Below, one piece after another: positions 1 to 64,000 of a stretch of DNA of 64,000 bases (positions are counted from its first letter, which is position 1; every line of letters starts with the position of its first letter). The notes below the pieces were generated by a model that was not told where the DNA came from, did not search any database, and saw only the letters and a list, made by a program, of their open reading frames with translations. Both the position numbers and the translations under genes were made by a program. The DNA comes from an uncultured Dehalococcoidales bacterium (GTDB taxonomy: Bacteria > Chloroflexota > Dehalococcoidia > GIF9 > UBA5629): contig CAZKOL010000004.1 in NCBI GenBank assembly GCA_964554375.1, positions 16,535 to 80,534 of the forward strand. The letters run 5' to 3'.

Positions 1-22
1 CAGAAACCCGCCATCGCGTAAA

Positions 23-54
23 GATTGCTTCGTCGCTGCGCTCCTCGCAATGAC
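23..54 (-). repeat. Copy of a dispersed palindromic intergenic repeat (consensus about GTCATTGCGAGGAGCG-AGCGACGAAGCAATC), here in reverse orientation
   Basis: Near-identical to sequences at 3693-3724 and 3751-3776 (inverted), 12441-12459 and 57662-57689. All copies are intergenic. Confidence 0.6.
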
Positions 55-146
55 GTGACCACCATCAATTCCCATGAAGTTACTTTACCTGCCTGTTTTG
101 TTATAATACGGATTACCCGAAAATTCAGGTTGATCGAGGAGGCGTT

Positions 147-635
147 ATGGAGAACGAAAAAAAGGTCTTCGAGGCCCTGGAAACAGATGCCAGGCTATCA
201 GCCGACCAGATCGCGGAAATGACCGGCGTCCCCGTCCATGATGTGCAAAAAATAATCAAGAAGGCCGAGAAGGACGGCACTATAATCAAGTACAAGACGG
301 TCATCAACTGGTCCAAGCTGGGTGAGGAGCAGGTCTGGGCGCTGGTGGAGGTGAAGGTGGTGCCGCAGCGCGATACCGGATTCGGGGCTATCGCCGAGCG
401 TATATATCGCTTCCCACAGGCCAAGTCGGTCTTCCTGGCATCCGGTACCTACGACCTGGCCATCCTCATAGAAGGCAAGACCATGCAGGAGATCGCCGTC
501 TTCGTCTCCGAAAAGCTGGCGCCCATGGATACCGTCCAGGGCACGATAACGCACTTCATACTCAAGAAATACAAGGAGGACGGCGTCATCTTCGAGGATG
601 ACGGCGAACCACGCCGGCTGGGCGTCGTAGCCTGA
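147..635 (+). CDS. lrp: Lrp/AsnC family transcriptional regulator
   Basis: 162 aa. Has an N-terminal HTH and a C-terminal RAM/AsnC_trans-like domain. Shine-Dalgarno gaggag lies upstream. Confidence 0.85.
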   Translation: MENEKKVFEALETDARLSADQIAEMTGVPVHDVQKIIKKAEKDGTIIKYKTVINWSKLGEEQVWALVEVKVVPQRDTGFGAIAERIYRFPQAKSVFLASGTYDLAILIEGKTMQEIAVFVSEKLAPMDTVQGTITHFILKKYKEDGVIFEDDGEPRRLGVVA

Positions 636-670
636 CCCCCGCCTGTCATCTGCATCACAGGAGGCTCCAA

Positions 671-1873
671 GTGACGCATCATATAAAACGAACTAAAAAT
701 AAACGTGAATATATATCGCAGAAGGCCCGCGACATCTCGCCCTCGGGCATCAGGAAGTATTTCGACCTGCTGTCATCTATCGACGGCGCTATCTCGCTGG
801 GCGTGGGCGAACCTGATTTCGTAACGCCCTGGCCCATGCGCGAAGCCGGCATCATGGCCATCGAGAAGGGTTTCACCATGTACACCTCCAACCGCGGCAT
901 ACCCGAATTAAGGGAGGGCGTCTCGAAATACCACAGGAAGTTCTATAAACTCAACTACGATCCTAAATCGGAGATCCTGATAACGACCGGCAGCAGTGAG
1001 GCCCTCGACCTGGCCTTCAGGGCCACTATCGACCCGGGGGATGAGGTCATCATGCCCGATCCACATTATGTAGCCTACCCGGTTTGCGTATCACTGGCAG
1101 GGGGCGTGCCGGTACTGGTGCCGACCTATGAGAAAAACAACTTCGAGCTGATGCCTGCGGATATCAGAAAGAAGCTGACGCCCAGGACCAAGACCATACT
1201 GCTGAGCTTCCCCTCCAACCCGACCGGGGCTGTGATGCCCAGGAAACTGCTGCTGGAGATAGCCAGAATAGCCGTTGAACACGACCTGCTGGTTGTCTCC
1301 GACGAGATATATGCCCGCCTGACCTACGACGCGGAGCACACCTGCATGGCCAGTCTGCCGGGCATGAAGGACAGGACCATATTGGTAGGCGGGTTCTCCA
1401 AGGCATTCGCCATGACGGGATGGCGCGTCGGGTTCTCATTGGCCAACCCTGTTATCACGGAGGCCATGCTCAAGGTGCACCAGTACACCATGATGTGCGC
1501 GCCTATCATGGGTCAACTGGCCGCCGTGGAAGCTCTGAAGGACAGCAACAACCAGGAAGTCGAGGATATGCTGGCAGAATATGACAGGCGCCGGCGCGTC
1601 ATCGTCAAAGGGTTCAGGGACCTCGGCCTCTCCTGTTTCGAGCCCAAGGGCGCCTTTTACGCCTTCCCCAACATCAAGTCCACCGGTATGACATCCGAGG
1701 AGTTTGCAGAGGGGCTGCTGACGGAGGAGAAAGTAGCCGTAGTGCCCGGCTCGGTATTCGGGAAATGCGGGCAGGGCTACGTGCGCTGCTGCTACGCCAC
1801 GTCTTTGCCCGATATCGAAGAGGCGCTCAAAAGGATCAAGAAGTTCCTGAAGCGGCACGGCAAGAAGAAGTAG
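671..1873 (+). CDS. PLP-dependent aminotransferase, class I/II (aspartate/alanine aminotransferase-like)
   Basis: 400 aa. Carries SNPTG and SFSKAFAMTGWRVGF (PLP-lysine region) motifs. GTG start is preceded by the RBS aggagg. Confidence 0.85.
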   Translation: MTHHIKRTKNKREYISQKARDISPSGIRKYFDLLSSIDGAISLGVGEPDFVTPWPMREAGIMAIEKGFTMYTSNRGIPELREGVSKYHRKFYKLNYDPKSEILITTGSSEALDLAFRATIDPGDEVIMPDPHYVAYPVCVSLAGGVPVLVPTYEKNNFELMPADIRKKLTPRTKTILLSFPSNPTGAVMPRKLLLEIARIAVEHDLLVVSDEIYARLTYDAEHTCMASLPGMKDRTILVGGFSKAFAMTGWRVGFSLANPVITEAMLKVHQYTMMCAPIMGQLAAVEALKDSNNQEVEDMLAEYDRRRRVIVKGFRDLGLSCFEPKGAFYAFPNIKSTGMTSEEFAEGLLTEEKVAVVPGSVFGKCGQGYVRCCYATSLPDIEEALKRIKKFLKRHGKKK

Positions 1874-2686
1874 CTATTTCTGCTTAAGCCAGCCGCGGAA
1901 GGCGCGCCCGATACGTGGATTGGCGGCGATGATCTCCCTGTCGTCAATACCGGCCCGGCGGCCTGTAAAATCCGTCACCTCGCCACCTGCTTCCCTGATA
2001 AGGAGCAGCCCGCTGGCCGAATCCCACGGGTAGAGGCTCTTGTGAAAATACAGGCTCAGCCGCCCGCATGCTACATAGGCCATGCCCAGGCTGGAGGAGC
2101 CGATCAGCCTCATACAATGGATCTTCGGCCATAGCCTGATTGCCAGATCCAGAAGTTCACTGCTTATCCCCGCCTGGTAACCCAGGTCCAAGCCAACCGC
2201 GGCGTCCCGCAGGTCCGCAACGTCCGCCACGGAGGTTCTCCTGTTATTCAGGTAAGCGCCTTTGCCCTTGACAGCCCTGAATACCTCGTTGCGCATGGGG
2301 TCGAAGGTAACGCCCAGCAATACCTCACCTTTCCGGGCAAGGGCGATATTCACACAAAATAAAGGCATGCCGAAATGGAAATTGTTGGTGCCGTCCAGGG
2401 GATCGATTATCCAGGTGTATTCGCTGTCCTCCCGCCTGGTCCCCGCCTCCTCGGACATTATCCCGTGTCCCGGGAACGCGGCTGTGATGATGTTCAGTAT
2501 GGTTTTTTCGGACAGCAGGTCGGCTTCGGTGACCAGGTCGCGCCTGCCCTTGACCCTTGTCTCATTATGACGGCCGTAGCGCTGCCGTAGTATCTGCCCC
2601 GCTTCAGCGGCAGCCTGCCTGGCAACCATGTAAGCAGATTGACCCTGAACAGACACCGGCAAAAAGATATCCGGCTTCTCAGGCAT
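1874..2686 (-). CDS. suhB: Inositol monophosphatase family protein (SuhB-like)
   Basis: 270 aa. WIIDPLDGTNNF metal-binding motif is typical of the IMPase/FBPase fold. Confidence 0.85.
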   Translation of the reverse strand: MPEKPDIFLPVSVQGQSAYMVARQAAAEAGQILRQRYGRHNETRVKGRRDLVTEADLLSEKTILNIITAAFPGHGIMSEEAGTRREDSEYTWIIDPLDGTNNFHFGMPLFCVNIALARKGEVLLGVTFDPMRNEVFRAVKGKGAYLNNRRTSVADVADLRDAAVGLDLGYQAGISSELLDLAIRLWPKIHCMRLIGSSSLGMAYVACGRLSLYFHKSLYPWDSASGLLLIREAGGEVTDFTGRRAGIDDREIIAANPRIGRAFRGWLKQK

Positions 2687-3662
2687 TTCTTTTAAGGCCC
2701 ATCTTGAGCTTTACTTCGCCGATGGTCTGACGCGCTATGGCCTGCGCTCGCTGCGCCCCGTCGGCAAGGATATCGTAAATATGCCCGGGGTCCTTCTCCA
2801 GTGTTGATCTCCGCTCACGGAAATCCTTGAGGCTGATGTTGATGCCGGCGGCCAGCAGCTTTTTACAGTCGACGCAGCCTATCCCCGCCACCCTGCACTG
2901 CGCCTCGATCTCTTGAACACGCGACTCGTTGAAAAATTTTTGCAGGCTGAACACGTTGCAGACCTCGGGGTGGCCCGGGTCGTTGCGGCGCTGCCTGGCA
3001 GGATCGGTCATGGCTGTCTTTACCCGCTCCAGCGTCTCATCCGGTGTGGCGGCCAGCTCGATGTGGTTGTTGTAGGACTTTCCCATCTTCTGCCCGCCGT
3101 CAAGGCCGCGCACCATGGGATAATTGGTCAGCCTGGCCTGCGGCTCGGGGAATGTCTCGCCGAAGATGAAATTGAAGCGGCGTACTATCTCCCTCGTCAT
3201 CTCCAGGTGAGGTAACTGGTCCTCGCCTACCGGGACGGCGTCCGATTTATAAAGCATAATGTCGGCGGCCATCAGCACGGGGTAGCCGACCAGGCCGAAA
3301 TTTACGTTCTGCGGCTGCATCCTGGCCTTCTCCTTGAAGGTCGGGACGCGCAGCAGCCAGCCCAGAGGGGTGAGCATGCCCAGCAGGGTGAACAGCTCGG
3401 TAACCTCGGGAACGTGCGACTGCACGAATACAATGGACCTTTTGGGATCGATGCCAGCGGCCAGCCAGTCGAGCGTCATCTCGAAGATGTTCTGCTGTAA
3501 CTCGGAGGTGCTCTCAAGCGTGGTGAGCGCGTGCAGGTCCACTATGCAGTAAATGCAATCATACTCTTCCTGCAGTCGTACATAGTTCTGAATAGCGCCG
3601 ATGTAATTGCCTATGTGCTGCCTGCCGGTGGGGCGCGCGCCGGAGAATACGCGTTTCTTCAT
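2679..3662 (-). CDS. trpS: Tryptophan--tRNA ligase
   Basis: 327 aa class I aaRS. N-terminal PTGRQHIGNYIGA (HIGH-like) and KMGKS (KMSKS) motifs, at the length expected for TrpRS. Confidence 0.9.
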   Translation of the reverse strand: MKKRVFSGARPTGRQHIGNYIGAIQNYVRLQEEYDCIYCIVDLHALTTLESTSELQQNIFEMTLDWLAAGIDPKRSIVFVQSHVPEVTELFTLLGMLTPLGWLLRVPTFKEKARMQPQNVNFGLVGYPVLMAADIMLYKSDAVPVGEDQLPHLEMTREIVRRFNFIFGETFPEPQARLTNYPMVRGLDGGQKMGKSYNNHIELAATPDETLERVKTAMTDPARQRRNDPGHPEVCNVFSLQKFFNESRVQEIEAQCRVAGIGCVDCKKLLAAGINISLKDFRERRSTLEKDPGHIYDILADGAQRAQAIARQTIGEVKLKMGLKRNA

Positions 3663-3692
3663 AACAGGTCAAGAGTTTAACACAAAAATAAT

Positions 3693-3776
3693 GTCATTGC
3701 GAGGAGCGTAGCGACGAAGCAATCTGTTGTTGCCGCCACTCCAGACACAGGATTGCTTCGCTTCGCTCGCAATGAC
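3693..3776. repeat. Inverted pair of the dispersed palindromic repeat (3693-3724 forward, 3751-3776 inverted) forming an ~85-nt hairpin
   Basis: gtcattgcgaggagcgtagcgacgaagcaatc ... gattgcttcgcttcgctcgcaatgac, with other copies at 23-54, 12441-12459 and 57662-57689. Confidence 0.65.
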
Positions 3777-3922
3777 CGGCTTCTTATCTTGTCACCCAAC
3801 TCGTCAAACCTTATTTCATAGCTGGGGGTGACAAGTGTGACGACTTTGCGGGGGGGGGATAACTGTATGTTTATATTCTTTTTCTATTTACCCGCTAATT
3901 TTTCAAACTCACGTATTCAGTC

Positions 3923-5230
3923 TCAGAGGTTCAGTTCACTCTTGTTAAAACATGCAGCTGCGTCTTTGTGTTTACCCATTGCTTTTAATGCCAAACCTTT
4001 GTGATGCCATGCCTCTCCTGTAGTGGAATCAATTTGTATCACCTTATCAAAACATTTTACTGCATCTTTATAATTATGTAATTTGCTCAGTTCTCTGCCT
4101 TTGTTGTACCACGCATCTATATCGCGAGGATTCAACCTAACCGCCTCATCAAAGCACTTGAGCGCGTCAGAATATTTATTAAGGGCGTCCTGGGCAATAC
4201 CCATGTTATACCAGACAATGGCATTTCGATTATTGAACGTAATGGATTTATCAAAGCATGTCACAGCTTCTCTGAAGTTATTTATATTCATAAGTGCCGT
4301 GCCTTTGCTAAACCACGCTTTGCCAAATTCTGGATCAATATTTATGACATGGTTATAGCATTCAATAGCTTCATCATTCTTCTCAAGATGCCTTAATAGC
4401 TCACCTTTTGCATACCATGCTCCTGTGGATTTCGAATCCAACGCGATAGCTTTATCATAACAGCTCGAAGCTTGGTTGTACTCTCCAATACACATTAGGA
4501 CTGTGCCTTTGTTTACCCAGCCACCAATAAATCTCGGCTCTATCTCAATTACTTTACTAAAGCAGTCAATTGCCTTATCGCACATTTTCTTCTGTAAGAA
4601 TTCTGCTCCATTTGTGTTCTGGATCACAGCTTCTTTTGAATTTAAAACATGATAACCACGGCTGGTTTCGCCGTGTTGTATCTTTTGATCCATAGTTAAA
4701 GCGTCATCGTATAAATAATGTGGGATTTCATAAAGCATTAGTATTGTATGCTTCTTATTACAGTCTCCGTTAATTAATACGAGTATCTCTGAAGCAACTT
4801 TTTTCTCCCTATCTTTAGACGTGAAAAGTATTTTCCCGTCCGGCGTAACGATAGTACAAGTAGCCCATGTTAATGCCCATTCAGAATTGCATTTGTGGCA
4901 TTTCCACCACATATTAATATCATTCCATCTATCGGTAGTAATTTTTATGGGCTTGCTGTCTACCACATCAAAAACATCGATAACAGCATATTTATTTTTA
5001 TTAAATATGTCCGGCATACTTTTATTGATTTTTTCAATGTACTGAATCAATGCACAGGGCGGCTTGAAATGATAGGGCTGATTTTTCATCGGTAATATAT
5101 AGTGATAATTATTTTCATCCAATGCAATCCCAACTTCCCAAACAACTGATTGCTTCGCCTCACAATTGAAACATTGCCTTTCAACTTTGGTAGTGAGCCA
5201 TAGAACACTCTTAAATTTCACCTCGTCCAT
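3923..5230 (-). CDS. Hypothetical protein with an N-terminal Cys-rich (CxxC...CxxC) domain and C-terminal TPR repeats
   Basis: 435 aa encoded in low-GC DNA. Contains CFNCE and CHKCN motifs, and the C-terminal half is made of multiple 34-aa TPR-like repeats (W/F..G.....G.Y..A...Y..A). Confidence 0.6.
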   Translation of the reverse strand: MDEVKFKSVLWLTTKVERQCFNCEAKQSVVWEVGIALDENNYHYILPMKNQPYHFKPPCALIQYIEKINKSMPDIFNKNKYAVIDVFDVVDSKPIKITTDRWNDINMWWKCHKCNSEWALTWATCTIVTPDGKILFTSKDREKKVASEILVLINGDCNKKHTILMLYEIPHYLYDDALTMDQKIQHGETSRGYHVLNSKEAVIQNTNGAEFLQKKMCDKAIDCFSKVIEIEPRFIGGWVNKGTVLMCIGEYNQASSCYDKAIALDSKSTGAWYAKGELLRHLEKNDEAIECYNHVINIDPEFGKAWFSKGTALMNINNFREAVTCFDKSITFNNRNAIVWYNMGIAQDALNKYSDALKCFDEAVRLNPRDIDAWYNKGRELSKLHNYKDAVKCFDKVIQIDSTTGEAWHHKGLALKAMGKHKDAAACFNKSELNL

Positions 5231-5299
5231 GTCCGGTTTCCTCCCCTTTCTAAAACGTGCATAATAAGTCGGTGAGCGACATTATTGGCGCTTCACATT

Positions 5300-6070
5300 C
5301 TATTTCAAAGTATCCATTCGTTTTATGATTTCATTTCCTATCGGAATAATTGATACACTGGCTTCGTCTTTAAAGGAAAGCGAGACGGTGAGGATATAAA
5401 CTTGATATTTTTTAAATATCAGGGTGCTATATGTGTAGTCTTCACCATCGATGTTAGTTGTACCTGTAGCATATGCGCATATATCTCCAATCGATGGATG
5501 ACTAACACTAAATGAAGGATCAGTCATCTGAATACTGTATTCAGTAGCACTTTTACGTAGGTATTTCAGCATATAATCCTTGAATTGTTTGTCGTCTTTA
5601 AGCAGTCCATCATAATAGGCTTGTTCTAAAAATCCACTGGCCTTTATTACAACACTATAAATTACTTGATAAGGTTCATTAGATATAAATAATTGGATTC
5701 CGCTTGCTCCTGTTCCAAGATCTGCAATTTTCTCAGGAGCAAATATCTGGGCAGCGTCTGTTTTGAGGAATCTTGGCGGTAGATTTTCAGCCATGTTTAG
5801 AATATACGGTGCATCGGATAAAGCGATTTTTGAACTTGTGACCGCTGAATTAATAATGATAGCCAATATCACGACGACTGCAATTAATATGATAATTAGT
5901 GCGCGCTTGGATACTATAAACAAGGTCTTTTGCCTCGGAGGTGCAGGCTGATATTCAGCGTCCTCTATTGGCCAAGTTAATTGGACACCGCACTTATCAC
6001 AAATTTTACCCCCCGGCATGACTGGCAGGCCACAACGCGGACATATATAAGTGTGCTGCATTTTATCCAA
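5300..6070 (-). CDS. Zinc-ribbon membrane-anchored protein (N-terminal CPRCG..CDKCG, single TM, extracytoplasmic domain)
   Basis: 256 aa. A zinc ribbon is followed by the hydrophobic segment LIIILIAVVVILAIII, in low-GC DNA. Confidence 0.55.
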   Translation of the reverse strand: MDKMQHTYICPRCGLPVMPGGKICDKCGVQLTWPIEDAEYQPAPPRQKTLFIVSKRALIIILIAVVVILAIIINSAVTSSKIALSDAPYILNMAENLPPRFLKTDAAQIFAPEKIADLGTGASGIQLFISNEPYQVIYSVVIKASGFLEQAYYDGLLKDDKQFKDYMLKYLRKSATEYSIQMTDPSFSVSHPSIGDICAYATGTTNIDGEDYTYSTLIFKKYQVYILTVSLSFKDEASVSIIPIGNEIIKRMDTLK

Positions 6071-6162
6071 TAATAGTTAAAACCTATTGATAATTAATAT
6101 GTCATATACGCGCTATAATCACAGGGAATTGCGCCATCACAAGTATTTTTCCTGTGGGTTCA

Positions 6163-7161
6163 TCATTGTCCCAATTCCGCCGCCTTTTTAAAATCTGCTT
6201 CGGCTTTGCTCTTATCGCCTATTTTATTATATGAAAGCCCACGGTTGTAGTAAGCGTTGGCAAAATTCGGTCTTAATTCTATGGCTTTAGTGCAATCGGC
6301 TATGGAATGGTTGTATTCATTCATAAAAAAATAACTATTCGCACGATTGTAGTATGCTGCTGCATACTTCGGGTTCAGTTCTATTGCTTTAGTGAAATCA
6401 GCTATGGCTTCGTTGCAGCCTCTTAATTTATAGCAAAGTCCACGGTTGTTGAATACTTCTGCATCATTCGGGTTTAGTTCTATTGCTTTGTTTAAATCAA
6501 CTAGAGCTTTGTCACGGTCATTTTGTCGATAATATACATTCCCACGGCCACTATAAGCATCAGCATTATTCGGGTTTAGCGCTATTGCCTTGTTGTAATC
6601 AGAAATAGCTTTGTCATAGTCACCTTTTTTATAATAGGAAAGCCCACGATTGAGGTAAGCGATGGTAGGATCCGGGTCTATCTCTATTGCCTTGGTGAAA
6701 TCAACTATGGCTTTATCATATAGTCCTTCTTTGCCATAGGCCAGCCCACGACCTTGGTAAGCCATGGCATCCTTCGGGTCCAGTCCTATCGATGTAGTAA
6801 AATCAGTAATAGCGTTGTCGTAGTTACCAATGTCACTATAGGCACGCCCGCGCCCGCAGTAAGCCTGGGCATATTTCGGGTCTATATCAATCGCCTTATT
6901 GTAATCAGCTATAGCTTTGTCGTATTCACCTTTGACAGCATAGGAGACACCACGGTAGAAGTAAGCAACAGCATCTTGCGGGTTTAGCGCTATTGCTTTT
7001 GTGTAATTGTCAACGGCCTGGTCCCATTGATTGGGCCCGTTATTTATGCAACTTAAAAGCAACATTACTGTGGCAAGGAAAGCACATACGGTAATTGTAA
7101 TTATTCTCTTGTATTTCATAATTTCCTCTATGTCATGCCTTTTGTTAATTTTGTTGCTCAT
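6163..7161 (-). CDS. TPR-repeat lipoprotein
   Basis: 332 aa. Has a signal peptide with the lipobox LLLSC, followed by about 8 tandem TPR repeats (AYxxRGxxYxxxGxYDKAIxDxxKAIELNP). Its start overlaps the upstream gene by 4 bp (ATGA). Confidence 0.7.
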   Translation of the reverse strand: MSNKINKRHDIEEIMKYKRIITITVCAFLATVMLLLSCINNGPNQWDQAVDNYTKAIALNPQDAVAYFYRGVSYAVKGEYDKAIADYNKAIDIDPKYAQAYCGRGRAYSDIGNYDNAITDFTTSIGLDPKDAMAYQGRGLAYGKEGLYDKAIVDFTKAIEIDPDPTIAYLNRGLSYYKKGDYDKAISDYNKAIALNPNNADAYSGRGNVYYRQNDRDKALVDLNKAIELNPNDAEVFNNRGLCYKLRGCNEAIADFTKAIELNPKYAAAYYNRANSYFFMNEYNHSIADCTKAIELRPNFANAYYNRGLSYNKIGDKSKAEADFKKAAELGQ

Positions 7162-7613
7162 GGTTTATTCTCTTGTCTTGTCATTTCGGATGAGTTTGTT
7201 ATTTGCGCCTGGGTTTTCGATGTCTTTTTATTACTTAGAATAATTGAAATAATCGGGAAAAATAAGGCCAACCAAAGCCAATTTAAACTCCTGCCTTTTT
7301 GATGTAATACCCATCCATTTACAGGTAACATAGCCCAGCACAGAAAGTAGGTTGAAGCATTTTTTGCTGTTCCAACAATGTCGAATCCCAGAAATGTTCT
7401 TAAGAAAGCAATAAAAAAACAAAAACCGAGGAGCCAGAACAACCATGTTAGATTCAAGTGTTTCTTAAACCAGGATGTTTCTACGGTTTTTGATTGTTTA
7501 CTATTTACAACTACGGGTATATTACCTTGGCATCCACAATCATCTGCATAACCCATAAATTCCCTTCCGCACTTCGAGCATGTTCTGTTTATCATCCTAT
7601 TCTTCCTCCCCAT
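7158..7613 (-). CDS. Zinc-ribbon multi-pass membrane protein
   Basis: 151 aa. N-terminal CSKCG...CGC zinc ribbon followed by 3-4 predicted TM helices. Confidence 0.5.
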   Translation of the reverse strand: MGRKNRMINRTCSKCGREFMGYADDCGCQGNIPVVVNSKQSKTVETSWFKKHLNLTWLFWLLGFCFFIAFLRTFLGFDIVGTAKNASTYFLCWAMLPVNGWVLHQKGRSLNWLWLALFFPIISIILSNKKTSKTQAQITNSSEMTRQENKP

Positions 7614-7633
7614 TTGTAGTAAAATGCTGAAGT

Positions 7634-8098
7634 TTATTTGGCTTTACTAAATAGTTTTTTTGGAAAATCAGTATCGCCTATTTTATAAGTTAGTTGGCCA
7701 TCACTTCCTATTACGGCGTATTTCTCTCTGGGTGACCTGGCCACGGTAACCCATTTGCTTTTCTCATTGTCTCCGATAAACATTAGTTTTGCTAACTCCT
7801 GGAAGCTCAGGCAGCATATACCATCTTCACCACATACCAACCCAATAAAGACATCATTAACCCCCTTCTTAACTTCAGTAAGTTCTTTGATATGTTCCGG
7901 TGCAAAAGTGAAACCCCAGGGAGTTAGACGCTTTTTACAATGCTTGATATGGAGATAGACCGTGCTATTGATCAAATAGCCGTTGTTACCTGTAAATAGC
8001 TTTATTGATTCCGGTTTTCCATCTTGAATCAGACGTACCAGTGCAATGCCATGATAAGTTTTATAGTTATCCATTCGCTTTTTGACATAAATTTTCAT
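7634..8098 (-). CDS. Hypothetical protein, possible effector partner of the Z1 ATPase
   Basis: 154 aa ORF whose start overlaps the 3' end of the upstream Z1-ATPase gene by 32 bp. No recognisable motifs. Confidence 0.45.
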   Translation of the reverse strand: MKIYVKKRMDNYKTYHGIALVRLIQDGKPESIKLFTGNNGYLINSTVYLHIKHCKKRLTPWGFTFAPEHIKELTEVKKGVNDVFIGLVCGEDGICCLSFQELAKLMFIGDNEKSKWVTVARSPREKYAVIGSDGQLTYKIGDTDFPKKLFSKAK

Positions 8099-9926
8099 AG
8101 ATTTTAATATTCTCCGCGTACCAATACACTACACGTGATTGGTTCATCGTATTACGTAAAATCATGAAATGATGAAGTGCGCGTGGATATTGCTTTAAAT
8201 CTTTGCCTCCAAATACATTTCTCTGCCTAATTAAATTGTTATGATAATCCGTATCTGCCTCTTGAATTGGCCGTATCTCATGTATTGCGATGTATCCTGC
8301 ATGCGGTTTTGTATTGATTCTAATGAAGTCAATTATGTATTCCGGCAGAACCTCATCGCCGAATTCCTTATTGATTTTTTCTAATTTACCTATCTCATCA
8401 ATGATACGGTCGTGGATTATTTCCTCAATTCTATTTGAATACTTGAAGACTGCGAATAACATCTCGCCTTCTTTTAGAACCACCGCTCTTTTATCTATGC
8501 TACCTGACGCGGCCGGCGTGATTCGATTGTCAGCAAGCCAGATGGGTGCACCTCTTTTTGTCTTTATAGCTTGTAGTGACAGATAATGATATACAAAACA
8601 CCTGTGCCAATCCGCATATAATGTTTTTGGTATAGATAATTCAAATAGATCCAGATATCCCTTCCGATTTCCAAACATTCTTGCTCTTTGTATATAAGTA
8701 TCTTGCTGTATTCGATGCTTGGCATCCCTGGTGAAAAACATGCTTAATAGGTTATTGATTGTGATGCCTCTTGATATCATATTGCCACCGATTATTATCG
8801 TAAATAGAGACGGTGGTTCAGTCGTGATCATGCTGCTTTTTTTCTGGTAATTCATGACCTCAACAAATTTTTTCCCCAGATGGCTGATCACAAATTCTAC
8901 TATCTTATCAGCAGTTTTTTCGCCATATTTATTATTTGCAGTCTCCCAAAGTCGTCTAATGTATTTATCTCGTTGCTGGTCGCCATTGTCATTTAAGATG
9001 CGTAGAACGTCAGATACCACTTTTTTATCTTTGTCATGAGCATCTGTTTTTCCACTTGTGTGGATTAGAAAACAGCATTTAACATCGTCATGAAGAGCTG
9101 TTGTCATTTTATTCTTAATATTTTCATCAATATTGACGTACCCGACATTTACTATAAATCTTAATAATGCATCTATAAGGTATTTAGGATCGTCCCCTGT
9201 ATCCTTCAAAGGTACTAATGAATAATGCAGTGGTACCGTCAGGTCAATGGGAAAGAATTCATTTTTACCCACATAGTATTCGTGTGGTTCAAAGCACAGC
9301 CAGTTCTTTGAAATATTGTCGAAAGTATTATTTAAGTCTATTCGCGCCGGTGTAGCAGTAACGCCTACATAAATTCCATTGTTATCGAGTAGCTTGTTTA
9401 TTTCATCGTTTATCCTGCTTCTCTCATTTTTATTTATTTTTGAATTAGGAGAGGCGAAGTCAGCTTCGTCGTCAATGACAACCTTGCCGCGTTTGTTGCG
9501 CAGATATTCATTTAATTTCTTTAAAACGTTAGCGTTTTTCCTCGAAAATATAATGCATCGGTCGTCAACCATTTTCGGATCAGTAACAGAAATAATATCA
9601 ACCGGTGTCGGATCTATGTCCGAATCTTGAAATCGCTTCAGATTTTGTTCCAATAACGGGATAGTGTCATTTATTAGAATTACTATGTTTTTGTGTCCAA
9701 GGTCTTGCAGTTTCGAGGTTAAAGCGACCATCATTTCAGTTTTACCACTTTGCGGCTCACCATATATTACAAATGACTTGGCACCCGATTCCAAATTACC
9801 TACGGCTTCCATAACCGTTTTTTCGATGTGTTCTGTGTTCTTTCCTCTGTTACGTAATGCGTTGATATGTCTGTCGTATCTATCGGCATCAGAAGTTAGA
9901 TCTTTGAATTTGTTAATATCGAACAT
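8067..9926 (-). CDS. Z1-domain SF2-helicase-like ATPase (defence-island associated)
   Basis: 619 aa. Walker A VIYGEPQSGKTEM, Walker B VVIDDEADFASP, motif III GVTATPARI, and a C-terminal IIIGGNMISRGITINNL segment typical of Z1-domain proteins. AT-rich codon usage. Confidence 0.7.
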   Translation of the reverse strand: MFDINKFKDLTSDADRYDRHINALRNRGKNTEHIEKTVMEAVGNLESGAKSFVIYGEPQSGKTEMMVALTSKLQDLGHKNIVILINDTIPLLEQNLKRFQDSDIDPTPVDIISVTDPKMVDDRCIIFSRKNANVLKKLNEYLRNKRGKVVIDDEADFASPNSKINKNERSRINDEINKLLDNNGIYVGVTATPARIDLNNTFDNISKNWLCFEPHEYYVGKNEFFPIDLTVPLHYSLVPLKDTGDDPKYLIDALLRFIVNVGYVNIDENIKNKMTTALHDDVKCCFLIHTSGKTDAHDKDKKVVSDVLRILNDNGDQQRDKYIRRLWETANNKYGEKTADKIVEFVISHLGKKFVEVMNYQKKSSMITTEPPSLFTIIIGGNMISRGITINNLLSMFFTRDAKHRIQQDTYIQRARMFGNRKGYLDLFELSIPKTLYADWHRCFVYHYLSLQAIKTKRGAPIWLADNRITPAASGSIDKRAVVLKEGEMLFAVFKYSNRIEEIIHDRIIDEIGKLEKINKEFGDEVLPEYIIDFIRINTKPHAGYIAIHEIRPIQEADTDYHNNLIRQRNVFGGKDLKQYPRALHHFMILRNTMNQSRVVYWYAENIKIYENLCQKANG

Positions 9927-10191
9927 TTTGTGCTCTTTGTATAATTAGCTTTCTCGACTTATTATGAATGCAATAACTTCGTAAATTGTCTACACCGATC
10001 TGCGCAGGATTATATAACTCTTTTTATAACTACGCAATACTATTAATGTTCTAAACCCGTCAATACCCTATAAGACCCTGACAAACCCCTTTTTAACAGT
10101 CTAAATATGCTGACGCGGCTGTCAATGGCTATGTATTTACTTGAAAATGCACAACGTGAGGGTAACTACGACCTGGCAGCCCTGGCCGTTC

Positions 10192-10462
10192 CTACATGCC
10201 GTCGAGCGCAGTCACTCCCATGAGGTGGAGCGCCCTGGCCAAGACTATTTGTGCGGCCATCACCAGCTTCAGCCTGGCAGCCGTAAGGTCCGCATCTTCC
10301 GAGATGACGCGGCACTGCTCATGGAAAGGACTGTAAGACCGTGTCCAGGTCCTGGGCGTAGAAAGGCAGGTGATGCAGCTGGTGTGACAGCGCAACTGTC
10401 TCGATTATCTCCAGCATCCTGGCCATGCTGCGTATCAGCGCCAACTGGGGCTCCTCAATCAG
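10192..10462 (-). pseudogene. Duplicated, diverged 3'-terminal fragment of argS (about 90 codons), the left direct repeat of the integration signature
   Basis: Translation [43 protein letters not shown] parallels the ArgS C-terminus [43 protein letters not shown] encoded at 12484-12753. Nucleotide similarity extends across 10085-10462 versus 12226-12753. Confidence 0.75.
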
Positions 10463-10469
10463 GTTTCAT

Positions 10470-12143
10470 CTATTTCACAATCGTTATCTGCCGTGGATCG
10501 GTCGCTATAATGCACGGAGCCCCCTTGTAACGGTCGATTTTCCCCAGAACCCTCACATTATTATCCATATAGGTAAACACGTCAGGGAATTTCTTGAAGT
10601 CCTGGATATTGATGACCACCCTGAAATCAGTTCCGCACTGTCCCTGTTTCCAAGCGTCGTAGTTGTTACAATGTTGATTCGGATTATCAAAATATAGCAA
10701 CATGGGTCGGGTTTCTACGTCCCAGGCACTGGCATATTCAACAACTGACCCTTCGATAGCTACTTCCTTGCCCAAATATTTGTTTATTTTTTCTAAGTCT
10801 AAAGCAGAAATTGTCGTTTCCGGTTTAATAGTTATCTCGGCCATTGTTGGCGCCTTTAGTTTCTCGGCCAATTCGTAGGGCACTTTCCCCCAGTTTGGTG
10901 ATCCATCAGCATAGTTGTTATTAATAATCCTTGTTACGTTGCTTCCATCTGCATCCATGGTATATATTTGCCATGCGTTTTTAAAGCGAATACCGAAATC
11001 CAATGGTTTACCATCTCTATCCGATACGAATGCTATCTTTTTGCCATCGGGTGACCATTCCGACCAATCGTTAAACTGACCATGTCCACCAATATTTTGC
11101 GCTTGAGTTAAATTTATTTGATGACTTCCATCAGAATTCATAACATAAATATCGTAAATTTCGGTATTTACATCTTTTTTAGAACTTAGGTAGGCTATTT
11201 TGCTGTCATCAGGAGAGTATGCTCCACCTCCGTCCCAGGTGACATATTGCGATGTCAAAGTTTTAATGCTTTTCATCAGTGGATTTGAATTTGGATCGAA
11301 CAATGACGTACTAGTGCGTGCTGGTTTGAGAACCAATCTGTTACCTGTATATGACCACGATTCACCGGAATAGTTGTCTGGAGTGGAGTTGAAAATAATC
11401 TGCTTGACCATATCGTAATCTATGTCAATTTCCCACAAACTATATCCACCATCGCCCAAAGTATTACATATCAGCTTTTTCCCATCACGTGACCATTTTG
11501 GCCATGAATACGCTTCTGGCGTTGTAGTAATTTTCAAGAATTTGGTTCCCTCTGCATTCATAACCCAAATGTGACCGTAATTTGAATGTGTAGAACAAAA
11601 TACAATCATAGTGCCATCCGGTGACCAACTGGGCATGCTATCCCATTTAAGACTGCCAGTGAGATTCTTGACATTTCCACCATCTACATCCATAACGAAA
11701 ATATCCCAGTTGTTATCTCCTTTATTATCAGGTTCCCATTTTCTGTCTGAGACGAATAATATCTTTTTCCCATCAGGTGACAAACTGGGTATTAAATCCA
11801 TATCTGAGTTATTTGTTAAGTTCACCTGGTTATTACCGTCTGGATCCATGATATAGATTTCATAATTATTCCCAGATAACACATTCCAGCCTTTTGCCCA
11901 GTCCCACTGCCACGTGGCATCGCGCAACGACCAGAATACGATTTTCTCCTGATATTCTGGATTCTGTGGCAAAGCGGCCGGTTTAGTCAGAGTCTTATTA
12001 TCAACCTCGGTCGGGGATTGGGGTTTTATTGATTGATTATCAACAACAACCGGTAGGGGAGTCTTAATACCAGGTGTACAACTTACAAAAATTGTAATAA
12101 TAACCAATAATGAAACGGCTATAACGACTGACATTTTAACCAT
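10470..12143 (-). CDS. TolB-like beta-propeller (PD40-repeat) lipoprotein with an uncharacterised C-terminal domain
   Basis: 557 aa. Signal peptide/lipobox FVSC, a Pro/Gln-rich linker, repeated SPDG/SWSPDGK PD40 motifs, and low GC content. Confidence 0.7.
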   Translation of the reverse strand: MVKMSVVIAVSLLVIITIFVSCTPGIKTPLPVVVDNQSIKPQSPTEVDNKTLTKPAALPQNPEYQEKIVFWSLRDATWQWDWAKGWNVLSGNNYEIYIMDPDGNNQVNLTNNSDMDLIPSLSPDGKKILFVSDRKWEPDNKGDNNWDIFVMDVDGGNVKNLTGSLKWDSMPSWSPDGTMIVFCSTHSNYGHIWVMNAEGTKFLKITTTPEAYSWPKWSRDGKKLICNTLGDGGYSLWEIDIDYDMVKQIIFNSTPDNYSGESWSYTGNRLVLKPARTSTSLFDPNSNPLMKSIKTLTSQYVTWDGGGAYSPDDSKIAYLSSKKDVNTEIYDIYVMNSDGSHQINLTQAQNIGGHGQFNDWSEWSPDGKKIAFVSDRDGKPLDFGIRFKNAWQIYTMDADGSNVTRIINNNYADGSPNWGKVPYELAEKLKAPTMAEITIKPETTISALDLEKINKYLGKEVAIEGSVVEYASAWDVETRPMLLYFDNPNQHCNNYDAWKQGQCGTDFRVVINIQDFKKFPDVFTYMDNNVRVLGKIDRYKGAPCIIATDPRQITIVK

Positions 12144-12282
12144 TCTTCTGCCTCCATAGATCTCCGATACTATAGTTTAGGTTATCCGTCATAACAATGC
12201 CACTATGCGAGTGCCCCACCCGACCCTGACAAAACCCCCTTTTTTAATGCGCACAAATGTACTATTATGGTAGTCAACGGCC

Positions 12283-12400
12283 ATGTCTTTACTTGAAAAA
12301 GCGCTACGGGAAGGTAATTACGAGTTGGCGGCTCTGACCATCGTCTACGGCATGCTCAGAGTGTTACATGATAGAAAAGAAGCAGAAAGGGGCCCCCCAG
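12283..12400 (+). other. Small ORF/conserved segment (MSLLEKALREGNYELAAL...) that is part of the duplicated attachment-like region; a diverged copy begins at 10125
   Basis: The two copies share MxxLLExAxREGNY(D/E)LAAL. Coding status is uncertain. Confidence 0.25.
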
Positions 12401-12483
12401 GGGCAACCAGAACGCCCGGAGGCACGGGTTCTACAGCTTTTGCTTTCGTTCGCAATGACGGGGTGAGGAGGGGCCGGCGCGTC

Positions 12484-14142
12484 CTACATCTTATCCGGCG
12501 CGGTCATGCCCATCAGGTGTAGCGTCCTGGCCAGGACTATTCTTGCGGCCAGTACGAGCTTCAGCCGGGCGGCGGTCAGGTCCGCGTCTTCCGAGATGAC
12601 GCGGCACTGTTTATAGAAGGAATGAAAGACCGTGGCCAGGTCCTGGGCGTAGAAGGTCAGGTGATGGGGCTGGTGTGACAGCGCGACGGTCTCGATGATC
12701 TCAGGCATTTTGGCCATGCTGCGTATCAGGGTCAACTCCGGCTCCTCAATCAGCAGGCTTGTATCGCCGTTGGCGAAGTCGATCCCTTTCTCCGCTGCGT
12801 TGCGCAGGATGCTGCTGATGCGCGCGTGCGCGTACTGCACATAATAGACCGGGTTGTCGGCGGACTGCTTTATGGCCAGCTCCAGGTCGAAGTCCATCTG
12901 GCTATCAGCCGAGCGCGACAGGAAAACGAAGCGGCAGGCATCGGGGCCGACCTCCTCCAGCAGCTCGCGCAGTGTGATGATATCGCCGCTCCTTTTGGAG
13001 ATTTTAACCGCCTCTTTGCCGCGCCTCAGTGTGACAAGCTGGCAGATGATGATCTCGAGCCTTTCGGAGTCGATGCCCAGCGCTCCCAGCACTACCTTCA
13101 TCCGCTGGACATGGCCCTGGTGATCAGCCCCCCAGATGTCGATGACATTGTCGAACTTCCTCACGGCGAACTTGTCGTAGTGATATGCAATATCGGAGGC
13201 AAAATAGGTGGGTGTACCATCGGAGCGCACCAGGACATTATCCTTGTCCTCTCCCAGGGTGGAGGAGGTGAACCAGGTGGCATTCTCCCTTTCTGCTATA
13301 TAGCCACCGTCCCTCAGCATGCGCATCGTGTCGTCATACCGGCCGCTCTTGAACAGGCTTTGCTCGCTGAACCACTCATTGAAGGTTACGCCCAGCGTTT
13401 CAAGGTCCTGCCTGATCTGCTGCATCTCCCTCTCTATCCCGATCTGACCGATCTCCGCCACGGCGCGCTCCTCAGGCAGGCCGGCGTATTTATCTCCGTA
13501 TTGCTTAACGAGTTCCCTGGCCAGGTCTACGAGATAGCTGCCGTGATACCCGTTGGCCGGTACCTCGACCTCCTTTCCCAGGGCCTGCAGGTAGCGTGCA
13601 TACAATGACCGGTGGAAAGCCTCGAGCTGGCTGCCGGCATCATTTATGTAATATTCCGTTGAAACCCTGTAGCCGGCCGCTTTAAGGACGTTGGCCAGCG
13701 TGCTGCCCAGCACGGCCCCCCGCCCATGTCCCACGTGAAGGGGCCCGGTGGGATTTCCGCTGACGAACTCAATCTGGATGCTTTTGTCCTCAAGTTGTAT
13801 GTTGCCGTAAGCCTCGCCTGCCCGGCAGATGGCGTCCACCTGGCGGTTCAGCCATTTTTTACTCAGCGTAAAGTTGATAAACCCCGGCGGCGCCGCAGCA
13901 ACCTTCTCTAAATCGCTGTCCGGTGACATGTGATCAACTATGGCAGCGGCCACGTCCATGGGCTTCATCCCGGTCAGCCGCGCCAGCTTGAGTGGCAGGC
14001 TGCTGGCATAGTCTCCGTGTTCCGGCCTGGCAGGCCTCTCGATTGTTATCTCCGGCAGGCTGGAGTTACCCACCAGGCCTTTTTCGCCAGCCATGGCAAA
14101 GGCCTGCTCCAGCATTTCAGCCAGCCGTTTTTTAAAAATCAT
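12484..14142 (-). CDS. argS: Arginine--tRNA ligase
   Basis: 552 aa class I aaRS with HVGHGRG (HIGH) and KISKRSG (KMSKS) motifs, plus an N-terminal Arg-tRNA-synthetase add-on domain. Confidence 0.92.
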
Positions 14143-14209
14143 GTTTTCCCCCGAAATATCAGCAAAATTTGTCTGATAACTACCGGTTTCTCACCCGGAA
14201 AGTACTATT

Positions 14210-16696
14210 TTAATTGTTTTCTATGCTTTTATGCCAGATTCTATAGTATTCCAGGCGTAAAAGCTCATTTTCAACTGCTGTTAAACCGGGGTCCTTTTCA
14301 AACAGTATCCCGGCTTCCCTGCGGGCCAGCTCCAGCAGGCGAACATCCGACAACCTGGCCATCTTCAAGTCGGGCAGGCCGCTCTGGCGCGTTCCGAAAA
14401 ACTCGCCAGGTCCCCTCAGTTCAAGGTCCTTCTCGGCGAGCGCAAAACCATCGGTCAACTCCTCTATGGCCCTCAGTCTCTCCTGACCGTATTCCGAGGG
14501 GTTCTCCGACAGCAGTATACAATAACTCTGGTTCTCACCCCGGCCAACCCTCCCACGGAACTGGTGCAACTGGGAAAGGCCGAACCGGTCAGCCGCCTCC
14601 ACCAGCATCACGGTTGCGTTGGGCACGTCTATGCCGACCTCTACCACCGAAGTAGAGATCAGTACATCCAGCGCGCCGTCTTTGAAGTCGTGCATTACGG
14701 CTTCCTTGTCGGCGTTTTTCATCCTGCCATGCAGCAGTCCCAGCCTTAAATCGGGAAAAATCTCGCTCGACAGGCGCTTATGTTCAGCCACGGCGGCCTT
14801 TGCCTCCAGGCTCTCGGACTCTTCGATCAAAGGGCAGATAATAAAGGACTGGCGCCCCTCGCCAGCCTGCTTCCTGATAAAATTGTATGCGCGCTGGCGG
14901 TCCTGCGGCTTCAACCAGCGTGTTTTGATCACCTGCCTGCCCGCAGGCATCTCGTCTATGGTCGATATATCCAGGTCGCCGAAAAGGGTCAGCGCCAGTG
15001 TCCTGGGTATGGGTGTGGCCGTCATGACCAGCAGGTGAGGATTATACCCTTTCTGTTTTAAAGCTGAGCGCTGCAGCACGCCGAAGCGGTGCTGCTCATC
15101 TACCACAGCCAGACCCAGAGCGGCAAACTGAACCCCCTTCTGCACCAGCGCATGTGTCCCAACAACTATATCCACCTCTCCCCGCCTCAGCAATTCGTGT
15201 ATCCTGGATTTGTCCCCGGCGGCAAGGCTGCCCGTGAGCAGGGCAACGCTTATCTCGCGCTGCATGATGCCCTTAAATGTGATGATATTCGTTTCCCTGC
15301 TGCTGCCGGTTGATACGGCCGACAACAGACTGTAAAGAGTTGTGAAATGCTGCTCGGCGAGTATCTCGGTCGGCGCCATAAGGGCGCCCTGGCAACCATT
15401 GGCTGCCGCCTCCAGCAGCGCCACGGTGGCAACGACTGTCTTGCCGCTGCCCACGTCGCCCTGCAGCAAACGCGACATGGGCACGTCGCGGCCCAGGTCC
15501 CGGCATATCTCGTCTATCACCCTGAGCTGCGCGGAGGTCAGCTTGAAAGGCAATGCCTCGACAAATCCATTTATATTTTTTTGTTCGATGCGGAATCGCC
15601 GTCCCGGCTGTTCCTCCTGCCAGTTACGCTTCTTGCTGAGCACACCGAGCTGCAACAGGAAAAGCTCGTCGAAAGCCAGTCTCTGGCGGGCTTTATTCTG
15701 TGATGCGTAATCGATGGGATAGTGCGCCTGCATAACCGCATCCTGCAACTCCATCAGCCCGCAGCGCTGCCTGACCGGGGACGGGAGGAATTCGGGCAGG
15801 TTCCCCAGGTACACATCCAGCGCACTTCTGACCATGGTCCTGACCTGCCTGGGGTAAAGGCCGCCGGTCAAAGGGTAAACGGGGACCATCCGCCCCGTAT
15901 GAAGCAACTCCCTGTCGTCCACCACCTCCCACTCGGGATTTTCGAATACCTTGATATAGTTGAACTCGCCCACCCTGCCGCTGAGAGCAACTTTAGCATT
16001 GACTTTGAGCTGCTTTGCCACCCACGGCTGGTTAAACCATACGGCGCGCACGTTGCCGGTCTCGTCTCCCAGGACGGCCTCGGTGCTTTTCATGCGGCCC
16101 AGCATAACCTGGCGGGCTTCCCATACATTGACGAATATGGTCTGCTCTTTTCCGGTTTCCAGTGTTGATACGGTGCGGCGCTGGCTGAAATCCATGAAAC
16201 GCCGCGGAAAAAAATAGAGAAGGTCTCTTATGCAGTCGACCCCCAGCCTGGCTAAACGGACAGCGATAGTCTGTCCCACCCCTTTTACCCCAGCCACCGG
16301 CCAATCCAATGATGCGACCGCCACCGCGCCCGGTTTGGGCTTCTTTATTACCCCAACCCCGGTCTTCTGCGCAGCAGATTCTCCTTGCTGTGCAGCAATA
16401 TCACAACCCTTCTCCACATGGTCCAGTTCTTGCAACACCGATGCCACCCATATGCGACGCGCATCGACGCTCCTTTCAGCATAGGCGGGCGGGCTGAGCA
16501 GCAAAGTTTTTAATTGCGGGCAGAACACAGAAAAATCATGGCCGGGCGAGCACTGTGAAACCCACCTGGCCACGTATTTGTCGAGGCCGCCTATGACTGC
16601 GCGGTTGGCATAACCGTTTGTGGCTTCCAGATTTAATACAGTTCTGAAAATAGCGGCGCTGTCAACAAAAGGCTGCATCATGGACGCCGCTTTCAC
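14210..16696 (-). CDS. recG: ATP-dependent DNA helicase RecG
   Basis: Helicase motifs GDVGSGKT, VVDEQHRFGV, VMTATPIPRTLA, plus an N-terminal wedge region. Synteny downstream of yloV/degV also supports the call. The N-terminal start is uncertain. Confidence 0.88.
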   Translation of the reverse strand: MKAASMMQPFVDSAAIFRTVLNLEATNGYANRAVIGGLDKYVARWVSQCSPGHDFSVFCPQLKTLLLSPPAYAERSVDARRIWVASVLQELDHVEKGCDIAAQQGESAAQKTGVGVIKKPKPGAVAVASLDWPVAGVKGVGQTIAVRLARLGVDCIRDLLYFFPRRFMDFSQRRTVSTLETGKEQTIFVNVWEARQVMLGRMKSTEAVLGDETGNVRAVWFNQPWVAKQLKVNAKVALSGRVGEFNYIKVFENPEWEVVDDRELLHTGRMVPVYPLTGGLYPRQVRTMVRSALDVYLGNLPEFLPSPVRQRCGLMELQDAVMQAHYPIDYASQNKARQRLAFDELFLLQLGVLSKKRNWQEEQPGRRFRIEQKNINGFVEALPFKLTSAQLRVIDEICRDLGRDVPMSRLLQGDVGSGKTVVATVALLEAAANGCQGALMAPTEILAEQHFTTLYSLLSAVSTGSSRETNIITFKGIMQREISVALLTGSLAAGDKSRIHELLRRGEVDIVVGTHALVQKGVQFAALGLAVVDEQHRFGVLQRSALKQKGYNPHLLVMTATPIPRTLALTLFGDLDISTIDEMPAGRQVIKTRWLKPQDRQRAYNFIRKQAGEGRQSFIICPLIEESESLEAKAAVAEHKRLSSEIFPDLRLGLLHGRMKNADKEAVMHDFKDGALDVLISTSVVEVGIDVPNATVMLVEAADRFGLSQLHQFRGRVGRGENQSYCILLSENPSEYGQERLRAIEELTDGFALAEKDLELRGPGEFFGTRQSGLPDLKMARLSDVRLLELARREAGILFEKDPGLTAVENELLRLEYYRIWHKSIENN

Positions 16697-16714
16697 ACAC
16701 TGTATTCACCGGCG

Positions 16715-17551
16715 CTATTTGCCCTCGATGAAACTCACTAAAAGCACGTGGGGGCCGACGTGGGCGCCGATGACTGAATTGACCGTGCCGAAAACTGTCT
16801 TTTCCCTGGGGTAGAACTCTGCCACCCTCCTGGCCAGTATCTCCAGCTCATCCGGAGTAGTAGCGTGCTCGAGCATAAGAGCTTCGATTTTGTTGGCGCC
16901 TTTCACCAGGTTGACCAGCGCATCGATGGCCTGGGTCCTGCTCCTCGTGCGCTGTACCGGCGTGACCACGCCATCGCGCAGCGTCAGGATAGGGGTGATC
17001 TTGAGCAATCCGCCCAGCAGGGCCTGGGCGCGCCCGATCCTGCCGCCCTTACGCAGGTACTCCAGCGTATCGAAGACCATGTAAGAGTGAGACCGGGAGC
17101 ACATGTCTTTTACGGATGCAACTATGTCCACCAGCTTGGCTCCACTCTGAATCATCTCGGCGGCCTTGATGACGGGCAGGCCTAATCCGCCGCAGGTCTG
17201 CAGTGAATCCACGATCTCGATTTTGCAGATATCGCCCACCAGTGCCTTGGCCTGGACGGCGCTCTCGTAAGTAGCACTGATCTTGCTGGAAAAGAGTATC
17301 AGTAGAATCTCGTCTGTTTCTTTGGATAACCTGGTGAGTATCTCGGAAAAATACCCCGGAGACTGCGCGGAAGTAGTGGGATGTACCCTGGATTCTACCA
17401 GCTTCTTATAAAACTGCTCTGCATTGATATCTATGCCGTCCCGGTAAGTCTCGTTGCCGAAGAGAACATTGATGGGAACGATGGCGATGCCGTATTTTTT
17501 GATGATATCTGCCGGGATGTCACAGGTGCTGTCGGTAACAAGTTTAATCAT
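16715..17551 (-). CDS. DegV family fatty-acid-binding protein
   Basis: 278 aa. Begins MIKLVTDSTCDIP, typical of DegV/EDD-fold proteins. Confidence 0.85.
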   Translation of the reverse strand: MIKLVTDSTCDIPADIIKKYGIAIVPINVLFGNETYRDGIDINAEQFYKKLVESRVHPTTSAQSPGYFSEILTRLSKETDEILLILFSSKISATYESAVQAKALVGDICKIEIVDSLQTCGGLGLPVIKAAEMIQSGAKLVDIVASVKDMCSRSHSYMVFDTLEYLRKGGRIGRAQALLGGLLKITPILTLRDGVVTPVQRTRSRTQAIDALVNLVKGANKIEALMLEHATTPDELEILARRVAEFYPREKTVFGTVNSVIGAHVGPHVLLVSFIEGK

Positions 17552-17570
17552 GCCTTAACCCTCCCTTAGC

Positions 17571-19199
17571 TTATTCCAGAGATACCACGTAAAAGTAGTG
17601 GGGCTGGCCTCCGCTGACCAACTCGATCTGTTTGCCCGGATATTTCTCCTTTAATCCGTTGACCACCTCCTCAGCCTGCCCGGCCTTTAAGTCAGCGCCG
17701 TAAAAGAGGGTTACCATCTCGACCGCTCCGATCCCGCCTATATCAAGGCTCCGCAAGAGCACATCTTTAACGTCGTCGCCGGCCGCCACCAGCTCCGTAT
17801 CATCGATAATGCCGATGGCCTGGCCCTGCTTTACCTTCAAGCCATGAATCTGGGTCGACCTGGCTGCAGTGGTGACCTCGACAGTCTTGACTGATTTGAT
17901 CGCCTCGCTCATCGACTGTACATTCTCTTCCAGCGTGCTCTCGTAATTAAACATCATGAGAGCCGTAATTCCCTGGGGCATTGTCCTGCTGGGGATTACC
18001 TCGACCGACTTCCTGGTCAGCTCCTTGATCTGCGAGGCCGTCAGTATGATGTTTTTGTTATTGGGCAGCAGTATGACCTTTTCGGGCTCGACAGCGTCCA
18101 CGGCGGCCAGTATCTCCTTGACGCTGGGGTTCATGGTTTGCCCGCCCTTAACCACCACGGCGCCCAGGCTCTCATATAATTTGATCATACCGGCGCCGAA
18201 AGCAACGGCCACCACCGCTATGTCCGTCGGCAACGCCTTCTGTCTCTGCATCTCCTTGAAACCGACATGCTGGTCATCCATGTTCTGGATCTGTATCTGG
18301 TGAAGGGTGCCCAGCGACGTGGCATACGCCAGAATGCCACCCGGGTCGTAAGAGTGAATATGCACGCGGACAGCCGTCTCATCTCCCGCTACTACCAGCG
18401 ACTGTCCCCTGTCCTCGAGCTTGCGCCGAATCTTCTCGGGGTCCAGGTCGGGCCCCTCGAGCAGGAAATTGGTGCAGTAGCCGTAGGCTTCATCCTCTTC
18501 CGATGAGACCAGGTGAACGTTCCTGGTCGCAGTGATATTGGCGCTGACCATCTGGGGTTTACGGAACTGCAGCTCCTCCAGTTCACCTTTAAGGTACCTC
18601 AGGGCGCCATCCAGCAAGATATACAATCCCTGCCCCCCCGCATCCACCACGCCGGCCTCCATTAAAACAGGCAGCAGCGTGGGTGTCCTGGCCACCGACT
18701 CGCGCGCTTCCTTGACCGTCTCATCGATTATGGCCACCAGGTCATCGGGGTGTTTCTCGGCGAATTGCCGGCCTGAGCCCGCAGCATCCCCTATAACCGT
18801 CAGTATAGTGCCCTCTACCGGATTGGAAAGCCCTTCCCGCGCCGTCTTGGCCGCCTGCACCAGCGCCGCGGCCCAGTCCGTGCCGTTGAACTGAGCTTTT
18901 CCGTCGAATCCTTTGGCAATGCCGCGAAAGATCTGTGCCAGGATCACGCCGGAGTTGCCCCTGGCGCCGAGAAGCGCTCCGTGGGCCATGGCTTTGGCCA
19001 TCACACCCACTGTACTGTCGGTAGCCCTGTCTGCTTCTTCGATCACCGACCTGAGGGTAAGCAGCATGTTGGTGCCCGTGTCGCCGTCGGGCACTGGAAA
19101 GACGTTAATGGCGTTAACCTCAGCCACGCTCTTCTCCAGCCAGTTGCTGCCGGCTGCAAACATGTCCCTGAGGTCTTTGCCGTCCCAGGATTGCTTCAT
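17571..19199 (-). CDS. yloV: DAK2-domain fusion protein YloV
   Basis: 542 aa with the N-terminal Dak2 signature NVFPVPDGDTGTNM. Sits in the conserved rpmB-yloV-degV-recG neighbourhood. Confidence 0.85.
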   Translation of the reverse strand: MKQSWDGKDLRDMFAAGSNWLEKSVAEVNAINVFPVPDGDTGTNMLLTLRSVIEEADRATDSTVGVMAKAMAHGALLGARGNSGVILAQIFRGIAKGFDGKAQFNGTDWAAALVQAAKTAREGLSNPVEGTILTVIGDAAGSGRQFAEKHPDDLVAIIDETVKEARESVARTPTLLPVLMEAGVVDAGGQGLYILLDGALRYLKGELEELQFRKPQMVSANITATRNVHLVSSEEDEAYGYCTNFLLEGPDLDPEKIRRKLEDRGQSLVVAGDETAVRVHIHSYDPGGILAYATSLGTLHQIQIQNMDDQHVGFKEMQRQKALPTDIAVVAVAFGAGMIKLYESLGAVVVKGGQTMNPSVKEILAAVDAVEPEKVILLPNNKNIILTASQIKELTRKSVEVIPSRTMPQGITALMMFNYESTLEENVQSMSEAIKSVKTVEVTTAARSTQIHGLKVKQGQAIGIIDDTELVAAGDDVKDVLLRSLDIGGIGAVEMVTLFYGADLKAGQAEEVVNGLKEKYPGKQIELVSGGQPHYFYVVSLE

Positions 19200-19288
19200 C
19201 TGTCTCCTTTCAATATCATGACGATTGTGGTATTATATATCATTCTTGTTCACTATTCGCAAAGTATCTGACAAAGAGGATTAAAAAA

Positions 19289-19477
19289 TTGGCTATCAAA
19301 TGTGATATCTGCGGAAAAACGTTGCGCTTCGGCAACAGGATCAGCCACTCCAAGCAGCATACCAGGCGGACATGGCTTCCCAACATCCAGCCTACGACGT
19401 TTAACATCAACGGGACCGCCGTCCGGCTCAACCTTTGTACCAGGTGCATCAGGACCAGGAACAAGGCCTCCCGCTAA
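19289..19477 (+). CDS. rpmB: 50S ribosomal protein L28
   Basis: 62 aa, MAIKCDICGKTLRFGNRISHS, matching the L28 family. Confidence 0.9.
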   Translation: MAIKCDICGKTLRFGNRISHSKQHTRRTWLPNIQPTTFNINGTAVRLNLCTRCIRTRNKASR

Positions 19478-20142
19478 CATACAGAATCCCTCAATTCTTT
19501 CAAAGCTGCGCGTATCCCCAGGCTTGAATTCAGAATGGCGGAACCGGCTACCAGGACATCTGCTCCGGCGCCCGCTGCAATCGGGGCCGTTGCGGTATTT
19601 ATCCCGCCGTCAACCTCGAGTTCAGCGCTGGATTTTTTATTATAGATTATTTGCCTCAGCCTGGCTATTTTATCCGCCATTCCCGCTATAAACTCCTGCC
19701 CGCCGAAGCCGGGGTTAACGGTCATCACCAGCAGCAAGTCAGCCATGGGCAAAACCTCATCCAGCGCCGACAGAGGTGTGCCGGGGTTGATCGAGATGCC
19801 GGCCTTTATCCCCAGCTTCTTTATGGCATTCAGGGCGCCGTCCAGGTGGTTGCATGCTTCAACGTGCACTGTAAGTATATCGGCGCCTGCCCTGGCGAAT
19901 CTCTCGATGAATAATTCAGGTTTCTCGATCATGAGGTGGACGTCCAGTGGGATACTCGTTATCCTGCGCAACGATTCAACTACAGGCAGGCCGATGGAGA
20001 TATTGGGCACAAAATGGCCGTCCATGACGTCCACGTGGATGTAATCCACCCCTGCATCGACGGCCTCGCGTACCTGCTCCCCCAGGCGGCTGAAATCCGC
20101 TGAAAGGATTGAAAGGGCTATCTTAATTTTTTTCCCTTTCAT
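19474..20142 (-). CDS. rpe: Ribulose-phosphate 3-epimerase
   Basis: Contains HVDVMDGHFVPNISIG and the C-terminal DGGIN motif. Start is probably the internal Met (MKGKKIKIAL). Confidence 0.88.
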   Translation of the reverse strand: MKGKKIKIALSILSADFSRLGEQVREAVDAGVDYIHVDVMDGHFVPNISIGLPVVESLRRITSIPLDVHLMIEKPELFIERFARAGADILTVHVEACNHLDGALNAIKKLGIKAGISINPGTPLSALDEVLPMADLLLVMTVNPGFGGQEFIAGMADKIARLRQIIYNKKSSAELEVDGGINTATAPIAAGAGADVLVAGSAILNSSLGIRAALKELRDSVC

Positions 20143-21523
20143 ACCCGCTGATGGCACCCCTGGCCCTTTCGATGCTCTTTTTTACCTCGGAAGTAGACGT
20201 ACCGCCCTGAGAGGACCTTGCCTCGATCGATTTTTGCAGGGTAATGGCCAGTACATCCTTCTCAAACAGCCTGGAGAATCCCCTGTATTCCTTGATATCC
20301 AGCTCGTTCAATTCCCTGTTGTTGTCGACGGCGTAGGAAACAACCCTGCTCACCACATCGTGAGCCTCACGGAACGACAGCCCCTTGTTTACCAGGTAAT
20401 CAGCCACGTCGGTTGCCAGGATATAGCTCTGCATCGAATATTTCATCCTGGCCGGGTTTATTTTGATGGAAGCCACAAGTCCGCACATTACATCTATGCT
20501 GGATATGAGAGTGTCCACGGTATCGAAAAACCCCTCTTTATCCTCCTGCAGGTCACGATTGTAGGCCAGGGGCAGGCCCTTCATCACAGTAAGCATGGCT
20601 ACCAGGTGGCCGTACACGCGGCCGGCCTTGCCCCGGGCAAGCTCAGCAGCGTCCGGGTTTCTCTTTTGTGGCATGATGCTGCTGCTGGTGGCATAGGCAT
20701 CCCCGACCTCGATGAATCCAAACTCGGCCGTCGACCAGATTACAACCTCCTCAGCCATCCGCGACAGGTGCATCATGGTTATGGCGGATGCCGACTCGAA
20801 CTCGATAATAAAATCGCGGTCGGAGACTGCGTCGATGCTGTTGGCACTCACATCGTCGAACCCCAGCTTTCCGGCGACGAATTCCCTGTCCACCGGGTAG
20901 GGCAAACCGGCCAGCGCCCCGCTGCCCAGGGGCAGGATATTGATGCGCATAAGGCAATTCTCGAACCTCTGAATATCCCGGCTGAACATCTGAAAATAGG
21001 CCATGACGTGATGAGAGAAAAGCACGGGCTGCGCCTGCTGAAGGTGGGTATATCCCGGCATGACGACCTTGATGTTCTTCTCTGCAATATCCACCAGCCG
21101 TGAATTAAATCCCTGCAGCGCCTTTACCACGTTGCCGGCGGACTCCCTGGCAAAGAGACGCATATCGAGGGCCACCTGGTCGTTGCGCGACCTGGCCGTA
21201 TGCAGCTTCCCAGCCGTATCACCGATCAGTTCAAAGAGCCTGCTCTCAATGTTCATGTGAATATCATCCAGCTCAAGCTTGAACGAAAAGCGGCCGCTTT
21301 CTATCTCCTTCAGGATGGAATTCAGCCCGTCCCTGATCTTTAAATAATCGCTCCTGGCTATGATCTTCTGTCGTGCCAGCATCTCGGCATGCACCTGACT
21401 CCCCAGGATATCGTGCCTGTACAGCCGCCAGTCATAAGGGACCGAAGCCAGGTAGCGCTGGGCGGCCACATCCATCTCCTCTTTGAATCTACCCCTTAAC
21501 CTTGCCTCTTTCTTTACTCCCAT
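20123..21523 (-). CDS. argH: Argininosuccinate lyase
   Basis: 466 aa. Carries the fumarate-lyase signature SSIMPQKRNPD. Confidence 0.9.
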   Translation of the reverse strand: MGVKKEARLRGRFKEEMDVAAQRYLASVPYDWRLYRHDILGSQVHAEMLARQKIIARSDYLKIRDGLNSILKEIESGRFSFKLELDDIHMNIESRLFELIGDTAGKLHTARSRNDQVALDMRLFARESAGNVVKALQGFNSRLVDIAEKNIKVVMPGYTHLQQAQPVLFSHHVMAYFQMFSRDIQRFENCLMRINILPLGSGALAGLPYPVDREFVAGKLGFDDVSANSIDAVSDRDFIIEFESASAITMMHLSRMAEEVVIWSTAEFGFIEVGDAYATSSSIMPQKRNPDAAELARGKAGRVYGHLVAMLTVMKGLPLAYNRDLQEDKEGFFDTVDTLISSIDVMCGLVASIKINPARMKYSMQSYILATDVADYLVNKGLSFREAHDVVSRVVSYAVDNNRELNELDIKEYRGFSRLFEKDVLAITLQKSIEARSSQGGTSTSEVKKSIERARGAISGYEREKN

Positions 21524-21540
21524 CCTTTTCCACCGTACCC

Positions 21541-22791
21541 TTACTTCTTCTTTTTTACCCTCTTGCCGCTCCCGAGCGCGGATAATCCTGTGATCTGCGC
21601 CTGCGCCTGTATCTTGAGCGGCAGGCCCCAGATGCGGATAAAGCTCGCCGAATCACTCTGGTCGAAAAGATCGCCCCGGTCATAGGTTGCCAGCTGAAAG
21701 CTGTAAAGAGAGTGAGGCGACTTGCGCCCGACGATGATGCAGTTGCCCTTGTGCAGCTTGACCCTGACAGTGCCCGATACGTACCTCTGAGAGCTGTCTA
21801 TATAGGCATCCAGGTCCTCCCGGTAATTGGAGAACCACAGGCCGTTATAGATTATATCTGAGTATTCCTGCGCCACCCTCTCCTTGAACCTGAGCTGATG
21901 TCTGGTCAGCGTCATGGCTTCCAGCGCAAGGTGGGACTTCAGGATAACCATCGCAGCCGGGGCCTCGTAGTTTTCCCTGGACTTTATACCCACCAGGCGA
22001 CTTTCCATATGGTCGATCCTGCCTATGCCGTTGCGCCCGGCTATCACATTGAGCTTTTCAATCAGGGGCAGGCCCTCCATTTTCTTGCCGTTGAGGCTGA
22101 CAGGCACCCCTCCCTCAAAGCCTATCTCCACATATTCAGCCCTGTCCGGCGCGTCCGCAGGGGACCTGGTCCACTCGTAGATATCCTCGGGCGGCTCGTT
22201 CCAGGGGTCTTCAAGGATTCCGCACTCGATGCTGCGGCCCCAGGGATTTTCATCTATGGAATATGGCCGGGACACTTTAACCTGCACGGGTATCTTGTAC
22301 CTGTGCGCATATTCAATGGTTTCGTCCCTGGTCATGCCCCATTCGCGTGCCGGGGCGATGATCTTGAGCTCCGGTCCCAGCGCAAGCACACTAACGTCGA
22401 AACGCACCTGGTCGTTGCCCTTTCCTGTCGATCCATGGGCCACGGCCGTTGCCCCCTCCATATGCGCCAGGTCTACCAGCAGCCTGGCCATAAGGGGCCT
22501 GCCCAGCGCCGTGGCCAATGGATATTGTCCCTCGTACAAAGCATCAGCTTTCACGGCTTTGAAAACGTAATCGTCAATAAATTCATCCCTCGCGTCAACG
22601 GCGAAGGATTTTACCGCTCCCAGCTTCAAAGCCTTCTGTCGGATGCCCTCCACATCCCTGACACCACCGATGTTGACGCAGAGCGTGATCACATCCATCT
22701 TGTAGTTGTCAGCCAGCCACTTGATGGCGACCGATGTATCCAATCCGCCGCTGTAGGCCAGGACTACCTTTTCCTTCGCTTTTCTTGCCAT
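21541..22791 (-). CDS. argG: Argininosuccinate synthase
   Basis: 416 aa. N-terminal AYSGGLDTS PP-loop motif. Confidence 0.92.
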   Translation of the reverse strand: MARKAKEKVVLAYSGGLDTSVAIKWLADNYKMDVITLCVNIGGVRDVEGIRQKALKLGAVKSFAVDARDEFIDDYVFKAVKADALYEGQYPLATALGRPLMARLLVDLAHMEGATAVAHGSTGKGNDQVRFDVSVLALGPELKIIAPAREWGMTRDETIEYAHRYKIPVQVKVSRPYSIDENPWGRSIECGILEDPWNEPPEDIYEWTRSPADAPDRAEYVEIGFEGGVPVSLNGKKMEGLPLIEKLNVIAGRNGIGRIDHMESRLVGIKSRENYEAPAAMVILKSHLALEAMTLTRHQLRFKERVAQEYSDIIYNGLWFSNYREDLDAYIDSSQRYVSGTVRVKLHKGNCIIVGRKSPHSLYSFQLATYDRGDLFDQSDSASFIRIWGLPLKIQAQAQITGLSALGSGKRVKKKK

Positions 22792-22792
22792 C

Positions 22793-24022
22793 TTATTGCC
22801 TCTCTTTCAATACTTTGCCGAGCACGCCCAGCGCCATATCGATCTCTTTCTCCGTAACGATGAGTGGCGGGATAAAACGTATCACGTCGGACTTTACCTT
22901 ATTCACTATAATGCCCCTTTCCAGGCAGGCCAGCACCACCGCCTCTGCAATTTCGCTGTTGAACTGCAGCGCCACCAGCAAGCCCTTTCCCCGCACCTCT
23001 TTAATCACCTTATGCTCAGCGGCCATGCCTTTCAGGCCAGCGCGAAGATACTCTCCCATGCGTCCGACGTGACCCGGCAGGTCTTTCCAAATTATATAGC
23101 TGAGCACGTCAAAGGCAGTGGCACAGACCAGGGGATTGCCCCCGAATGTGGCGCCATGCTCACCGATTTTGAAAACGCAGGCGGGCTCTTTTGCCAGGAA
23201 CGCGCCTATGGGTACGCCTCCACCCAAACCTTTGGCCAGGGTCATAATATCCGGCTCCGCTCCGTACTGCTGGTATGCGTAAAGGGCGCCGGTGCGGCCG
23301 ATGCCCGTCTGGACCTCGTCCAGTATAAGCAGCAGCCCTTTCTCATCACACCAAGCCCGCACTTTTTTCAGGTAATCGTCCGACGGCACGTTGACGCCGC
23401 CCTCACCCTGTATGGGCTCCAGCATGACCGCGCAGGTCAGCTTATTGGTGGCCTTCTTTATTGCCTCTATATCGTTGTAATCAACATTGATAAAACCTGT
23501 CGGCAGCGGGGTATAGGGCTCCTGGAACTGGTTCTGTCCCGTGGCTGCCGTGGTCGCCAGTGTCCTGCCGTGGAACGACTCGTGCGTTGTGATTATCTCG
23601 TAGGCGCCGTCCAGCTTGAGCTTGCCGTAACGGCGTGCCAGCTTGATGGCGCCCTCGTTGGCCTCTGCTCCGCTGTTGCAGATAAAGACGCGGTCAAGGC
23701 AGCTCGTCTTGACCAGCAGCTCTGCTAGCTGAAGCTGCGGGACTGTGTAATACATGTTGGACATCTGGATGAGTGTTTTAGCCTGGCGCGTCAGCGCCTT
23801 GACGATCACAGGATGGCAGTGCCCCAGGCTGGTCACCGCGATGCCGGCCACAAAATCCAGGTACTCCCTGCCTTTTTCGTCCCAGACTTTCATGCCTTTG
23901 CCGCGTACAATGGTGACCGGCCAGCGTTTGGCCAGCTGCATATACACCTGCTTTTCCAGATCCTGCCAGTTTTTATTTTCGGTTGACAATTGTGGTACCA
24001 CTCCCTTTTCCTTCAATTTCAT
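22793..24022 (-). CDS. argD: Acetylornithine aminotransferase
   Basis: 409 aa class III aminotransferase, located within the arg cluster. Confidence 0.88.
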   Translation of the reverse strand: MKLKEKGVVPQLSTENKNWQDLEKQVYMQLAKRWPVTIVRGKGMKVWDEKGREYLDFVAGIAVTSLGHCHPVIVKALTRQAKTLIQMSNMYYTVPQLQLAELLVKTSCLDRVFICNSGAEANEGAIKLARRYGKLKLDGAYEIITTHESFHGRTLATTAATGQNQFQEPYTPLPTGFINVDYNDIEAIKKATNKLTCAVMLEPIQGEGGVNVPSDDYLKKVRAWCDEKGLLLILDEVQTGIGRTGALYAYQQYGAEPDIMTLAKGLGGGVPIGAFLAKEPACVFKIGEHGATFGGNPLVCATAFDVLSYIIWKDLPGHVGRMGEYLRAGLKGMAAEHKVIKEVRGKGLLVALQFNSEIAEAVVLACLERGIIVNKVKSDVIRFIPPLIVTEKEIDMALGVLGKVLKERQ

Positions 24023-24773
24023 CGATCAGCGCATGCCCTACCCGCCCGTCTATTATGCGCGTGAGAGAAACCTTGCGGGCGGCGATCATGCCTGCCTCAA
24101 GCTTGGCCACCATGCCGCCTGATGCGGTCCCGGTATCGATCATGTTCCTGGCCTTGCCGCCATCGATATGCGTTATCACCTGCCTTGAATCGTCGTATAT
24201 CCCCGGCACGTCGGTAAGAAAGATCAGCTTACGGGCGTCCAGCGCAGCGGCGATCTCGGCGGCGATTGTATCGCCGTTGACGTTCAGGAGGTTGTTATCC
24301 TGCCTGCCACCGGGTTCGGAGTTGATGCACACGGGCGCTATTACAGGCATATAACCGTTGCTGAGCAGTATTTTGAGCAGCCGGGAATCCACCGTCAGCT
24401 CTTCGGCTGTCAGTCCCAGCTCGCGGTCCTTATTCTTACCCAATACGATCGCTCCATCGGCGCCGCTGATTCCCACGGCTTTCCCACCCCTTCGGGATAT
24501 CTCCGAGACCAGCTCTTTATTAATCAGGCCGGCCAGCACAGCCGTGACGACCATCAGTGTATCTTCGTCAGTCACGCGCAGGCCCTGTACGAAGCGCGTG
24601 GATATATGCAGCCTGCTTAGCCATTCCGTTACCGCGTTGCCTCCCCCATGCACAACAACCACAGGAACCTTCTTTTTCTGGAGGGTTACCAGGTCTTCCA
24701 TCGTGGTATCGTTTTGGCCCAGAGTACTGCCACCGATCTTAACCACTATGATTTTCGATCTAAACATACGCAA
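23973..24773 (-). CDS. argB: Acetylglutamate kinase
   Basis: 266 aa. Contains VVKIGGS and HGGG motifs. Confidence 0.9.
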   Translation of the reverse strand: MRMFRSKIIVVKIGGSTLGQNDTTMEDLVTLQKKKVPVVVVHGGGNAVTEWLSRLHISTRFVQGLRVTDEDTLMVVTAVLAGLINKELVSEISRRGGKAVGISGADGAIVLGKNKDRELGLTAEELTVDSRLLKILLSNGYMPVIAPVCINSEPGGRQDNNLLNVNGDTIAAEIAAALDARKLIFLTDVPGIYDDSRQVITHIDGGKARNMIDTGTASGGMVAKLEAGMIAARKVSLTRIIDGRVGHALIDEIEGKGSGTTIVNRK

Positions 24774-24785
24774 TTCCGGGACCGG

Positions 24786-25991
24786 TCAGGTAGTATAATC
24801 GCTATTTATAGTAACATACTCCTGAGAGAGATCGCATCCCCACGCTACTGCATTCCCCATCCCGATATTTAAGCAAACTCTGATGGTAACCTTATCAGCC
24901 TTCATACGGCGGCTGAGTTTGTCTTTCTCAAAGGGCAGCGGACTGCCGGAGCGCATCACCTGCTCACCCTGCAGGTAAACATCGAGCATCCCCTCTTCCA
25001 TCTCGGCGCCGCTGCGCCCCAGAACAGCCACAACCCGTCCCCAGTTGGGATCGTTGCCGTGCACAGCCGATTTCACCAGCGAGGATACTGCGATCAGCCT
25101 GGCCACCTTCCTTGCCTGGGACCGGCTCTTGGCGCCCTCCACGCACACCTCGATCAGCCTGGTGGCGCCCTCTCCGTCGGCAGCGATGCTACAGGCCAGG
25201 TAGCGGCATACCCGGCCCAGGGCTACTCTGAACATGCTGCCGTTTCCAGCTGTGATCGTTTCATTGTCGGCACAGCCATTGGCTATGATGGACACCATGT
25301 CATTGGTGCTGGTATCGCCGTCTATGGTAAGCATGTTAAAACTGTCATCGACAGCAGCCATCAGCGCACGTGCAAGGAATGCAGCTTCGACACTGGCATC
25401 AGTTGTTAAGAAACTGAGCAATGTTGCCATGTCCGGGTGGATCATACCCGCGCCCTTGGCTATCCCGCCTATTGTATAGTGCCCGCTGCCGTCCATGACC
25501 CTGACAGCGATCTCCTTGGGACGGGTATCGGTCGTCATGATAGCCCTGGCCAGTTTATGTCCGCCATCTTTCAGTAACTTGATTTTGCCGATGCCCGCCT
25601 TTATTCTGTCCATCGGCAAGACGGCGCCTATTACACCGGTGCTGGCAACCATAACCCGGTCGGACCTGATACCCAGCTTTTTCGCAGTAGCAGCAGCCAT
25701 ATCGGCGGCATCGCTCAGCCCTTTCTCACCCGTGCAGGCGTTAGCGCAGCCTGAATTGACCACTATGGCACACACCCTGCCCTTCTCGTTATTTTTAGCG
25801 CTGATAAGAATGGGCGCTGCCTTGACCTTGTTATTAGTAAAAACCGCTGAGGAAACGGCGGGCGTCTCTGAGCAAAGTATGCCCAGGTCAAGCCGCCCCT
25901 TGTATTTAACCGAGGCCTCCACGGCGCCGGCCAAGAAGCCCTGCGGCGTAGTTACCGTACCCTGCTTTAGCTCCTCTATTTTCTCTTTCAT
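24786..25991 (-). CDS. argJ: Bifunctional ornithine acetyltransferase / N-acetylglutamate synthase
   Basis: 401 aa. Autoproteolytic ATMLSF(L)TTDA motif is present. Confidence 0.9.
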   Translation of the reverse strand: MKEKIEELKQGTVTTPQGFLAGAVEASVKYKGRLDLGILCSETPAVSSAVFTNNKVKAAPILISAKNNEKGRVCAIVVNSGCANACTGEKGLSDAADMAAATAKKLGIRSDRVMVASTGVIGAVLPMDRIKAGIGKIKLLKDGGHKLARAIMTTDTRPKEIAVRVMDGSGHYTIGGIAKGAGMIHPDMATLLSFLTTDASVEAAFLARALMAAVDDSFNMLTIDGDTSTNDMVSIIANGCADNETITAGNGSMFRVALGRVCRYLACSIAADGEGATRLIEVCVEGAKSRSQARKVARLIAVSSLVKSAVHGNDPNWGRVVAVLGRSGAEMEEGMLDVYLQGEQVMRSGSPLPFEKDKLSRRMKADKVTIRVCLNIGMGNAVAWGCDLSQEYVTINSDYTT

Positions 25992-26070
25992 GGGGTTAAG
26001 ACTATAGCACTTTTCGGCAGATACTGCTATTCCACCGGGCAGATATAAGACGTACAGCTTATTACCACTG

Positions 26071-28650
26071 TTAATCGCTTTCAGCTTTATTTTTCAGCTC
26101 GTACAACTTGTTGATGGCCTCGATCGGCGACATAGAGTCGATATCCATTTTTTTTAGTTCGGCCTTGATTTCAGAAGACTGGACAAAGATCGATAGCTGC
26201 AAGGCTTGGGAATCAACGGATCCCTTCCCTGCACCGTTCTTGCGCCCTGCTTGCTCCTCTTCCAGCCGCTGCAAGATCTCCTCAGCGCGGCGAATGACCG
26301 CCTTCGGAATTCCGGCAAGTTGAGCAACGTGTATCCCGTAGCTGCGGTCCGCCCCACCAGGCACGACTTTGCGCAGGAATATGACCTTCCCCTCCTCCTC
26401 TGTTACGGCCATGTTGAAGTTTTTCACCCGCGGCAGGTTGGCGGCCAGCGCGACCAGCTCGTGGTAATGGGTGGCAAAGAGGGTCCTGGCCCTCAGTCTG
26501 GCATTATTGTGAATGTACTCGATGGTTGCCCATGCAATGGAAAGCCCGTCATAGGTGCTGGTGCCCCTCCCAACCTCGTCAAGGATCAGCAGCGACCTGG
26601 CTGTAGCATTGTTGAGTATATTAGCCACCTCTATCATCTCTACCATAAAGGTGGATTGCCCGGCCGCTATATCCTCCTGCGCGCCGATGCGCGTGAATAT
26701 GCGGTCTACTATGCCGATGACGGCTTCGTCAGCCGGCACGTAGCTCCCGGTCTGGGCCAGCAGAACGATCAGCGCCACCTGCTTGAGATAGGTCGACTTA
26801 CCCGCCATGTTGGGGCCCGTCAACACGATCAACTGGTTGTCCTGATTGGAAAGCGAGGTATCGTTGGGAATAAATGCGCCGCTGCCCAGCGCCCTCTCCA
26901 CAACCGGGTGCCTGCCGCCCCTGATTGTAATAGTCTCCCCCTCATTCAACTCCGGCTTAACGTAATTATGGCGCACCGCCACCTCTGCAAGGCTGGAGTA
27001 AACATCCACCCGCGCCAGTGCCCTGCCCGATTCCAGTATTGTCTCGCCGCGGTCGGCGACCTGCCGGCACACCTGCGCGAAAATGGCCTTCTCCAGGTCG
27101 ATCATCCTCTCCTGGGCGTTGAGGATAAGTGACTCATATTCCTTTAGCTGCGGGGTGTAGAAACGTTCGCCGTTGGTCAGAGTTTGTTTACGTATATAGT
27201 CGGCGGGCACGGCCGCCAGGTTGGAAGTCGACACCTCTATGTAATAGCCGAAAACCCGGTTGTAGCCCAGCTTGAGGGACTTGATGCCTGTGCGCTCCTT
27301 TTCCTGCTTCTCCATCCCGGCCAGATACTGGCGGGCATCAGAGGACATGGCCCTGATCTTGTCCAGCTCTTCCGAAAAACCCTTCCTGATCACCCCTCCA
27401 TGTTCGAAGTTGGAAGCCGGGTGGTCCGCGATAGCGTCAGAGATCAGCGCAACCATGTCCGGGCAGGGCTTAAGGCCTTCCCCGAGTTGGGACGGCAGGT
27501 CATTTTCAGATAGGGAAGCCTGGATAGCAGCCAATTTCTCCAGTCCCATCTTGAGGGCTACCAGTTCCCGCGGCAGGGCGTTGCCGCTGCGCACCCGGAT
27601 GATGATGCGCTCGACGTCCGGCATGTCGGTCAGCAGCGAAATGATTGTGCCGCGCCGAAGGGTGTTCTTAAAGAACCATTCCACAGCTTGCTGGCGCCGG
27701 GCCAGCGCCTCAAGCTCAAGCAATGGCCTGCCGATGAACATCTTAAGCAGGCGGCCACCCATGGATGTCCTGGTCATATCTATAACGGACAGCAGCGAGC
27801 CCTGTGCCATCCCCCAGCGCAGACTGCTGTACATCTCCAGATTACGTATAGTCTGCATGTCAAGCGTCATAAAAGACCCTGTTGAATAGGTCGAGAGCCG
27901 GTTGAGCAGCCCTATCGCCGTCTTCTGGTTTTCACGCAAATAAGCTACCACGGCGCCCGCAGCACCCACTGCCAGAGGAAGGTGTTCACAGCCGTAACCT
28001 TCCAGGGACGATGCGGAAAAAAGCTCCAGCAGCGACTGCCTGGCCGTGTCCCTCTCAAAAAAGTAGCTTTCTATCCCGGTTATATTGTGGAAAGCGTTGA
28101 TCTCAACGTACTCTGATGACCCGGGCACGATTATCTCGGCCGGGTTCAGCCTGGCTATCTCGTCGGCGGCCCGGTCCCGGGACAGCTGTGTAACTGCGAA
28201 CTCCCCGGTGGTGATATCTGCAAAAGCTATGCCTGCCTGCCCTTTATCAATCAGCAGGCCGACCAGATAGTTGTTGCTTTTCTCCGCGAGCAATCCAGGC
28301 TCAATCAGGGTGCCTGGTGTGACAACCCGTATCACGTCCCGCTCAACCAGGCCTTTGCCCGGAGGTGTCAACTGCTCGCAGATAGCCACCTTGTAGCCAC
28401 GGCTTATCAGCCGCGCCAGGTAATTCTCCAGTGCATGGTAAGGTATACCGGCCAGCGGCACCTTTACCCCCTTGCCCATCTCCCTCGAGGTCAGTACAAT
28501 CTCAAGCTCGCGCGACGTGATCCTGGCGTCCTCATCAAAGGTCTCGTAGAAATCGCCCAGGCGGAAAAAGACGATGGCGCCGGGGTATTTCTGCTTGATG
28601 CGCAGATACTGCTTCCTCAAAGGTGTGAGCGATATCTCTTTTGCCGTCAT
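26071..28650 (-). CDS. mutS: DNA mismatch repair protein MutS
   Basis: 859 aa. Walker A GPNMAGKST and the conserved DExxxGTS(T) region. Confidence 0.93.
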   Translation of the reverse strand: MTAKEISLTPLRKQYLRIKQKYPGAIVFFRLGDFYETFDEDARITSRELEIVLTSREMGKGVKVPLAGIPYHALENYLARLISRGYKVAICEQLTPPGKGLVERDVIRVVTPGTLIEPGLLAEKSNNYLVGLLIDKGQAGIAFADITTGEFAVTQLSRDRAADEIARLNPAEIIVPGSSEYVEINAFHNITGIESYFFERDTARQSLLELFSASSLEGYGCEHLPLAVGAAGAVVAYLRENQKTAIGLLNRLSTYSTGSFMTLDMQTIRNLEMYSSLRWGMAQGSLLSVIDMTRTSMGGRLLKMFIGRPLLELEALARRQQAVEWFFKNTLRRGTIISLLTDMPDVERIIIRVRSGNALPRELVALKMGLEKLAAIQASLSENDLPSQLGEGLKPCPDMVALISDAIADHPASNFEHGGVIRKGFSEELDKIRAMSSDARQYLAGMEKQEKERTGIKSLKLGYNRVFGYYIEVSTSNLAAVPADYIRKQTLTNGERFYTPQLKEYESLILNAQERMIDLEKAIFAQVCRQVADRGETILESGRALARVDVYSSLAEVAVRHNYVKPELNEGETITIRGGRHPVVERALGSGAFIPNDTSLSNQDNQLIVLTGPNMAGKSTYLKQVALIVLLAQTGSYVPADEAVIGIVDRIFTRIGAQEDIAAGQSTFMVEMIEVANILNNATARSLLILDEVGRGTSTYDGLSIAWATIEYIHNNARLRARTLFATHYHELVALAANLPRVKNFNMAVTEEEGKVIFLRKVVPGGADRSYGIHVAQLAGIPKAVIRRAEEILQRLEEEQAGRKNGAGKGSVDSQALQLSIFVQSSEIKAELKKMDIDSMSPIEAINKLYELKNKAESD

Positions 28651-30785
28651 TTCGCCACCCGCCAGCTGTAGCTAAAGGACGCCGACCAACCCGGGTCTAT
28701 CATCAATGGCAACAGTATCACTACACAACTGCACTGGTAGACTTTCTCCAGGCCCCCTTCAGAATTGGACACGCTCTCAACCGGGTAACGCCAGATGGTC
28801 AGCGGCCGGTCAAGCTCCAGTTCGAGCTCGATACCCAGTTGGCGGTTACCCATGATAAGCCGGGTGATTTCTGTTATCTCGCCGCTGGAGTCAAGGCGCA
28901 GGTCTGCGATATCCCTACCCTCGATGTGATAATAGGCGGCCTCGTTATGTCCTCCTCCCAGCAAATTGATATTCCACTCTGCGGCCAGAAGCGTGTCTAT
29001 TGCCGCGCTGCCGGTATTGACAAATCTGTAATTGATATGGAGGCTGCCATCATTGCGCGCCAGTGCGACGCTTTTTTCCAGCCTGATGCCGCATGGACCT
29101 TGAGGTAGTTGCAGTGTACCTTCCCTCTCAAGGTAAACCTGCAGGGCATCGACCCCCGTGTCAACCCGGCAATCGTAAGGCCGGCCGGCGAAATCTCCGC
29201 GGTCCTCAAAAACGTCTCTGCGGTAGTCCTCAATCATCACGCGGCCGTCTAAAAAACGGTCGATCAGGCTGGACCGCGGTATAGCATCATAGATCAACCA
29301 GTCCGCAATGTCGATATCCTTGATCCTGACACCATCATGTATGCTGTGAACCTCGCATCCATCATTCGAACTCCGCCGTTGCTCTTCAATCCCGGCGATC
29401 TCCATGTTATAGGCCTCCGGTTTGCGTGATACGGTGCTCAGTACATTGCAGGCATGGCCGCGCAGGTCCCATTCAAATATGCTGCCGCCCTCTGCGGGGC
29501 TGAAGTACAGGTTGAGGTCGCTGCCTTCAATTACTATCTCATCATTTCCATCACCGTCGAAATCTACCTGCTGCCAGCGGTATCCCGCACCGGAGCCCGG
29601 CAGAAGCGCGTCGGCGCAGTTTTCGGCCCTGATCAGGTTGGCGAAGGTTGTTGTCCGTATATCAGGCAAATAAATTCCGCCGAATACACCATGCCAGTAG
29701 GGACAGTTGCATTGAGCCTTCCAGAGATAATCGATCCCGCAATCAGCTTCATTTACTGCGCGCGCAAGGTGGACGCGCGCGCTGACGGCGAGCATCTTTT
29801 TCTGCATACGGTTTATCTCAGGGTACTTGACCAGGAAATTACGCCAGTAGCCGCTGAAAACATGGTTCAGCACACCCGCAAATTGATCCTCCCCGGCGCG
29901 GCGCTTCAACTGCTTATACAGTTCCGAGATGTCCGCCGGCAAAGACCATTCCAGCATCTCGTCATAGGATGCGCAGGGCAGGTATACGCGGCCCGCCGGT
30001 CCATGACTTTCCGCATAATCTCCCAGCTTGATAGTAGTCAGCCACTCTCCATTCGCTTCGATAAACGTGAAGAAATCCTCCACCCAGCCTTCTCCCCAGC
30101 ACAGTTCACAGGTCTGCGGCCAGACTCCGAATTTCTCGCCGTCGTCGCCCAGCACTGCTATTCTTTCCCCGCTTTCCGACGCGTTTTCCCTCAGATAGGC
30201 GATGACATCATCCACTTTATACCACGGTATGGCATAGCGCAGGTATTTGCATATAGGGAAGACTTTGATATACCTTCCCTGCTCATCGGTTTTGAAATAG
30301 CCGAAGAGGTCATGTTCATTCAGGCCAACCATCTTAAACGCCGTATCGTCCACCAGTGTCCAATCGATGCCGGCATCAGCAATTATCCTGGCCAGCGAAG
30401 GCTCCCAAACCCGTTCGGCCAGCCACATGCCTCGGGGGCGGCGTCCGAATTGTTGCCATATATATTCGCTCATCTTGCCGACCTGACCGGATTTGTCGGC
30501 GTCCGGTATCATGGGCAGCACAGGCTCGTAGTAGCCCCCTCCCATTATCTCCACCTGCTCCCGGGAAATCAGCATGGCCAGCAATTTGAAGAATTCAGGG
30601 TGTTCGGCCGATATCCAGTCGAGCAGGCAGCCGCTGTAATGCAGCGATACGTTGATAGAGGGATGCCTCCCCAGTGCCTCGAGCATGGGTAAGTAGCCCT
30701 GCCGGTAAGCATCTTCAAAAACCCATGGGAAATTGCCGAGAGGCTGGTGGTTGTGAATGGCCAATCCCAGAAATATCCGCTTCAA
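28647..30785 (-). CDS. Glycoside hydrolase family 57 protein (alpha-amylase / 4-alpha-glucanotransferase-like)
   Basis: 712 aa. N-terminal HNHQP motif characteristic of GH57. Start overlaps the mutS stop (ATGA). Confidence 0.8.
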   Translation of the reverse strand: MKRIFLGLAIHNHQPLGNFPWVFEDAYRQGYLPMLEALGRHPSINVSLHYSGCLLDWISAEHPEFFKLLAMLISREQVEIMGGGYYEPVLPMIPDADKSGQVGKMSEYIWQQFGRRPRGMWLAERVWEPSLARIIADAGIDWTLVDDTAFKMVGLNEHDLFGYFKTDEQGRYIKVFPICKYLRYAIPWYKVDDVIAYLRENASESGERIAVLGDDGEKFGVWPQTCELCWGEGWVEDFFTFIEANGEWLTTIKLGDYAESHGPAGRVYLPCASYDEMLEWSLPADISELYKQLKRRAGEDQFAGVLNHVFSGYWRNFLVKYPEINRMQKKMLAVSARVHLARAVNEADCGIDYLWKAQCNCPYWHGVFGGIYLPDIRTTTFANLIRAENCADALLPGSGAGYRWQQVDFDGDGNDEIVIEGSDLNLYFSPAEGGSIFEWDLRGHACNVLSTVSRKPEAYNMEIAGIEEQRRSSNDGCEVHSIHDGVRIKDIDIADWLIYDAIPRSSLIDRFLDGRVMIEDYRRDVFEDRGDFAGRPYDCRVDTGVDALQVYLEREGTLQLPQGPCGIRLEKSVALARNDGSLHINYRFVNTGSAAIDTLLAAEWNINLLGGGHNEAAYYHIEGRDIADLRLDSSGEITEITRLIMGNRQLGIELELELDRPLTIWRYPVESVSNSEGGLEKVYQCSCVVILLPLMIDPGWSASFSYSWRVAK

Positions 30786-30801
30786 ATATGCACCCTTGTG
30801 C

Positions 30802-31023
30802 TCAAGCTTTATGGAGCTTATCGAAGGCTACTTTCAGCACAACCTTATCACCGACCTTGTCTATATCGCCAGTCAATAAGGTCCTGGCGCGCATGAACCC
30901 GGTTGTTATGATTATGCCCGTCACATTCCATTTCACCGGGTCTATCTCGACGTCTTTCACGCGCCCCATGACGCGTGCGCCGGCATCGATAACCTCTTTT
31001 CCAATAAGCTCTCGGGACCTCAT
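30802..31023 (-). CDS. PRC-barrel domain protein
   Basis: 73 aa, begins LIGKEVIDAGARVMGRVKDVEID. Confidence 0.65.
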   Translation of the reverse strand: MRSRELIGKEVIDAGARVMGRVKDVEIDPVKWNVTGIIITTGFMRARTLLTGDIDKVGDKVVLKVAFDKLHKA

Positions 31024-31067
31024 AGCGTCAATCCTCCGTTAGTTGCGGCAGACTATTGGATCTGCGC

Positions 31068-32369
31068 CTAATCCATGAAAAGATAATCAGTGATCCGGTC
31101 AAAGACGTGCCTGGCCGCTATCACGTAGTAATAATTCTCCTTTTTTTCTTCCTGGCTGCAACCGCTGAGGGATATGGCTTTGAATGAGTTTAACAGTACT
31201 TGCCGCTGCAGTGCCAGGCCTTTGTCTATCATATTGATATCCCACATGGGCTTCCTGCTGGCCCACCAGAACTGGCAGCTATGCAGGGCGCGGTCAAGTG
31301 CGTTCCTGGCTATATTGGCATAGCCCAGGCTGGCGGGATTGTCCGCAATATCAATGGCCCTATGCGCGATCCTGATGGCCAGGTCCAGGTGTTCCCACTG
31401 CATACTATGCACCGTATTGTTTTTATCCTTCCACAGCGGGTAATAATTTCCAGCCCGGATATCCGCCGCCGAGGTGCTCCACGACGAAGGCCTGGGACTG
31501 ATCTTCTGCCCTGCGGGGAAGAGCTCCAGCAACTGGCTGATTGTGACGATGCTGATCTCACCGGCATCCTGTGACTTCTCGTATTCGAAAAGTCTGCGGT
31601 GCTGGTCAGCCAGCGGCTTCTGCTCGAGCATCACGGCTTGATTATCTTCAGCCGGCACCAGCGTCTCGTAAACCTCCGAGAGGAAAAGTTTGTCCCAGTG
31701 CTGTATATGGTGGCCGAATGTCTCGGCATCCATGGCCGTTATCACATATATATCCCCTTCGCCCTGGCGCAGCTGTTTTAAATGCTCTATGAACCCCCTG
31801 CCGTCCACATCTTTAAAGCTGATCTTGTTGCTGAGGATATCATCGCGGAAAAGCACCGCCAGCGATTGGCCGGCGTAATCTATGCGGTGGATGACATCCA
31901 TGGGCCAGCCCACCGGGCAGGCGATGCCACTGACTATGATCCAATCATGTCGCGATGCGCTGACAGGTTCGGCGATCTCCCTGGAGTAGCACATCTCGGG
32001 AGGGAAAAAGCCCCTGGGCTGGTAAGCTTCGCCCAGATACTGCCGATTTGTACTATGGTTGAGCGTGATCTGCCTGGCTACTTCACCAGCAGGTATGAGG
32101 GGCAGTATGGGATGGTACTTTCCCGAGCCGGTGAACTCGATCTGCCCCCTCTCGGCCAACTTGCGCATACCGCTCAGCACATCGCTGTAGCCGTACAGGC
32201 CCAGCATCTCGCTGAGCACACCGTTGATATTGAAAGTTGCCCTGGCGCGGGGGTATTCGTCAAATACCTCCAGCACCGGGCGATATGACTCGTTGGCCAC
32301 CTTCATCAATATCTCGGGTACCTGCGTCGGCGGCTGGTAGAAGTGAAATAGGGGCGCCCAGTAAATCAT
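31068..32369 (-). CDS. Glycoside hydrolase family 57 protein (branching-enzyme/amylase-like)
   Basis: 433 aa. N-terminal HFYQP motif. Confidence 0.75.
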   Translation of the reverse strand: MIYWAPLFHFYQPPTQVPEILMKVANESYRPVLEVFDEYPRARATFNINGVLSEMLGLYGYSDVLSGMRKLAERGQIEFTGSGKYHPILPLIPAGEVARQITLNHSTNRQYLGEAYQPRGFFPPEMCYSREIAEPVSASRHDWIIVSGIACPVGWPMDVIHRIDYAGQSLAVLFRDDILSNKISFKDVDGRGFIEHLKQLRQGEGDIYVITAMDAETFGHHIQHWDKLFLSEVYETLVPAEDNQAVMLEQKPLADQHRRLFEYEKSQDAGEISIVTISQLLELFPAGQKISPRPSSWSTSAADIRAGNYYPLWKDKNNTVHSMQWEHLDLAIRIAHRAIDIADNPASLGYANIARNALDRALHSCQFWWASRKPMWDINMIDKGLALQRQVLLNSFKAISLSGCSQEEKKENYYYVIAARHVFDRITDYLFMD

Positions 32370-33355
32370 ACATTAGACCTCAGCCTATCGCGCGCATATA
32401 GAGCGGCGCCCGTAAGTTCCGCATGCATGCCCAGCCGGGACCTGACCAGATGCGCCGTACTCACAGGCAGATTAAAGGCATTCTCCTTCATCGATTTTCT
32501 GGCAGGTCGTAACAGCATTCCTCCCATTTTAGATACTCCGCCGCCTATTATTATCATCTGCGGATTCATCAGGTTTACAAGGTTGGCCAATCCGATGCCG
32601 AGGTAGCCCGCTGACTCATCGATTACAGCCAGAGCCAGCGCATCCCCCTTGCGGGCCGCTGCCGCAACTACCTCCGCAGTTACATCGCCGACTTTATTAT
32701 CAGCCAGCCCGGCCATAATACTCTCCTCGCCTCTTCGCAATCGCTTTTGTGCGAGACTGGCAATTGCCGTACCTGAGGCCATGGCTTCAAAGCATCCCCT
32801 CTTTCCGCATTTGCACAGAGGTCCGCCGATCTTGATGATCATATGCCCTATCTCGGCAGCAGTGCCGTCTGTACCATTATACAATTCGCCGTTGATAATC
32901 ATACCTCCGCCGATGCCGGTGCTGACGGTTATATATATCAGGTTGTTCAGCCCGCGTCCGGCGCCCAGCCTGTGTTCCGCCAGCGCAGCGGAGTTGGCAT
33001 CGTTCAGTAAGAAGACAGGCGTGCCCAACGAATCTGCCAATTTGTCTCTAAGCGGTATATTGTGCCAGCGCGGCAGGTTGGGCGAATCGGCGACCAGTCC
33101 CCTGTTTATATCGATCGCCCCCGCAGCGGCCACCCCTATGCCTCCCACCTCATCTCTTTCCAGCCCGGCTTTTTCAATAACCTGGTCGATAGCCGCCTTG
33201 AGACGATTGATCACGCTGGCAGGGCCCTCACTGCCTAATGTAAGGCAGTATATCCTGGACAGCATTACGCCATCTACATCAAAAACGGCCGTGATTATCT
33301 TGGTTCCGCCTATATCCACGCTGACAACAGGTTGCTCAGAGCGGCCCATTATCAT
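32366..33355 (-). CDS. glk: ROK family glucokinase
   Basis: 329 aa. Contains VSVDIGGTKI and a Cys-rich zinc motif (CKCGKRGC). Confidence 0.85.
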   Translation of the reverse strand: MIMGRSEQPVVSVDIGGTKIITAVFDVDGVMLSRIYCLTLGSEGPASVINRLKAAIDQVIEKAGLERDEVGGIGVAAAGAIDINRGLVADSPNLPRWHNIPLRDKLADSLGTPVFLLNDANSAALAEHRLGAGRGLNNLIYITVSTGIGGGMIINGELYNGTDGTAAEIGHMIIKIGGPLCKCGKRGCFEAMASGTAIASLAQKRLRRGEESIMAGLADNKVGDVTAEVVAAAARKGDALALAVIDESAGYLGIGLANLVNLMNPQMIIIGGGVSKMGGMLLRPARKSMKENAFNLPVSTAHLVRSRLGMHAELTGAALYARDRLRSNV

Positions 33356-34769
33356 TCATCTCCAGCGCCTTAGTGTAGAGGGACTGATAACGGCGGGCGG
33401 GTTCTTGCCAGCTGAAATCCAGTTCCATCACGCGCTTCACTGCCCGTTGCCAGGCAGCTTTATTAGCGAAAGCTTCCGCCGCCTTCTTGAGTGCGAAAGT
33501 CAGCGCCTTGGCGGAGTACTCCGAGAAGACAAAGCCCGTTCCCTGCTTGAGATCGCTGCTGAGGTTGCGCACAGTGTCTGCCAGCCCTCCGGTATTTCGC
33601 ACCACCGGCAGCGTACCATAATGCATGGCGATCATCTGCCCCAACCCACACGGCTCCCACAGTGAGGGCATGAGAAACAGGTCGGACCCCGCATAAATAA
33701 GATGCGCCTTAGCATTGTCGTAGGTAATATAAGCCCTGATATTATCCGGGTACTTTGCTTCAAGCTGCAGCAACGCCTCCTCGTAATACTCCTTGCCACG
33801 CCCCAGGAAGATGAATTGCGCCCCTGTAGATTTTATTACTTCGGGGAGCGCGTTGATGATAATGTCCATGCCTTTTTGCTCATCCAGCCGCGAGACCATC
33901 CCGACCAGGGGAGCCTCGGACCGCACCTTCCAGCCCGCCATCACATGCAACTTGTTCCTGTTGACAGCCTTACCGGCCAGGTCCGCAGCATTGAAATTGG
34001 CCGCAATCAACCGGTCATTCACCGGGTCGAACTCATCGTACCCCACTCCGTTGATGATGCCGAAGAGGCTGCTCTTGCGGAAATCAATGAACGCCTGCAT
34101 TCCACAACCGTATTCCGCGGTCAGTATCTCGCGGGCAAAATTCTCGCTGACGGCATTGATCACATGAGACCAGAGTATGCCCTGCACTATGAGATTCCAG
34201 GGTAAACCCGTTAGTCCGGCGATATGGCCGTGCCAGTACTGCCCTATACCGGATCTCTGCAGAGTATGGTCATCGAAATAACCCTGGTATTTCATATTAT
34301 GGATGGTGAAAACAGTGCGGCAATCGAAGTGGCCGGACCTGAGCAGCAGCGGAATCAAGGCGGTATGCCAATCGTGGCAGTGCACTATCTCGGGCGTCCA
34401 ACCAAGGTAAGGCAGCGACTGGCTGACGCAGTCGCAGAATACCCAGAACCTTTCAACTTCGTCACTGCCGTATACCGCATCACATTTAGAAAATATATCA
34501 GAGGACAGCAGGTAAACCGGTACTCCGTTCAGGACGATCTGCTCCAGCTTGACCTTCCTGTATTCCTTGAGGGAGAAAACGGTCAGATCACATACAACAG
34601 GCTCAGTTTCATAGGTGGAGTAATCAACGAATCCGTATTTAGGCACAATCACGCGGACCTGGTGCCCCAGCTTTATTAGCTCCTCCGGCAAAGACCTGAC
34701 GACATCCGCCAGACCCCCCACCTTGGTCAAAGGGGCAATCTCAGCGGCCGCAAAGAGTATTTTCATCAT
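33336..34769 (-). CDS. glgA: Glycogen synthase (ADP-glucose type)
   Basis: 477 aa. Begins MKILFAAAEIAPLTKVGGLADVV. Confidence 0.92.
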   Translation of the reverse strand: MMKILFAAAEIAPLTKVGGLADVVRSLPEELIKLGHQVRVIVPKYGFVDYSTYETEPVVCDLTVFSLKEYRKVKLEQIVLNGVPVYLLSSDIFSKCDAVYGSDEVERFWVFCDCVSQSLPYLGWTPEIVHCHDWHTALIPLLLRSGHFDCRTVFTIHNMKYQGYFDDHTLQRSGIGQYWHGHIAGLTGLPWNLIVQGILWSHVINAVSENFAREILTAEYGCGMQAFIDFRKSSLFGIINGVGYDEFDPVNDRLIAANFNAADLAGKAVNRNKLHVMAGWKVRSEAPLVGMVSRLDEQKGMDIIINALPEVIKSTGAQFIFLGRGKEYYEEALLQLEAKYPDNIRAYITYDNAKAHLIYAGSDLFLMPSLWEPCGLGQMIAMHYGTLPVVRNTGGLADTVRNLSSDLKQGTGFVFSEYSAKALTFALKKAAEAFANKAAWQRAVKRVMELDFSWQEPARRYQSLYTKALEMNDNGPL

Positions 34770-34823
34770 ATATTGTTCTACGGGAACCTATTTTCACTGC
34801 CGTTTTGCATTGCCCGGGATCAA

Positions 34824-36119
34824 TTAAACCTGGTATTTGCGACGGCTTTTGCCTTTAATCGTTTCGCCGCTCTCCACTGTTGTGGAAGGGAAGTCACTGG
34901 CCACCACCCAGGGCTCGATCTTGCAGTTCCTGCCGATAATTACATCGGAGGGTATCCTTGTACCTTTGCCCACCAGCGTTATGCCGGAATCCAGGTGTTC
35001 GGGCTCCTCTTTGTTGGCAGTGAGATCATCCCCTGCCCCTACATGGCACCCGCGGCTGACCCAGACCTGTTTATCTATAATGCTCTTGTCTATAATGGCT
35101 CCGCGCCCGATTGTGGTATCTTCGAAGATGATGGAATTCTTGACTACCGCCTCCTCCTCGATAAAAACCCGGGGGGAGATGACAGATTCAATAACCGTAC
35201 CATTAACAATTGCCCCGTTACATATCAAGGCCCTGCTCACCTGCGCATGCGGCCCCAGTTTCACGGGCGGGTATCCCTGCGTGATGGTCCTCACCTCATT
35301 CTCTGGGTTGTAAAGGTTCAACTCCGGAAGGTCCACGATCAGGTCCATATTAGCCTGCCAGTAAGCTTCCACAGTTCCCACATCCCGCCAGTAACCGTGG
35401 AAGCGAAACCCGTAGACTTCGTATTTGCTTATCAGGTTGGGCAAAACATCGTGTCCGAAGTCTTTTCCTTCCTGCTTGCCGGCTATCTCCTCTAACGCAT
35501 CGACCAGCACCTTTTTATTAAATATGTAGATGCCCATGGAGGCCAGCCTGCTCTTGGCTGTTTTGGGCTTTTCCTCAAAATTCACAATCCGTTCATTGTG
35601 ATCGAGCGTAATGATGCCGAACCTTGATATATCTTCCGGGAAGACCTCATAGACAGCCACAGTCACATCGGCATGCCGGTTGCGGTGAGAGGCCAGCATC
35701 TGGTCGTAACGCATGCTGTAAATGTGGTCAGCCGATAATACAAGGATCTCGTCAACCCGCTGGTCCACTATATAGTAGAGGTTCTGGTAAACGGCGTCGG
35801 CAGTGCCCTTGTACCAGGTACGCTGCGAGCGGCTGAGAAAAGGCTGAAGCAGTACGGCCCCTCCCAATTCACGGTCCATATCCCATGGCCTGCCCACCCC
35901 CACATGCCTTGCCAGCGACCTCGGGTTGAACTGCGTCAATACGGCTACATTATAAATACCCGAGTTGGCGCAGTTGCTCAGCGTGAAATCGATGATGCGA
36001 TATTTCCCGCCGAAAGGGACGGCCGGCTTGGCACGTTCATCGGCAAGAACGCTCAAACGCTCACTGGCGCCACCAGCCAGGATAATAGCTAAAACCCTGC
36101 GCATATCCGATATCGCCAC
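34824..36119 (-). CDS. glgC: Glucose-1-phosphate adenylyltransferase
   Basis: 431 aa. Contains [10 protein letters not shown]...[14 protein letters not shown] and a C-terminal left-handed beta-helix. Confidence 0.92.
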
Positions 36120-36404
36120 TATACTTCAACACAATTTTAACTAAATACCCGGCAATTGTCGATCGCTACGAATCACAACCTGCTCCGCACTGCCCCCACA
36201 TGAGCCGGTACTGGATGCTGCCAGGTCCATCGTTCTGCCATGGATACAGAGCCGCATACCTGATGCCCCGGCCTACCTTTAACAACGGTGTGGATGAAAT
36301 GAGGATATTAGAAGCTATCGTCAGCTCGGTAAAAAAGAGAGCCTGGGTGAAAGTATGAGTATTACATATTTACTTGATGATATAACCCGAAAAACAGGAG
36401 GGAA

Positions 36405-37407
36405 ATGACGCAGATAACCACCGTACTGGGATCCATAGCGCCGGGTGACCTCGGTTTCACCTCGATGCACGAGCACACCGTATGTAATGCGAGCTTCTGC
36501 CGCCGCAGGTACGAGAACCTTATACCTGCGGATGCTCCCGTCGCAGCCAACGATCCGGTGAAACTGGATAATCTCGGTATTTTAAAGCACGCTCACATCC
36601 TCTCAAAAGACGCCCTGGATATGAGCGACGAAGGATTGATTGAATCTGAACTGACGAATTTCGCAGCTTCAGGCGGCAGGGCTGTAGTGGATATGAGCGC
36701 TCCAGGTTTGCGCTGCAATATCATCGCCCTTCAGCGCATATCACGGAAAACCGGTGTTCATATTATCGCCTCGACCGGGCTCTATGCGGAAGACTCATGG
36801 CCGGAGCAGTTCAGAGACATGGCGATGAGCGATTATATGAAATATATGTGGGCAGAGATCGAAAACAGCATCAAAGATACAGGGATAAGGGCCGGGCATA
36901 TAAAAGTTACTATAACCGACACCGGCATATTCAATGCCGAGCCGTTCAGCGAGCAGCAAAAAAATGCTGAGGGCTGCCGTAAGAGTGTCCAACGAGACGG
37001 GGATCGCCCTGTCAGCGCACCCTCCTCTCGACGCGGTTGAAAACGTTCGTGAGGTAGTCAGAGTGATGCTTGACGAGGGCATGAATCCCGAGAAGGCCGT
37101 AATCGCACACAGCGACCTTTTCTTCGTGCCCCGCGACTTAAGAATCCTCATTACCGATCCTGAGTCATGGAGGTTAAACACCGATTTGGCCCGGGAGTTG
37201 CTTGGCAGGGGCTTTAATATATCGATTGATTCATTCGGGCATTTCCAGGATGGAGAGCCGGTCGGTATCCTGCTGGGCACAGCTATTTTCGGTATCTGCA
37301 CCAGCGCATGGACCATATGCTTTATCTTTACCGTAGCCGCACTTATATTCGTTCCAAGGGATATTAAAAATCTCCGTGGTGAACTGCGGTCCAGGGTATC
37401 AGCATAA
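36405..37407 (+). pseudogene. Phosphotriesterase-family (PHP/PTE-like) hydrolase gene split by a +1 frameshift in an A7 run at 36958-36964
   Basis: ORF 36405-37040 (N-terminal part of the fold, G..SMHEH) and ORF 36934-37407 (KKMLRAAVRVSNETGIALSAHP...) together span about 334 codons. Removing one A restores a single frame. Confidence 0.7.
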
Positions 37408-37489
37408 TGTTTGGAGAGATTTTCATGATGCAAAGAATAGTCAACGAATCACAGCGAACTCACGTAGACAGCAGGCAAATACATATGCA

Positions 37490-38491
37490 CTACTTGCAAA
37501 GCTCAATTACCAGCAGATCGAGCGCCAGGTCGTCCTCATATTTTCCCGTCTTAATAGCCACATCAGTATCCAGCAGCGCATGAAACGCTTTGCGTAATTT
37601 GGGTATTGTGAACGACCTGGCCTGCCGCAAGGTTTTCTCCAGTGGATATCTGGGATGAAGCCCGAGGCTCTCCCGGATCTCCTGCTGGTTCCCATGGCTC
37701 AGCTCTTTTACTCTCAGGATGATGGCAAGCTGTCGCTCGATCATGGTCAATATCTGCTGCGGGGCTGTCCCGTATTTGAGCATGCGGTGCAGCATTAGTT
37801 GCGCATCCTTTATCCTGCCCTCAAGCACTGCGTCAACCAGCGCGAAGATACTTTCCTCACGCGCAAAGCTGGAGATCTCCCTGACATCGCTATCGCTTAT
37901 CTCACGTCCCTCACAGTAGGTCATCAGCTTGTTGAGCTCACCGGTAAGCGACCACAAATCGCCCCCTATATAGTCGGCCAGCAGGGATACGGCGCCTGAC
38001 GAGATCTTGCCCCCATTTTTGACTGTGTAATCTTTGATCCAGGCCGACAACTCCTTGCCCTTTATCTCGTTCAACTGGAAAACCCGGTCAGCCGCAGGGG
38101 CTAATGACTTAAAAAGCTGGTTGACAGCTTTTGGATCAAGGTCTGCATCGAAGAGTACCAGCACCGTTGTCTGCGGCATGGTTTTGATGTATTCGAATAT
38201 GTTCTGCCATTCTCTGAGTAGCTGGCTGGCCTCCTCCCCACCACTATTGGATCTCGACTGCCTGTCGCCGGGCTGGAAACGTCTGAGCAACCCTTCCACA
38301 ATCACCAGCCTGCTGGAAGACATAAATGGTACTACGCTGCATACGTCGGTCAGTGTCCTGTCAATCAGCTTGCGTCCATCCAGTACCGTAGTATTAACCG
38401 ACACCATGTCCGGGCTGCCCAGGCCTGCCTTTATCTCGTTCAACGCCTGGTGACAGCGGTAACTGTCGTCACCACATATTATGTAAAACAT
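37490..38491 (-). CDS. holA: DNA polymerase III subunit delta
   Basis: 333 aa. Begins MFYIICGDDSYR, with the expected delta-subunit length and layout. Confidence 0.8.
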   Translation of the reverse strand: MFYIICGDDSYRCHQALNEIKAGLGSPDMVSVNTTVLDGRKLIDRTLTDVCSVVPFMSSSRLVIVEGLLRRFQPGDRQSRSNSGGEEASQLLREWQNIFEYIKTMPQTTVLVLFDADLDPKAVNQLFKSLAPAADRVFQLNEIKGKELSAWIKDYTVKNGGKISSGAVSLLADYIGGDLWSLTGELNKLMTYCEGREISDSDVREISSFAREESIFALVDAVLEGRIKDAQLMLHRMLKYGTAPQQILTMIERQLAIILRVKELSHGNQQEIRESLGLHPRYPLEKTLRQARSFTIPKLRKAFHALLDTDVAIKTGKYEDDLALDLLVIELCK

Positions 38492-38528
38492 TTCCCTCCG
38501 CTTACACTATAGATTCAACCAAATCTGC

Positions 38529-38556
38529 TTGCCATGTCAATTAATAATTGTATAAT
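38529..38556 (+). promoter_or_regulatory. Sigma-70-like promoter (TTGCCA, 16-nt spacer, TATAAT) upstream of the PRC-barrel gene
   Basis: cTTGCCAtgtcaattaataattgTATAATaatg, located about 45 bp upstream of the RBS ggaggt. Confidence 0.5.
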
Positions 38557-38603
38557 AATGTACAAAAATACAGTACCTGTGATCATAGAAACGCGGAGGT
38601 AAT

Positions 38604-38834
38604 ATGCTGGTTAAGAAATTGCTGGGAAAGGAAGTAATCGGTTCGCACGGAGATAAAATAGGCAAAATGGCCGACCTGGATATCGATATCGTATCGGGAA
38701 CCGTTAAATATGCGGTCATTAACGCCGGTTTAAACAAGAAATACAAGATCAAACTGGATGATATCGTAACCGTGGGAGATTCGGTTATACTCAGGTTGTC
38801 CGGCTCTGACCTGAAACAAGCTAAAAAGAAGTAG
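38604..38834 (+). CDS. PRC-barrel domain protein
   Basis: 76 aa, begins LLGKEVIGSHGDKIGKMADLDIDIVSG. Confidence 0.65.
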   Translation: MLVKKLLGKEVIGSHGDKIGKMADLDIDIVSGTVKYAVINAGLNKKYKIKLDDIVTVGDSVILRLSGSDLKQAKKK

Positions 38835-39019
38835 CGGCCAAAATCATACAGCGTCCCATATCAGCGGCGGATTAGCTCCCGATCCGTCGGAGCATTATCA
38901 TTTATTAGACACTTGATTTTGAACGTCTGAAAATATATACTTTTCAGGCGCTTTCACAAAAGCGGTAGACATCATTTTCAGGTTTGAACCGTATTGCGGT
39001 TTTATACCCGGAGGAAACT

Positions 39020-39280
39020 ATGACTTTTGACCCTTTCAATGAGCAGGAGGAAAATATCGAGACATCTATGGATCTCGAAATGATACGCGACAACCTGATG
39101 GCCGAGCTTAAATCTGTCAACGAGTATGAAGCACAGGTTGAAATGATCGACAATGAAGATGCCGCGGACACCATCGAGCAAATACTCGAAGATAAAAAAG
39201 GTCATGTAGCCAGGCTTATAAAGCTACTCAGATTGCTTGACCCCGTCCAGGCTGAAAAATTGAATAATGAGTTAAGGTAG
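39020..39280 (+). CDS. Small acidic hypothetical protein (ferritin-like? unclear)
   Basis: About 86 aa starting MTFDPFNEQEEN, with the RBS ggaggaaact upstream. Confidence 0.45.
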   Translation: MTFDPFNEQEENIETSMDLEMIRDNLMAELKSVNEYEAQVEMIDNEDAADTIEQILEDKKGHVARLIKLLRLLDPVQAEKLNNELR

Positions 39281-39287
39281 AAGAAAA

Positions 39288-39380
39288 ATGGCACATAAAC
39301 CAAAGCTTAAGGCGGCAAAAAAGAACCGCGGCAAGACCAAGAGCAGCAAGCGTAACGTAGTAAAGAAGATCACCACGTAG
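39288..39380 (+). CDS. 30-aa Lys-rich basic micro-ORF (MAHKPKLKAAKKNRGKTKSSKRNVVKKITT)
   Basis: RBS aaggtagaagaaaa upstream. Tightly packed between the acidic ORF and purD. Unverified. Confidence 0.25.
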   Translation: MAHKPKLKAAKKNRGKTKSSKRNVVKKITT

Positions 39381-39400
39381 GTTTTGGAGGAGACTCCGGC

Positions 39401-40666
39401 TTGAAGGTATTGGTTATCGGCAACGGGGCACGCGAGCATACCCTCGTATGGAAAATTGCCCGGAGCCCCCGCGTCGATGACATATATGCTGTGCCGGGAA
39501 ATGCCGGCACCAGCGGTTTGGCCCGCAACCTGGACATATCCTTGAACGATATCCCCTCGATAATGAAAAAGGCCGGGGAGCTTGGAATCGGATTGGCCGT
39601 TGTGGGACCTGAGGCTCCCCTGGCAGCAGGGATCGCAGATCTTTTCAGCCAGGCCGGTATTAGGGTTTTCGGCCCGTCCAGGGCGGCCGCCCGCCTTGAG
39701 TCAAGCAAAGCTTTCGCCCGCGATATCATGCAAAGAAACAACATTCCCTGCGCCGCCGGCAGGACCTTTACCAGCTATAGTGATGCTAAAAGCTATATCG
39801 AAAGCCAGGATCCCCCCATCGTTGTCAAGGCTGACGGATTGGCAGCGGGCAAGGGAGTAACCGTGGCAAAGACCGCAGAGGAAGCGCTTGGTGCGCTCCA
39901 TTTAATAATGAAAGACAGGGCTTTCGGGACGGCCGGCGACAGGGTGGTCATCGAGGAATGCCTGCTCGGCAAGGAGGTGAGCCTTCTGGCCTTTACCGAC
40001 GGTGAAAGAGTGATACCCATGGTCCCGGCCTGCGACTACAAGAGAGTCTTCGACGACGACCAGGGCCCCAATACCGGCGGTATGGGCAGCTACAGTCCAC
40101 CCGGCTTTTTCGATCAAGAGATGACCAACCAGGTGCTGGAAACGATTATTAAACCCATCATTGCTGCCATGGCTAAAGAAGGATCGCCCTATAAAGGCGT
40201 GCTTTATACAGGGTTGATCATCACGCAGCAGGGTCCGAAAGTGCTGGAGTTTAATGCCCGTTTTGGCGATCCTGAAACACAGGTGATACTGCCCAGGCTG
40301 GAGTCCGACCTGGTGGAGATCATGTTGTCCGTAATTGAGGCTAATCTTAACCGTGTGAAGATCGAATGGAGCAGCAATGCTTGCGTGGGCGTGGTCATGT
40401 CGTCGGGCGGGTACCCGGGCGGCTACCGCACGGGCTTCCCCATTACTATTTCCAATAGGCTGGAAAGGGATGTCAACATATTTTACGCTGGCGCCGGTAA
40501 GCGCGAGGACGGCAATATCGTCACCAGCGGGGGCCGGGTACTAACTGTTACGGCCTCAGGCAGTACCCTGAAAGAAGCGAGGGAGAAGGTATACCGCAAC
40601 ATGCCAAATATCGATTTTGAGGGCTGCCACTTCCGCAGGGATATTGCAGCACGGGAGGTGAATTGA
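39401..40666 (+). CDS. purD: Phosphoribosylamine--glycine ligase
   Basis: 421 aa. MKVLVIGNGAREH with an ATP-grasp fold. Confidence 0.92.
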   Translation: MKVLVIGNGAREHTLVWKIARSPRVDDIYAVPGNAGTSGLARNLDISLNDIPSIMKKAGELGIGLAVVGPEAPLAAGIADLFSQAGIRVFGPSRAAARLESSKAFARDIMQRNNIPCAAGRTFTSYSDAKSYIESQDPPIVVKADGLAAGKGVTVAKTAEEALGALHLIMKDRAFGTAGDRVVIEECLLGKEVSLLAFTDGERVIPMVPACDYKRVFDDDQGPNTGGMGSYSPPGFFDQEMTNQVLETIIKPIIAAMAKEGSPYKGVLYTGLIITQQGPKVLEFNARFGDPETQVILPRLESDLVEIMLSVIEANLNRVKIEWSSNACVGVVMSSGGYPGGYRTGFPITISNRLERDVNIFYAGAGKREDGNIVTSGGRVLTVTASGSTLKEAREKVYRNMPNIDFEGCHFRRDIAAREVN

Positions 40667-41124
40667 TGTCGCTGGTTGGCATTGTAATAGGGAGCAAAAC
40701 TGACGAAGAGTTCATTCAGCCTGCCCTCGCCATATTTAAAGAGTTCAAGATCGAGTACGATATTGCCATATTATCGGCCCACCGCAAGCCGGACAGGGTA
40801 CGCCAGTATGCGCTTGAAGCCGATTCCAAAGGTTACCAGGTCATAATTGCGGCGGCGGGCAGCGCTGCCCACCTGCCCGGGGTCATCGCTTCGTGGACGA
40901 CACTGCCAGTCATAGGAGTACCATTGCCTACCAGCGATCTGAAAGGTGTGGACTCGCTGTATTCCATCGTGCAAATGCCGGGCGGTGTGCCGGTTGCCTG
41001 CACGGGCATAGGCGCCGCTGGCGTTAAGAATGCAGCGCTGCTGGCAGTCCAGATTCTGGGCATTAAATTCATCGATATCAAGAAGTCTTTTGCAGAATAT
41101 AAGCGCAGGCTGGCTGAGGCGTAA
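40663..41124 (+). CDS. purE: N5-carboxyaminoimidazole ribonucleotide mutase
   Basis: 153 aa. Contains GSKTDEE...SAHR. Confidence 0.9.
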   Translation: MMSLVGIVIGSKTDEEFIQPALAIFKEFKIEYDIAILSAHRKPDRVRQYALEADSKGYQVIIAAAGSAAHLPGVIASWTTLPVIGVPLPTSDLKGVDSLYSIVQMPGGVPVACTGIGAAGVKNAALLAVQILGIKFIDIKKSFAEYKRRLAEA

Positions 41125-41136
41125 GGGCAGGTATAT

Positions 41137-42459
41137 ATGATTGAACGATATTCACGCCCAAAAATGAAAAAAATCTGGTCGGACAAAAACAAGTTCGACA
41201 AATGGCTGCAGGTTGAGATCGCCGTCTGCGAGGCTTGGGCCGACGCCGGGCGCATACCCAAATCAGCCTTACAAAAAATACGGACGGCCAGAGTTGACTT
41301 CGAGCGCATGGCAGAGATACTTAAGGTCACCCATCATGATGTAACCGCTTTCCTCAATGCCGTGGGGGAAACAGTGGGGGAGGACTCACGCTATATTCAC
41401 CTGGGCCTGACATCGTCGGATATCATGGACACGGCTCAGGCGCTGCAGCTTCGTGAAGCCGTTAACCTGCTGCTCGAGGATGCGAATGCGCTGATCACGG
41501 TGCTCGAGGACAGGGCTGTTGCAAACAAGGACACTATCATGATCGGACGAACGCACGGGGTGCATGCCGAGCCCATAACATTCGGACTCAAGATGGCCTT
41601 GTGGGCGCAGGAGATGAGGCGCAACTGTGCCAGGTTGGAAGATGCAAAAAAATGCATCAGCGTGGGTAAGATATCCGGTGCAGTCGGCACATATGCCACG
41701 GTGCCGCCCGATATCGAGGCCAAAACATGTGCTTCGCTGGGGCTGGCCTGTGCACCTATTTCAAACCAGGTAATCCAGCGTGACCGCTACGCCCAGCTTA
41801 TAACGACGCTTGCCATCACGGCCAGCTCTCTTGACAAGTTTGCCACGGAGATCAGGGCCCTGCAGAGGACAGAGATACTGGAAGCAGAGGAACCTTTTTC
41901 CCGGGGTCAGACGGGTTCATCGGCCATGCCTCATAAACGTAACCCCGAGCTTTGCGAGAGGGTCTGCGGGCTGTCCCGCTTGATCAGGGGCTATTCTATT
42001 ACCGCACTGGAGAACATGGCGCTCTGGCATGAGCGCGACATCAGTCATTCATCAAACGAACGTGTGATACTGCCGGATGCCTGCCTTGCCCTCGACTATA
42101 TTTTGAGCATATTCACCGGCGTCATGAAGGGCCTGCAGGTGTACCCGGATAATATGAAGCGAAACCTCGAGATAACGCAGGGACTGGTATTTTCCCAGAA
42201 TGTCATGCTTGCGCTGGTAAGCAAGGGGCTCAGCCGCCAGCAAGCTTACGAGATTGCGCAGCGCAATGCGATGACAGCATGGAAAACCAGGACTCCCTTC
42301 CTGAAACTGCTGAAAGCGGATCCCGATGTCTCAGAATACCTGAATGCCAAGGAACTGGAAACCTTATTCGATTACCGGCGCTTCCTCAAGCATACAGACA
42401 CGGTATTTGAACGTCTGGGTCTGCTTAAGAAAACGCGTAAATCACAGATTAAAAGATAG
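41137..42459 (+). CDS. purB: Adenylosuccinate lyase
   Basis: 440 aa. Contains the lyase motif GSSAMPHKRNP. Confidence 0.92.
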   Translation: MIERYSRPKMKKIWSDKNKFDKWLQVEIAVCEAWADAGRIPKSALQKIRTARVDFERMAEILKVTHHDVTAFLNAVGETVGEDSRYIHLGLTSSDIMDTAQALQLREAVNLLLEDANALITVLEDRAVANKDTIMIGRTHGVHAEPITFGLKMALWAQEMRRNCARLEDAKKCISVGKISGAVGTYATVPPDIEAKTCASLGLACAPISNQVIQRDRYAQLITTLAITASSLDKFATEIRALQRTEILEAEEPFSRGQTGSSAMPHKRNPELCERVCGLSRLIRGYSITALENMALWHERDISHSSNERVILPDACLALDYILSIFTGVMKGLQVYPDNMKRNLEITQGLVFSQNVMLALVSKGLSRQQAYEIAQRNAMTAWKTRTPFLKLLKADPDVSEYLNAKELETLFDYRRFLKHTDTVFERLGLLKKTRKSQIKR

Positions 42460-42469
42460 GAGTTACGAC

Positions 42470-43381
42470 TTGGACATTATATTTGACAGCTCACTACGAC
42501 TACCTTTATACGGGAAAGGTAAGGTCAGGGACACTTACCAGGTAGGAGATAAGCTCCTGATCGTGGCCACCGACCGCATCTCGGCTTTCGATTTTGTACT
42601 TCCCAGCGGCATACCTGATAAAGGGATCGTGCTAAATCAGATCTCGGCTTTCTGGTTCGGAAAAACCTATCACCTGGTGCACAACCACATGGTTGAATCG
42701 GTTGAAAGCCGGAGGGCGCTGCTGAAATATTCTCCCTGGAAAAGACCGCTTCACGAAATGCTGCTCGGTCGCTCCATGGTTGTTTTAAAAGCGGACCGTG
42801 TACCGGTGGAATGCGTTGTCCGCGGTTACGTTGCCGGTTCGGCCTGGGCAGAGTACAAGAAAAAGGGAACAATCAACGGGCGAAAGGCACGCAAGGGACT
42901 GGTAGAGAGTCAGGAATTGCCGGAACCCATATTCACACCTACTACCAAGGCGGCTGTTGGCCATGACCTTCCCCTCACTCCCGGGGAACTCATCGACCTG
43001 GTAGGGGAGAAGACCGCCCGCAGGCTTGAACAAAATAGCCTTGCGCTTTACAATTTTGCACGTTCATATGCCTTTGAGCGCGGCATTATCATAGCCGATA
43101 CTAAATTCGAGTTCGGTTTCCACGATAAAGAGCTCATCCTGATTGATGAGGCGCTTACACCTGATTCAAGCAGGTTCTGGGATGTCAGCCAGTATGAGCC
43201 GGGGAAATCTCAGCCAAGCTATGATAAGCAGCCGGTCAGGGACTGGCTGACCGCCTCCGGCTGGAACAAAAAGGCGCCTGTACCGGCCTTGCCGGCAGAC
43301 GTGGTTGAGGCGACGGCGGAGCGTTACCGCGAGGCCTACTCGCTGCTGACCGGGAGGAAGTTGAAAAATGTATTTATCTAA
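42470..43381 (+). CDS. purC: Phosphoribosylaminoimidazole-succinocarboxamide synthase
   Basis: TTG start, begins (M)DIIFDSSLRLPLYGKGKVRDTY. The track ORF starting at 42344 is over-extended. Confidence 0.88.
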   Translation: MDIIFDSSLRLPLYGKGKVRDTYQVGDKLLIVATDRISAFDFVLPSGIPDKGIVLNQISAFWFGKTYHLVHNHMVESVESRRALLKYSPWKRPLHEMLLGRSMVVLKADRVPVECVVRGYVAGSAWAEYKKKGTINGRKARKGLVESQELPEPIFTPTTKAAVGHDLPLTPGELIDLVGEKTARRLEQNSLALYNFARSYAFERGIIIADTKFEFGFHDKELILIDEALTPDSSRFWDVSQYEPGKSQPSYDKQPVRDWLTASGWNKKAPVPALPADVVEATAERYREAYSLLTGRKLKNVFI

Positions 43382-43625
43382 AGTCTATATAACGCTCAAA
43401 CCTACCGTGAACGATCCGCAGGGCCTGACTATCAAGGGCGCCCTTCATACTCTGGGCTTCAGCAATGTGGAGGAGGTCAGGGCTGGCAAATACATCGAGA
43501 TACGTATTGCTGCGGACAATCTGGAGCAAGCGCGGGCTGAATTGCAGGATATGTGTAAAAAGCTGCTGGCCAACCCGGTCATCGAGAACTTCCGTTTCGA
43601 CCTGGAGGAAGTCAGGCCGGCCTGA
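43368..43625 (+). CDS. purS: Phosphoribosylformylglycinamidine synthase subunit PurS
   Basis: 85 aa. MYLSKVYITLKPTVNDPQGLTI is typical of PurS. Confidence 0.88.
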   Translation: MYLSKVYITLKPTVNDPQGLTIKGALHTLGFSNVEEVRAGKYIEIRIAADNLEQARAELQDMCKKLLANPVIENFRFDLEEVRPA

Positions 43626-43628
43626 GGC

Positions 43629-44534
43629 TCAGGGTACGCTGTATTTTATCTTCAATACTGCCCCATCCAGGCATATCATGTCAGCTATGCTATCCCAGTT
43701 TGTTGACGTAAAGAAACCCAGCCTGAACTGGCACCTTCCCTGAGCATCGGAAATCAGCTTCTGCACTATGTTATTGCCCCGCTCATCCAGCGTTACATCA
43801 ACAATGAGGAGAGCACTGTCCTGCAGATCTATCAGCTTCAAGCTGGCTACCATGGGCGCTATTGCCTCATAGGCTACCCTACCCAAACTTCCTGCCGATC
43901 CGTACTGGTACTGGTATATCTCAAGAGCACCCATATTGCCCCACATAGCACTGCTGTAGGTGGGGTGTCCCATAACTGAATATCCCGTTAGATCCAGCTC
44001 GGCCTCGCTGACCACTGCAGTGGGAGGCAGCATTGTCAGATCAAAGCTCAGGAACGCACGGCTGGCCTGGTTCGCCGGATTATCCCCGGCGCAGACAGCG
44101 TTTGAAGCGGCGTAATTAACGCCGCTTTTAACCAGAGACCCGCTCTCGCCTGGCACAACAGGCAATATGACTATCCTTTCACCATCCAGCTGCGCGGGCG
44201 GTCTACCCACAACTGCCACCGTCACTATCGCTGTGCTGCTCCCAGCAGAATTAACCGCTGTCAGGATATAAGCCGTCGTCGCGGACGGCACGATGGATTT
44301 TGAGCCGTTCAAGGGGACGGGGCCAACCCCATTATCTATGTTGACTGCCTGGGCGCCCGAAACATCCCAGACCAGCACCGCATTTTGCCCTGCAGCCACA
44401 ATTGCCGGGATGACCGCAAAATTGGTCACAACAGGCCTCCCGGCCTGAGGAGTTGTCTGATATACAGGAGCAGGCAGGTATATGCACCCCGCCAATATAA
44501 GTAACAGTAAAAAAGATAACAGCAGTTTTTTCAT
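43629..44534 (-). CDS. Secreted lipoprotein, paralog of the next gene
   Basis: 301 aa. Signal peptide/lipobox LLILAGC. Shares an FLSFD-containing C-terminal domain with the protein at 44623-45795. Confidence 0.6.
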   Translation of the reverse strand: MKKLLLSFLLLLILAGCIYLPAPVYQTTPQAGRPVVTNFAVIPAIVAAGQNAVLVWDVSGAQAVNIDNGVGPVPLNGSKSIVPSATTAYILTAVNSAGSSTAIVTVAVVGRPPAQLDGERIVILPVVPGESGSLVKSGVNYAASNAVCAGDNPANQASRAFLSFDLTMLPPTAVVSEAELDLTGYSVMGHPTYSSAMWGNMGALEIYQYQYGSAGSLGRVAYEAIAPMVASLKLIDLQDSALLIVDVTLDERGNNIVQKLISDAQGRCQFRLGFFTSTNWDSIADMICLDGAVLKIKYSVP

Positions 44535-44622
44535 ATTAGATCCTCCCGGGGCAACATTGTCTGCATCACAAAAGATAGCCAGAAAACGCCGCTTAAGTTT
44601 AGCTGCCGCCCCCGGTTCAACT

Positions 44623-45795
44623 TTACTGTGGCAACACGTAGCGGACGATCAATTTGGCATTGCCGGCGCTGATATCAAGGTAATTGGCGCTGCTTTCACC
44701 GCTGTAAGACCCCGTATACCTCTGCTCGGTGTAGTCAGCCCGGCTGTAATAATAGTATTTCTCGAACTGCAACCGTGTCTGGTAGCGATTGCTGCCCATA
44801 TCCAGCTGTTTCTGCAGGGTCGTGACAAAATCCGGCGAGGTAAACGGTGTACTCGGCATCATAGTGGCCACGAAATTATAGTTCCAGCTGTAAAGGTAGC
44901 CCGCGGGAACAATAACCATGTAGTCGTTTGCTCTCAAATAGTCACCATATTGCTGGTTATAAATGTTGAGCGAGCCCTGAAATGGGAAGGGTGAATTGAT
45001 CACCACAGATTTTGAGATATCGAGATCTACGTCCTTGATAATGGCATCGCGCGGGATGGAAGATATATCGAAACTCAGGAAGCCCTGCATCTGTATCTGC
45101 ATTTCGTTCTGTCCAACCATGACTCCATCAAGAACTACTTTGTCCTTCCTGACTGTTCCATCCTCGGCTGCGATCGAATATAAGGTGGTTGTATATACAT
45201 GCAGCGGGGTCACAAGGATCCTGGTATTGGCCGTCATTGTACCATCATCATTCCTGGCATAGATGGTGTACATCGTGTCCTTTCTGGGCTGTACCGTCCG
45301 GCTGCCGGACATGGATACATCGCCGATGTCGGGATCAATGCGGACATTGCCGAACCCCGATACATCCCAGGTCAATGTCGACCATTCACCTTCTTTTATC
45401 TCGGGCGGAGTAGCTGTAAATATCCTGATCGACATCTTTTCCGGTCCCCCGGGAATGATCACGTTGACATTCGTCCCTACCTCGTCGGACCAGTTGCCGT
45501 AATTGTCCTGCGCTTTAAACCAGATCGTGTGCGAGCCTGCTGTCAACGAATCGGTTTCGAAGGATGCCAGCTCGCTCAGATTTCCGTTTATGCTGGAACG
45601 CCAGTTGTAGCCCACAATCTGGCCGGTGGATGAAATTGCATGCCCGGAGAATTTGACCTTCTCCCCTGCGTAAACCTGTGGGGACGACACGGAATCGATA
45701 TAGGCAAGGGGAGCCAATTGGGTATTTACCGCCGGTCTCACGCATCCCGAAACCAGTACCGCCAACATCAGGATGGCTATAGCCGCCTTTCTCAA
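44623..45795 (-). CDS. Secreted lipoprotein, paralog of 43629-44534
   Basis: Probable TTG start, preceded by the RBS ggaggtg. Signal peptide MRKAAIAILMLAVLVSGC. Shares the C-terminal domain of the neighbouring paralog. Confidence 0.55.
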   Translation of the reverse strand: MRKAAIAILMLAVLVSGCVRPAVNTQLAPLAYIDSVSSPQVYAGEKVKFSGHAISSTGQIVGYNWRSSINGNLSELASFETDSLTAGSHTIWFKAQDNYGNWSDEVGTNVNVIIPGGPEKMSIRIFTATPPEIKEGEWSTLTWDVSGFGNVRIDPDIGDVSMSGSRTVQPRKDTMYTIYARNDDGTMTANTRILVTPLHVYTTTLYSIAAEDGTVRKDKVVLDGVMVGQNEMQIQMQGFLSFDISSIPRDAIIKDVDLDISKSVVINSPFPFQGSLNIYNQQYGDYLRANDYMVIVPAGYLYSWNYNFVATMMPSTPFTSPDFVTTLQKQLDMGSNRYQTRLQFEKYYYYSRADYTEQRYTGSYSGESSANYLDISAGNAKLIVRYVLPQ

Positions 45796-45861
45796 ATTGA
45801 CACCTCCCTGCGTGTGATATTTCTCACAATCTAACATTGTAGTCCTGGCTTGTCAATATAC

Positions 45862-46644
45862 TCATTTCTGCATTCTGGCCCTGACATACTGCATAACCGT
45901 GCCCATGGTTTCTCCCGCCTTGCCCTCGATGCGCACAGCCGCCCTGGAGTCCATGGGCGTTGAGCCGATGTTGACAATAACGATTTTGGCCCCGGCGTTA
46001 TGCGCATATTCCGGTATGTAGGCAGCAGGATACACGACCAGCGTTGAACCAATTACTACGCACAGGTCGCACTGGTTAGCCCTGCGAGAAGCCTCGCTCA
46101 GCACGGCCTGCGGCAACATTTCGCCGAAATATACGGCATCAGGCTTGAGGATGCCCTTGCAGGCCTCGCATTCCGGCAATTCCTCAATGGCAAGGCGTGC
46201 CACTATCTCGGCCATGGGATAACGCCTGCGGCAGCTCAGACAGCGGGCATATTGCATGTTGCCATGCAGCTCGAAGACCTTTTCATCCGGCACGCCTGCC
46301 AACTGGTGCAGGTTATCGATGTTCTGCGTTACAACGCAATCCAGCTTGCCCAGTTTGTCCAGCTCGGCTATGGCGTAATGGGCTGCGTTCGGCTGCACAT
46401 CCTTAACCAGGCCCCCTTCAGCCAGAAGTTTCCATTGCATCTTCCTGACCTCGGGCCGGGCGACGAACCTCCGGATGGTGAAATCCTCGGGATCCATCCT
46501 CGTCCAGATGCCATCCTCTCCCCGGAAGTCTGGTATGCCGGACTCCGTGCTGATGCCCGCCCCGCTGAAAACCACGCACCGTTTGGAATTCACCATCAGA
46601 TCGGCAACCTGTGCAGCCAACTGCTCTATTTTATTGCCTTCCAT
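45862..46644 (-). CDS. cobB: NAD-dependent protein deacylase (Sir2 family)
   Basis: 260 aa. Contains GAGISTESGIPDFRG, QNIDNLH and the CxxC...CxxC zinc motif. Confidence 0.88.
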   Translation of the reverse strand: MEGNKIEQLAAQVADLMVNSKRCVVFSGAGISTESGIPDFRGEDGIWTRMDPEDFTIRRFVARPEVRKMQWKLLAEGGLVKDVQPNAAHYAIAELDKLGKLDCVVTQNIDNLHQLAGVPDEKVFELHGNMQYARCLSCRRRYPMAEIVARLAIEELPECEACKGILKPDAVYFGEMLPQAVLSEASRRANQCDLCVVIGSTLVVYPAAYIPEYAHNAGAKIVIVNIGSTPMDSRAAVRIEGKAGETMGTVMQYVRARMQK

Positions 46645-46738
46645 CGTTCAAACCCCGCGATATCCTATATTCCCCATATGAATACTCTCATTAATTATAC
46701 ATGGTTTGATCTCTTTGATATATTATTATGGCTACATC

Positions 46739-47515
46739 ATGCCTGAAATCGTCGATTACTTAAAAAGCAACCTGACTACCAGCTTCATCGGCAAGGAGCT
46801 GCATTACCTGGCGACCACATCTTCAACACAGGATATAGCAAGGGAGATGGCCGATCGCGGGGCGCCCGAGGGCACGGCTGTCATAGCCGGGACGCAGTTA
46901 TCCGGCCGCGGCAGGCTGGGCAGGTCCTGGTTATCCCCTGAGGGCGGTCTGGCAACATCGATAATCCTGCGGCCCGCTATGTCAGCGGTTCCCCTGCTGC
47001 CGGCCATATCCGCCCTGGCGGTTTTCCGCACGATTAAGGACCTTGGCATCGAGGCCGGCATCAAGTGGCCGAATGATATCCTTATCAGCGAGCGCAAGGT
47101 CTGCGGAATTTTAATAGAACACGCAGTGATTAACAGCATGGTCGGCTACAGCATTATAGGCATCGGCATCAACATCAATTTCGACACCGCGCTGTATCCT
47201 GAGATAGCCGGTTTCGCCACCAGCCTCTCCATGCAGCTGGGCCACGAATTGCCTGTTGGGCAGGTGGCATTGAGCGTTTACACGGAAATGGAAAATCTTT
47301 ACCTGCAGTCCGTAACACCTGATTTAATCATCAGGGAATGGGCTGACAATATGCATACCATAGGCCGACGCGTGAAAGTTCAATCAGGGAACAGCGTCAT
47401 CGAGGGTGTGGCCGAGACCATTAATAAATCAGGCCACCTGGTGCTGCGCCTGGATGACGGAACTGTACAGGAGATCGTGGCAGGTGACATATCAGTCATC
47501 CCTGGCTGCGGTTAA
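46739..47515 (+). CDS. birA: Biotin--[acetyl-CoA-carboxylase] ligase
   Basis: Contains the GRGRLGRSW motif. The catalytic domain lacks an N-terminal HTH. Confidence 0.82.
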   Translation: MPEIVDYLKSNLTTSFIGKELHYLATTSSTQDIAREMADRGAPEGTAVIAGTQLSGRGRLGRSWLSPEGGLATSIILRPAMSAVPLLPAISALAVFRTIKDLGIEAGIKWPNDILISERKVCGILIEHAVINSMVGYSIIGIGININFDTALYPEIAGFATSLSMQLGHELPVGQVALSVYTEMENLYLQSVTPDLIIREWADNMHTIGRRVKVQSGNSVIEGVAETINKSGHLVLRLDDGTVQEIVAGDISVIPGCG

Positions 47516-47565
47516 TAATAAGGGCGGCTGTGAAGCCGCCCTTATTTTATGATCCTGCTTCGTTA

Positions 47566-48339
47566 TCAGGCGCCCAGCTTCTTCTTATCGCCGCCCATCT
47601 TTTGCAGCATGGGCTCAATCAGCTCAATTGGCAGTGGGAACACCACCGTATTGGTACGTTCTGAAGCTATGGCCACCAGCGTCTGGAGATAGCGCAACTG
47701 GAGGGCCGCAGGTTGACTGGAGATGATCTTAGCGGCCTCGGCCAGCTTCTCGGCCGCCTGCGCTTCACCCTCGGCGGCGATTATCTTGGCTCTCCTCCCC
47801 CTCTCGGCCTCTGCCTGCGCAGCCATGATTTTCTGCATATTATCGGGCAGTTGAACATCGCGCACCTCGACCAGGCTCACCTTGATGCCCCATGGCTCGG
47901 TGCTTTCATCGATTATGGTCTGCAACTTCTCGTTTATCCTTTCCCGGTGCGCCAGCAGATCTTCGAGTTCCGACTGTCCAACCACGTTCCGCAAAGTCGT
48001 CTGACAAAGCAATGACGTAGCTCTGATATACTGCTCAACGTTCAGGATCGCCCACTCCGGCTTCATCACGCGAAAATATACTACCGCATCTACCTTGACC
48101 GTCACCGTGTCCATGGTGATACATTCTTGCTGCGGCACGTCCATGGTCACAACGCGCAATTCGACTTTAACCAGGCGCTCGATAAAGGGTATGAGCAGGA
48201 TAAGACCCGGGCCCCTGACGCCCACGTATCTGCCGAGGCGAAAGACCACACCCCTTTCATACTCATTGACTATCCTGATAGATGCAAAAAGCACTATCAA
48301 AACGAAAATCGCCAGTACTATTATTCCCGCAAACTGCAT
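47566..48339 (-). CDS. SPFH/band-7 (stomatin-like) membrane protein
   Basis: 257 aa. N-terminal TM followed by [17 protein letters not shown]. Confidence 0.85.
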
Positions 48340-48348
48340 AGCTGCCTC

Positions 48349-49662
48349 CTAATTTTTTTTTGTTACTATAAGTTTAAGGTTATCCACCTTCTGAACAATC
48401 ACCTCTTCCCCCGCGTGAGCCTGGCCTTCATCCAGCTCAGCCTTCCAAAGCTCTCCCTCCACCATCACCATACCCCTGGGCTTGAGAGCAGTTCTAACTT
48501 CGGCCACCTGCCCGATCATACCTTCCTTCCCGGTGGTCACCTTCCTTTTTTGCCCCCTGACAACAGCCCAGACCAGGAAAGCCATAAAGGCGGCCAGAAA
48601 AATGGCGACGTACACGATGAGACTCTTATCGAACTGCATGGATGCCTCACTTTCACTAAAAAGGATGAGCGAACCTATAACGAGCGATACAACTCCACCT
48701 GTGGTCAGTATACCATAAGCAGGTACAAAAATCTCAGTTACGAAGAGGCCGAAAGCGAGCACTATGAGCAACAACCCCGCCCAATACGCGTTCAGCACAC
48801 CCAGCGAGTAGAAGGCCAGGAAAAGGCAGATCCCGCCGATCACTCCGGGTAAGATGAGCCCCGGGTTGGAGATCTCGGTGATCAGCCCGATGGAAGCCAG
48901 TGTAAGCAATATATATGCAATGTTAGGATGGCTGATGGTCTGCAGTGTCTTCTCCGCCAGCATCATATCGCTTTTAGTGACGCCAGCATTCTCTGTATCG
49001 ATGGTGACCTCTCTGCCGTCTGCCAGTGTCACCTTTTGCCCGTTGATCTGCCTTATGACGCTGTCCAGATCATCGGCCTGAAAATCCACCAGCTTTTTCT
49101 CGACGGCTTCCTTGGCGGTGAACGACTTGCTCTCCCTTACCGCAGCCTCGACCAGGGAAGGATCGCGCCCCCGCTTCTCAGCTATGCTCTGTATCCAGGC
49201 TGCCGAGTATTCCGTCACCTTCTTCTGAACGTCTTCAGGCATCTGCTCACCCACGCTCACCGGGTGAGCTGCTCCCAGGCTGGTCGCCGGCGCCATGGCG
49301 GAGAGGTGCGCCGAAACAGTGATGAAAGTGCCAGCCGAAGCGGCCCAGGCGCCGTGGGGCGATACGTATACTACCACCGGGACCTTTGCGTTCATGATAC
49401 GCTCGACTATTTTTGTGGTGGAATCCAGCAGGCCACCCGGCGTGTCCAGTGTGATAATACAAACTGAAGCGCCACCGTCCTCAGCTTCACCTATGCCGCG
49501 GCTGATATAGTCGGCTACCACGGGGACTATATTGCCTTTAACCGTGAGTACAACGATATTCCCGCCATTAGCCTGTGCCCCGGCAGGCAGCAGGCAGAGA
49601 ATCATACCCAGTACAAAGCAAACAAGATAAAGGATGCGGAGAAGGTTTCTTAGCATTGCCAC
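48349..49662 (-). CDS. NfeD-family membrane-bound serine protease (stomatin operon partner)
   Basis: 437 aa. ClpP-like N-terminal domain, a TM bundle and a C-terminal OB domain. Upstream of the SPFH gene. Confidence 0.8.
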   Translation of the reverse strand: MAMLRNLLRILYLVCFVLGMILCLLPAGAQANGGNIVVLTVKGNIVPVVADYISRGIGEAEDGGASVCIITLDTPGGLLDSTTKIVERIMNAKVPVVVYVSPHGAWAASAGTFITVSAHLSAMAPATSLGAAHPVSVGEQMPEDVQKKVTEYSAAWIQSIAEKRGRDPSLVEAAVRESKSFTAKEAVEKKLVDFQADDLDSVIRQINGQKVTLADGREVTIDTENAGVTKSDMMLAEKTLQTISHPNIAYILLTLASIGLITEISNPGLILPGVIGGICLFLAFYSLGVLNAYWAGLLLIVLAFGLFVTEIFVPAYGILTTGGVVSLVIGSLILFSESEASMQFDKSLIVYVAIFLAAFMAFLVWAVVRGQKRKVTTGKEGMIGQVAEVRTALKPRGMVMVEGELWKAELDEGQAHAGEEVIVQKVDNLKLIVTKKN

Positions 49663-50020
49663 TATATTGTAGCATCTTTAGACCAATGCGATCGCTTGGC
49701 ACTTGAGCAAGAGGGGAGTCGAGGAGGCAAACCGCCTTTTGGGAGAAATATACCCGGATGTGTTATAAAGAGGAACAGATAATAAGGCGCATGACACAAT
49801 GCGGCCTGTTCAGGTTGATATGCAAAACACAGCAGACTATAAAGTTCGCTAAAATGTAGGACCACGCCTGGTATACCGTTCTTAAGCAGGTAATAACAGC
49901 GGCACAGTACACCTGCGGGTACTGCCAATATGACTGTGTCTCACTACATCTATGGCGCCGATTGTAGCTGTAATACTATTAGTGTAGAATTATCCCGCTT
50001 AACGAAAAGGATAATCAATT

Positions 50021-51271
50021 ATGGAAAGTCAAAAATGCAAAGGGGCCCGCGACCTGCTGCCGGATGACATGGAGCGTTTCCGGCAGGTTGAGGATGCCTT
50101 CCGCAATTCGTGTTTGAACTGGGGCTACCGCGAGATCAGGACTCCCACGCTGGAATACATACACCTCTTCACAGCAGCGGGGACGCTGACTCCCGCCATG
50201 CTGGGGCGCGTCTACTCCTTCCTCGACTGGGACGGCTGGGGAGGCGAGCGCGTCGTCCTGCGTCCCGACGGGACCATACCGGCCGCCCGGCTCTACAGCG
50301 AGAACCTCTCAGCCCAGAAGGTAGCCCGCCTCTACTACATAACCAACGTCTTCGCATTTGAGGAAACCGGCCGTGAGAACCGTGAGAAATGGCAATGCGG
50401 AGTGGAGCTTTTAGGCGATTGTGACCGGGCTGCGGATGCCGAGGTCATCGCCCTGGCGCTGGAGATAGCGGGGTCGATGGGATTATCACAGCCGGAGCTA
50501 AAGCTGTCTCACGCGGGCATTTTGAAGGCGCTCATCGGCGAACTCAGGCTGGACGGGGACAGCAAGGCAGCCCTGCTGGATGATATACTCGAGGGCAACT
50601 GGCAGGCCTTTGCCAGCGTTAAAAGCAAGAACAGGGAAGTGGTCAACGCCATTGCAACCCTTATCAAGCTGAAGGGAAAATCAAGCGGTTTCCTGGCAAA
50701 CCTCAAGACCATGCCCGCCGTATCAGCGGATGTAAGGAATGAGATCGACCGCTTCTCCGAGGTTACCGCATTGCTGGATACAATGGGGATCAGCTACTCT
50801 ATCGACTTCACGTCCATCAGGGGCTTCGAATATTATACAGGCCTGTGTTTCAAGGTAACCTCGGGGGGCGCCAGGATATGCAGTGGTGGCAGGTACGACA
50901 ACCTGATAGGACTGGTAGGTGGCAAAGATATACCGGCCTGCGGTTTCGCCTTCTACCTGGACACCATTACAGCCATGGTTAAACCATGGTCGCAACAAAA
51001 GGCCGAGAAGACCGTGGCGGTTAAAACCACAGGAAAGTCAGCTTCCGTGGTCAAAACCGCATTTGAAGCGGCGGCGGCCATGCGCAAAGTCGGGCTTATT
51101 GCAGAACTCGATTTTCGCGGCAGCCAGCTAGAAGCACGCTGGTCCGTGACGGTCAATGTGCGGCCCGCCGGCTTCACTATAGTCGATAAATATAAGAATA
51201 CACGGATGAGAGTAGCTACGGTTGGCGAGGTCATCAACATGATCGGGGGTTTCAGCAAGCTTGGCCGGTAG
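50021..51271 (+). CDS. hisZ: ATP phosphoribosyltransferase regulatory subunit HisZ (HisRS paralog)
   Basis: 416 aa HisRS-like core (GGRYD). The histidine-binding motif is degenerate (FAFEE rather than FRYE). Directly precedes hisG. Confidence 0.75.
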   Translation: MESQKCKGARDLLPDDMERFRQVEDAFRNSCLNWGYREIRTPTLEYIHLFTAAGTLTPAMLGRVYSFLDWDGWGGERVVLRPDGTIPAARLYSENLSAQKVARLYYITNVFAFEETGRENREKWQCGVELLGDCDRAADAEVIALALEIAGSMGLSQPELKLSHAGILKALIGELRLDGDSKAALLDDILEGNWQAFASVKSKNREVVNAIATLIKLKGKSSGFLANLKTMPAVSADVRNEIDRFSEVTALLDTMGISYSIDFTSIRGFEYYTGLCFKVTSGGARICSGGRYDNLIGLVGGKDIPACGFAFYLDTITAMVKPWSQQKAEKTVAVKTTGKSASVVKTAFEAAAAMRKVGLIAELDFRGSQLEARWSVTVNVRPAGFTIVDKYKNTRMRVATVGEVINMIGGFSKLGR

Positions 51272-52691
51272 CGTAGCAGTTGATACCCGCCTGGCCCTGC
51301 CCAAGGGTAAAATGCTGGCGCGCACAGCCACGTTTCTCAATTCCATTGGCCTGGGTTTTGATCATTATACCTCAGGTACCCGCATTTACCGCATGAAGGC
51401 GCGGTCTATGCCGGGGCTGACGGCCAAAATGCTTAACGAGCGGGATATACCCGTCCAGGTTGCGGTGGGCAACTACGATTTCGGCATTTGCAGTTCAGAC
51501 TGGCTGCAGGAGCTGCAGGCCAGGTACCCGGCCAGCCACGTGATTAAAATTGCAGACCTGGGATACGATATTGCGGGCATTTACCTGGCCTGTTCCGCTT
51601 CCTCGGACATATCCGCGCAGGTCATGGCCAATAGTACCTCTGCCTGGCGCATAGTAACCGAATACCCGGCCCTGGCGGAGGCAGCCGCATACAAGATGCG
51701 GCTTAAAAGGTACCGCATCTTTCCCTGCTGGGGATCCACCGAAGCATACCCGCCTGAGAACGCCGATTTCTCGGTCCTGCGCGTCAGGGACGACTATACA
51801 CTGCGCAGCCTGAACTTGAGGCCGGTCAGGAGGATATGCGACAGCAATGCCTGCATCATCGCCAACAGCAATAATCTCCAGAACAGCGACTTCAGTTGCC
51901 TGCTTGAGCGCTTTGCCTCATCCACCACCATGAAAGATAAACCCTGGCAGGTCCAGGAGAAAGTGGCTGTACTAAATAACGACCTGGCCGGCGGCAGCCG
52001 TGCGGGCAATGTTTGGCTTGCGCTGGCCGACGGCCACCAGCAGGAGCATACCGCCACCTTCATGGAGAAGACGGGGATCCAGCTTAAAGGATACTCGAAA
52101 GATGATTTAAGGCGCCGCCCTTCTTGCAATTTTAACTGGCTCAGCATCAAAGTCATCCGGCCTCAGGACATGCCACAGCAGGTCGCCAACGGGAATTTTG
52201 ACCTGGCCATCACCGGTCGGGACTGGCTGCTCGACCACCTTTACCAGTTCCCATCCAGTCCCGTAGCCGAACTGGTCAACCTGGGCTTCGGATGGGTACG
52301 CATCGTGGCCGTGGTCAGCGAAGATGTGCCTGTGAACTCAACCAGCGCCCTGCGCAGCCTCATAGCAGGGGGTAAGATGGTCCCCCTGCGCATAGCCACG
52401 GAGTATGTCAACATAGCTGATAAGTATCTGCGCGATAAACACATTGCCCGTTACCGTGTCATACCTACATGGGGGGCGACTGAGGTCTATTTACCAGAGG
52501 ATGCTGACATGCTGATCGAAAACACGGAGACGGGTCAGACCCTGTCGCGGCATAAGCTCAAGATTATAGATACGCTCTTCGAGTCGACGGCCTGCCTGAT
52601 AGGCAACAGGCACAGCCTGGAAGCGCGCGGCAAAAAGGCCAGAATTGAGAATCTGGTCAGGATATTCCGTGAGGCGGTAAGCAAAAAATGA
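51261..52691 (+). CDS. hisG: ATP phosphoribosyltransferase, an unusual tandem fusion of two HisG(short) modules
   Basis: 476 aa. The C-terminal half has the canonical DFDLAITGRD and ENTETGQTLSRHKLK motifs. The N-terminal half is HisG-like (DFGICSSD) but has a degenerate PRPP loop (VRDDYTLRSLNL). Confidence 0.75.
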   Translation: MAGSVAVDTRLALPKGKMLARTATFLNSIGLGFDHYTSGTRIYRMKARSMPGLTAKMLNERDIPVQVAVGNYDFGICSSDWLQELQARYPASHVIKIADLGYDIAGIYLACSASSDISAQVMANSTSAWRIVTEYPALAEAAAYKMRLKRYRIFPCWGSTEAYPPENADFSVLRVRDDYTLRSLNLRPVRRICDSNACIIANSNNLQNSDFSCLLERFASSTTMKDKPWQVQEKVAVLNNDLAGGSRAGNVWLALADGHQQEHTATFMEKTGIQLKGYSKDDLRRRPSCNFNWLSIKVIRPQDMPQQVANGNFDLAITGRDWLLDHLYQFPSSPVAELVNLGFGWVRIVAVVSEDVPVNSTSALRSLIAGGKMVPLRIATEYVNIADKYLRDKHIARYRVIPTWGATEVYLPEDADMLIENTETGQTLSRHKLKIIDTLFESTACLIGNRHSLEARGKKARIENLVRIFREAVSKK

Positions 52692-53971
52692 AGGTGATAA
52701 GGGATTATCAGCAGGCTAAAAAAGCCCTCTGCCGCAGCATTCAGTACGACCCGGACAGCAGGATTGAAGCTTCCGTGCGCGAGATAATCGAAGATGTCAA
52801 GAAGGGCGGGGATGAAGCCCTGCTTACCTATACAGAGCGCTTCGAAGGAGCCCGTTTGAGATCTCTCGAGGTCACGCCCGGGGAGCTGGCGGCCGCCCGC
52901 AGATCGGCTCATCCGCAATTGATGAAAGCGCTCAAATTCGCCGCTGCACGCGTGGAAAGATTCCATAAAACCTGTATGCAGAGATACGGCCATAGTTTCC
53001 TTAAAGACGGGCTGGGACAGCAGGTGCTACCCCTCGAACGCGTGGGATTATACATCCCCGGAGGGACTGCTTCGTATCCCTCCACGGTCCTCATGACTTC
53101 CATCCCTGCAAGGGTGGCCGGGGTAAAAGAGATAATCATGGCCACGCCCTGCGGCAGTGACGGAAAAGTACCGGCCAGTACACTGGCCGCCGCCGGTATC
53201 GCCGGCGTTGACCGCATATTCAAGATCGGCGGCGCGCAAGCCGTGGCTGCCATGGCCTTTGGCACAGATTCGGTGCCGCGTGTGGACAAGATTTGCGGAC
53301 CCGGCAATGTATACGTCATGACCGCCAAGAAGCTGGTTTACGGCCTGGTGGATATCGATGCCCTGCAGGGGCCCAGCGAGGTCATGGTGATAGCCGACGG
53401 CTCCGCCGATCCCGCTTTTTGCGCTGCTGACCTGGTAGCACAATCGGAACATGACGCCACTGCCTCGTCAATTTTTGTAACCACGGCGGAAGGACTGGCT
53501 GTTAAAGTACAGATTGAACTTAAAAGGCAGCTTGCCGGGCTGAAAAGGAACAACATCGCCGGCAGGGCGCTGCAGGCAAACGGTTTGATCGTTATAGTGA
53601 AAACTCTCGAACAGGCTATAGAACTGGCCAACCTTTACTCACCTGAGCACCTCTCACTCATGGTCAGAAACGCAGGCCGCTATATTGACCGCATCAGGAA
53701 CGCCGGCTGCATTTGCGCCGGGTATTACTCGCCGGTGGTGCTGGGCGATTACGTTGCCGGTCCCAGCCATGCGCTGCCCACCGGAGGCAGTGCCCGCTTC
53801 AGCTCACCGCTGACCGTGCAGGATTTCCTCAAAATAAACAGCATCATTGCCCTTGATGACCGCGCCATCGAAACGCTTGGCCCGGTGGCCGCGTTGATGG
53901 CCGATAACGAAGGCCTGACCGGTCATGCCAATGCCGTGAGGATCAGGCTGGACAAGAGGAAAAACAAATAG
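52688..53971 (+). CDS. hisD: Histidinol dehydrogenase
   Basis: 427 aa. Contains the hisD region CGPGNVYV...SEH. Confidence 0.92.
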   Translation: MKVIRDYQQAKKALCRSIQYDPDSRIEASVREIIEDVKKGGDEALLTYTERFEGARLRSLEVTPGELAAARRSAHPQLMKALKFAAARVERFHKTCMQRYGHSFLKDGLGQQVLPLERVGLYIPGGTASYPSTVLMTSIPARVAGVKEIIMATPCGSDGKVPASTLAAAGIAGVDRIFKIGGAQAVAAMAFGTDSVPRVDKICGPGNVYVMTAKKLVYGLVDIDALQGPSEVMVIADGSADPAFCAADLVAQSEHDATASSIFVTTAEGLAVKVQIELKRQLAGLKRNNIAGRALQANGLIVIVKTLEQAIELANLYSPEHLSLMVRNAGRYIDRIRNAGCICAGYYSPVVLGDYVAGPSHALPTGGSARFSSPLTVQDFLKINSIIALDDRAIETLGPVAALMADNEGLTGHANAVRIRLDKRKNK

Positions 53972-54002
53972 AGTATTAAAATAGCCTACAGTTGTGTGAT
54001 AA

Positions 54003-54443
54003 ATGATCAGGGTACACCGCGGTAATTTCCTGTACACGCTGAACAGCATTCGGCAAAGCCTGTTTGCCTATCTCGAATCGGAACTCGCCAGGCAGGGTAT
54101 CGGCGGCATCGCCCCCTCTCACGGCGATATCCTGCATATCCTTGATAAGAAGGGCGCCCTCCACCTGCGCGATTTAACCGAACTGTCGCTCAAGGATAAG
54201 TCCACGATAACTGCGGTCATCAGCCGCCTGGAAAAGAACGGCTATGTGACCAGGAAAAGGGACGGTAATGATAAGAGACTGGTAAACATCCAGGTCACCG
54301 ATAAGGCCGAGACAGTCAAGCCGGCCCTGAGAAAAATATCCGAGAAGATGAATTCGCAGCTATTCGAGGGGTTAAGCGCGGAGGAAAAAAACACTCTCTT
54401 CAAATTAATGACCAGGGTGAGCCATAACGTTAACAAACTGTAA
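54003..54443 (+). CDS. MarR family transcriptional regulator
   Basis: Winged HTH LRDLTELSLKDKSTITAVISRLEKNGYVTRKRDGNDKR. Start is probably internal. Confidence 0.8.
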   Translation: MIRVHRGNFLYTLNSIRQSLFAYLESELARQGIGGIAPSHGDILHILDKKGALHLRDLTELSLKDKSTITAVISRLEKNGYVTRKRDGNDKRLVNIQVTDKAETVKPALRKISEKMNSQLFEGLSAEEKNTLFKLMTRVSHNVNKL

Positions 54444-54548
54444 TCCCTCCGGCCAAACGCCACCCCTCATCATCGTTTACATGATTCCCTGACCGTGTTA
54501 AAATAGTTTTATACAAAACTATTTATTAAATTCACGGAGGAGAGCCAG

Positions 54549-55373
54549 ATGAACGCCGAGAGCGAAATCATAGATGTCTGGATGCAGCACCCCACCATGA
54601 AGTTCGGCAACCACCAGATGTTCGATTCGTTGCGGAGGTGGACCGGGCAGGAGAGACTCCTGTCTGAGTTGCCGCTTGAGCTGACTATAAGCATGATGGA
54701 CCAGGCCCATGTCTCCAGGGGACTCATCTGCGCGTGGTGGAGCCCGACGGGACCTCTCATCTCCAACGACGAGGTAGCGGCTTTTGTTCAGAAATACCCC
54801 GGAAGGCTGGTCGGCGTGGCCTCAGTTAACCTGTACAGGCCGATGGAGGCGGTGAGGGAGCTCAGGCGCTGTGTCAAAGAGCTCGGTTTCAAGGCGCTGC
54901 GCATCGTGCAATGGCTATGGAACCTTCCTGCCACCGACCGCCGCTATTATCCCCTTTATGCAGAATGCATAGATCTCGACATCCCATTCTGCTGCCAGGT
55001 CGGTCACACCGGGCCGCTTTGCCCATCGGAGCCGGGCAGGCCTATTCCCTATATCGACGAGGTGGCGCTTGAGTTTCCCGAGCTCAAGATAGTCGGCGGG
55101 CATATAGGTTACCCATGGACAACGGAGATGATCGCCGTGGCGACCAAGCATGAGAACGTTTATATCGACACCTCAGCCTACGTCGCCAAGAGGTTCCCGG
55201 CGGAACTGGTAACATATATGCAAAAGAACGGCCGCAAGAAAGTCATGTTCGGCACCAATTACCCCATGGTCACGGCGGCCATGTGCCTGAAGGACCTGGA
55301 TTCGCTCCAGCTAACAGAGGAGGTTAAAAAACTCTTCCTCTACGAGAATGCCCAAAGGGTATTCGGCCTGTAA
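54549..55373 (+). CDS. Amidohydrolase-2 family metal-dependent hydrolase
   Basis: 274 aa with a TIM-barrel amidohydrolase pattern (HxH ... D). Confidence 0.6.
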   Translation: MNAESEIIDVWMQHPTMKFGNHQMFDSLRRWTGQERLLSELPLELTISMMDQAHVSRGLICAWWSPTGPLISNDEVAAFVQKYPGRLVGVASVNLYRPMEAVRELRRCVKELGFKALRIVQWLWNLPATDRRYYPLYAECIDLDIPFCCQVGHTGPLCPSEPGRPIPYIDEVALEFPELKIVGGHIGYPWTTEMIAVATKHENVYIDTSAYVAKRFPAELVTYMQKNGRKKVMFGTNYPMVTAAMCLKDLDSLQLTEEVKKLFLYENAQRVFGL

Positions 55374-55636
55374 ATTCCAGCCGCCGGGTAATTCTCATCC
55401 GCTGAAAATATCCGCCCGATGGTCCACCCATAGGAATATACGGGAGACTATGGAGTGCCCGTGGCGACCTGCTCATATCCATATCACAAAGCATTTTGAC
55501 AACGCGCCGGATTGCATGAGACTATTTAAGACGCTCTGCAATCACGTTGCACAATCCGTAGCGCGCTGATATAGTGAACTCGGAATGCAACGGAGGCTGC
55601 GGGTGAAAGCTGCCACCGGTTGGCAGGCGTAGATCA

Positions 55637-57607
55637 ATGGAATCATTTATCAGGTTAAATCCTATCGCTCTTTCGCTGGCAATACCCGCCCTGATATCGG
55701 GTAGTCTGGCTGCGTATGCTTTCACCCGGCGCCCGGTCGTGGGTTCGCGGGTCTTTGCCTTCCTCATGCTGGCTTTATGCGTGTGGTCCGTTTTTTATGG
55801 GGTGGAGCTGTCCTGCCTGCAACTCCAGGGAATGCTGATCAGCGCTGTGCTGGAATACATTGGGATTGCCGCCGTACCCGTGCTTTTCCTGATTTTAACG
55901 CTGGTATACACGGGAAGGGAAGAATGGGTGACCCAAAGGACTATCATCCTGCTTTTCGTAATACCCTTTATAACCATAGCAATGGTAGCCACTAACCATC
56001 TGCATTACTTTTATTACAGCACAACCAGCGTGGATACCGGCGGCCCATTTCCCATGATAGCGCTCACCAGGGGGCCGTGGTTTTGGGTACATTCTGTTTA
56101 CTCTTATGCCGCGCTTCTGGCAGCCACCTTTTTACTGATCGCAAGGATGGGGAAACCGGGTACTATGTTCCGCAAACAGGTAATAGCCATGCTGGTCGGA
56201 TTGTGCGCGCCCTGGACTGTGAATATCCTTTATGTGGCTGTCGGCCTGATGCCCTTTGGACACCTGGATCTAACGCCTTTTGCTTTTACCGTCACCGGTG
56301 TGGTGATCGCCTGGAGTATGTTCAGTCATAGTCTTTTCGACATTGTGCCCATGGCCTACGATAAGGTTGTCGATAGCATTGATGATGCCATCCTAGTGCT
56401 GGACAGGCGGAAAAGGATCGTGGAGTACAACAGGGCGGCCCGTGAAATCTTGGAATTATCCCAGGCCGATATAGGACAGTCCGTAGCAATTGTCTGGAAG
56501 GATAGGCCGGATTTATTGAAGCTGAGCGAGGCGGATGAGTCAAACCGTATCGAAATTGTATCCGGCCTGCGGGATTCGATTCGTTATTACGAGGCCTCCG
56601 CCTACGATGTGGAAGACAGGCACAGACGCCCTATAGGTAAAACCATATCGCTGCATGACACCACTGACAAGAAAAAGGCGGAGGAGGCGTTGCGGCAGAG
56701 CGAGGAAAAATACCGCACCCTTGTAGAGAATATCAACGACGTCTTTTACACACTTGATAACCAGGGGACCATTACCTATGTCAGCCCGGTAGTTGAGCGC
56801 TTAAGCAAGTACAAGGTCAGTGACTTAATAGGAAAACCTTTTACCTGCATTGTTTACCCGGATGACCTGCCGGGCCTTTTAGACAGTTTCAACCGCCTGG
56901 TGTCCGGTCAACTGGAACCGTGGGAGTTCCGCGCCCTGGATAAGGACGGCAGGATCATATTTGTGCGTACCTCCAGCCGGCCTATCTATGAAGATGGAGA
57001 GATCGTGGGTATCACAGCCCTGATAACGGATATTACAGAGCAAAAGAGGTTGGAGCAAGAACTCGTAAAAATGGCCACCCATGACTTCCTCACAGGGTTG
57101 CCAAACAGGGTATTGCTGATCGACCGTTTTAAAATGGCGGCAGCGCTGGCTCACCGCAACAAAGCCAGGCTTGCCATCATGTCGTTGGATCTGGATAAGT
57201 TAAAATCCATCAATGATACCCTCGGTCACGCTGTCGGAGATCAGGTGCTTAAGCTTAGCGGTATGCGGCTAACGGGCATAATTCGTGCCAGCGACACGCT
57301 AGCCCGAATTGGAGGAGACGAGTTCGTTCTGGTGATGCTGGAGACCCATCATATGGAAGATGCCACTGCTATAGCCCAAAAAATCCTGGATTCCTTTAAA
57401 GAGCCGTTATTGATCGAAGATCATCAGCTGCATTTGTCCACCAGCATAGGTATCGCTATATATCCCGAAGATGCAAAAGACCTGGAAACCCTGATTAAAA
57501 AATCCGATGCCGCACTGTATTACTGCAAAGGTCACGGCCGCAACCAGTTCAAATTCTTTGGCGACGGCGATGTCCGGTTTGAAGAAGATCGCGAAAACGC
57601 CACCTGA
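55637..57607 (+). CDS. Membrane sensor diguanylate cyclase (multi-TM sensor + PAS + GGDEF)
   Basis: 656 aa. About 7 N-terminal TM helices, a PAS region, and GGDEF motif RIGGDEFVLV. Confidence 0.85.
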   Translation: MESFIRLNPIALSLAIPALISGSLAAYAFTRRPVVGSRVFAFLMLALCVWSVFYGVELSCLQLQGMLISAVLEYIGIAAVPVLFLILTLVYTGREEWVTQRTIILLFVIPFITIAMVATNHLHYFYYSTTSVDTGGPFPMIALTRGPWFWVHSVYSYAALLAATFLLIARMGKPGTMFRKQVIAMLVGLCAPWTVNILYVAVGLMPFGHLDLTPFAFTVTGVVIAWSMFSHSLFDIVPMAYDKVVDSIDDAILVLDRRKRIVEYNRAAREILELSQADIGQSVAIVWKDRPDLLKLSEADESNRIEIVSGLRDSIRYYEASAYDVEDRHRRPIGKTISLHDTTDKKKAEEALRQSEEKYRTLVENINDVFYTLDNQGTITYVSPVVERLSKYKVSDLIGKPFTCIVYPDDLPGLLDSFNRLVSGQLEPWEFRALDKDGRIIFVRTSSRPIYEDGEIVGITALITDITEQKRLEQELVKMATHDFLTGLPNRVLLIDRFKMAAALAHRNKARLAIMSLDLDKLKSINDTLGHAVGDQVLKLSGMRLTGIIRASDTLARIGGDEFVLVMLETHHMEDATAIAQKILDSFKEPLLIEDHQLHLSTSIGIAIYPEDAKDLETLIKKSDAALYYCKGHGRNQFKFFGDGDVRFEEDRENAT

Positions 57608-57661
57608 TTTTTCCACTGAATCCCATAAACCGGATTTTTCTTTTCAGTCTCCTCTTGACCG

Positions 57662-57689
57662 GTCGTTGTGAGCGAGGCGAAGCAATCTG
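57662..57689 (+). repeat. Copy of the dispersed palindromic repeat (gtcgttgtgagcgaggcgaagcaatctg)
   Basis: Matches the consensus seen at 3693-3724. Lies between the GGDEF gene and hisC. Confidence 0.5.
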
Positions 57690-57777
57690 TCCCGCATGCA
57701 GCATTCACCTGTGAAATGGTAAAATAACAACGCTGCATTTTGTTATATAAACCGACGGCAGCCCGTTTCGGATAGAG

Positions 57778-58869
57778 ATGCTTAACGCAAACGATGTCGA
57801 AAAAATGATTCGCGCCGGCCTTAAAGGCATGAAGGCCTATACTCCCGTCGATCCCGTCGAGGTGCTTACTGGCCGCGCCGAAGTGCCGGCTGGTGAGACC
57901 GCCAAGCTGGATGGTAATGAGAACCCATACGGCTGCTCGCCGCGGGTGCAAAAGGCGCTGGCTAAATTCCAGGACTATAACAGGTACCCGGACCCCGACC
58001 AGCGGATAGTACGTAAGGCGCTGGCCGGGTACTCTGGCGCAGTAGCAGAGTCCATCGTGGCCGGCGCCGGCAGCGATGACCTCATCGACATTATCCTGCG
58101 ATTATTTATCGAGCCGGGAGACCGGGTGATTAACTGCCCGCCCACCTTCGGCATGTACCCGTTTTGCACCGTGATCACGGGAGGGGAGGTCATCAAGGTG
58201 CCGCGCAGGGCAGATTTCTCACTCGACCTTCCCGCGGTGAAAAAGTCGATTAATGCCACAACAAAGATCATCTTCATTGCATCGCCCAATAACCCCAGCG
58301 GCAATCAGGCTGGCGAAGCGGAGATAAAAGAGCTGCTTTCCATGGGCCTGATGGTGGTGGTCGACGAGGCCTATGTCGAGTTCAGCGGCAATTCTCTGGC
58401 GCCGCTGGTTCCTCAATACGCCAATCTTATTGTTCTGCGCACCTTCAGCAAGTGGGCCGGAATAGCAGGCCTGAGAGCTGGCTATGGCATCTGCCCGATC
58501 AATATCGTCCCGTATATGATGAAGATAAAACAACCCTACAACATCAACATGGCCGCCTATGTTGGCATACTGGAATCGCTGGCCGACATCGAGTACCTGC
58601 AGAAGACCGTCAGGGCGTTGATTAATGAGCGGGACGTGCTTTACAAGGTCCTGCAGCAGTTCAAGTGGCTCAAGCCCTATCCTTCCCAGGCCAACTTCAT
58701 CCTCTGCGCCGTGCTCGGCCGCAGCGCCAAAGACATCTACCTGAAGCTGCAGAAAAAGGGCATATTCATACGCTATTTCGAGACGCCCGAGCTAAAAGAT
58801 TACATCCGTATCAGCGCAGGGCGCCCGCAGGATACGGCCCGTGTAATTGCCGCGCTCAGGGATATGTGA
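57778..58869 (+). CDS. hisC: Histidinol-phosphate aminotransferase
   Basis: 363 aa class II aminotransferase with a PLP-Lys in FSKWAG. Confidence 0.88.
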   Translation: MLNANDVEKMIRAGLKGMKAYTPVDPVEVLTGRAEVPAGETAKLDGNENPYGCSPRVQKALAKFQDYNRYPDPDQRIVRKALAGYSGAVAESIVAGAGSDDLIDIILRLFIEPGDRVINCPPTFGMYPFCTVITGGEVIKVPRRADFSLDLPAVKKSINATTKIIFIASPNNPSGNQAGEAEIKELLSMGLMVVVDEAYVEFSGNSLAPLVPQYANLIVLRTFSKWAGIAGLRAGYGICPINIVPYMMKIKQPYNINMAAYVGILESLADIEYLQKTVRALINERDVLYKVLQQFKWLKPYPSQANFILCAVLGRSAKDIYLKLQKKGIFIRYFETPELKDYIRISAGRPQDTARVIAALRDM

Positions 58870-58906
58870 TACCCTTTGCCTTGAATCCAGCAGTAAAGAG
58901 GTGAAA

Positions 58907-59494
58907 ATGTCCGAACGCAAAGCAAGTGTCACCCGCCGCACGAAGGAAACCTCGGTCAGGGTCGAGGTCAATATCGACGGCAGCAGCCAGTACGAGGTCA
59001 CTACAGGCATACTTTTCTTCGACCACATGCTCTGCCAGCTTGCCCAGCATGGCGTCTTCGACCTCAAGATATCGGCCAACGGATCCGATCAACATCACGT
59101 GGTAGAGGATGTGGCCATCACGCTTGGCCGGACCTTTAACCAGGCGTTGGGCGATAAGCAGGGCATTGTCAGGATGGCCGATGCTGTAGTGCCGATGGAT
59201 GAAGCTGTAGCGCTGGTGGCGCTGGATATATCCGGCCGCGGCCATGCTATTATCGAGACTTCTATCAAGGAAGCCGTAATATCCGAAATGCAGTCCGACC
59301 TCGTGCACCATTTCTTTGTTTCTTTCGCCCAGGAAGCTCGAATTAATATCCACGCCTGGGTTTTAAGCGGCAAGAACGACCACCATAAGGCCGAAGCCCT
59401 GTTCAAGGCGCTGGCACGTACCCTCGATATGGCCACCCGCATCGATCCCCGTATCTCCAGCAGTATTCCCAGCACCAAGGAAAGCATCGATTAA
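58907..59494 (+). CDS. hisB: Imidazoleglycerol-phosphate dehydratase
   Basis: MSERKASVTRRTKETSVRVEVNIDGS, the IGPD signature. Confidence 0.9.
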   Translation: MSERKASVTRRTKETSVRVEVNIDGSSQYEVTTGILFFDHMLCQLAQHGVFDLKISANGSDQHHVVEDVAITLGRTFNQALGDKQGIVRMADAVVPMDEAVALVALDISGRGHAIIETSIKEAVISEMQSDLVHHFFVSFAQEARINIHAWVLSGKNDHHKAEALFKALARTLDMATRIDPRISSSIPSTKESID

Positions 59495-59620
59495 TCACAG
59501 CTTGATCGCGACTCATTGCGATATCCTGACGCCTGTCCATGATGTCTACAAGAGGCTTGATGCCTGCGTGAATAGCAAGCCTGTGCGGACAACTTAAACC
59601 GGAGACATCGGTCACCAGCG

Positions 59621-60412
59621 TTAAAGCAGCGTTTCCAATTCCTCGATCTTTGCCTCGAGCTCCGCCTGCGATTGCTTTTGCTCCTGTATAAGTCGCTTAA
59701 TCTCCGACAGCGTTACACCGTGGTCGCCCTCTCCCTCACGAACTCGCAATCCAAGCTCCCTCCCCCTGCGTCTACGCAAAAAAGCGTTGGCCAGGAAACC
59801 GGTCAGTGTGCCAAAGAGGGCCGTTCCTGCGCTCATCACGACGATGCCTACAAAGCGTCCCTCCCCCGTTACAGGCACAATGTCGCCATATCCGGTCGTA
59901 GTAACCGTCTGCCAGATAAACCATAGGGCATCTTGCGCGGTCGTTATCTGGGCACTAGGCGCTCTGGACTCGACCTTTATGATGGCTATGCTCCCAAATT
60001 CCAGTATGATCATTATAAGAAGCAGCACGGTGAGGAAAGCTACGGCGGAGATATTTTCCTTCAGATCGCGTTTTATATTATGCGCGCCGTAGCTATAGAG
60101 CATCCGCATGGTGCGAATGATGCGGAAGACGCGCACAAGCTTGGCCAGGTTGGAAGGGGCCACCGATAGCAGGTCGGCCCAGCCGAACTGTTTAAAAAAA
60201 TACGTGAACCTGGATTTTGCCAGCGAAAACCGGATTATGAAATCGACCAGGAATATGAAGCTGTACGTCCAGTCCATCAACCTCAGCACGCCGGCGATAT
60301 CACGATCCGGGGTGAGGTAGAAAATGAATACATTCGATATTGAAATGGCGCACAGCACCGCTATGAAAATCTCATAGCCGACATTCTTCAGCTCTTCAGG
60401 CTGGCGTGTCAC
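59621..60412 (-). CDS. Voltage-gated potassium channel (6TM Kv-like) with C-terminal coiled coil
   Basis: 263 aa. Selectivity filter TTTGYGD. S4-like helix LVRVFRIIRTMRM with Arg at every third position. Confidence 0.85.
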   Translation of the reverse strand: MTRQPEELKNVGYEIFIAVLCAISISNVFIFYLTPDRDIAGVLRLMDWTYSFIFLVDFIIRFSLAKSRFTYFFKQFGWADLLSVAPSNLAKLVRVFRIIRTMRMLYSYGAHNIKRDLKENISAVAFLTVLLLIMIILEFGSIAIIKVESRAPSAQITTAQDALWFIWQTVTTTGYGDIVPVTGEGRFVGIVVMSAGTALFGTLTGFLANAFLRRRRGRELGLRVREGEGDHGVTLSEIKRLIQEQKQSQAELEAKIEELETLL

Positions 60413-60630
60413 AGGTACCCCTTCACACGGACATGACCGGCCATCCGGCCTGGCGTCCCGTCAATCCTCTTAAACATCTTCGAAACCATTTTATACCATT
60501 TAAACAGCCGTTAACCAGCGTTGAACGTGCCTTTACAGGGCGAACCTGAAAATTTCCGTAACTGAGGGATATTGACATCCCCTTCCTGTACGCATAGAAT
60601 ACCAGCGGAACTAATTCAGGGAGGTATGGA

Positions 60631-61044
60631 ATGGCAGTATTCGGAACAATCGAGTGGGCGACCGCGTTTATGGAGGCTATTAATTCCAGCAAACCTTACG
60701 AGGAAGCAGCAAAGACCTGGGAAGGCGATTTCTTTTTCATTATCGAGCCGGGCGGGGCGATCAAGGAACCCGGTTACCAGTACGTTGACCTCTGGCACGG
60801 CAAATGCCGCAAGGTTGACGTTATGCCAGCGGCAGACAAGGACAAGTATAAGCCGGAATTCGTTTTATCCGCATCAATAGCTACCTGGCGCAAAGTGGCA
60901 GAGAAGAAGATCGACCCCATCCAGGCCATCGTCACTCGCCAGCTTAAACTCACCGGCAATATGGGCAAGGTCATGCGCGCTGTGAAGGCGGCGCAGGAGC
61001 TGGTCAACTGCGTAACACAGGTCAAGACCGAGTATCCCGAATAG
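60631..61044 (+). CDS. SCP2 sterol-carrier-like domain protein
   Basis: 137 aa. C-terminal KLTGNMGKVMRAVKA resembles the SCP-2 consensus. Confidence 0.6.
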   Translation: MAVFGTIEWATAFMEAINSSKPYEEAAKTWEGDFFFIIEPGGAIKEPGYQYVDLWHGKCRKVDVMPAADKDKYKPEFVLSASIATWRKVAEKKIDPIQAIVTRQLKLTGNMGKVMRAVKAAQELVNCVTQVKTEYPE

Positions 61045-61100
61045 ATACTACTGCAACTGGAATTAACATTTCCTGGTATTTATACTGAGGAGGAAGGATC

Positions 61101-62273
61101 ATGCAGTTTTTTGGTGTTCCCTTTACCGTCTTCGGTGACGATTCACTGCAATATCTCAACACCATCAAGGGCAAGCGCGCCCTTATCGTCACGGATAAAA
61201 ACATCACCAAGCTCGGGCTGGCCGGCCTGGTGGGTGCAGAGCTGAAGCAGGCCAATATCGAGTACAAGGTTTTCGATGGGGTCGAGCCTGACCCCTCCAT
61301 CGAGACCGTGGTCAAGGCCGCCGGAATAGCAAAAGAATTCAAGCCTGACTGGGTCATTGGGCTGGGCGGTGGTTCCAGCATGGATACTGCCAAGTCCGCG
61401 CTGGTATGCTACTGCGCCGGCATCGGGCCGCTGGATATGTCGCCATCCGATTTCTATAACCTGAAGGACAAGGCGCGCCTGATCTGCATCCCCACCACCA
61501 GCGGCACCGGCTCCGAGGCAACATGGGCGATCGTGCTTACCGACACCGAGCAGGACCGCAAGGTTGGGCTCGGCTCCTACGAAACACTGCCGGATATCGC
61601 CATACTCGACCCCCGCATGGTCATGAGCCTGCCGCCCCAGATCACCGGTGATACCGGCATGGACGCCCTCTGCCACGCTATCGAGGGCTACGTTGACACT
61701 TGGCGCACCAGGTTCACCGATGGCCCCGGACTTGTGGCGATCAAGCTGGTTTTTGAAAACCTTAAGAAAGCCTATGACAACGGCAAGGATGAAGATGCAC
61801 GCAAGGAGATGATGTATGCCGCCTCCATGGCAGGCACCTGCTTCGGCAACGGCATGGCTGGCCTTGCCCACAGCACGGGACACGCCATTGGCGGCCTCTT
61901 CCACATGCCGCACGGGCGCGCCGTCGGCCTCTACCTGCCCTACACTATGGAATACCTGATAAGCGGCGAGGACGAGACCACCGCGCGTTACGCTGAGATA
62001 GCACGTTTCTGCAACATTTCTCGGGATACAGACGATAAGAAATGCGCCAAAGCACTGGTGGCTGCCGTGCGCAGCCTGGCCAAGAGCGTTGGCCAGCCGT
62101 TGGCCATTAAGGACACCAACATCAAGCGTGAGGACTATATCAAGCAGCTGACCGGACTGGTTGAGCGCGCCGTGAACGAACTCATGACCCTCACCGTCAC
62201 CCGGGTCGCGGACAACGACGACCTTGAGAAAATATTCACTTGCGCTTACGATGGAAAGCCCTGCGATTTTTAA
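61101..62273 (+). CDS. Iron-containing alcohol dehydrogenase
   Basis: 390 aa. Contains GGGSSMDTAK and the His-rich metal site (HAIEGY...HS.GH). Confidence 0.88.
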   Translation: MQFFGVPFTVFGDDSLQYLNTIKGKRALIVTDKNITKLGLAGLVGAELKQANIEYKVFDGVEPDPSIETVVKAAGIAKEFKPDWVIGLGGGSSMDTAKSALVCYCAGIGPLDMSPSDFYNLKDKARLICIPTTSGTGSEATWAIVLTDTEQDRKVGLGSYETLPDIAILDPRMVMSLPPQITGDTGMDALCHAIEGYVDTWRTRFTDGPGLVAIKLVFENLKKAYDNGKDEDARKEMMYAASMAGTCFGNGMAGLAHSTGHAIGGLFHMPHGRAVGLYLPYTMEYLISGEDETTARYAEIARFCNISRDTDDKKCAKALVAAVRSLAKSVGQPLAIKDTNIKREDYIKQLTGLVERAVNELMTLTVTRVADNDDLEKIFTCAYDGKPCDF

Positions 62274-62303
62274 CTCGACTTAATGTGTAAAGGAGGGACA
62301 GCC

Positions 62304-64000
62304 ATGAACGGATACATGGGCAAGATACTGGTTGTCGACCTGACTAAAAAAGAATTAAAGGACGAGCCACTGAACGAGCAATACGCCCGCGATTTCATCG
62401 GGGCGGGTGGCATCGCCTGCCGCTACCTGGCCGACCTGACCACCGAGAAAACTGACCCTCTGGGTCCTGACAACCCCCTCATCTTCATGGCCGGCCTGTT
62501 GACCGGCACAGGCGGGCCCAGCTTCAGCCGCTGGGTGGTCGCCGCCCGTTCTCCCTACACAACTTACTACGGCGATGCCAACGGCGCTGCTCACTTCGGC
62601 TCGGAACTGCGCTTCGCCGGCTATGACGGCATCATCCTCAAGGGGAAATCCGACAAGCCGGTTTACCTTTACATCAAGGACGGCAAAGCCGAGCTTAAAG
62701 ATGCAGCAAATTTGTGGGGCAAGACCACATATCAGACAATCGAGGCTATTCGTAAGGAATATGACGACCAGCGAACCCGTGTGGCCTGTATCGGCCAGGC
62801 AGGTGAAAACCTGGTCCTGTTCGCCAATATCATGACTGAGGACGGCCACTGCGCTGGACGGGCCGGCATGGGCTGTGTCATGGGCTCTAAAAAACTCAAG
62901 GCTATTGCAGTAAGGGGCAAGGCCAAGATACCCATGAAGGATCCCGAGAAGTTCAGGGAGTTCGCCCGCGGCGCCATGGAGGAGGTCAAGTCCGGCTTTG
63001 TTACAACGATAATGCACGATACGGGCACCTGCGGATGGGTGGATTCGGGCATCGCCTACGGCGACACGCCCTCCAAATACTACACTATCGCCACCATGCC
63101 CGAGGCGACCGATATCAGCGGCGTCACACAGGCCGAGAAATACCAGGTCGGAAATACCGCCTGTTTCGGCTGCCCCATAAGCTGCCGCAAGGTGCTGCAT
63201 ATCAAGGAGGGCCGCTTCAAGACGGAGAAGCCCACCGAGGGACCGGAATACGAGACGCTGATAGCCTGGGGTCCCCAGCTGATGATCGCCGATATGGGCG
63301 CTATCAATCATTTCAACGAGCTGGTCAACGGCTACGGCTTCGACAGCATCAGCAGTGGTTCCAGCGTCGCCTTCGCCTTCTACCTGTATGAAAAGGGTGT
63401 GATCACCAGCAAGGATACGGGCGGACTGGAATTGAAGTGGGGCGACATTGATGTTACGCTCAAGCTGATCGATTTAATAGCCAAGAACGAGGGCTTCGGC
63501 AAGATCATCCAGGAGGGCACCAAGCGCATGGCGGCCAGGTATAACCGCCCCGGCGAGGCCATGCAGGTCAAGGGCCTGGAGTTCCCCATGCACGACCCGC
63601 GCGCCTACTGCTGTATGGGCCTGGCCTATGCCACCAGCAACCGCGGCGCTGACCACAATAAGAGCGACGCCTACCTGGTGGAGAACGGCATGGGTAACCC
63701 CGACCTCGGCCTCAATCCTGGAGACCGCTGGGGAGACGATAAGGCCCCCATGGTGGTGCTCTCGCAGGACTGGCGCTCGCTGACCGACGCACTGGGCATC
63801 TGCCACTTTGCCATGATGTCTACGCAGTCGATAGTAGATATGATAAATGCCTCCACCGGCTGGGGGGTTGACCAGGAGGCTATTCTTAAGGCAGGCGAGC
63901 GCATCTTCCAGCTCATGAGGACTATGACCTGCAGGTTTGGCGTCACTCCCAGGGACGACGAGCTGCCGGAGATCGCCCTGCGACCGATACCCGACGGCGG
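62304..64000 (+). CDS. aor: Tungsten-containing aldehyde:ferredoxin oxidoreductase (5' partial, continues beyond window)
   Basis: MNGYMGKILVVDLTKKEL... with the [4Fe-4S] motif CFGCPISCRK. Open frame to the window end. Absent from the ORF track because it has no stop. Confidence 0.85.
   Translation, partial: MNGYMGKILVVDLTKKELKDEPLNEQYARDFIGAGGIACRYLADLTTEKTDPLGPDNPLIFMAGLLTGTGGPSFSRWVVAARSPYTTYYGDANGAAHFGSELRFAGYDGIILKGKSDKPVYLYIKDGKAELKDAANLWGKTTYQTIEAIRKEYDDQRTRVACIGQAGENLVLFANIMTEDGHCAGRAGMGCVMGSKKLKAIAVRGKAKIPMKDPEKFREFARGAMEEVKSGFVTTIMHDTGTCGWVDSGIAYGDTPSKYYTIATMPEATDISGVTQAEKYQVGNTACFGCPISCRKVLHIKEGRFKTEKPTEGPEYETLIAWGPQLMIADMGAINHFNELVNGYGFDSISSGSSVAFAFYLYEKGVITSKDTGGLELKWGDIDVTLKLIDLIAKNEGFGKIIQEGTKRMAARYNRPGEAMQVKGLEFPMHDPRAYCCMGLAYATSNRGADHNKSDAYLVENGMGNPDLGLNPGDRWGDDKAPMVVLSQDWRSLTDALGICHFAMMSTQSIVDMINASTGWGVDQEAILKAGERIFQLMRTMTCRFGVTPRDDELPEIALRPIPDG

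Follow-up and report, generated by a model that had tools for sequence, protein, structure and literature searches.

The short hairpin repeats dispersed through a 64,000-nucleotide stretch of DNA from an uncultured Dehalococcoidales bacterium (hereafter the window, at its full length) are Ssn-type hairpin repeats; they are neither terminators nor riboswitches, nor are they a private repeat of one genome. In the reading we prefer, which is drawn from sequence comparison and to which we give a probability of about 80%, the units are CGTC-tagged REP/Ssn-related motif (SRM) hairpins and their partner would be a nuclease of the Ssn family. The link between repeat and GIY-YIG gene that we find here is already published (PMC11893778). 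What is known is the repeat class and its connection with Ssn, and what is new is a split-stem sequence family that lies outside the published SRM search string. The first-pass annotation of the window had described a dispersed, REP-like palindromic family whose inverted pairs give long hairpins, and this general description holds.

Five copies in ordinary chromosomal surroundings

Pattern search and a profile HMM recover all five copies where the first-pass annotation had placed them (offsets of 0 or 1-3 bases), and all five lie between genes, as it had also said. The copies, together with the spacer that joins two of them into a dimer, are as follows:

23-55, minus strand: intact long-form unit, singleton; CGTC-ATTGC-GAG-GA-[GC GCA GC]-GA-CGAA-GCAAT-C; HMM E = 5e-10
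3692-3724, plus strand: intact long-form unit, left arm of the dimer; TGTC-ATTGC-GAG-GA-[GC GTA GC]-GA-CGAA-GCAAT-C; HMM E = 2.5e-10
3725-3750, no strand: dimer spacer of 26 nt, whose ends, TGT.. and ..ACAGG, prolong the pairing of the arms
3751-3777, minus strand: intact short-form unit, right arm of the dimer; GGTC-ATTGC-GAG-[C GAA G]-CGAA-GCAAT-C; HMM E = 2e-7
12441-12461, minus strand: decayed unit without inner hairpin, reading CGTCATTGCGAACGAAAGCAA; HMM match 12450-12461, E = 0.17
57661-57687, plus strand: decayed short-form unit; GGTC-GTTGT-GAG-[C GAG G]-CGAA-GCAAT-C; HMM match 57672-57688, E = 0.007

The HMM was built from 148 distinct units, all from other genomes, and its scan of the 64 kb gave nothing convincing beyond these five copies; one further match, at 5148-5162 (E = 0.08), is inside a TPR gene and probably due to chance. 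The pattern GTCATTGCGAG-N(4-16)-GAAGCAATC matches at 23-54 (minus), 3693-3724 (plus) and 3751-3776 (minus), and none of 100 dinucleotide-preserving shuffles contains a match. In the order of the list, the tags of the five copies read CGTC, TGTC, GGTC, CGTC and GGTC, and the base next after GCAAT is C in all four copies that keep GCAAT. An ATTGC/GCAAT stem had been claimed for every copy; it is found in the three intact units, but the copy at 57662 reads GTTGT...GCAAT, its outer stem being mutated in the 5' half, and the copy at 12441 ends in GCAAA. These two decayed copies are probably inert.

The neighbourhood of the copies is that of an ordinary chromosome, with genes for an Lrp/AsnC regulator, an aminotransferase, TrpRS, a TPR protein and ArgRS. 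The unit at 23-55 is located 92 nt upstream of the Lrp/AsnC gene (147-635, plus strand), the pair at 3692-3777 between the stop of the TPR gene (3923) and the start of trpS (3662), and the unit at 57661-57687 between the open reading frames 55637-57607 and 57778-58869. The unit at 12441-12461 is found 23 nt past the argS stop codon, within a 140-nt stretch that, by alignment, is missing from a partial duplicate at 10121-10462.

The pair at 3692-3777 is a heterodimer of a short and a long unit, and the length of its spacer is within the modal range (23-29 nt in 50 of the 93 dimers of other genomes). Described before as a hairpin of ~85 nt, it folds as one of ~90 nt, with -24.7 kcal/mol (z = -4.4) as DNA and -39.7 kcal/mol (z = -4.0) as RNA. 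For lone units, nearest-neighbour models predict little stability (about -2.5 kcal/mol, z near 0).

Anatomy and arrangement of the unit

The family, written by its outer ends as ATTGCGAG...CGAAGCAAT (also as GTCATTGCGAG...CGAAGCAATC), has the core frame yGTC-ATTGC-GAG-[variable mini-hairpin]-CGAA-GCAAT-C and a unit length of 24-36 nt; across 348 copies its fixed parts are (C/T)GTC, ATTGC, GAG, CGAA, GCAAT and C. A single unit is composed of an unpaired, orienting pyrimidine-GTC tag, a 5-bp ATTGC/GCAAT outer stem, an internal loop that is conserved and rich in purines (5' side GA, 3' side GAA), a G-C pair, a mini-hairpin and a C, and its 'palindrome' is a 5-bp stem plus this mini-hairpin, not one long perfect stem. 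The short form is GAG-[hairpin]-CGAA (an example of a short unit is GTCATTGCGAGCGAAGCGAAGCAATC), and the long form, GAG-GA-[hairpin]-GA-CGAA, carries an added GA...GA layer. GTC was set by the search and the base preceding it was free; 376 of 393 units (96%) have C or T there. Likewise, the pattern ended at GCAAT, and the base that comes after it is C in 387 of the 393. The 3' tail is CCA in 37%, CTC in 30% and CCC in 11% of units.

Both the outer and the inner helix are real. The middle region (3-15 nt) is variable in sequence and nearly always self-complementary, with an inner stem of 1-6 bp and loops mostly of 3 nt. Among 148 distinct inner regions, 308 closing pairs are observed vs 72 +/- 9 after shuffling (maximum 98 in 1000 shuffles), and 42 different inner stems of at least 2 bp occur. 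The outer stem covaries in sibling families, which are bystanders in the same loci and hold GTCA, GAG and CGA constant while the stem varies (ATTGC/GCAAT, ATTCT/AGAAT, ATTCC/GGAAT, ATCCT/AGGAT, ATCGC/GCGAT, ATTAC/GTAAT and others); a control with non-complementary partners gave a single match. About 60% of copies have GAA, GCA, GTA or GGA as their loop, and C-G is the closing pair in 88 of 130. From DNA chemistry, C-GNA-G mini-hairpins in single-stranded DNA are known for their unusual stability. By analogy, C-GNA-G in the present units may form such a stable DNA mini-hairpin, and GA/GA(A) may form tandem sheared G.A pairs. A K-turn or loop E was rejected for the internal loop on geometry, and a hammerhead-like core (GAG-hairpin-CGAA) was rejected for lack of the invariant CUGAUGA.

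About half of the units stand in forward-then-reverse dimers (93 found with a relaxed partner, many of them short+long), and with the strict pattern this arrangement outnumbers the other dimer type by 39:1. The ends of the dimer spacers are complementary (CCAG...CTGG, CCAT...ATGG, CTC...GAG). Whether pairs are always inverted was a point that the first-pass annotation had set out for checking; they are not, with roughly every second unit a singleton and a few units in tandem arrays (one, of 4 copies, in contig L043).

Units are located close to genes: the median distance to the end of the preceding gene is ~33 nt, and that to the start of the following one is ~35 nt. Such short spacers, and the strong hairpin formed by the dimer as RNA, would suit an element acting at the RNA level, i.e. 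a terminator, an mRNA 3'-end stabilizing hairpin or an RNase processing site. E. coli REPs stabilize upstream mRNA. For the present family we consider an RNA-level element improbable. Relative to co-directional genes, 45 units are on the same strand and 31 on the opposite strand, and this lack of strand preference fits a role at the level of DNA, not one on the transcript; moreover, the purine internal loop would be pyrimidines in half of the transcripts. The first-pass annotation had named a terminator as one possible function, but at least four T within 15 nt downstream are seen in only 17 of 393 units (4%), and no terminator is predicted at the window pair (3600-3960). Rfam has no gathering-score match over the whole window, and a relaxed scan of 3640-3840 returned chance-level hits only (E >= 0.27). 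Finally, the nuclease SsnA does not bind RNA (PMC11893778). The dimer hairpin may still have a side effect on mRNA decay.

Distribution, partner genes and related repeat classes

The repeats had been taken for a genome-specific class. Instead, an identical 20-nt core is found across many phyla, in at least 120 stretches of viral contigs (IMG/VR) and at least 120 stretches of bacterial contigs (one genome per species), and among the matches listed it spans more than 10 phyla. The listed records include Bradyrhizobium, Sphingomonas, Novosphingobium, Rhodospirillales, Rickettsiales, Gammaproteobacteria and Desulfobacterota; Pedobacter, Mucilaginibacter, Flavobacterium, Prevotellaceae, Chloroflexus, Anaerolineales, Microcoleus and Melainabacteria; and Patescibacteria, Planctomycetota, Ignavibacteria, Sporomusa and Helicobacter rodentium. 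Among plasmid records, units are found only on large chromid-like replicons (Novosphingobium, Methylobacterium, Methylosinus) and on a single 241-kb plasmid from Aulosira, a cyanobacterium. Units are rare in cultured-phage records. At least some of the viral contigs are real phages; one of them, L013, has genes for portal, major head protein, head-tail adaptor, neck protein and tail fibre, and carries six units in tiny gaps of its structural operon. Singleton copies within a single viral contig tend to be co-oriented, with 63 same vs 27 opposite pairs, whatever the direction of the genes.

The genome to which the window belongs is itself represented in several metagenomes (ENA ERZ27248897, JGI 3300028156 and others). 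In its lineage, units reach a density of about 85 per Mb among close relatives, the window having 5 copies in its 64 kb, and the spacer between argS and trpS could be compared across eighty relatives fetched through TrpRS. The dimer is present in L254, L256, L257, L259, L260, L263 and L265 (85-94% TrpRS identity), whereas in L248, L251, L252, L258, L261, L264, L266 and L267 the spacer is empty or holds GTAG-tagged REPs. Orthologous dimers show paired changes in the mini-hairpin (GC-GTA-GC vs GCC-GCA-GGC and GCC-TTA-GGC), and in L253 and L272 the break in synteny falls within a unit. Here the repeats mark the argS-trpS spacer as a site prone to rearrangement, where gene order is broken between close relatives.

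The candidate partner of the repeats emerged from open reading frames located between inverted units 250-2500 bp apart: in L186, a GIY-YIG gene of 96 aa is placed exactly inside a dimer. Clustering of neighbour proteins within 1.5 kb of units (240 loci) gave no enriched family and no transposase-like family; the clusters obtained were junk open reading frames that translate the repeat (SLRGAKRRSNP, DCFASLAMT, RHCE..., LLRFARNDG) and phage structural genes, and the GIY-YIG gene was missed because it is too rare. In 2.9 Mb of fetched loci, all five GIY-YIG homologues are flanked by units, each by a different repeat family, and one of the five is in a locus chosen via TrpRS and not via the repeat. 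Among 29 viral loci chosen by GIY-YIG homology alone, a GTCA-headed inverted pair encloses or abuts the gene in 23 by a strict detector (10-nt GTCA-headed inverted arms; a perfect 6-bp stem from A misses most families) and in 27 by eye, compared with 2 such pairs in the distal parts of the same 29 loci and 0.1 pairs per kb in unrelated loci. Genes taken from the protein database are flanked by units in 9 of 9 cases (8 look-ups). Flanked ssn homologues in named genomes include those of N. gonorrhoeae (with dRS3/NTS units), N. aromaticivorans pNL2, S. meliloti and Planktothrix agardhii; in A. lipoferum 4B, a homologue with a full dimer on each side is inserted between sufB and sufC.

Units of the ATTGCGAG...CGAAGCAAT type themselves flank Ssn homologues in eight independent loci (L186, L242, L341, L342, L356, L357 with two genes, L358/L359 and L373), and in L357 the ends are a short plus a long unit, like the window dimer. 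In a relative, L315 (68% TrpRS identity), an Ssn homologue is flanked by the sibling ATTCTGGAG family. The flanked proteins have ~95 aa with PF01541 as their single domain, and the protein alignment shows no variation at the Y, Y and E positions mutated in SsnA. One of them, P0040 from L357, which is flanked by ATTGC units, is 53% identical to the NTS-flanked homologue of N. gonorrhoeae. Their protein family, a very large one, comprises 14,568 clusters at 50% identity (E <= 1e-3), and its nearest solved structure is that of the UPF0213 protein 1ZG2.

As shown by Chenal et al. (Nat Commun 2025, PMC11893778), single-domain GIY-YIG proteins of this kind (cd10448, Ssn) are endonucleases that cut single-stranded DNA at specific sites. 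SsnA of N. meningitidis binds the oriented hairpin repeat NTS (CGTCATTCCCGCGMAVGCGGGAATCYRG) as single-stranded DNA (ssDNA) only and on one strand only, and cuts a few bases upstream of it; the four proteins assayed, three from Neisseria and one from Wolbachia, accept neither double-stranded DNA nor RNA nor the opposite strand as substrate. Cutting depends most on the three bases before the palindrome and binding most on the C after it, and the NTS loop tolerates deletion or extension. SRMs flank 71% of the homologues in an IS-like repeat-gene-repeat layout, the other 29% being without motif, and in Neisseria the Ssn/repeat pair reduces transformation with repeat-bearing DNA (PMC11893778).

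Which positions are fixed and which are free in the present family agrees with these results on cutting, binding and the loop. Shared with SRM/NTS are an oriented (C/T)GTC before a hairpin that starts with AT, a conserved C right after the palindrome, a variable and extendable loop, many intergenic copies, often in inverted pairs, and ~95-aa single-domain GIY-YIG genes in a repeat-gene-repeat layout with the catalytic Y, Y and E kept. In contrast to the perfect 8-bp stem and 4-nt loop of SRM/NTS, the present family has a split 5-bp stem, a GA/GAA internal loop and an inner mini-hairpin that is mostly a GNA triloop closed by C-G. It also differs from the published SRMs in where it is found, namely in Chloroflexota, Patescibacteria, Planctomycetota, Cyanobacteriota, Bacteroidota and others and in contigs of tailed phages. 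The published search string, HGTCWYN(0-2)YYVSBRHN(0-5)WNVSBRGN(0-2)RNCYNB, which its authors describe as a manually built tool and not a definition (PMC11893778), matches none of 393 family units and no site in the window, and does match the canonical NTS used as positive control. Since the units nevertheless flank Ssn genes, we take the family for a member of the class, with a split stem, that the published string misses. Of the three functions offered in the first-pass annotation, a protein-binding site is the best supported, given the SRM-like anatomy and the Ssn (GIY-YIG) genes that the family flanks elsewhere.

The units also carry the frame of the CGTC-tagged REPs described by Di Nocera, De Gregorio and Rocco (BMC Genomics 2013, PMC3733652; compared here with the available part of that report). 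Shared features are a CGTC/TGTC tag, a stem starting with A-T and T-A, a tail near CCA, the predominance of forward-then-reverse ('HH') dimers with common heterodimers, and a mostly intergenic location with no associated transposase and high abundance in Alphaproteobacteria (Bradyrhizobium, Sphingomonadales). The four families CGTC-1 to CGTC-4 have stems of 8-9 bp and loops of 4-5 nt, whereas the present unit combines an outer stem of 5 bp with an internal loop and end loops mostly of 3 nt; because of this mismatch in geometry, and by comparison with the published description in its available part, we file the unit in the CGTC superfamily but outside CGTC-1 to CGTC-4. The peptide signatures in the supplement (VIPAKAGI, VIAGLDPAI, VIPWLDHGI and others) do not include it, although it might belong to a Bradyrhizobium family with 'loops of different length' in that study. 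CGTC-tagged REPs were reported there from 5 phyla, and the present family alone is found in more.

A further likeness is that to REPIN-RAYT systems, which also consist of hundreds of short palindromes with inverted doublets and a small nuclease gene, in one or few copies, flanked by its own repeats, and in which recognition likewise takes place at a hairpin in single-stranded DNA. It could be argued from the short intergenic palindromes, the spaced inverted dimers and the many heterodimers that the units are classical REPs served by a RAYT (an IS200/IS605-type tyrosine transposase), as are the GTAG-tagged REPs of E. coli and Pseudomonas, all the more as GTAG-tagged REPs (GTAGGGGCGGGTTTAAAAACCCGCCC, GTAGGGGTGCACCTTCAGGTGCACCC) fill the same argS-trpS spacer in relatives of the window. 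We regard this as highly improbable, given that the tag is yGTC and not GTAG, that the neighbour search named above shows no enriched transposase-like family, and that the adjoining enzyme actually found is a GIY-YIG nuclease and not an HUH/Y1 transposase. Di Nocera et al. likewise found no RAYT flanked by CGTC repeats (PMC3733652). E. coli is rich in REPs of the RAYT type, yet its complete genomes contain 0 units (5,426 genomes). REPIN monomers also form strong hairpins, whereas single units of the present family are weak.

Integron attC sites, CRISPR and uptake sequences were considered and rejected, as there is no R-box, no regular spacing except in the L043 array, and no species specificity. 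The literal unit sequence was not found in the literature.

Proposed mechanism, mobility and wider meaning

By analogy with SsnA, whenever the strand that reads GTCATTGC... is single-stranded, its hairpin would be bound by a stand-alone Ssn GIY-YIG nuclease of ~95 aa, which would cut that strand a few bases to the 5' side of the tag. A jackhmmer search found no ssn gene in the 64-kb window, and the cognate Ssn is presumed to be encoded elsewhere in the source genome. Besides this absence of ssn from the window, the points that weigh against the preferred reading are the failure of the published string to match, the split stem, the low stability of lone units and the decay of two of the five copies. 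We infer both this enzyme and its cutting of the present variant, and likewise the cellular role and the mode of multiplication: candidate roles are the restriction of incoming ssDNA, as in Neisseria, the spread of the repeat, or the creation of recombination hot spots. The dimer at 3692-3777 is, judging by its two ends, most likely a gene-less relative of the IS-like unit-ssn-unit arrangement, with the same two ends.

How copies multiply is a matter apart from what binds them, and it is here that the Ssn explanation overlaps with a reading of the dimers as miniature non-autonomous transposons (REPIN/MITE-like), copied by an enzyme acting in trans (Ssn as transposase, or another) and without function for the host. 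We see this as a minority possibility that deserves to be taken seriously. The unit-gene-unit layout is IS-like, and gene-less dimers share its ends and have complementary spacer ends; among close relatives of the window, some have the argS-trpS dimer and some lack it; conserved gene pairs are interrupted by insertions, as sufB/sufC is in the A. lipoferum case above; copies are found in structural operons of tailed phages; and a mobility hypothesis is also raised in the discussion of the Ssn paper (PMC11893778). On the other hand, the dimers show the inverted ends expected of a MITE, yet 68 of 74 lack the direct repeats at their flanks that would mark a target-site duplication, filled and empty argS-trpS sites are too diverged to give exact insertion boundaries, and no near-identical copies with different flanks are seen in the window. 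The activity demonstrated for Ssn is cutting alone, and we know of no strand transfer or rejoining by these proteins.

Returning to the preferred reading, in which the units are hairpin sites of an Ssn-family nuclease, we put forward tentatively, and as rather less probable than its opposite, that ATTGCGAG-[hairpin]-CGAAGCAAT might represent a structurally distinct class of Ssn substrate specificity that the published SRM string misses altogether. If this were true, the cognate enzymes would read a non-Watson-Crick DNA fold. Units are also frequent in the structural operons of tailed phages. As Ssn cuts one strand, the co-orientation of units in phage contigs could mean that a host Ssn restricts ssDNA intermediates of the phage; alternatively, phages could tolerate sites only on a strand that is never exposed. 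An abundant, multi-phylum family that flanks ssn genes escapes the string, and string-based surveys consequently undercount Ssn-repeat pairs. The family offers a compact and naturally diverse set of candidate pairs of ssDNA nuclease and substrate with a different substrate shape, and these candidate pairs are relevant to the ssDNA tools proposed by the authors of the Ssn study.

The spacer between argS and trpS

In many relatives, among loci L247-L272 fetched through TrpRS and compared in this region, trpS lies directly after argS. In the window, the two genes are separated by about 8.7 kb that carry TPR, repeat-protein, PD40 and other genes, and this stretch is bordered on the argS side by a decayed copy of the hairpin repeat unit and on the trpS side by an inverted unit pair, the dimer.

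Features of the window in and around the argS-trpS spacer
3692-3777: dimer, between the TPR gene and trpS
3780-12440: stretch separating argS and trpS
6163-7161 (-): 332-aa ORF
6229-7007: tandem repeat within this ORF, a ~102-nt unit present six times, the copies 61-71% identical
10121-10462: partial duplicate of the argS 3' end
10470-12143 (-): PD40 beta-propeller gene
12273-12753: corresponding segment of the true argS copy
about 12340-12481: 140 nt extra in the true argS copy
12441-12461 (-): decayed unit

The DNA upstream of trpS is quite different among close relatives with 93-100% TrpRS identity, and the argS-trpS spacer is therefore a rearrangement hot spot. Two types of GTAG-tagged REPs (the RAYT-type class, with the tag GTAG instead of yGTC), GTAGGGGCGGGTTTAAAAACCCGCCC and GTAGGGGTGCACCTTCAGGTGCACCC, are found in the relatives' spacer upstream of trpS (L248, L252, L258, L263, L268 and L269), with GTAGGGGTGCACCTTCAGGTGCACCC present three times in tandem in L263; both types are absent from the 64-kb window.

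The 332-aa ORF presumably encodes a repeat-domain protein. A scan of both strands of the window (1-64000) yielded no Rfam family at gathering score, and thus neither tRNAs nor any other described RNA families were found.

A partial duplicate of the argS 3' end

The 3' end of argS, together with ~65 nt downstream, is partially duplicated (79-87% identity) 2.2 kb from the argS copy, adjoining the PD40 gene. Compared with this duplicate, the true argS copy contains the extra 140 nt, within which the decayed unit is located. The layout resembles an insertion bringing its own substitute for the argS 3' end.

Unit arrangements and their translation in other genomes

Head-to-tail tandem arrays of the unit are rare (L043 2695-2818, L019 5117-5172 and L018 28-101) and, in contrast to the usual inverted dimers, consist of up to 4 copies with spacers of 4-12 nt. 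At L357 (601-1326), two genes for the GIY-YIG nuclease Ssn lie in tandem; since each has its own short unit upstream and inverted long unit downstream, this suggests that the whole repeat-gene-repeat unit was duplicated.

Short intergenic gaps of tailed-phage structural operons hold 3-6 units (L013 3339-12744; also L002, L019 and L033), uniformly oriented per contig, antisense to the genes in L013 and sense in L002. In L013, ORF 5482-5874 appears to start at the ATG within GCAATGAC of a unit. Gene callers often translate the repeats, for example as SLRGAKRRSNP, DCFASLAMT, RHCEE... or LLRFARNDG, at many loci and in database proteins. Numerous Ssn homologues in the databases reach 120-170 aa and are extended at the N terminus, probably by read-through of a flanking unit.

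What the first reader, a model, noticed from the sequence alone, without database searches (positions are those of the whole stretch)
3923..7613. Two consecutive zinc-ribbon-membrane-protein + TPR-protein gene pairs
The gene order is Zn-ribbon TM protein (7158-7613), then TPR lipoprotein (6163-7161, overlapping by ATGA), followed again by Zn-ribbon TM protein (5300-6070), then Cys-rich TPR protein (3923-5230). N-terminal cytoplasmic zinc ribbons fused to TM anchors are reminiscent of anti-sigma or signal-transducing membrane proteins. The repeated pairing suggests a modular sensor/scaffold system co-transcribed with the Z1 ATPase.
Basis: inference. Interest (0 to 1): 0.55.

Follow-up and report, generated by a model that had tools for sequence, protein, structure and literature searches.

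The report
Phage-borne envelope-protein gene cassette
The four genes are real and travel together as a mobile, phage-associated cassette of membrane and surface proteins of unknown function in a Dehalococcoidia bacterium, but they are not two copies of one gene pair and not an anti-sigma system.

Summary
The gene order is as described and all four ORFs are real genes (dN/dS 0.25-0.39 against an 88.6%-identical copy elsewhere). The "repeated pair" reading fails. The two zinc-ribbon proteins are unrelated (E=0.11). The two TPR proteins share only generic TPR similarity, and one is a lipoprotein while the other is cytoplasmic.

Across six independent loci the conserved unit is the two membrane proteins together. 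A is 145 aa, with a Cys4 motif and 2-3 TM segments. B is a zinc ribbon, one TM and an ectodomain. The TPR genes are optional.

B's ectodomain is an unannotated family with a Mog1/PsbP-like fold (PknH sensor, LpqN, DcrB). Some relatives carry a cytoplasmic TIR domain instead of the zinc ribbon.

The block lies in an 8.7-kb low-GC island between argS and trpS. A 97%-identical co-occurring strain lacks the island. The same cassette sits as a low-GC, opposite-strand insert inside phage genomes, beside terminase, portal, protease and integrase genes.

Best reading: a moron-like lysogenic-conversion cassette acting at the cell envelope, possibly in superinfection exclusion. The function is inferred, not shown.

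The parts
7158..7595 (-). Gene A: 145-aa small membrane protein. It has an N-terminal CxxC-x10-CxC motif and a highly conserved membrane core (WFKKHLNLTWL ... MLPVNGWVLxQKGRSLxWLWL ... SNKK). The ORF extends to 7613, but the conserved start is 7595.
   Evidence: The family has 4 clusters among 5.8e9 proteins. dN/dS is 0.19-0.25. One homologue (P0009, in L016) lacks the Cys4 motif.
6163..7161 (-). TPR332: a lipoprotein with 9 TPR_1 stretches. It is coupled to A by an ATGA overlap. It is an accessory member, present only with type-1 B.
   Evidence: The lipobox is conserved in the window, L013 and L011. The gene is absent from L012, L014/L015 and L027. dN/dS is 0.39.
5300..6070 (-). Gene B: cytoplasmic zinc ribbon (4 invariant Cys), one TM, and an approximately 175-aa extracytoplasmic domain with a Mog1/PsbP-like fold.
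   Evidence: The AF2 model has pLDDT 88.1. The best Foldseek hits are Apa, the PknH sensor, LpqN, TiME, DcrB and PsbP. There is no Pfam or NCBIfam family for the ectodomain.
3923..5230 (-). TPR435: a cytoplasmic protein. An orphan approximately 205-aa N-domain with two conserved CxxC motifs is followed by TPR repeats, with a Cys at the same position in seven successive 34-residue repeat units.
   Evidence: The N-domain has only one other relative, P0010, a stand-alone 177-aa protein whose neighbours include no A or B. dN/dS is 0.39.
3923..7621 (-). The four-gene block as a transferable unit. Homology with L013 starts 26 nt upstream of A's ATG and ends at the stop codon of TPR435.
   Evidence: L013 4095-7770 matches window 7621-3923 at 88.6% identity over 3700 nt.
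3777..12444 (.). A low-GC (about 36-43%) strain-specific island between argS and trpS that contains the block. A close relative has about 84 nt here instead.
   Evidence: L037 is 97.6% and 95% identical in the flanks and has argS directly followed by trpS. L036 (85% identical) shows the same.
12227..12437 (+). A phage-derived element: a small ORF (MSLLEKALREGNYELAAL...) plus the first ~16 recognisable codons of a terminase-small-subunit-like gene. It lies immediately upstream of, and divergent from, a low-GC cassette. A second, shorter copy is at 10074-10199.
   Evidence: The same element is at L013 1844-2090 and L027 9649-9858, about 80% identical. The full-length L027 gene matches TerS phrog_1889 (E=3e-9).
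7634..9926 (-). [not shown]

Best explanation
The region is a horizontally mobile, phage-associated accessory cassette of the 'moron' type. It encodes proteins that assemble at the cytoplasmic membrane and cell surface of a Dehalococcoidia host.

The conserved working core is the gene pair A then B. A is a small polytopic membrane protein with a cytoplasmic Cys4 knuckle. B is a type-II membrane protein: a cytoplasmic zinc ribbon and one TM displaying a Mog1/PsbP-like binding domain outside the cell.

In one sub-lineage (type-1 B) two adaptors were added. A TPR lipoprotein sits on the outer face and is translationally coupled to A. A cytoplasmic TPR protein carries a Cys-rich N-domain. I infer that these contact, respectively, the B ectodomain or A loops outside the cell and the zinc-ribbon tails inside it.

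I propose that the complex changes the lysogen's envelope so that it excludes or senses incoming phages or other surface threats. This would be superinfection exclusion or envelope-level conflict, with rapid diversification of the exposed B protein.

Shown: the genes are real and under purifying selection; the block is a discrete unit; it is strain-specific here; it lies inside phage genomes elsewhere; and the domain architecture, localisation signals and fold of B are as stated.

Inferred: physical interaction of the four proteins, topology details, and the exclusion or sensing function.
For: **Module and coding**
- The block recurs at 88.6% identity in L013.
- dN/dS is 0.19-0.39.

**A then B is the core**
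- The pair is adjacent or overlapping in L012, L014/L015 and L027 (6-nt gap, 8-nt overlap, 7-nt gap).
- It is separated only by lipoprotein genes in the window, L013 and L011.

**Phage association**
- L027/L029 (an IMG/VR contig) carries TerS, TerL, portal, major capsid protein and integrase at 55-62% GC. On the opposite strand it has a 36-39% GC insert encoding A, B and a multi-TM CAP protein.
- In L013 the block lies between a head maturation protease (2.5e-64) and a portal/head-morphogenesis gene.
- The window island keeps a TerS remnant at each cassette boundary.

**Strain-specific and exchanged**
- L037 and L036 have an empty site.
- The L012 allele is 99.3% identical up to position 7167, then switches to the phage-type B (90.7% identical to L027).
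- A is conserved (85% aa) while B diverges (47% aa) between types.

**Surface-binding or sensor character of B**
- The AF2 model has pLDDT 88.
- Foldseek matches the PknH sensor, LpqN, DcrB and PsbP.
- The top BFVD hits are phage lipoproteins.
- Some relatives have TIR-TM-ectodomain fusions.

**Fit with the moron concept**
Morons differ in GC content from their surroundings and often encode membrane exclusion proteins such as HK97 gp15, P22 SieA and Cor (PMC3594210).
Against: - There is no experimental or homology-based link to any known exclusion or defence protein. PADLOC, PHROGs, Pfam and NCBIfam give nothing for A or for the B ectodomain.
- Promoter and terminator scans are at chance level.
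- Foldseek E-values are borderline (about 1e-3, TM-score 0.43-0.55 normalised to the target). The BFVD matches have poor rmsd.
- In L014 the pair lies among membrane proteases, a thioredoxin-like protein and a PD40 lipoprotein. That is equally compatible with an envelope-maintenance role.
- The families are tiny (4-5 clusters), so co-occurrence statistics rest on six loci. Several of these come from related populations.
Confidence: 0.45

Rival explanations
1. The cassette is an envelope biogenesis, maintenance or niche-adaptation cargo with no role in phage conflict. The B ectodomain would act like LpqN or DcrB, as a partner of envelope transporters or lipoprotein handling. The TPR, PD40, NHL and Ank lipoproteins would be surface scaffolds for adhesion or nutrient capture, and the cassette merely hitch-hikes on phages.
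For: - The fold resembles LpqN ('cell envelope biogenesis') and DcrB.
- In L014 the neighbours are membrane trypsin-like proteases, a thioredoxin-like membrane protein and a PD40 lipoprotein.
- Many ectodomain relatives are plain lipoproteins.
- Other low-GC cassettes at the same boundaries encode repeat lipoproteins (PD40, NHL, Ank).
Against: - The cassette is absent from a 97%-identical strain, so it is dispensable.
- It lies inside phage genomes on the opposite strand.
- B diverges strongly while A is conserved.
- Some relatives are TIR-fused.
Confidence: 0.25
2. [not shown]
For: - All six genes share a strand, with gaps of at most 92 nt and no terminator-like site between genes.
- The 154-aa protein belongs to a phage protein family.
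Against: - Homology with L013 begins at 7621, in the gap after the 154-aa gene, so the two parts are separate cassettes joined by recombination.
Confidence: 0.1
3. This is the first reader's reading: a zinc-binding anti-sigma or transmembrane signalling system, in which the zinc ribbons hold a cytoplasmic regulator that is released on an extracytoplasmic signal.
For: - B has the layout of a single-pass sensor, and its ectodomain resembles the PknH sensor domain.
- The window copy of B contains H-x3-C-x2-C (HTYICPRC).
Against: - No sigma-factor gene appears in the precomputed Pfam gene lists, which cover about 10 kb on either side of the island and 17 kb of L014. The other loci were read only as ORF lists.
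- The His is not conserved: homologues have Q, N or P at that position.
- There is no zf-HC2 or anti-sigma domain hit.
- The zinc modules are about 25-residue ribbons, not helical anti-sigma domains.
- One A homologue lacks the Cys4 motif altogether.
Confidence: 0.05
4. The ORFs are decaying remnants of a defunct prophage and have no current function.
For: - The island keeps only fragments of phage genes: a 16-codon TerS remnant and an argS 3' fragment.
- In L011 the TPR lipoprotein gene is split into 249-aa and 67-aa ORFs.
Against: - All four ORFs are intact in more than 20 contigs from many samples.
- dN/dS is 0.19-0.39.
- The ATGA coupling and the lipobox are conserved.
Confidence: 0.04

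Closest known systems
Phage morons encoding membrane superinfection-exclusion proteins (HK97 gp15, P22 SieA, Cor; TP-J34 Ltp lipoprotein)
   Same: - It is an accessory insert inside temperate-phage genomes, with GC unlike its surroundings, on its own strand.
- It encodes small membrane proteins and lipoproteins.
- It is strain-variable (concept from PMC3594210).
   Different: - It has no sequence similarity to any of these proteins.
- It has two to four genes rather than one.
- It has zinc-ribbon cytoplasmic tails and TPR partners.
- Its function is untested.
- Here it is retained in a chromosomal island without the phage.
Mog1/PsbP-like extracytoplasmic domains: M. tuberculosis PknH sensor domain (4esq), LpqN (6e5d), Apa (5zx9), TiME (7cu9); Salmonella DcrB (6e8a)
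   Same: The predicted alpha-beta-alpha sandwich of B's ectodomain matches these structures. Like them, it is anchored outside the cytoplasmic membrane by a TM helix or, in relatives, by a lipid.
   Different: - Similarity is at fold level only: 9-12% identity, E about 1e-3.
- There is no Pfam membership.
- The cytoplasmic part is a 25-residue zinc ribbon (or TIR in relatives) instead of a kinase.
Zinc-binding (ZAS) anti-sigma factors such as RsrA/RslA/ChrR-type
   Same: Both have an N-terminal cytoplasmic Cys-rich zinc site, one TM and an extracytoplasmic domain.
   Different: - The H-x3-C-x2-C motif is not conserved.
- There is no anti-sigma domain.
- There is no partner ECF sigma gene.
[not shown]
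   Different: - The match to MzaC is far below its cutoff (38.7 bits against 1500).

Membership tests
ZAS-type anti-sigma factor | Conserved H-x3-C-x2-C zinc motif within an N-terminal anti-sigma domain | tested here: not met
   The window copy of B reads HTYICPRC, but homologues have Q, N or P in place of the His. A has CxxC-x10-CxC. Pfam gives no zf-HC2 or anti-sigma domain hit.
ZAS-type anti-sigma factor | Co-transcribed or adjacent ECF sigma factor gene | tested here: not met
   The precomputed Pfam lists show no Sigma70 family. They cover 21 kb around the island, about 10 kb on either side in the empty-site relative and 17 kb of L014. ORF lists of L013, L027, L011 and L020 show no evident sigma gene, but their ORFs were not all scanned.
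Phage moron | Insert within an otherwise conserved phage gene order | tested here: met
   In L027 the cassette lies between TerS/TerL and the 452-aa gene and integrase. In L013 it lies between the portal/head-morphogenesis gene and the head protease.
Phage moron | Base composition different from the flanking phage genes | tested here: met
   The cassette is 35-42% GC, against 52-65% in the flanks in L027 and L013 and 56% in the window.
Phage moron | Independent transcription unit with its own promoter and terminator, expressed from the prophage | tested here: inconclusive
   The cassette is on the opposite strand to the flanking phage genes in L027 and L013, so it must be transcribed separately. 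Promoter and terminator scans do not exceed chance. Expression cannot be tested with these tools.
Known superinfection-exclusion or defence protein families | Sequence membership in a described family (PADLOC, PHROGs, Pfam, NCBIfam) | tested here: not met
   A and B have no hit in PADLOC, PHROGs or NCBIfam, and only sub-threshold zinc-ribbon hits in Pfam.
Known superinfection-exclusion or defence protein families | Blocks phage adsorption or DNA entry in the lysogen | not testable with these tools
   This needs a phage-host experiment.
Mog1/PsbP-like fold (PknH_C, LpqN, DcrB, PsbP) | Alpha-beta-alpha sandwich with a central antiparallel sheet | tested here: met
   The AF2 model has pLDDT 88.1 and pTM 0.70. 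Foldseek gives prob 1.00, E 8.5e-4 to 7e-3, and target-normalised TM 0.43-0.55 to 5zx9, 4esq, 6e5d, 6e8a and 2xb3. The E-values are borderline.
Mog1/PsbP-like fold (PknH_C, LpqN, DcrB, PsbP) | Sequence-profile membership in a Pfam family of that clan | tested here: not met
   None of the 42 family members scanned hits such a family at E<=0.01.
Zinc ribbon (Pfam DZR / Zn_ribbon_1 / Zn_ribbon_3) | Two CxxC knuckles about 10 residues apart, conserved across homologues | tested here: met
   In B, C10, C13, C24 and C27 are invariant in 8 sequences. The window copy is below the Pfam threshold (18.4 bits against 27.3), but relatives reach 4.5e-8 and 9.1e-9. A's CxxC-x10-CxC is kept in 4 homologues and lost in P0009. 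Metal binding was not tested.
TPR repeat proteins | Tandem 34-residue TPR motifs | tested here: met
   TPR_1 E=1.8e-85 with 9 stretches for TPR332, and 1.3e-53 with 6 stretches for TPR435. DNA repeats of period 102 nt are present.
[not shown]
   [not shown]

The most novel reading that the evidence does not exclude
A-B, with its optional TPR adaptors, is a previously undescribed phage-borne, envelope-level anti-phage system of Chloroflexota. B's Mog1/PsbP-like ectodomain would be a surface receptor for incoming phage or envelope damage. The same sensor domain is wired to a cytoplasmic TIR effector in related proteins. That would define a new family of transmembrane, Toll-like-receptor-style bacterial immune sensors.
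Probability: 0.15. Interest if true: 0.75.

Novelty: new variant of a known kind. Interest (0 to 1): 0.4.

Why it matters
- **Two unannotated protein families.** The work defines the A membrane core and the B ectodomain, and a concrete co-inherited gene set in an uncultured Dehalococcoidia lineage. Almost nothing is known there about phage-host interplay.
- **A natural comparison.** Co-occurring strains carry the island, lack it, or carry an alternative allele. Phage genomes carrying the same cassette are also available. Metagenomic time series or heterologous expression could exploit this.
- **A possible sensor class.** The TIR-TM-ectodomain relatives hint that this ectodomain may be a surface sensor used by bacterial immune effectors. 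If confirmed, that would be of general interest.
- **Otherwise ordinary.** If not confirmed, the region is a typical flexible-island cargo of envelope proteins.

Tried and rejected
- **Duplicated pairs.** BLASTP of A against B (E=0.11), and of TPR332 against TPR435, which share only generic TPR similarity. Rejected.
- **Internal duplication in the TPR435 N-domain.** No alignment found.
- **Sequence relatives of the TPR435 N-domain.** PDB, Pfam and IMG/VR gave nothing. The only relative is P0010, which has no A or B nearby.
- **GTDB species-representative scan with the B alignment.** It returned only a spurious zinc-ribbon match, so the source species, or at least its island, is not among the representatives. 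The broader alignment A3 was too diverse for that tool.
- **First AF2 model.** The model from 5 sequences was too poor (pLDDT 59.6). It was replaced by the 42-sequence model.
- **Rfam scan of 3000-13000.** No RNA family found.
- **Promoter and terminator scans.** Results were at chance level. The hairpin after TPR435 is not significant (z=-1.86).
- **Other copies in the window.** There are no paralogues of any module gene and no other phage gene in the 64-kb window.
- **L020's 172-aa Zn-ribbon/TM protein.** It is not homologous to A.
- **Context of a TIR-fused relative.** The contig was too short to show neighbours.


Full report
**Observation**

The four ORFs lie on the minus strand at the coordinates given.

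- **A (7158-7613).** It carries CxxC-x10-CxC near its N-terminus and 2-3 hydrophobic segments. Homology with other loci starts at the ATG at 7595, which follows GGGGAGGAAG, so the protein is probably 145 aa.
- **TPR332 (6163-7161).** It has 9 TPR_1 stretches (E=1.8e-85). Its ATG overlaps A's stop codon as ATGA. A lipobox is conserved in three homologues.
- **B (5300-6070).** It has CPRC-x10-CDKC, one strong TM helix and an ectodomain of about 175 aa. The four Cys are invariant in eight homologues. The Pfam zinc-ribbon hits for this copy are below threshold.
- **TPR435 (3923-5230).** It has no signal peptide or TM segment. An orphan N-domain of about 205 aa with two CxxC motifs is followed by TPR repeats.

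All four are genuine genes. The block 7621-3923 recurs at 88.6% nucleotide identity in another contig (L013), and per-gene dN/dS is 0.25-0.39.

**The pairs are not repeats of one unit**

A and B show no similarity (BLASTP E=0.11). The two TPR proteins align at 27-29% only across their TPR arrays. One is a lipoprotein and the other is cytoplasmic with a different N-domain.

Both membrane-protein families are very small. B has 5 clusters and A has 4 clusters among 5.8 billion proteins. Looking up their members gave six independent contexts:

| Locus | Arrangement |
|---|---|
| Window | A, TPR332, B, TPR435 |
| L013 | Same four genes, preceded by NHL and Ank lipoprotein genes |
| L011 | A, a 271-aa lipoprotein, a split TPR lipoprotein, then B |
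| L012 | A then B, 6-nt gap |
| L014/L015 | A then B, 8-nt overlap |
| L027/L029 | A then B, 7-nt gap |

The conserved unit is therefore A followed by B. The TPR lipoprotein occurs only with one B type (window, L013, L011). TPR435 is seen only in the window and L013. A is well conserved between the two types (85% aa) whereas B is not (47% aa). One A homologue lacks the Cys4 motif. More distant A-like membrane cores occur without B.

**What B is**

A profile of the B family found about 60 more clusters that share only the ectodomain. They are lipoproteins, zinc-ribbon-TM proteins, and two TIR-TM-(CARDB)-ectodomain proteins. No Pfam or NCBIfam model covers the domain.

With 42 sequences in the alignment, AlphaFold2 gave a confident model (pLDDT 88.1, pTM 0.70). 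Foldseek against the PDB places the ectodomain in the Mog1/PsbP-like alpha-beta-alpha sandwich group. Its matches are M. tuberculosis Apa, the PknH extracellular sensor, LpqN and TiME, Salmonella DcrB, and PsbP. E-values are about 1e-3 and target-normalised TM-scores are 0.43-0.55. The best viral matches are phage lipoproteins, but with poor superposition.

**Genomic setting**

The host is a Chloroflexota/Dehalococcoidia population. This rests on the names attached to members of the TrpS cluster at 90% identity or more.

The genes lie in a low-GC stretch (36-43% against 56%) between argS and trpS. A co-occurring strain, 97.6% and 95% identical in the flanks (L037), has argS followed directly by trpS. 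So does a more distant relative (L036, 85% identical). The island is therefore about 8.67 kb (about 3777-12444). In L037 it is replaced by about 84 nt, and its junctions lie in REP-like palindromes.

Many assemblies break at the island edge. An alternative allele exists in the same sample series. L012 is 99.3% identical up to position 7167, then continues with the other B type, which is 90.7% identical to the phage copy.

**Phage link**

L027/L029 is an IMG/VR viral contig. On one strand, at 55-62% GC, it carries small and large terminase, portal, capsid and integrase genes. On the other strand it has a 36-39% GC insert encoding A, B and a multi-TM CAP-domain protein.

In L013 the low-GC block lies between a head maturation protease (E=2.5e-64) and a portal/head-morphogenesis gene.

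This pattern matches the description of phage morons: GC unlike the surroundings, separate transcription, and products that are often membrane exclusion proteins (PMC3594210).

No sigma-factor gene appears in any precomputed Pfam gene list. The H-x3-C-x2-C string in B is not conserved. No anti-sigma domain is detected.

**Most likely mechanism**

I read the cassette as a lysogenic-conversion module acting at the envelope.

- The core is A and B in the membrane, with B's binding domain exposed outside the cell.
- In the type-1 lineage, TPR332 would sit outside the membrane. This is supported by the lipobox and by coupling to A.
- TPR435 would sit inside the cell, as a scaffold for the zinc-ribbon tails. 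This is inference only.

Four observations favour a role in phage exclusion or surface sensing: location inside phage genomes, presence or absence between near-identical strains, allele swapping with a phage copy, and fast divergence of the exposed protein. The TIR-fused relatives point the same way.

None of this is demonstrated. An envelope-maintenance or niche-adaptation cargo remains a serious rival.

**Verdict**

Noticed in passing
window ~3777-12444: An 8.67-kb low-GC island lies between argS and trpS. It is absent from a 97%-identical co-occurring strain (L037) and from an 85%-identical relative (L036). Many metagenome contigs break at its trpS-side edge.
   Followed up: yes
window 3693-3779, 12445-12462, 23-52: REP-like palindromic elements (GTCATTGCGAGCGAAGCGAAGCAATCC ... 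CTCGCAATGAC) lie at both island junctions. The empty site in L037 has two tandem copies. An 18-nt direct repeat brackets the island.
   Followed up: partly
window 10190-10462 (versus 12482-12753): A 272-nt copy of the argS 3' end lies inside the island and is about 81-87% identical to the real one. Together with the adjacent phage-derived element, it flanks the PD40 gene. This suggests past site-specific or homologous capture at argS.
   Followed up: partly
[not shown]
   Followed up: partly
[not shown]
   Followed up: partly
window 3923-4564 (TPR region of TPR435): Cys occupies the same position in seven successive 34-residue repeat units (residues 223, 257, 291, 325, 359, 393, 427). It is conserved in the L013 copy. 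This is an unusual cysteine ladder along one face of the superhelix.
   Followed up: no
window 10470-12143 (-): A PD40/TolB-like beta-propeller lipoprotein (557 aa) with an extra C-terminal domain of about 130 aa forms its own low-GC cassette. A distantly related PD40 lipoprotein also lies near A-B in L014.
   Followed up: partly
L012 5537-6751 versus window 7167: A second allele of the island exists in the same sample series. It is 99.3% identical up to the 3' end of gene A, then switches to the phage-type B (90.7% identical to L027) with no TPR lipoprotein. This is evidence for recent cassette exchange with a phage.
   Followed up: yes
P0026, P0035 (L041): Some relatives of the B ectodomain have a cytoplasmic TIR domain, a TM helix and CARDB domains, giving a Toll-like-receptor-style layout. 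The only contig retrieved was too short to show neighbours.
   Followed up: partly
L027 11228-12190; L020 919-2439: A polytopic membrane domain (46% identity over 195 aa) with variable C-terminal ectodomains (CAP/SCP in L027) recurs next to B-like genes in two unrelated loci. L020 also has a TPR lipoprotein and two adjacent proteins with near-identical zinc ribbons.
   Followed up: partly
L013 2161-4048: NHL-repeat and ankyrin-repeat lipoproteins share the prophage-embedded low-GC block with the four-gene module.
   Followed up: no

Follow-up and report, generated by a model that had tools for sequence, protein, structure and literature searches.

The window analysed here, 64,000 nucleotides (64 kb) of DNA from an uncultured Dehalococcoidia bacterium, contains trpS and an intact argS separated by a long, partly AT-rich stretch (Table 1). 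In seven relatives with conserved synteny (L001-L007), argS and trpS are only 64-126 bp apart; no tRNA gene lies between the two genes in relatives. Therefore, the whole of approximately 3693-12483 (~8.8 kb) is inserted DNA, and not just the TolB-like gene to which the preliminary description had limited the foreign DNA. The window argS is 92.4% identical at the nucleotide level to that of the closest relative, L094, and an exact look-up of the window ArgS protein returned no match. A second low-GC patch of the window (36-39 kb) was checked for mobile genes and contained housekeeping genes only.

Table 1. Features of the argS-trpS region (window coordinates)
Feature	Position	Strand	Evidence or remark
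trpS	2679-3662	-	Pfam tRNA-synt_1b, E 4e-69; synteny with L001-L007; conserved left-hand neighbour
Palindromic REP-like element, GTCATTGCGAG...CTCGCAATGAC	3693-3775		Left edge of the insert
Conserved phage non-coding region with TTGTCAC/GTGACAA repeats	3776-3853		Left landmark of remnant E1
Low-GC (38%) accessory-gene region assigned to prophage remnant E1	3854-10073	-	Pfam, PADLOC and prophage matches
TPR proteins	3923-5230, 6163-7161	-	Pfam; remnant E1 region
Zinc-ribbon membrane proteins	5300-6070, 7158-7613	-	Pfam; remnant E1 region
154-aa ORF	7634-8098	-	Remnant E1 region
Z1/helicase protein	8067-9926	-	Pfam; PADLOC Helicase_II, E 5.8e-44
Copy A, phage part	10074-10187	+	Packaging-operon promoter region and first 19-20 codons of the leader ORF
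Copy A, argS pseudo-tail	10192-10462	-	Codons 464-552 and stop; 1-nt frameshift; 17-19 private substitutions
TolB-like PD40 beta-propeller, 557 aa, 41% GC	10470-12143	-	Pfam PD40, E 4e-29
Copy B, phage part (packaging-operon cassette)	12222-12437	+	91.6-95.4% identity to L094 and the intact prophages L088 and L093
Copy B, leader ORF	from 12283	+	Within the cassette 12222-12437
Terminase small subunit remnant, ~22 codons, extra C	12372-12437	+	tblastn match
Degenerate REP piece and ~25 nt directly downstream of argS	12438-12483		Both common to the closest relative L094 (alignment)
argS, intact	12484-14142	-	Pfam DALR_1, tRNA-synt_1d; last 270 nt (12484-12753) belong to copy B

When the window was compared with itself by BLASTN, positions 10190-10462 matched 12482-12753 (83.5% identity over 273 nt, E 3e-77), and 10074-10187 matched 12222-12339 (72% over 118 nt, E 7e-9). 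A separate repeat search returned the same two pairs, and neither method revealed a third copy in the 64 kb. The self-alignment bears out the duplication proposed in the preliminary description (10085-10462 and 12226-12753). Of the identical 20-23-nt blocks mentioned there, the 23-nt block tcttccgagatgacgcggcactg was found in both copies. The right edges given there (10462 and 12753) were correct, and the left edges had to be moved to 10074 and 12222. In the following, 10074-10462 is named copy A and 12222-12753 copy B. Copy B comprises the last 89 codons of argS (about 90 had been estimated) and the stop codon, plus 262 nt downstream of the gene. Copy A lacks ~140 nt that are present in copy B (12340-12481), and a 1-nt insertion shifts its argS frame. 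The repeats are direct, on the same strand and 2.29 kb apart; they are 390-530 bp long, diverged, and include phage DNA. Their argS pieces (10192-10462 and 12484-12753) bracket the TolB-like gene, which encodes a protein with a lipoprotein-type N-terminus and has its stop codon 7 nt from the argS pseudo-tail. Both copies stop at the same point of argS, and the last 14 bases at this argS-internal edge are identical.

The organism is of the metagenome type, and one contig 99.6% identical to the window (L081) begins inside copy A, as might be seen if an assembly chimera had joined two strains' versions of the argS region. More than 20 metagenome contigs from independent assemblies encode exact copies of the TolB-like, Z1 and 154-aa proteins. 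On all of them the gene order is argS, TolB, 41-aa ORF (copy A), Z1, 154, 151, 332, 256, 435, trpS. These assemblies come from different samples and from two data sources, and they cover the full arrangement, recG through trpS, indicating that the structure is not an assembly artefact. A chimera is contradicted by them and scarcely credible.

The phage side of the repeat corresponds to the first 216 bp of a packaging operon, with its promoter, a 54-aa leader ORF and the start of the terminase small subunit gene. This leader ORF is carried by 52 metagenome loci and 8 IMG/VR viral loci. The small ORF reported earlier downstream of argS thus exists, but it is not host DNA, since it starts the packaging operon (leader ORF and terminase small subunit). 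It is absent from relatives with longer argS-trpS gaps, which have an unrelated hexapeptide-repeat gene there instead. Intact members of the phage family adjoin tRNA genes and show the order tRNA, tyrosine integrase, excisionase-like HTH_17 protein, 455-aa early gene and variable region, followed by the packaging cassette, terminase small and large subunits, portal and major capsid protein. PHROGs matches in the intact prophage L093 include integrase (1.9e-81), portal (1e-31), capsid (1.6e-58) and terminase small subunit (4.7e-8); the intact homologue of the terminase remnant in the window likewise matches the PHROGs terminase small subunit. The backbone of intact members has 54-59% GC and their variable region 37-41%, and the two window segments have 38% and 41%.

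The insert contains both landmarks that bracket the variable region of intact phages, namely 3776-3853 and the cassette. The former is 79-86% identical to sequences at the corresponding position in L094, L088, L089, L090, L091, L098 and L142, and its counterpart in intact prophages lies directly downstream of the 455-aa early gene. The gene pair for Z1 and the 154-aa protein immediately precedes the packaging cassette in the intact prophages L093 and L141, and the gene at 7158-7613 shows 88% nucleotide identity to an accessory gene of L106 and L143. The REP-like element at the left edge is also present in L109, at the same place by trpS, and in L094, between the terminase remnant and argS. The sequence is homologous to and collinear with intact prophages encoding terminase, portal and capsid, and this identifies a Caudoviricetes remnant. 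By sequence comparison, the AT-rich segments are assigned to the low-GC accessory-gene region of this tailed temperate phage family. The IME1 elements of Dehalococcoides were also considered as kin; they are unrelated and lack tailed-phage hallmark genes (bioRxiv 10.64898/2026.09.15.751708).

The remnant is not a functional prophage. Its terminase small subunit gene is reduced to ~22 codons and frameshifted, and tblastn detected no integrase, excisionase-like gene, 455-aa early gene, terminase large subunit, portal or capsid in the window. A profile built from 8 integrases found no tyrosine recombinase among the 259 window ORFs (best E 0.59); the recombinase search as a whole consisted of the phage-family tblastn and this tyrosine integrase profile. 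The tRNA 3'-end direct repeats that would mark the right ends of intact prophages were absent within the 10-kb flanks. The 8.8-kb stretch is degraded prophage DNA, and we regard the repeat in it as an unremarkable scar of recombination rather than a mobile element that still functions. The repeated unit is the junction of a degraded tailed prophage with the argS 3' end.

Comparison of copies A and B yielded a dN/dS of 0.18. A detached fragment is not selectable for ArgS function, and this value therefore shows that most of the divergence arose in separate working argS genes. The orientation and spacing of the repeats would fit a segmental duplication of the argS tail region in this genome with later divergence in place, but the substitution pattern contradicts it. 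The copies differ by 16.5%; their phage cassette parts differ by 28%, and yet cassette B is 94-95% identical to intact phages. The presence of only one TolB-like gene between the repeats also argues against a simple tandem duplication. We regard duplication in place as very improbable. The divergence had earlier been taken to imply that one copy came from an incoming element; the gene-attached copy does not appear to be element-derived.

Copy A is a displaced tail, a frameshifted pseudogene that was fairly recently detached from a working gene and is decaying. Its private changes are neutral-like (9/4/4 by codon position), and its pN is 0.09-0.12, compared to 0.035-0.067 among functional tails. 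The frameshift and these changes agree with the preliminary description, in which one copy was displaced and the arrangement was the scar of a foreign-DNA acquisition. A full argS gene ending in copy A, which would point to the donor, was not found, and searching proteins with the copy A peptide after repair of its frame gave 0 scored matches.

The alignment to relatives (L001, L094, L109, L169) that had been suggested for deciding which copy is native was weakly informative, as it compares 270 nt with ~65 synonymous sites. Within the limited power of these sites, there was no break in divergence at argS codon 463 between the window and L001, L094 or L169. The pS values of argS body and tail were 0.251 and 0.334 against L094 and 0.416 and 0.436 against L169. 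Between the TolB-like alleles pS was 0.63, a high value to which unusual base composition could contribute. The gene-attached tail is thus not discordant with the gene body, its pS against L169 (0.436) being below that of the TolB-like gene. These data weakly suggest that copy B follows the phylogeny of the host and is not as deeply diverged as the TolB-like gene, which is the opposite of what is predicted for a replacement 3' end supplied by an element. The junction at copy B (cassette, REP piece and 25 nt past the argS stop) is shared with L094. Conceivably, copy A is instead the native tail and carries ~17 decay changes.

A 71%-identical TolB-like homologue is located alone between argS and trpS in L169 and L171, at the same junction. 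In L171, the TolB gene is followed by 7 nt and then by CTGTTTGTGGAGC..ATGTAGGA, a relic of the TolB/argS-codon-463 junction, which thus recurs, mostly eroded, in a second lineage. In the distant genome L072, a 44-nt repeat of the argS tail surrounds a marR-like gene; this hints at a recurrent, possibly targeted, process.

The preliminary description explained the locus by site-specific integration of an element into the argS 3' end. In the version of this model considered here, an integrase acted, perhaps serially (tandem accretion). An element with its own replacement argS tail would have recombined at a core close to codon 463 (GGCTCCTCAATCAG), pushing the earlier tail away from the gene, and its recombinase would since have been deleted or would act from elsewhere in the genome. 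Copies that end alike and flank the insert next to an intact argS fit this model. So do the 14 identical nucleotides at the argS-internal edge, although at 83% identity 14 straight matches are unremarkable (0.83^14 ~0.07). The TolB/codon-463 junction occurs in L171 although divergence between the TolB-like alleles exceeds that between the hosts, but the supposed core differs there between the two copies (8/13 bases). The argS-tail repeat around a single gene in L072 and precedents such as e14 and phage 21 at icd and the ssrA islands of Dehalococcoides would also agree with an integrase. Against this, the tyrosine-type searches found no recombinase in the island or the 64-kb window, intact relatives of the remnants adjoin tRNA genes, and the ArgS C-terminus was present on none of the IMG/VR viral contigs (queries: a single sequence and a 14-sequence alignment). 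Moreover, the phage sequence beside each tail is not an attP arm but a terminase gene truncated by deletion, and the gene-attached tail tracks the host phylogeny and not the cargo. Integrase action at argS is possible but doubtful. Of the earlier model, the duplication and the foreign-DNA scar stand; the integrase route is disfavoured by the missing recombinase and the host-like copy B.

We lean towards homology-driven recombination between island variants of related strains, and not an integrase, as the origin of the tandem junctions. The argS-trpS spacer of this lineage contains prophage remnants, low-GC accessory genes bounded by phage landmarks, from which the integrase, replication and structural genes have all been lost. 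Two diverged versions of the junction are arranged in tandem around the TolB-like gene, and the gene-attached copy B is functional. The tandem may have formed by single-crossover (Campbell-type) insertion of a DNA circle that carried the TolB-like gene and a junction copy. Alternatively, one homologous crossover may have been combined with one illegitimate join at argS codon 463. Later, related lineages may have exchanged island variants through homologous recombination, with argS, the pseudo-tail and trpS as anchors; no active element would remain here today. The low pS in recG between the window and L094 shows that DNA passes between these lineages by homologous recombination.

This mechanism is deduced from the anatomy of the locus. 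A homologous segment duplicated on either side of an insert in which no recombinase was found is consistent with homology-driven insertion but not specific for it. The shared copy ends, the identical edge bases and the recurrent junction would also fit an att core, and a phage family that targets tRNA genes has come to occupy the argS-trpS spacer, which lacks tRNA genes in relatives; both count against homology-driven recombination. The phage part of copy A, truncated by the ~140-nt deletion, is 72-75% identical to cassettes of at least 20 loci. The cassette of the Z1-bearing phage L093 is of the B type (94%) and not of the A type (73%). This fits a single original remnant with cassette B beside Z1, into which a block of TolB, pseudo-tail and cassette A' was inserted.

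We also considered that the argS 3' tail serves as a portable homology arm for a single-gene cassette, or that an unrecognised recombinase elsewhere targets codon 463. The cassette (TolB-like here and in L169 and L171, perhaps marR-like in L072) would travel with a piece of the argS tail, integrate at the 3' end of argS in related Dehalococcoidia through Campbell-type homologous recombination and leave by loop-out between the tails, with no need for its own recombinase. We consider this improbable, and only if the recombinase-free cassette proved true would the locus represent a new kind of mobile element.

The argS-trpS spacer is an insertion hot spot in an uncultured Dehalococcoidia lineage. 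The analysis defines a tailed temperate phage family of Dehalococcoidia in which a conserved leader ORF precedes the terminase gene and accessory genes occupy a low-GC bay. Further, a displaced gene tail can mark, and possibly promote, exchange in which related strains trade island variants. We recommend annotating 10192-10462 as an argS pseudogene fragment and ~3693-12483 as prophage-derived DNA.

Several known systems resemble the locus in part. The element e14 and phage 21 integrate into icd of Escherichia coli and leave a duplicated, diverged icd 3' end. In both cases an essential gene stays intact while foreign DNA is bracketed by a direct, diverged repeat of part of its 3' end. At icd, however, the element encodes an integrase and supplies the new 3' end, whereas no integrase was found here, the copy attached to the gene appears to be that of the host itself, and it is the spare one that goes along with the cargo. 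Dehalococcoides mccartyi, which belongs to the same bacterial class as the window host, has ssrA-targeted genomic islands, and Streptococcus thermophilus shows tandem accretion of integrative elements (cis-mobilizable elements, CIMEs). In these arrays, too, tandem foreign segments are separated by 3'-end repeats of a conserved gene, and some units lack recombination genes; their repeats are short att cores (~20-30 bp) with recombinases in the array, in contrast to the long, diverged, phage-containing repeats described here. Campbell-type insertion-duplication and homology-facilitated illegitimate recombination have been described for naturally transformable bacteria. There, a single or one-sided homologous crossover likewise leaves the homologous segment duplicated at both flanks of the insert and needs no recombinase in it; neither DNA uptake nor this kind of recombination is known from Dehalococcoidia, and the locus is assigned to this type by its anatomy. 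Finally, the insert resembles grounded tailed prophages, in which low-GC accessory genes are kept (here with Z1/helicase as a candidate defence gene) and integrase and structural genes are lost. It differs from usual grounded prophages only in that two remnants abut duplicated pieces of argS.

Comparison of the window with itself by BLASTN showed that the repeat of the argS 3' end reported in the preliminary description is real and was placed correctly. Positions 10190-10462 matched 12482-12753 (83.5% identity over 273 nt, E 3e-77), and positions 10074-10187 matched 12222-12339 (72% over 118 nt, E 7e-9). There is no third copy elsewhere in the window. The repeated unit is the junction of a prophage remnant with the end of argS: each copy (A and B) joins part of a phage packaging cassette to the argS tail beyond codon 463. 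About 140 nt of copy B are absent from copy A, in which the argS frame is broken by a 1-nt insertion. The gene order recG, argS, TolB-like gene, copy A ORF, Z1-domain/helicase gene (Z1), other island genes and trpS was identical in more than 20 independent metagenome assemblies, indicating that the structure is genuine and has become fixed in a natural population.

Features of the argS-trpS island and its surroundings (window positions)
Feature	Position	Strand	Remarks
trpS	2679-3662
REP-like palindrome	3693-3775
Conserved phage region	3776-3853		normally after 455-aa early gene
Accessory genes	3854-10073
Z1 and overlapping 154-aa ORF	7634-9926
Cassette A'	10074-10187		leader ORF cut at codon 20
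argS pseudo-tail A	10192-10462
TolB-like gene	10470-12143
Cassette B	12222-12437		~22 codons of terminase small subunit gene, plus an extra C
~54-aa leader ORF	12283-12447
REP piece + 25 nt	12438-12483
argS, intact	12484-14142	minus	552 aa; Pfam Arg_tRNA_synt_N, tRNA-synt_1d, DALR_1
recG	14210-16696

The host is an uncultured Dehalococcoidia bacterium. Its seven closest species representatives keep the order degV, recG, argS, trpS, suhB, aminotransferase gene, lrp, with just 64-126 bp between argS and trpS, whereas this spacing is 8.8 kb in the window. Most of the insert has a GC content of ~38-41% (host, 55%), and the GC-rich patches inside it are the two repeat copies. Thus, the TolB-like gene is not, as first thought, the sole foreign gene.

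The "small downstream ORF" noted beside argS turned out to be a phage leader ORF. Its first 49 residues retrieved a conserved family of ~54-aa ORFs from 52 metagenome loci and 8 IMG/VR viral loci (L087-L146; MSLLEKAL.EGNYELAAL.IVYGML.V.H...). Variation in the family is concentrated in third codon positions (23/15/48 at first/second/third), showing that the ORF is coding; it had no Pfam or PHROGs match. In intact loci it lies directly upstream of the terminase small subunit gene (115 aa), whose start it overlaps in another frame, and the genes for terminase large subunit, portal and major capsid follow in this order. Upstream of a variable region, these loci carry the 455-aa early gene, an HTH_17 excisionase-like gene and a tyrosine integrase gene adjoined by a tRNA gene (Val, Thr, Met or Arg). 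They represent a family of tailed temperate phages of Dehalococcoidia. In four of them (L093, L088, L100, L106), the backbone has 54-59% GC and the variable accessory region 37-41%, which agrees with the AT-rich segments of the window. This region is a sharply bounded bay between the early gene and the packaging cassette, with different contents at each locus. TTGTCAC/GTGACAA motifs are repeated downstream of the early gene (window 3776-3853; closest relative L094, 3387-3452), and a CCTGACAAAACCCCC motif marks the cassette start (window 12222-12240). Both are kept across the family and may serve to bind a regulator or as a late promoter.

Z1 and its overlapping 154-aa ORF are the last accessory genes before the cassette, the same position as in the intact prophages L093 (7465-9778) and L141 (6625-8905). 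This conserved placement makes them a candidate phage-borne defence pair; the Z1-domain/helicase protein matches PADLOC Helicase_II (E 5.8e-44). No integrase, excisionase-like, 455-aa early, terminase large subunit, portal or capsid gene was found within the window. With phage landmarks present, accessory genes placed as in intact prophages and phage core genes absent, both AT-rich segments are prophage remnants.

The REP-like palindrome GTCATTGCGAG...CTCGCAATGAC recurs intergenically in the window: at the left end, ~90 nt before an lrp-like gene starting at 147 (22-54), upstream of trpS (3693-3775) and at the prophage/argS junction (12438-12459). It was also seen in related genomes (L094, 5497-5575; L109, ~2470-2559; L100, 1095-1176; L144, 5230-5279). 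Elsewhere, housekeeping genes (holA, purD) surround a slightly lower-GC patch with a 211-aa ORF (36405-37040). The match of this ORF to the phosphotriesterase family profile is limited to positions 1-136 of 298, and it may be a truncated gene.

The dN/dS between copies A and B is 0.18. Most of their divergence must therefore have accumulated in functional genes, and an in-place duplication is thereby excluded. Copy A is decaying, as shown by its 17-19 private changes with a neutral-like distribution (9/4/4 over codon positions), its raised non-synonymous divergence and its frameshift. Copy B behaves as host DNA: L094 (argS body 92.4% identical, flanking genes pS 0.25-0.28) has the whole junction as well (cassette B, REP piece, 25 nt past the argS stop codon), and no divergence step was found at codon 463 of copy B argS against loci L001, L094 and L169. 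With ~65 synonymous sites only, this assignment is not secure, and copy A may instead be the native one, with ~17 decay changes.

In a second lineage (L169, 7832-9925; L171, 1521-3614; core-gene pS to the window 0.36-0.44), a TolB-like homologue (71% identical) is the sole gene between argS and trpS. Located 7 nt past its stop codon, CTGTTTGTGGAGC TA ATGTAGGA is a 23-nt argS-tail relic (13 + 2 + 8 nt). Its first part matches the first 13 nt of the window tails at 11/13 positions and its last part the final 8 nt at 8/8; by our binomial estimate, which assumes equal base frequencies, the 13-mer match at a fixed offset has a chance of ~1e-5. Thus, the TolB/codon-463 junction is common to both lineages. 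Between them, pS is 0.63 for the TolB-like alleles, 0.44 for the functional tails and 0.42 for the argS body. The pseudo-tail, but not the functional tail, thus seems to move together with the TolB-like gene. Another homologue, in L175, has an unrelated context, and its homology ends at the stop codon. In L172 (1404-12458), a different integrative element (354-aa tyrosine integrase, AAA_25 and HTH_17 genes) carries a 63%-identical homologue; it thus seems common for mobile DNA of Dehalococcoidia to bring along PD40-repeat proteins.

We lean towards homology-driven recombination as the origin of the arrangement. The single original remnant would have comprised argS, cassette B, Z1, other accessory genes and trpS; in keeping with this, phage L093, which also carries Z1, has a cassette of B-type (94%), not A-type (73%). 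A block of the TolB-like gene and a junction copy would then have been inserted, either through one crossover or through two, of which one was homologous and the other illegitimate. Later, island variants may have been swapped among related lineages, anchored in argS, pseudo-tail and trpS. Such exchange occurs: in the 3' half of recG, pS to L094 is 0.05-0.16, compared with ~0.26 in all neighbouring genes, which suggests that the two lineages have recently recombined here by homology. Integrase-mediated insertion, with a core close to codon 463, would explain the endpoints common to both copies and the recurrence of the TolB/codon-463 junction, but we consider it unlikely. The window holds no recombinase (0 of 259 ORFs matched a tyrosine recombinase profile), and ArgS fragments are absent from the IMG/VR viral contigs. 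The phage family targets tRNA genes; the argS-trpS spacer of relatives contains none. In addition, the terminase gene next to each tail is truncated, and the phylogeny of the attached tail is host-like. In the distant Dehalococcoidia locus L072, a 44-nt, 91%-identical direct repeat (11613-11656 and 12244-12287) of the last 14 argS codons and the stop encloses a 587-nt insert, in which a marR-like gene has its own promoter.

Of the integration scar proposed at the argS 3' end, the scar itself stands, but it gives no evidence of an active argS-targeting element. The repeat is a recombination scar in a degraded-prophage island, a feature of an already known kind.

Follow-up and report, generated by a model that had tools for sequence, protein, structure and literature searches.

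A conserved tandem fusion of two HisG modules, one with and one without the PRPP-binding loop, encoded beside a hisZ-like gene in Dehalococcoidia

ATP phosphoribosyltransferase (ATP-PRT) subunits are recognized in a review of the his genes in only two forms, HisG_L and HisG_S, the latter with a length of 214 ± 9 aa (PMC8305728), and HisG_S is present as separate subunits within a hetero-octamer (PMC10795190). A 64-kb stretch of DNA from an uncultured Dehalococcoidales bacterium (64,000 nucleotides, referred to here as the window) contains a hisG gene of more than twice that length, read by an earlier note as two short-form modules in tandem downstream of hisZ. The locus raises the question of whether a fused double HisG is real and, if so, what each of its halves contributes. 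The gene and its neighbors are as follows.

50021..51271, + strand: hisZ-like gene, 416 aa; HisRS paralogue, probable ATP phosphoribosyltransferase regulatory subunit
51261..52691, + strand: double hisG, 476 aa plus stop, with a TTG start, from the ORF listing
52688..53971, + strand: hisD (histidinol dehydrogenase), 427 aa; PF00815 513.5 bits, TIGR00069 502.3 bits

The double hisG ORF has zero internal stops, overlaps the hisZ-like ORF by 11 nt at its 5' end and overlaps the start of hisD by 4 nt at its 3' end, with hisD translationally coupled to it downstream. Profile scans of the full 476-aa protein gave 210.9 bits against PF01634 (HisG) and 234.2 bits against TIGR00070 (hisG), in both cases over two stretches. 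When the halves were scanned alone, each exceeded both curated cut-offs (75.75 bits for TIGR00070 and 25.5 bits for PF01634), with 106.1 and 80.8 bits, respectively, for the N-half and 132.4 and 133.9 bits for the C-half, which confirms the two tandem short-form modules of the earlier note and establishes that the N-half does match HisG. Pairwise alignment of the two halves of the window protein gave 32% identity over ~217 residues (E 5e-34), a resemblance that is, judged from this alignment, far beyond chance. The modules and the segment between them are delimited as follows.

51285..51905, + strand: N-type HisG module, ~residues 9-215; HisG fold, probably catalytically inactive
51906..52010, + strand: inter-module linker, ~residues 216-250; variable, and of low confidence in the structural model
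52011..52688, + strand: C-type HisG module, residues 251-476; probable catalytic ATP phosphoribosyltransferase unit

The N-module aligns to P. arcticus HisG_S (5M8H) and the C-module to solved HisG structures, with both modules ending at the same point as HisG_S chains. No match to HisG_C was found in the 476-aa protein, for which PF01634 was the sole Pfam family at E <= 1. The protein thus differs from HisG_S in having two diverged modules in 476 aa rather than one of ~214 ± 9 aa, and from HisG_L, which has a C-terminal histidine-binding domain and no HisZ, in that HisG_C is absent and hisZ present. The window contains no further hisG besides the double gene.

An AF2 model of the double HisG (pLDDT 87.3) had a pTM of 0.82, suggesting that the N- and C-modules are packed in a defined way, and the two modules displayed an identical order of secondary-structure elements. 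In a Foldseek search with this model the best matches were all HisG (E ~1e-18), and both the model and the search indicate the HisG two-domain fold; TM-scores normalized to the target were 0.83-0.89 against HisG_S chains, each match spanning about half of the query (TM-score normalized to the query ~0.4), with the half concerned left unspecified. Linker residues 231-250 had a pLDDT of ~60 and fall in unconserved alignment columns.

Relatives of the double HisG were found in at least 560 species-level genomes, and the best 80 of them all belong to Dehalococcoidia/Chloroflexota. The homology search gave more than 120 clusters of ~477 aa with 52-99% identity to the double HisG, and more than 200 distinct ~477-aa protein clusters were present overall in the JGI, ENA, NCBI and Logan sources. 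The gene is a single continuous ORF in 78 of 80 genomes that were assembled independently of one another, one of them a closed 2.46-Mb chromosome (L013), while in the other two Dehalococcoidia loci (L059 and L073) it is split by in-frame stops within the linker. As far as the contigs extend, all of the best 80 loci have the order hisZ-like, double hisG, hisD: a hisZ-like match lies upstream in 79, the exception (L012) being on a contig that begins ~170 nt before hisG, and a hisD match lies downstream in 76, with none found in L006, L025, L052 and L067. The fusion is not a one-genome oddity but the standard form across a large part of Dehalococcoidia. The earlier note had left room for a missed stop or frameshift that would make these two separate genes, and had suggested looking for the fusion in relatives; no such interruption was found, and the single ORF recurs in 78 of the 80 related loci. 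A search for the fusion in a cultured isolate, seeded with a protein from a MAG labeled Dehalococcoides mccartyi (L055), gave solely MAG or metagenome names.

The upstream neighbor matched PF13393 (tRNA-synt_His) at 207 bits and scored 227.8 bits against TIGR00443 (hisZ, cut-off 271.65) and 233.5 bits against TIGR00442 (hisS, cut-off 286.75); because both cut-offs were missed, profile scores leave the choice between HisZ and HisRS unsettled. The protein also matches the HisZ structures 3OD1, 1Z7M, 8OY0 and 5M8H as well as HisRS structures. In an alignment to HisRS 1WU7 the motif-2 Arg is replaced (VFAFEE vs. WRYEE), and it is absent in all 93 of the related loci, where Ala, Glu, Val, Ser or Thr stands in its place, or, in single loci each, Ile, Gly and Leu; to judge from these alignments, this loss is as expected of HisZ. 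The segments 'LRPDGT' and 'GGRYDNL' are retained. The protein has a C-terminal extension, giving it the length of a HisRS, that aligns with HisRS; the alignment of the 416-aa protein to 1WU7 runs to residue 387, and no HGTP_anticodon Pfam match was obtained. HisZ is described as lacking the tRNA anticodon-binding C-terminal domain and as having a mean length of 377 ± 39 aa (PMC8305728). Taken together, the profile matches, the loss of the motif-2 Arg and the synteny bear out a HisZ-type gene directly upstream of the double hisG. Scanning the whole window with Rfam at the gathering threshold gave no match, and thus no leader RNA, T-box or riboswitch in front of hisZ.

The two modules differ most clearly in the loop that binds the 5-phosphate of PRPP, which the earlier note had described as kept in the C-module (TETGQTL) and lost from the N-module (DDYTLRS).

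51756..51809, + strand: degenerate PRPP-loop region of the N-module, residues 166-183, ENADFSVLRVRDDYTLRS
52497..52544, + strand: intact PRPP-binding loop of the C-module, E413-D-A-D-M-L-I-E420-N-T-E-T424-G425-Q-T427-L428

Both statements hold family-wide, in that the [DE]xxx[ST]Gx[ST] motif is present in 86/86 C-halves and in 0/86 N-halves. The C-module loop, in which TETGQTL comprises residues 422-428, corresponds in alignment to DxxxTGxTL in solved HisG structures, and E420, N421, T424, G425 and T427 are invariant in a 64-sequence alignment. DDYTLRS (residues 177-183) is homologous in alignment to TETGQTL, and the degenerate region occurs as 77 distinct strings among the 86 N-halves, with unconserved columns. 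Because the loop is found in the C-halves and is absent from the N-halves, only the C-module can be placed among the catalytic HisG proteins. From the loss of this one loop we infer that the N-module is probably a catalytically inactive HisG paralogue, and the terms 'non-catalytic' and 'regulatory implications' of the earlier note are to be read in the same conditional sense.

Other positions of the N-module have been kept, among them the following two.

51303..51311, + strand: K15-G16-K17, the canonical 'K-G-R' motif kept in the N-module, at the P. arcticus Arg32 position by alignment
51381..51383, + strand: R41 (within T40-R41-I-Y43-R44), equivalent by alignment of P. arcticus HisG_S Arg56

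PKG[RK] is present in 73/86 N-halves, and the 64-sequence alignment shows no variation at R41, Y43 and R44, nor at K15, G16, D62-I-P64, G70-N-Y-D73, Y135-P136 and W157-G158. Mean pairwise identity was 0.485 among N-halves vs. 0.584 among C-halves, the C-half identity being the higher in 97.6% of 3,655 pairs. As far as alignments can indicate, the N-module is still constrained at many invariant residues and yet evolves faster than the C-module.

The probable catalytic half is atypical in its turn, as it has D-G-H-Q instead of the K-G-R (Arg32) that the 'dead' half keeps.

52029..52040, + strand: D257-G258-H259-Q260, a family-specific invariant motif where canonical HisG has K-G-R
52110..52118, + strand: R284-R285-R286 (then P287) of the C-module, aligned with the Arg56 position, the exact register being uncertain

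[PA]DGH occurs in 86/86 C-halves and all four residues of D257-G258-H259-Q260 are invariant in the 64-sequence alignment, as are R286 and P287, within a conserved 'RR-P' pattern. Since the C-module is without K-G-R while the N-module has it, the make-up of the active site may deviate from the canonical one.

In Desulfobacterota (Ca. Magnetoglobus, Ca. Magnetomorum, Desulfococcaceae), N-type and C-type HisG are separate overlapping genes after hisZ, translationally coupled, with stop/start overlaps of TAATG or TGATG following GGAGG. Both Ca. Magnetoglobus multicellularis and Desulfococcaceae HSG9 were verified to have this split form, and a HisZ-type gene is present in every split-type locus. 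Because the two types are separate genes there, and also in two of the 80 Dehalococcoidia loci, the basic unit would be a putatively inactive HisG paralogue together with a catalytic HisG, which has been fused in Dehalococcoidia; the fusion appears to be secondary to this more general feature, the pairing of N-type and C-type HisG. The possibility that standalone N-like proteins are fragments was rejected for the low-GC group, in which they are genuine separate genes. Some high-GC standalone N-like proteins (P0162, P0240) look frameshift-garbled. In a neighbor-joining HisG tree with capped Kimura distances and 60 bootstraps, an N-type clade was recovered in 59/60 and a C-type clade in 47/60 replicates, each with fused and split members. 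Sisterhood of the two clades was weak (21/60), so that a single duplication is not demonstrated.

We consider it probable that the C-module is the catalyst and that the N-module is an inactive pseudo-partner which replaces the second HisG_S subunit, with regulation by HisZ. In P. arcticus HisG_S, Arg56 works in trans, reaching over the dimer interface into the active site of the partner subunit, and HisZ rescues mutants of either Arg32 or Arg56 (PMC9734150). By this reading the N-module would stand where a canonical HisG_S dimer has its second subunit, with the dimer interface kept, and would donate R41 in trans to the single active site of the C-module, while the N-module and the co-translated HisZ would relay activation as well as feedback inhibition by histidine. 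With two fused chains on each HisZ tetramer, the geometry known from the hetero-octamer would be reproduced, but the active sites would number two rather than four. The N-type/C-type pair would probably have originated by duplication and division of labor, and its fusion in Dehalococcoidia would fix a 1:1 ratio and prevent homodimers.

Of the alternatives, the one that survives best holds that the N-module is a new allosteric ligand site which adjusts the C-module in response to ATP, ADP, AMP, PPi or PRPP, with K15-G16-K/R17, the domain-I motifs and R285/R286 of the C-module forming a phosphate/nucleotide-binding constellation and thereby adding a further regulatory input to those of histidine and HisZ. 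Inhibition of ATP-PRTs by AMP and ADP is known, and the N-module has a near-complete canonical domain-I signature plus a G..E..P..AD stretch, with only the 5-phosphate loop gone. Additionally, R286-P287 of the C-module is invariant though predicted to point into the N-site, and the conservation of R285/R286 despite this orientation toward a dead site hints that the N-site still binds something. However, the Arg32-equivalent position of the N-module is basic in just 73/86 N-halves, so that a basic residue is not strictly required there, and the conserved N-module residues are equally explicable by constraints of the fold, the dimer interface or HisZ contacts; we regard a ligand site of this kind as unlikely.

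It is considerably less probable that the protein, whether alone or in complex with its HisRS-like partner, has a role other than that of ATP-PRT, with the hisZ-like gene perhaps encoding a working HisRS. Such a role could account for the invariant D-G-H-Q that replaces K-G-R in the C-module, for E420 in place of the usual Asp, and for a HisZ-like protein that is of HisRS length and scores equally well against hisS and hisZ. Opposed to it are the presence of hisD in a conserved operon, the 234 bits of the full protein against a hisG equivalog cut-off of 75.75, a window without any other hisG, and the fact that the Arg missing from motif 2 in 93/93 loci is essential for HisRS chemistry. We find it no more credible that both modules are active, the N-module binding PRPP via other residues in what would be an ordinary two-site dimer, fused; the N-module does have K-G-K/R, the Arg56 equivalent, the D-I-P block and a G-x-x-E motif, but the 5-phosphate loop is in 0/86 N-halves with no conserved substitute (77 strings in 86), a region so unconserved cannot build a conserved substrate site, and the N-module is the faster evolving of the two. 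An artefact of assembly or annotation, whether merged neighboring genes, a sequencing error or a chimeric contig, is ruled out by the continuity of the ORF in the window, in the 78 of 80 genomes with the closed chromosome among them, and in the more than 200 clusters from four sources, even though a genuine two-gene form exists in other lineages.

The probable arrangement of a catalytic C-module and an inactive N-module is most closely comparable to the HisG_S + HisZ hetero-octamer (L. lactis 1Z7M, T. maritima 1USY, P. arcticus 5M8H/6FU2, A. baumannii 8OY0). As in that system, each module is a ~210-aa HisG core without a C-terminal regulatory domain, a gene of hisZ type for a HisRS paralogue is encoded alongside with translational coupling, the PRPP loop is present in the C-module, and an Arg is conserved at the position that aligns with the trans-acting Arg56. 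Unlike in the HisG_S homodimer, the two positions are held by diverged paralogues, one of them without the PRPP loop, which in Dehalococcoidia form one polypeptide, and the catalytic module has D-G-H-Q, not K-G-R (Arg32). Two active sites rather than four would be expected per complex, and the HisZ is longer (416-440 aa), with its HisRS-like C-terminal extension. With HisG_L (E. coli 1H3D, M. tuberculosis 1NH7, C. jejuni 4YB5) the double HisG shares the catalytic core fold and presumably the reaction, and it may likewise carry an additional regulatory function on the catalytic polypeptide. Whereas HisG_L, a homohexamer without HisZ, is extended by a ~80-aa ACT-like domain that binds histidine (HisG_C), here the extension is an entire second HisG core, and hisZ is present.

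Gene elongation is defined as tandem duplication, divergence and fusion that yield two paralogous modules in one gene (PMC7284861), a definition which the double hisG fits as does the half-barrel elongation of hisA/hisF; hisG is not listed in the reviews of elongation and fusion among his genes (PMC7284861, PMC1963479). Unlike in hisA/hisF, the unfused two-gene stage is extant and the duplicated unit is a whole oligomer subunit, not a sub-domain. As in enzyme/pseudoenzyme paralogue pairs, one copy would have been kept as a non-catalytic partner. The earlier note called the architecture unusual relative to separate HisG_S subunits, and this assessment stands, as neither PMC8305728 nor PMC10795190 knows a fused form; in the literature searched we found no relevant description of a tandem, paralogous or pseudoenzyme HisG. 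The fused, putatively active/inactive HisG is real, conserved and apparently undescribed.

ATP-PRT is a textbook model of allosteric control, with the HisG_L hexamer and the HisG_S/HisZ hetero-octamer as its only recognized architectures. Possibly, though we put this forward with some doubt, a third is represented here, in which HisZ is combined with an obligate heterodimer of catalytic HisG and a HisG-derived pseudo-subunit, encoded by two genes in Desulfobacterota and by a single fused one in hundreds of Dehalococcoidia species; in its strongest version, the vestigial site may be a second allosteric sensor (of a nucleotide or PPi) and catalysis may proceed without the canonical Arg32. A natural live/dead HisG dimer would provide a ready-made test of the trans action of Arg56 across the dimer and of the compensation by HisZ for missing active-site arginines, since the presumed live site is naturally devoid of the Arg32 motif and its counterpart of the PRPP loop. 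Furthermore, hisG can be added to the his genes that duplication and fusion have shaped, and its unfused intermediate survives in another phylum. For annotation and metabolic modeling, these results suggest that the N-type 'ATP phosphoribosyltransferase' genes of Desulfobacterota are probably not enzymes, and that the ~477-aa proteins of Dehalococcoidia are neither HisG_L nor HisG_S.

The 476-aa double HisG is encoded by a single uninterrupted ORF with a TTG start and a G-run ~13-17 nt upstream of it. In Pfam and NCBIfam scans the first of the three encoded proteins is HisRS/HisZ-like, the second matches HisG in two stretches and the third is HisD.

Genes of the his cluster
50021..51271, hisZ-like gene, 416 aa; stop overlapped 11 nt by the double hisG
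51261..52691, + strand, double hisG, 476 aa, TTG start in the ORF listing
52688..53971, hisD, 427 aa; start overlapped 4 nt by the double hisG

No second hisG was found within the window, and the remaining his genes are also absent from it. The flanks of the cluster, at 47566-49662 (-) and 54003-57607 (+), were judged by eye from translations: one holds a probable membrane-protease/band-7 pair, the other a small ORF that resembles a regulator, an ORF of 274 aa and a membrane protein of 656 aa with a GGDEF-like end. Elsewhere in the window, minus-strand genes at 3923-12143 form a low-GC island (GC 0.37-0.43, vs. ~0.55 in the rest of the window) bounded by a TrpS/TyrS-type gene (2679-3662) and argS (12484-14142). 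It encodes two TPR-repeat proteins, a PD40 beta-propeller protein, a Z1-domain and ResIII helicase-like protein (8067-9926) and three products of ORFs with no Pfam match, and appears to be an insert, gained by horizontal transfer and possibly related to defence, that separates two aminoacyl-tRNA synthetase genes.

The earlier note had read the product as two HisG modules in tandem, the C-terminal one retaining the PRPP loop and the N-terminal one having lost it, and this reading held on every count; neither of the outcomes that would have spoken against it, an N-half unrelated to HisG or two separate genes, was seen. Scanned separately, the N-half scored 106.1 bits with TIGR00070 and 80.8 bits with PF01634, and the C-half 132.4 and 133.9 bits, placing each half alone above both curated cut-offs (75.75 and 25.5, respectively). 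Aligned with each other, the halves share 32% identity (E 5e-34), with TETGQTL (residues 422-428) and DDYTLRS (residues 177-183) at homologous positions. An AlphaFold2 model computed with the family alignment (mean pLDDT 87.3, pTM 0.82) predicts the same order of secondary-structure elements in both halves, joined by a low-confidence linker at about residues 231-250. Foldseek searches of the PDB with this model returned only HisG chains, each matching about half of it, with query-normalised TM-scores of ~0.4 and target-normalised TM-scores of up to 0.89 for the HisG_S of P. arcticus, B. pertussis and A. baumannii.

For a family-wide comparison, 86 fused proteins were aligned and cut at the linker, and the halves were then aligned with canonical HisG sequences. 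The PRPP 5-phosphate loop, scored as [DE]xxx[ST]Gx[ST], was present in 86/86 C-halves and 0/86 N-halves, the latter carrying 77 different strings at this position. At the canonical K-G-R position, 73/86 N-halves have PKG[RK] while all 86 C-halves have [PA]-D-G-H. The N-half is the faster evolving (mean pairwise identity 0.485 vs. 0.584), the C-half being better conserved in 97.6% of 3,655 pairs. Otherwise the N-half retains nearly the whole HisG signature, including the D62-I-P64 block, G70-N-Y-D73, Y135-P136 and W157-G158..E..P-P-E-x-A-D. Its R41, which aligns with P. arcticus Arg56, is invariant among 64 aligned sequences together with Y43 and R44; the C-half has the conserved R285/R286-P287 at about the same position.

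The upstream protein scored nearly equally, and under both cut-offs, with the hisS and hisZ models, and it matches HisRS as well as HisZ structures. It retains LRPD.T and GGRYD. The motif-2 Arg of HisRS (WRYEE) is replaced in the window protein (FAFEE) and in 93/93 related loci, fused and split forms alike, and because of this replacement and the invariable adjacency to hisG the evidence supports HisZ, as the earlier note had named it. At 416 aa in the window, and 435-440 aa in the split systems of Desulfobacterota, the protein is unusually long. It appears to keep a HisRS-like C-terminal region, since its alignment to HisRS 1WU7 extends to residue 387; an HGTP_anticodon match was not found in it with Pfam. 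Typical HisZ proteins are said to be without this region (PMC8305728).

The double hisG is a conserved family and no local accident. A search over 5.8 billion proteins gave over 120 separate clusters at the 90%-identity level, with members of ~477 aa and 52-99% identity. The few that carry a name are from Chloroflexi or Dehalococcoidia MAGs and labelled just "ATP phosphoribosyltransferase", and a repeat search seeded with a more distant relative agreed. Exhaustive HMMER searching of 1.84 billion cluster representatives extended full-length double-HisG proteins down to ~31% identity. Among GTDB contigs (one genome per species), no fewer than 560 stretches carry a gene for a relative; in the best 80 of these, all from Dehalococcoidia/Chloroflexota and one of them a closed 2.46-Mb chromosome, essentially the whole protein is covered. 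The same-strand order hisZ-like, N-half, C-half, hisD is kept in the 80 loci as far as the contigs extend (hisZ in 79, hisD in 76), and 78 of the 80 have a single uninterrupted ORF. The other two (L059 and L073, from two Dehalococcoidia species) are split naturally by an in-frame TAA TAG within the linker, at 6640-6650 in L059 and at the equivalent position in L073; this two-gene form, inside the fused clade, is either secondarily split or ancestrally unfused.

A two-gene form also occurs in Desulfobacterota. The representative search returned 210-250-aa proteins matching the N-half alone or the C-half alone, and metagenomic loci of a low-GC N-like group read hisZ-like, N-like hisG, C-like hisG, with the hisG pair in different frames and overlapping at stop and start (…GGAGGcaaacTAATGgc…). 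By homology search, hosts of the N-like gene include Ca. Magnetoglobus multicellularis, Ca. Magnetomorum HK-1, Magnetomoraceae gMMP-1, Desulfococcaceae HSG9 and Desulfobacterales MAGs. In GCA_000516475.1 and GCA_030378005.1 the called genes encode a HisRS-like protein (435-440 aa) followed by HisG proteins of 221-225 aa and 214-255 aa. In contrast to Dehalococcoidia, the pair is not followed by hisD in the Desulfobacterota split-type loci (L081-L104); in Ca. Magnetoglobus, type II secretion or pilin-like genes (N_methyl, T2SSF) lie downstream on the opposite strand.

In a neighbour-joining tree (60 bootstraps), the N-halves of fused proteins cluster with split N-like proteins (59/60) and the C-halves likewise with split C-like ones (47/60); support for the two clades as sisters is weak (21/60). 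Because the tree joins fused and split members of each type, the basic unit is an N-type/C-type HisG pair, fused in Dehalococcoidia. A group of single-module HisG representatives (P0183, P0193, P0218 and P0236) has the C-type RPQE[IV]P and G.DW motifs together with a ~17-aa insertion (…EPTVISPY…) ahead of the G-A-T-E motif; P0183 branches beside the N and C clades, and the group may stand near the protein from which the duplicated pair arose. An apparent HisZ and N-type HisG fusion in the representative library (P0240, 637 aa, from a high-GC source) is more likely a gene call with a frameshift than a true fusion, judging by its long runs rich in Arg and Pro.

In canonical short-form ATP-PRT, two HisG_S dimers sandwich a HisZ tetramer (PMC10795190); the pyrophosphate of PRPP in one HisG_S subunit is reached from across the dimer interface by Arg56 of the other, and HisZ rescues Arg32 and Arg56 mutants (PMC9734150). 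Most simply, the fused protein would be a HisG_S-like dimer made covalent, whose single live site is that of the C-module and to which the N-module would contribute the interface, a trans-acting R41 and part of the HisZ contact. Fusion would enforce 1:1 heterodimer assembly, and loss of the Arg32 motif from the live site is plausible given constant pairing with HisZ. This does not account for the conservation of C-module R285/R286 and N-module K-G-K/R around a presumably dead site. The main rival is that the N-site has persisted as a regulatory site binding phosphate or a nucleotide.

A 2021 survey of his genes recognised two forms of hisG, HisG_L (292 ± 11 aa) and HisG_S (214 ± 9 aa), and stated that a deep survey of hisG_L, hisG_S and hisZ had never been carried out (PMC8305728). 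Reviews of his-gene elongation and fusion do not list hisG, and in the open-access full-text literature we found nothing on tandem, paralogous or pseudoenzyme HisG, or on ATP-PRT in Dehalococcoides. The sequences themselves are already public under a generic name; the novelty lies in recognising their architecture.
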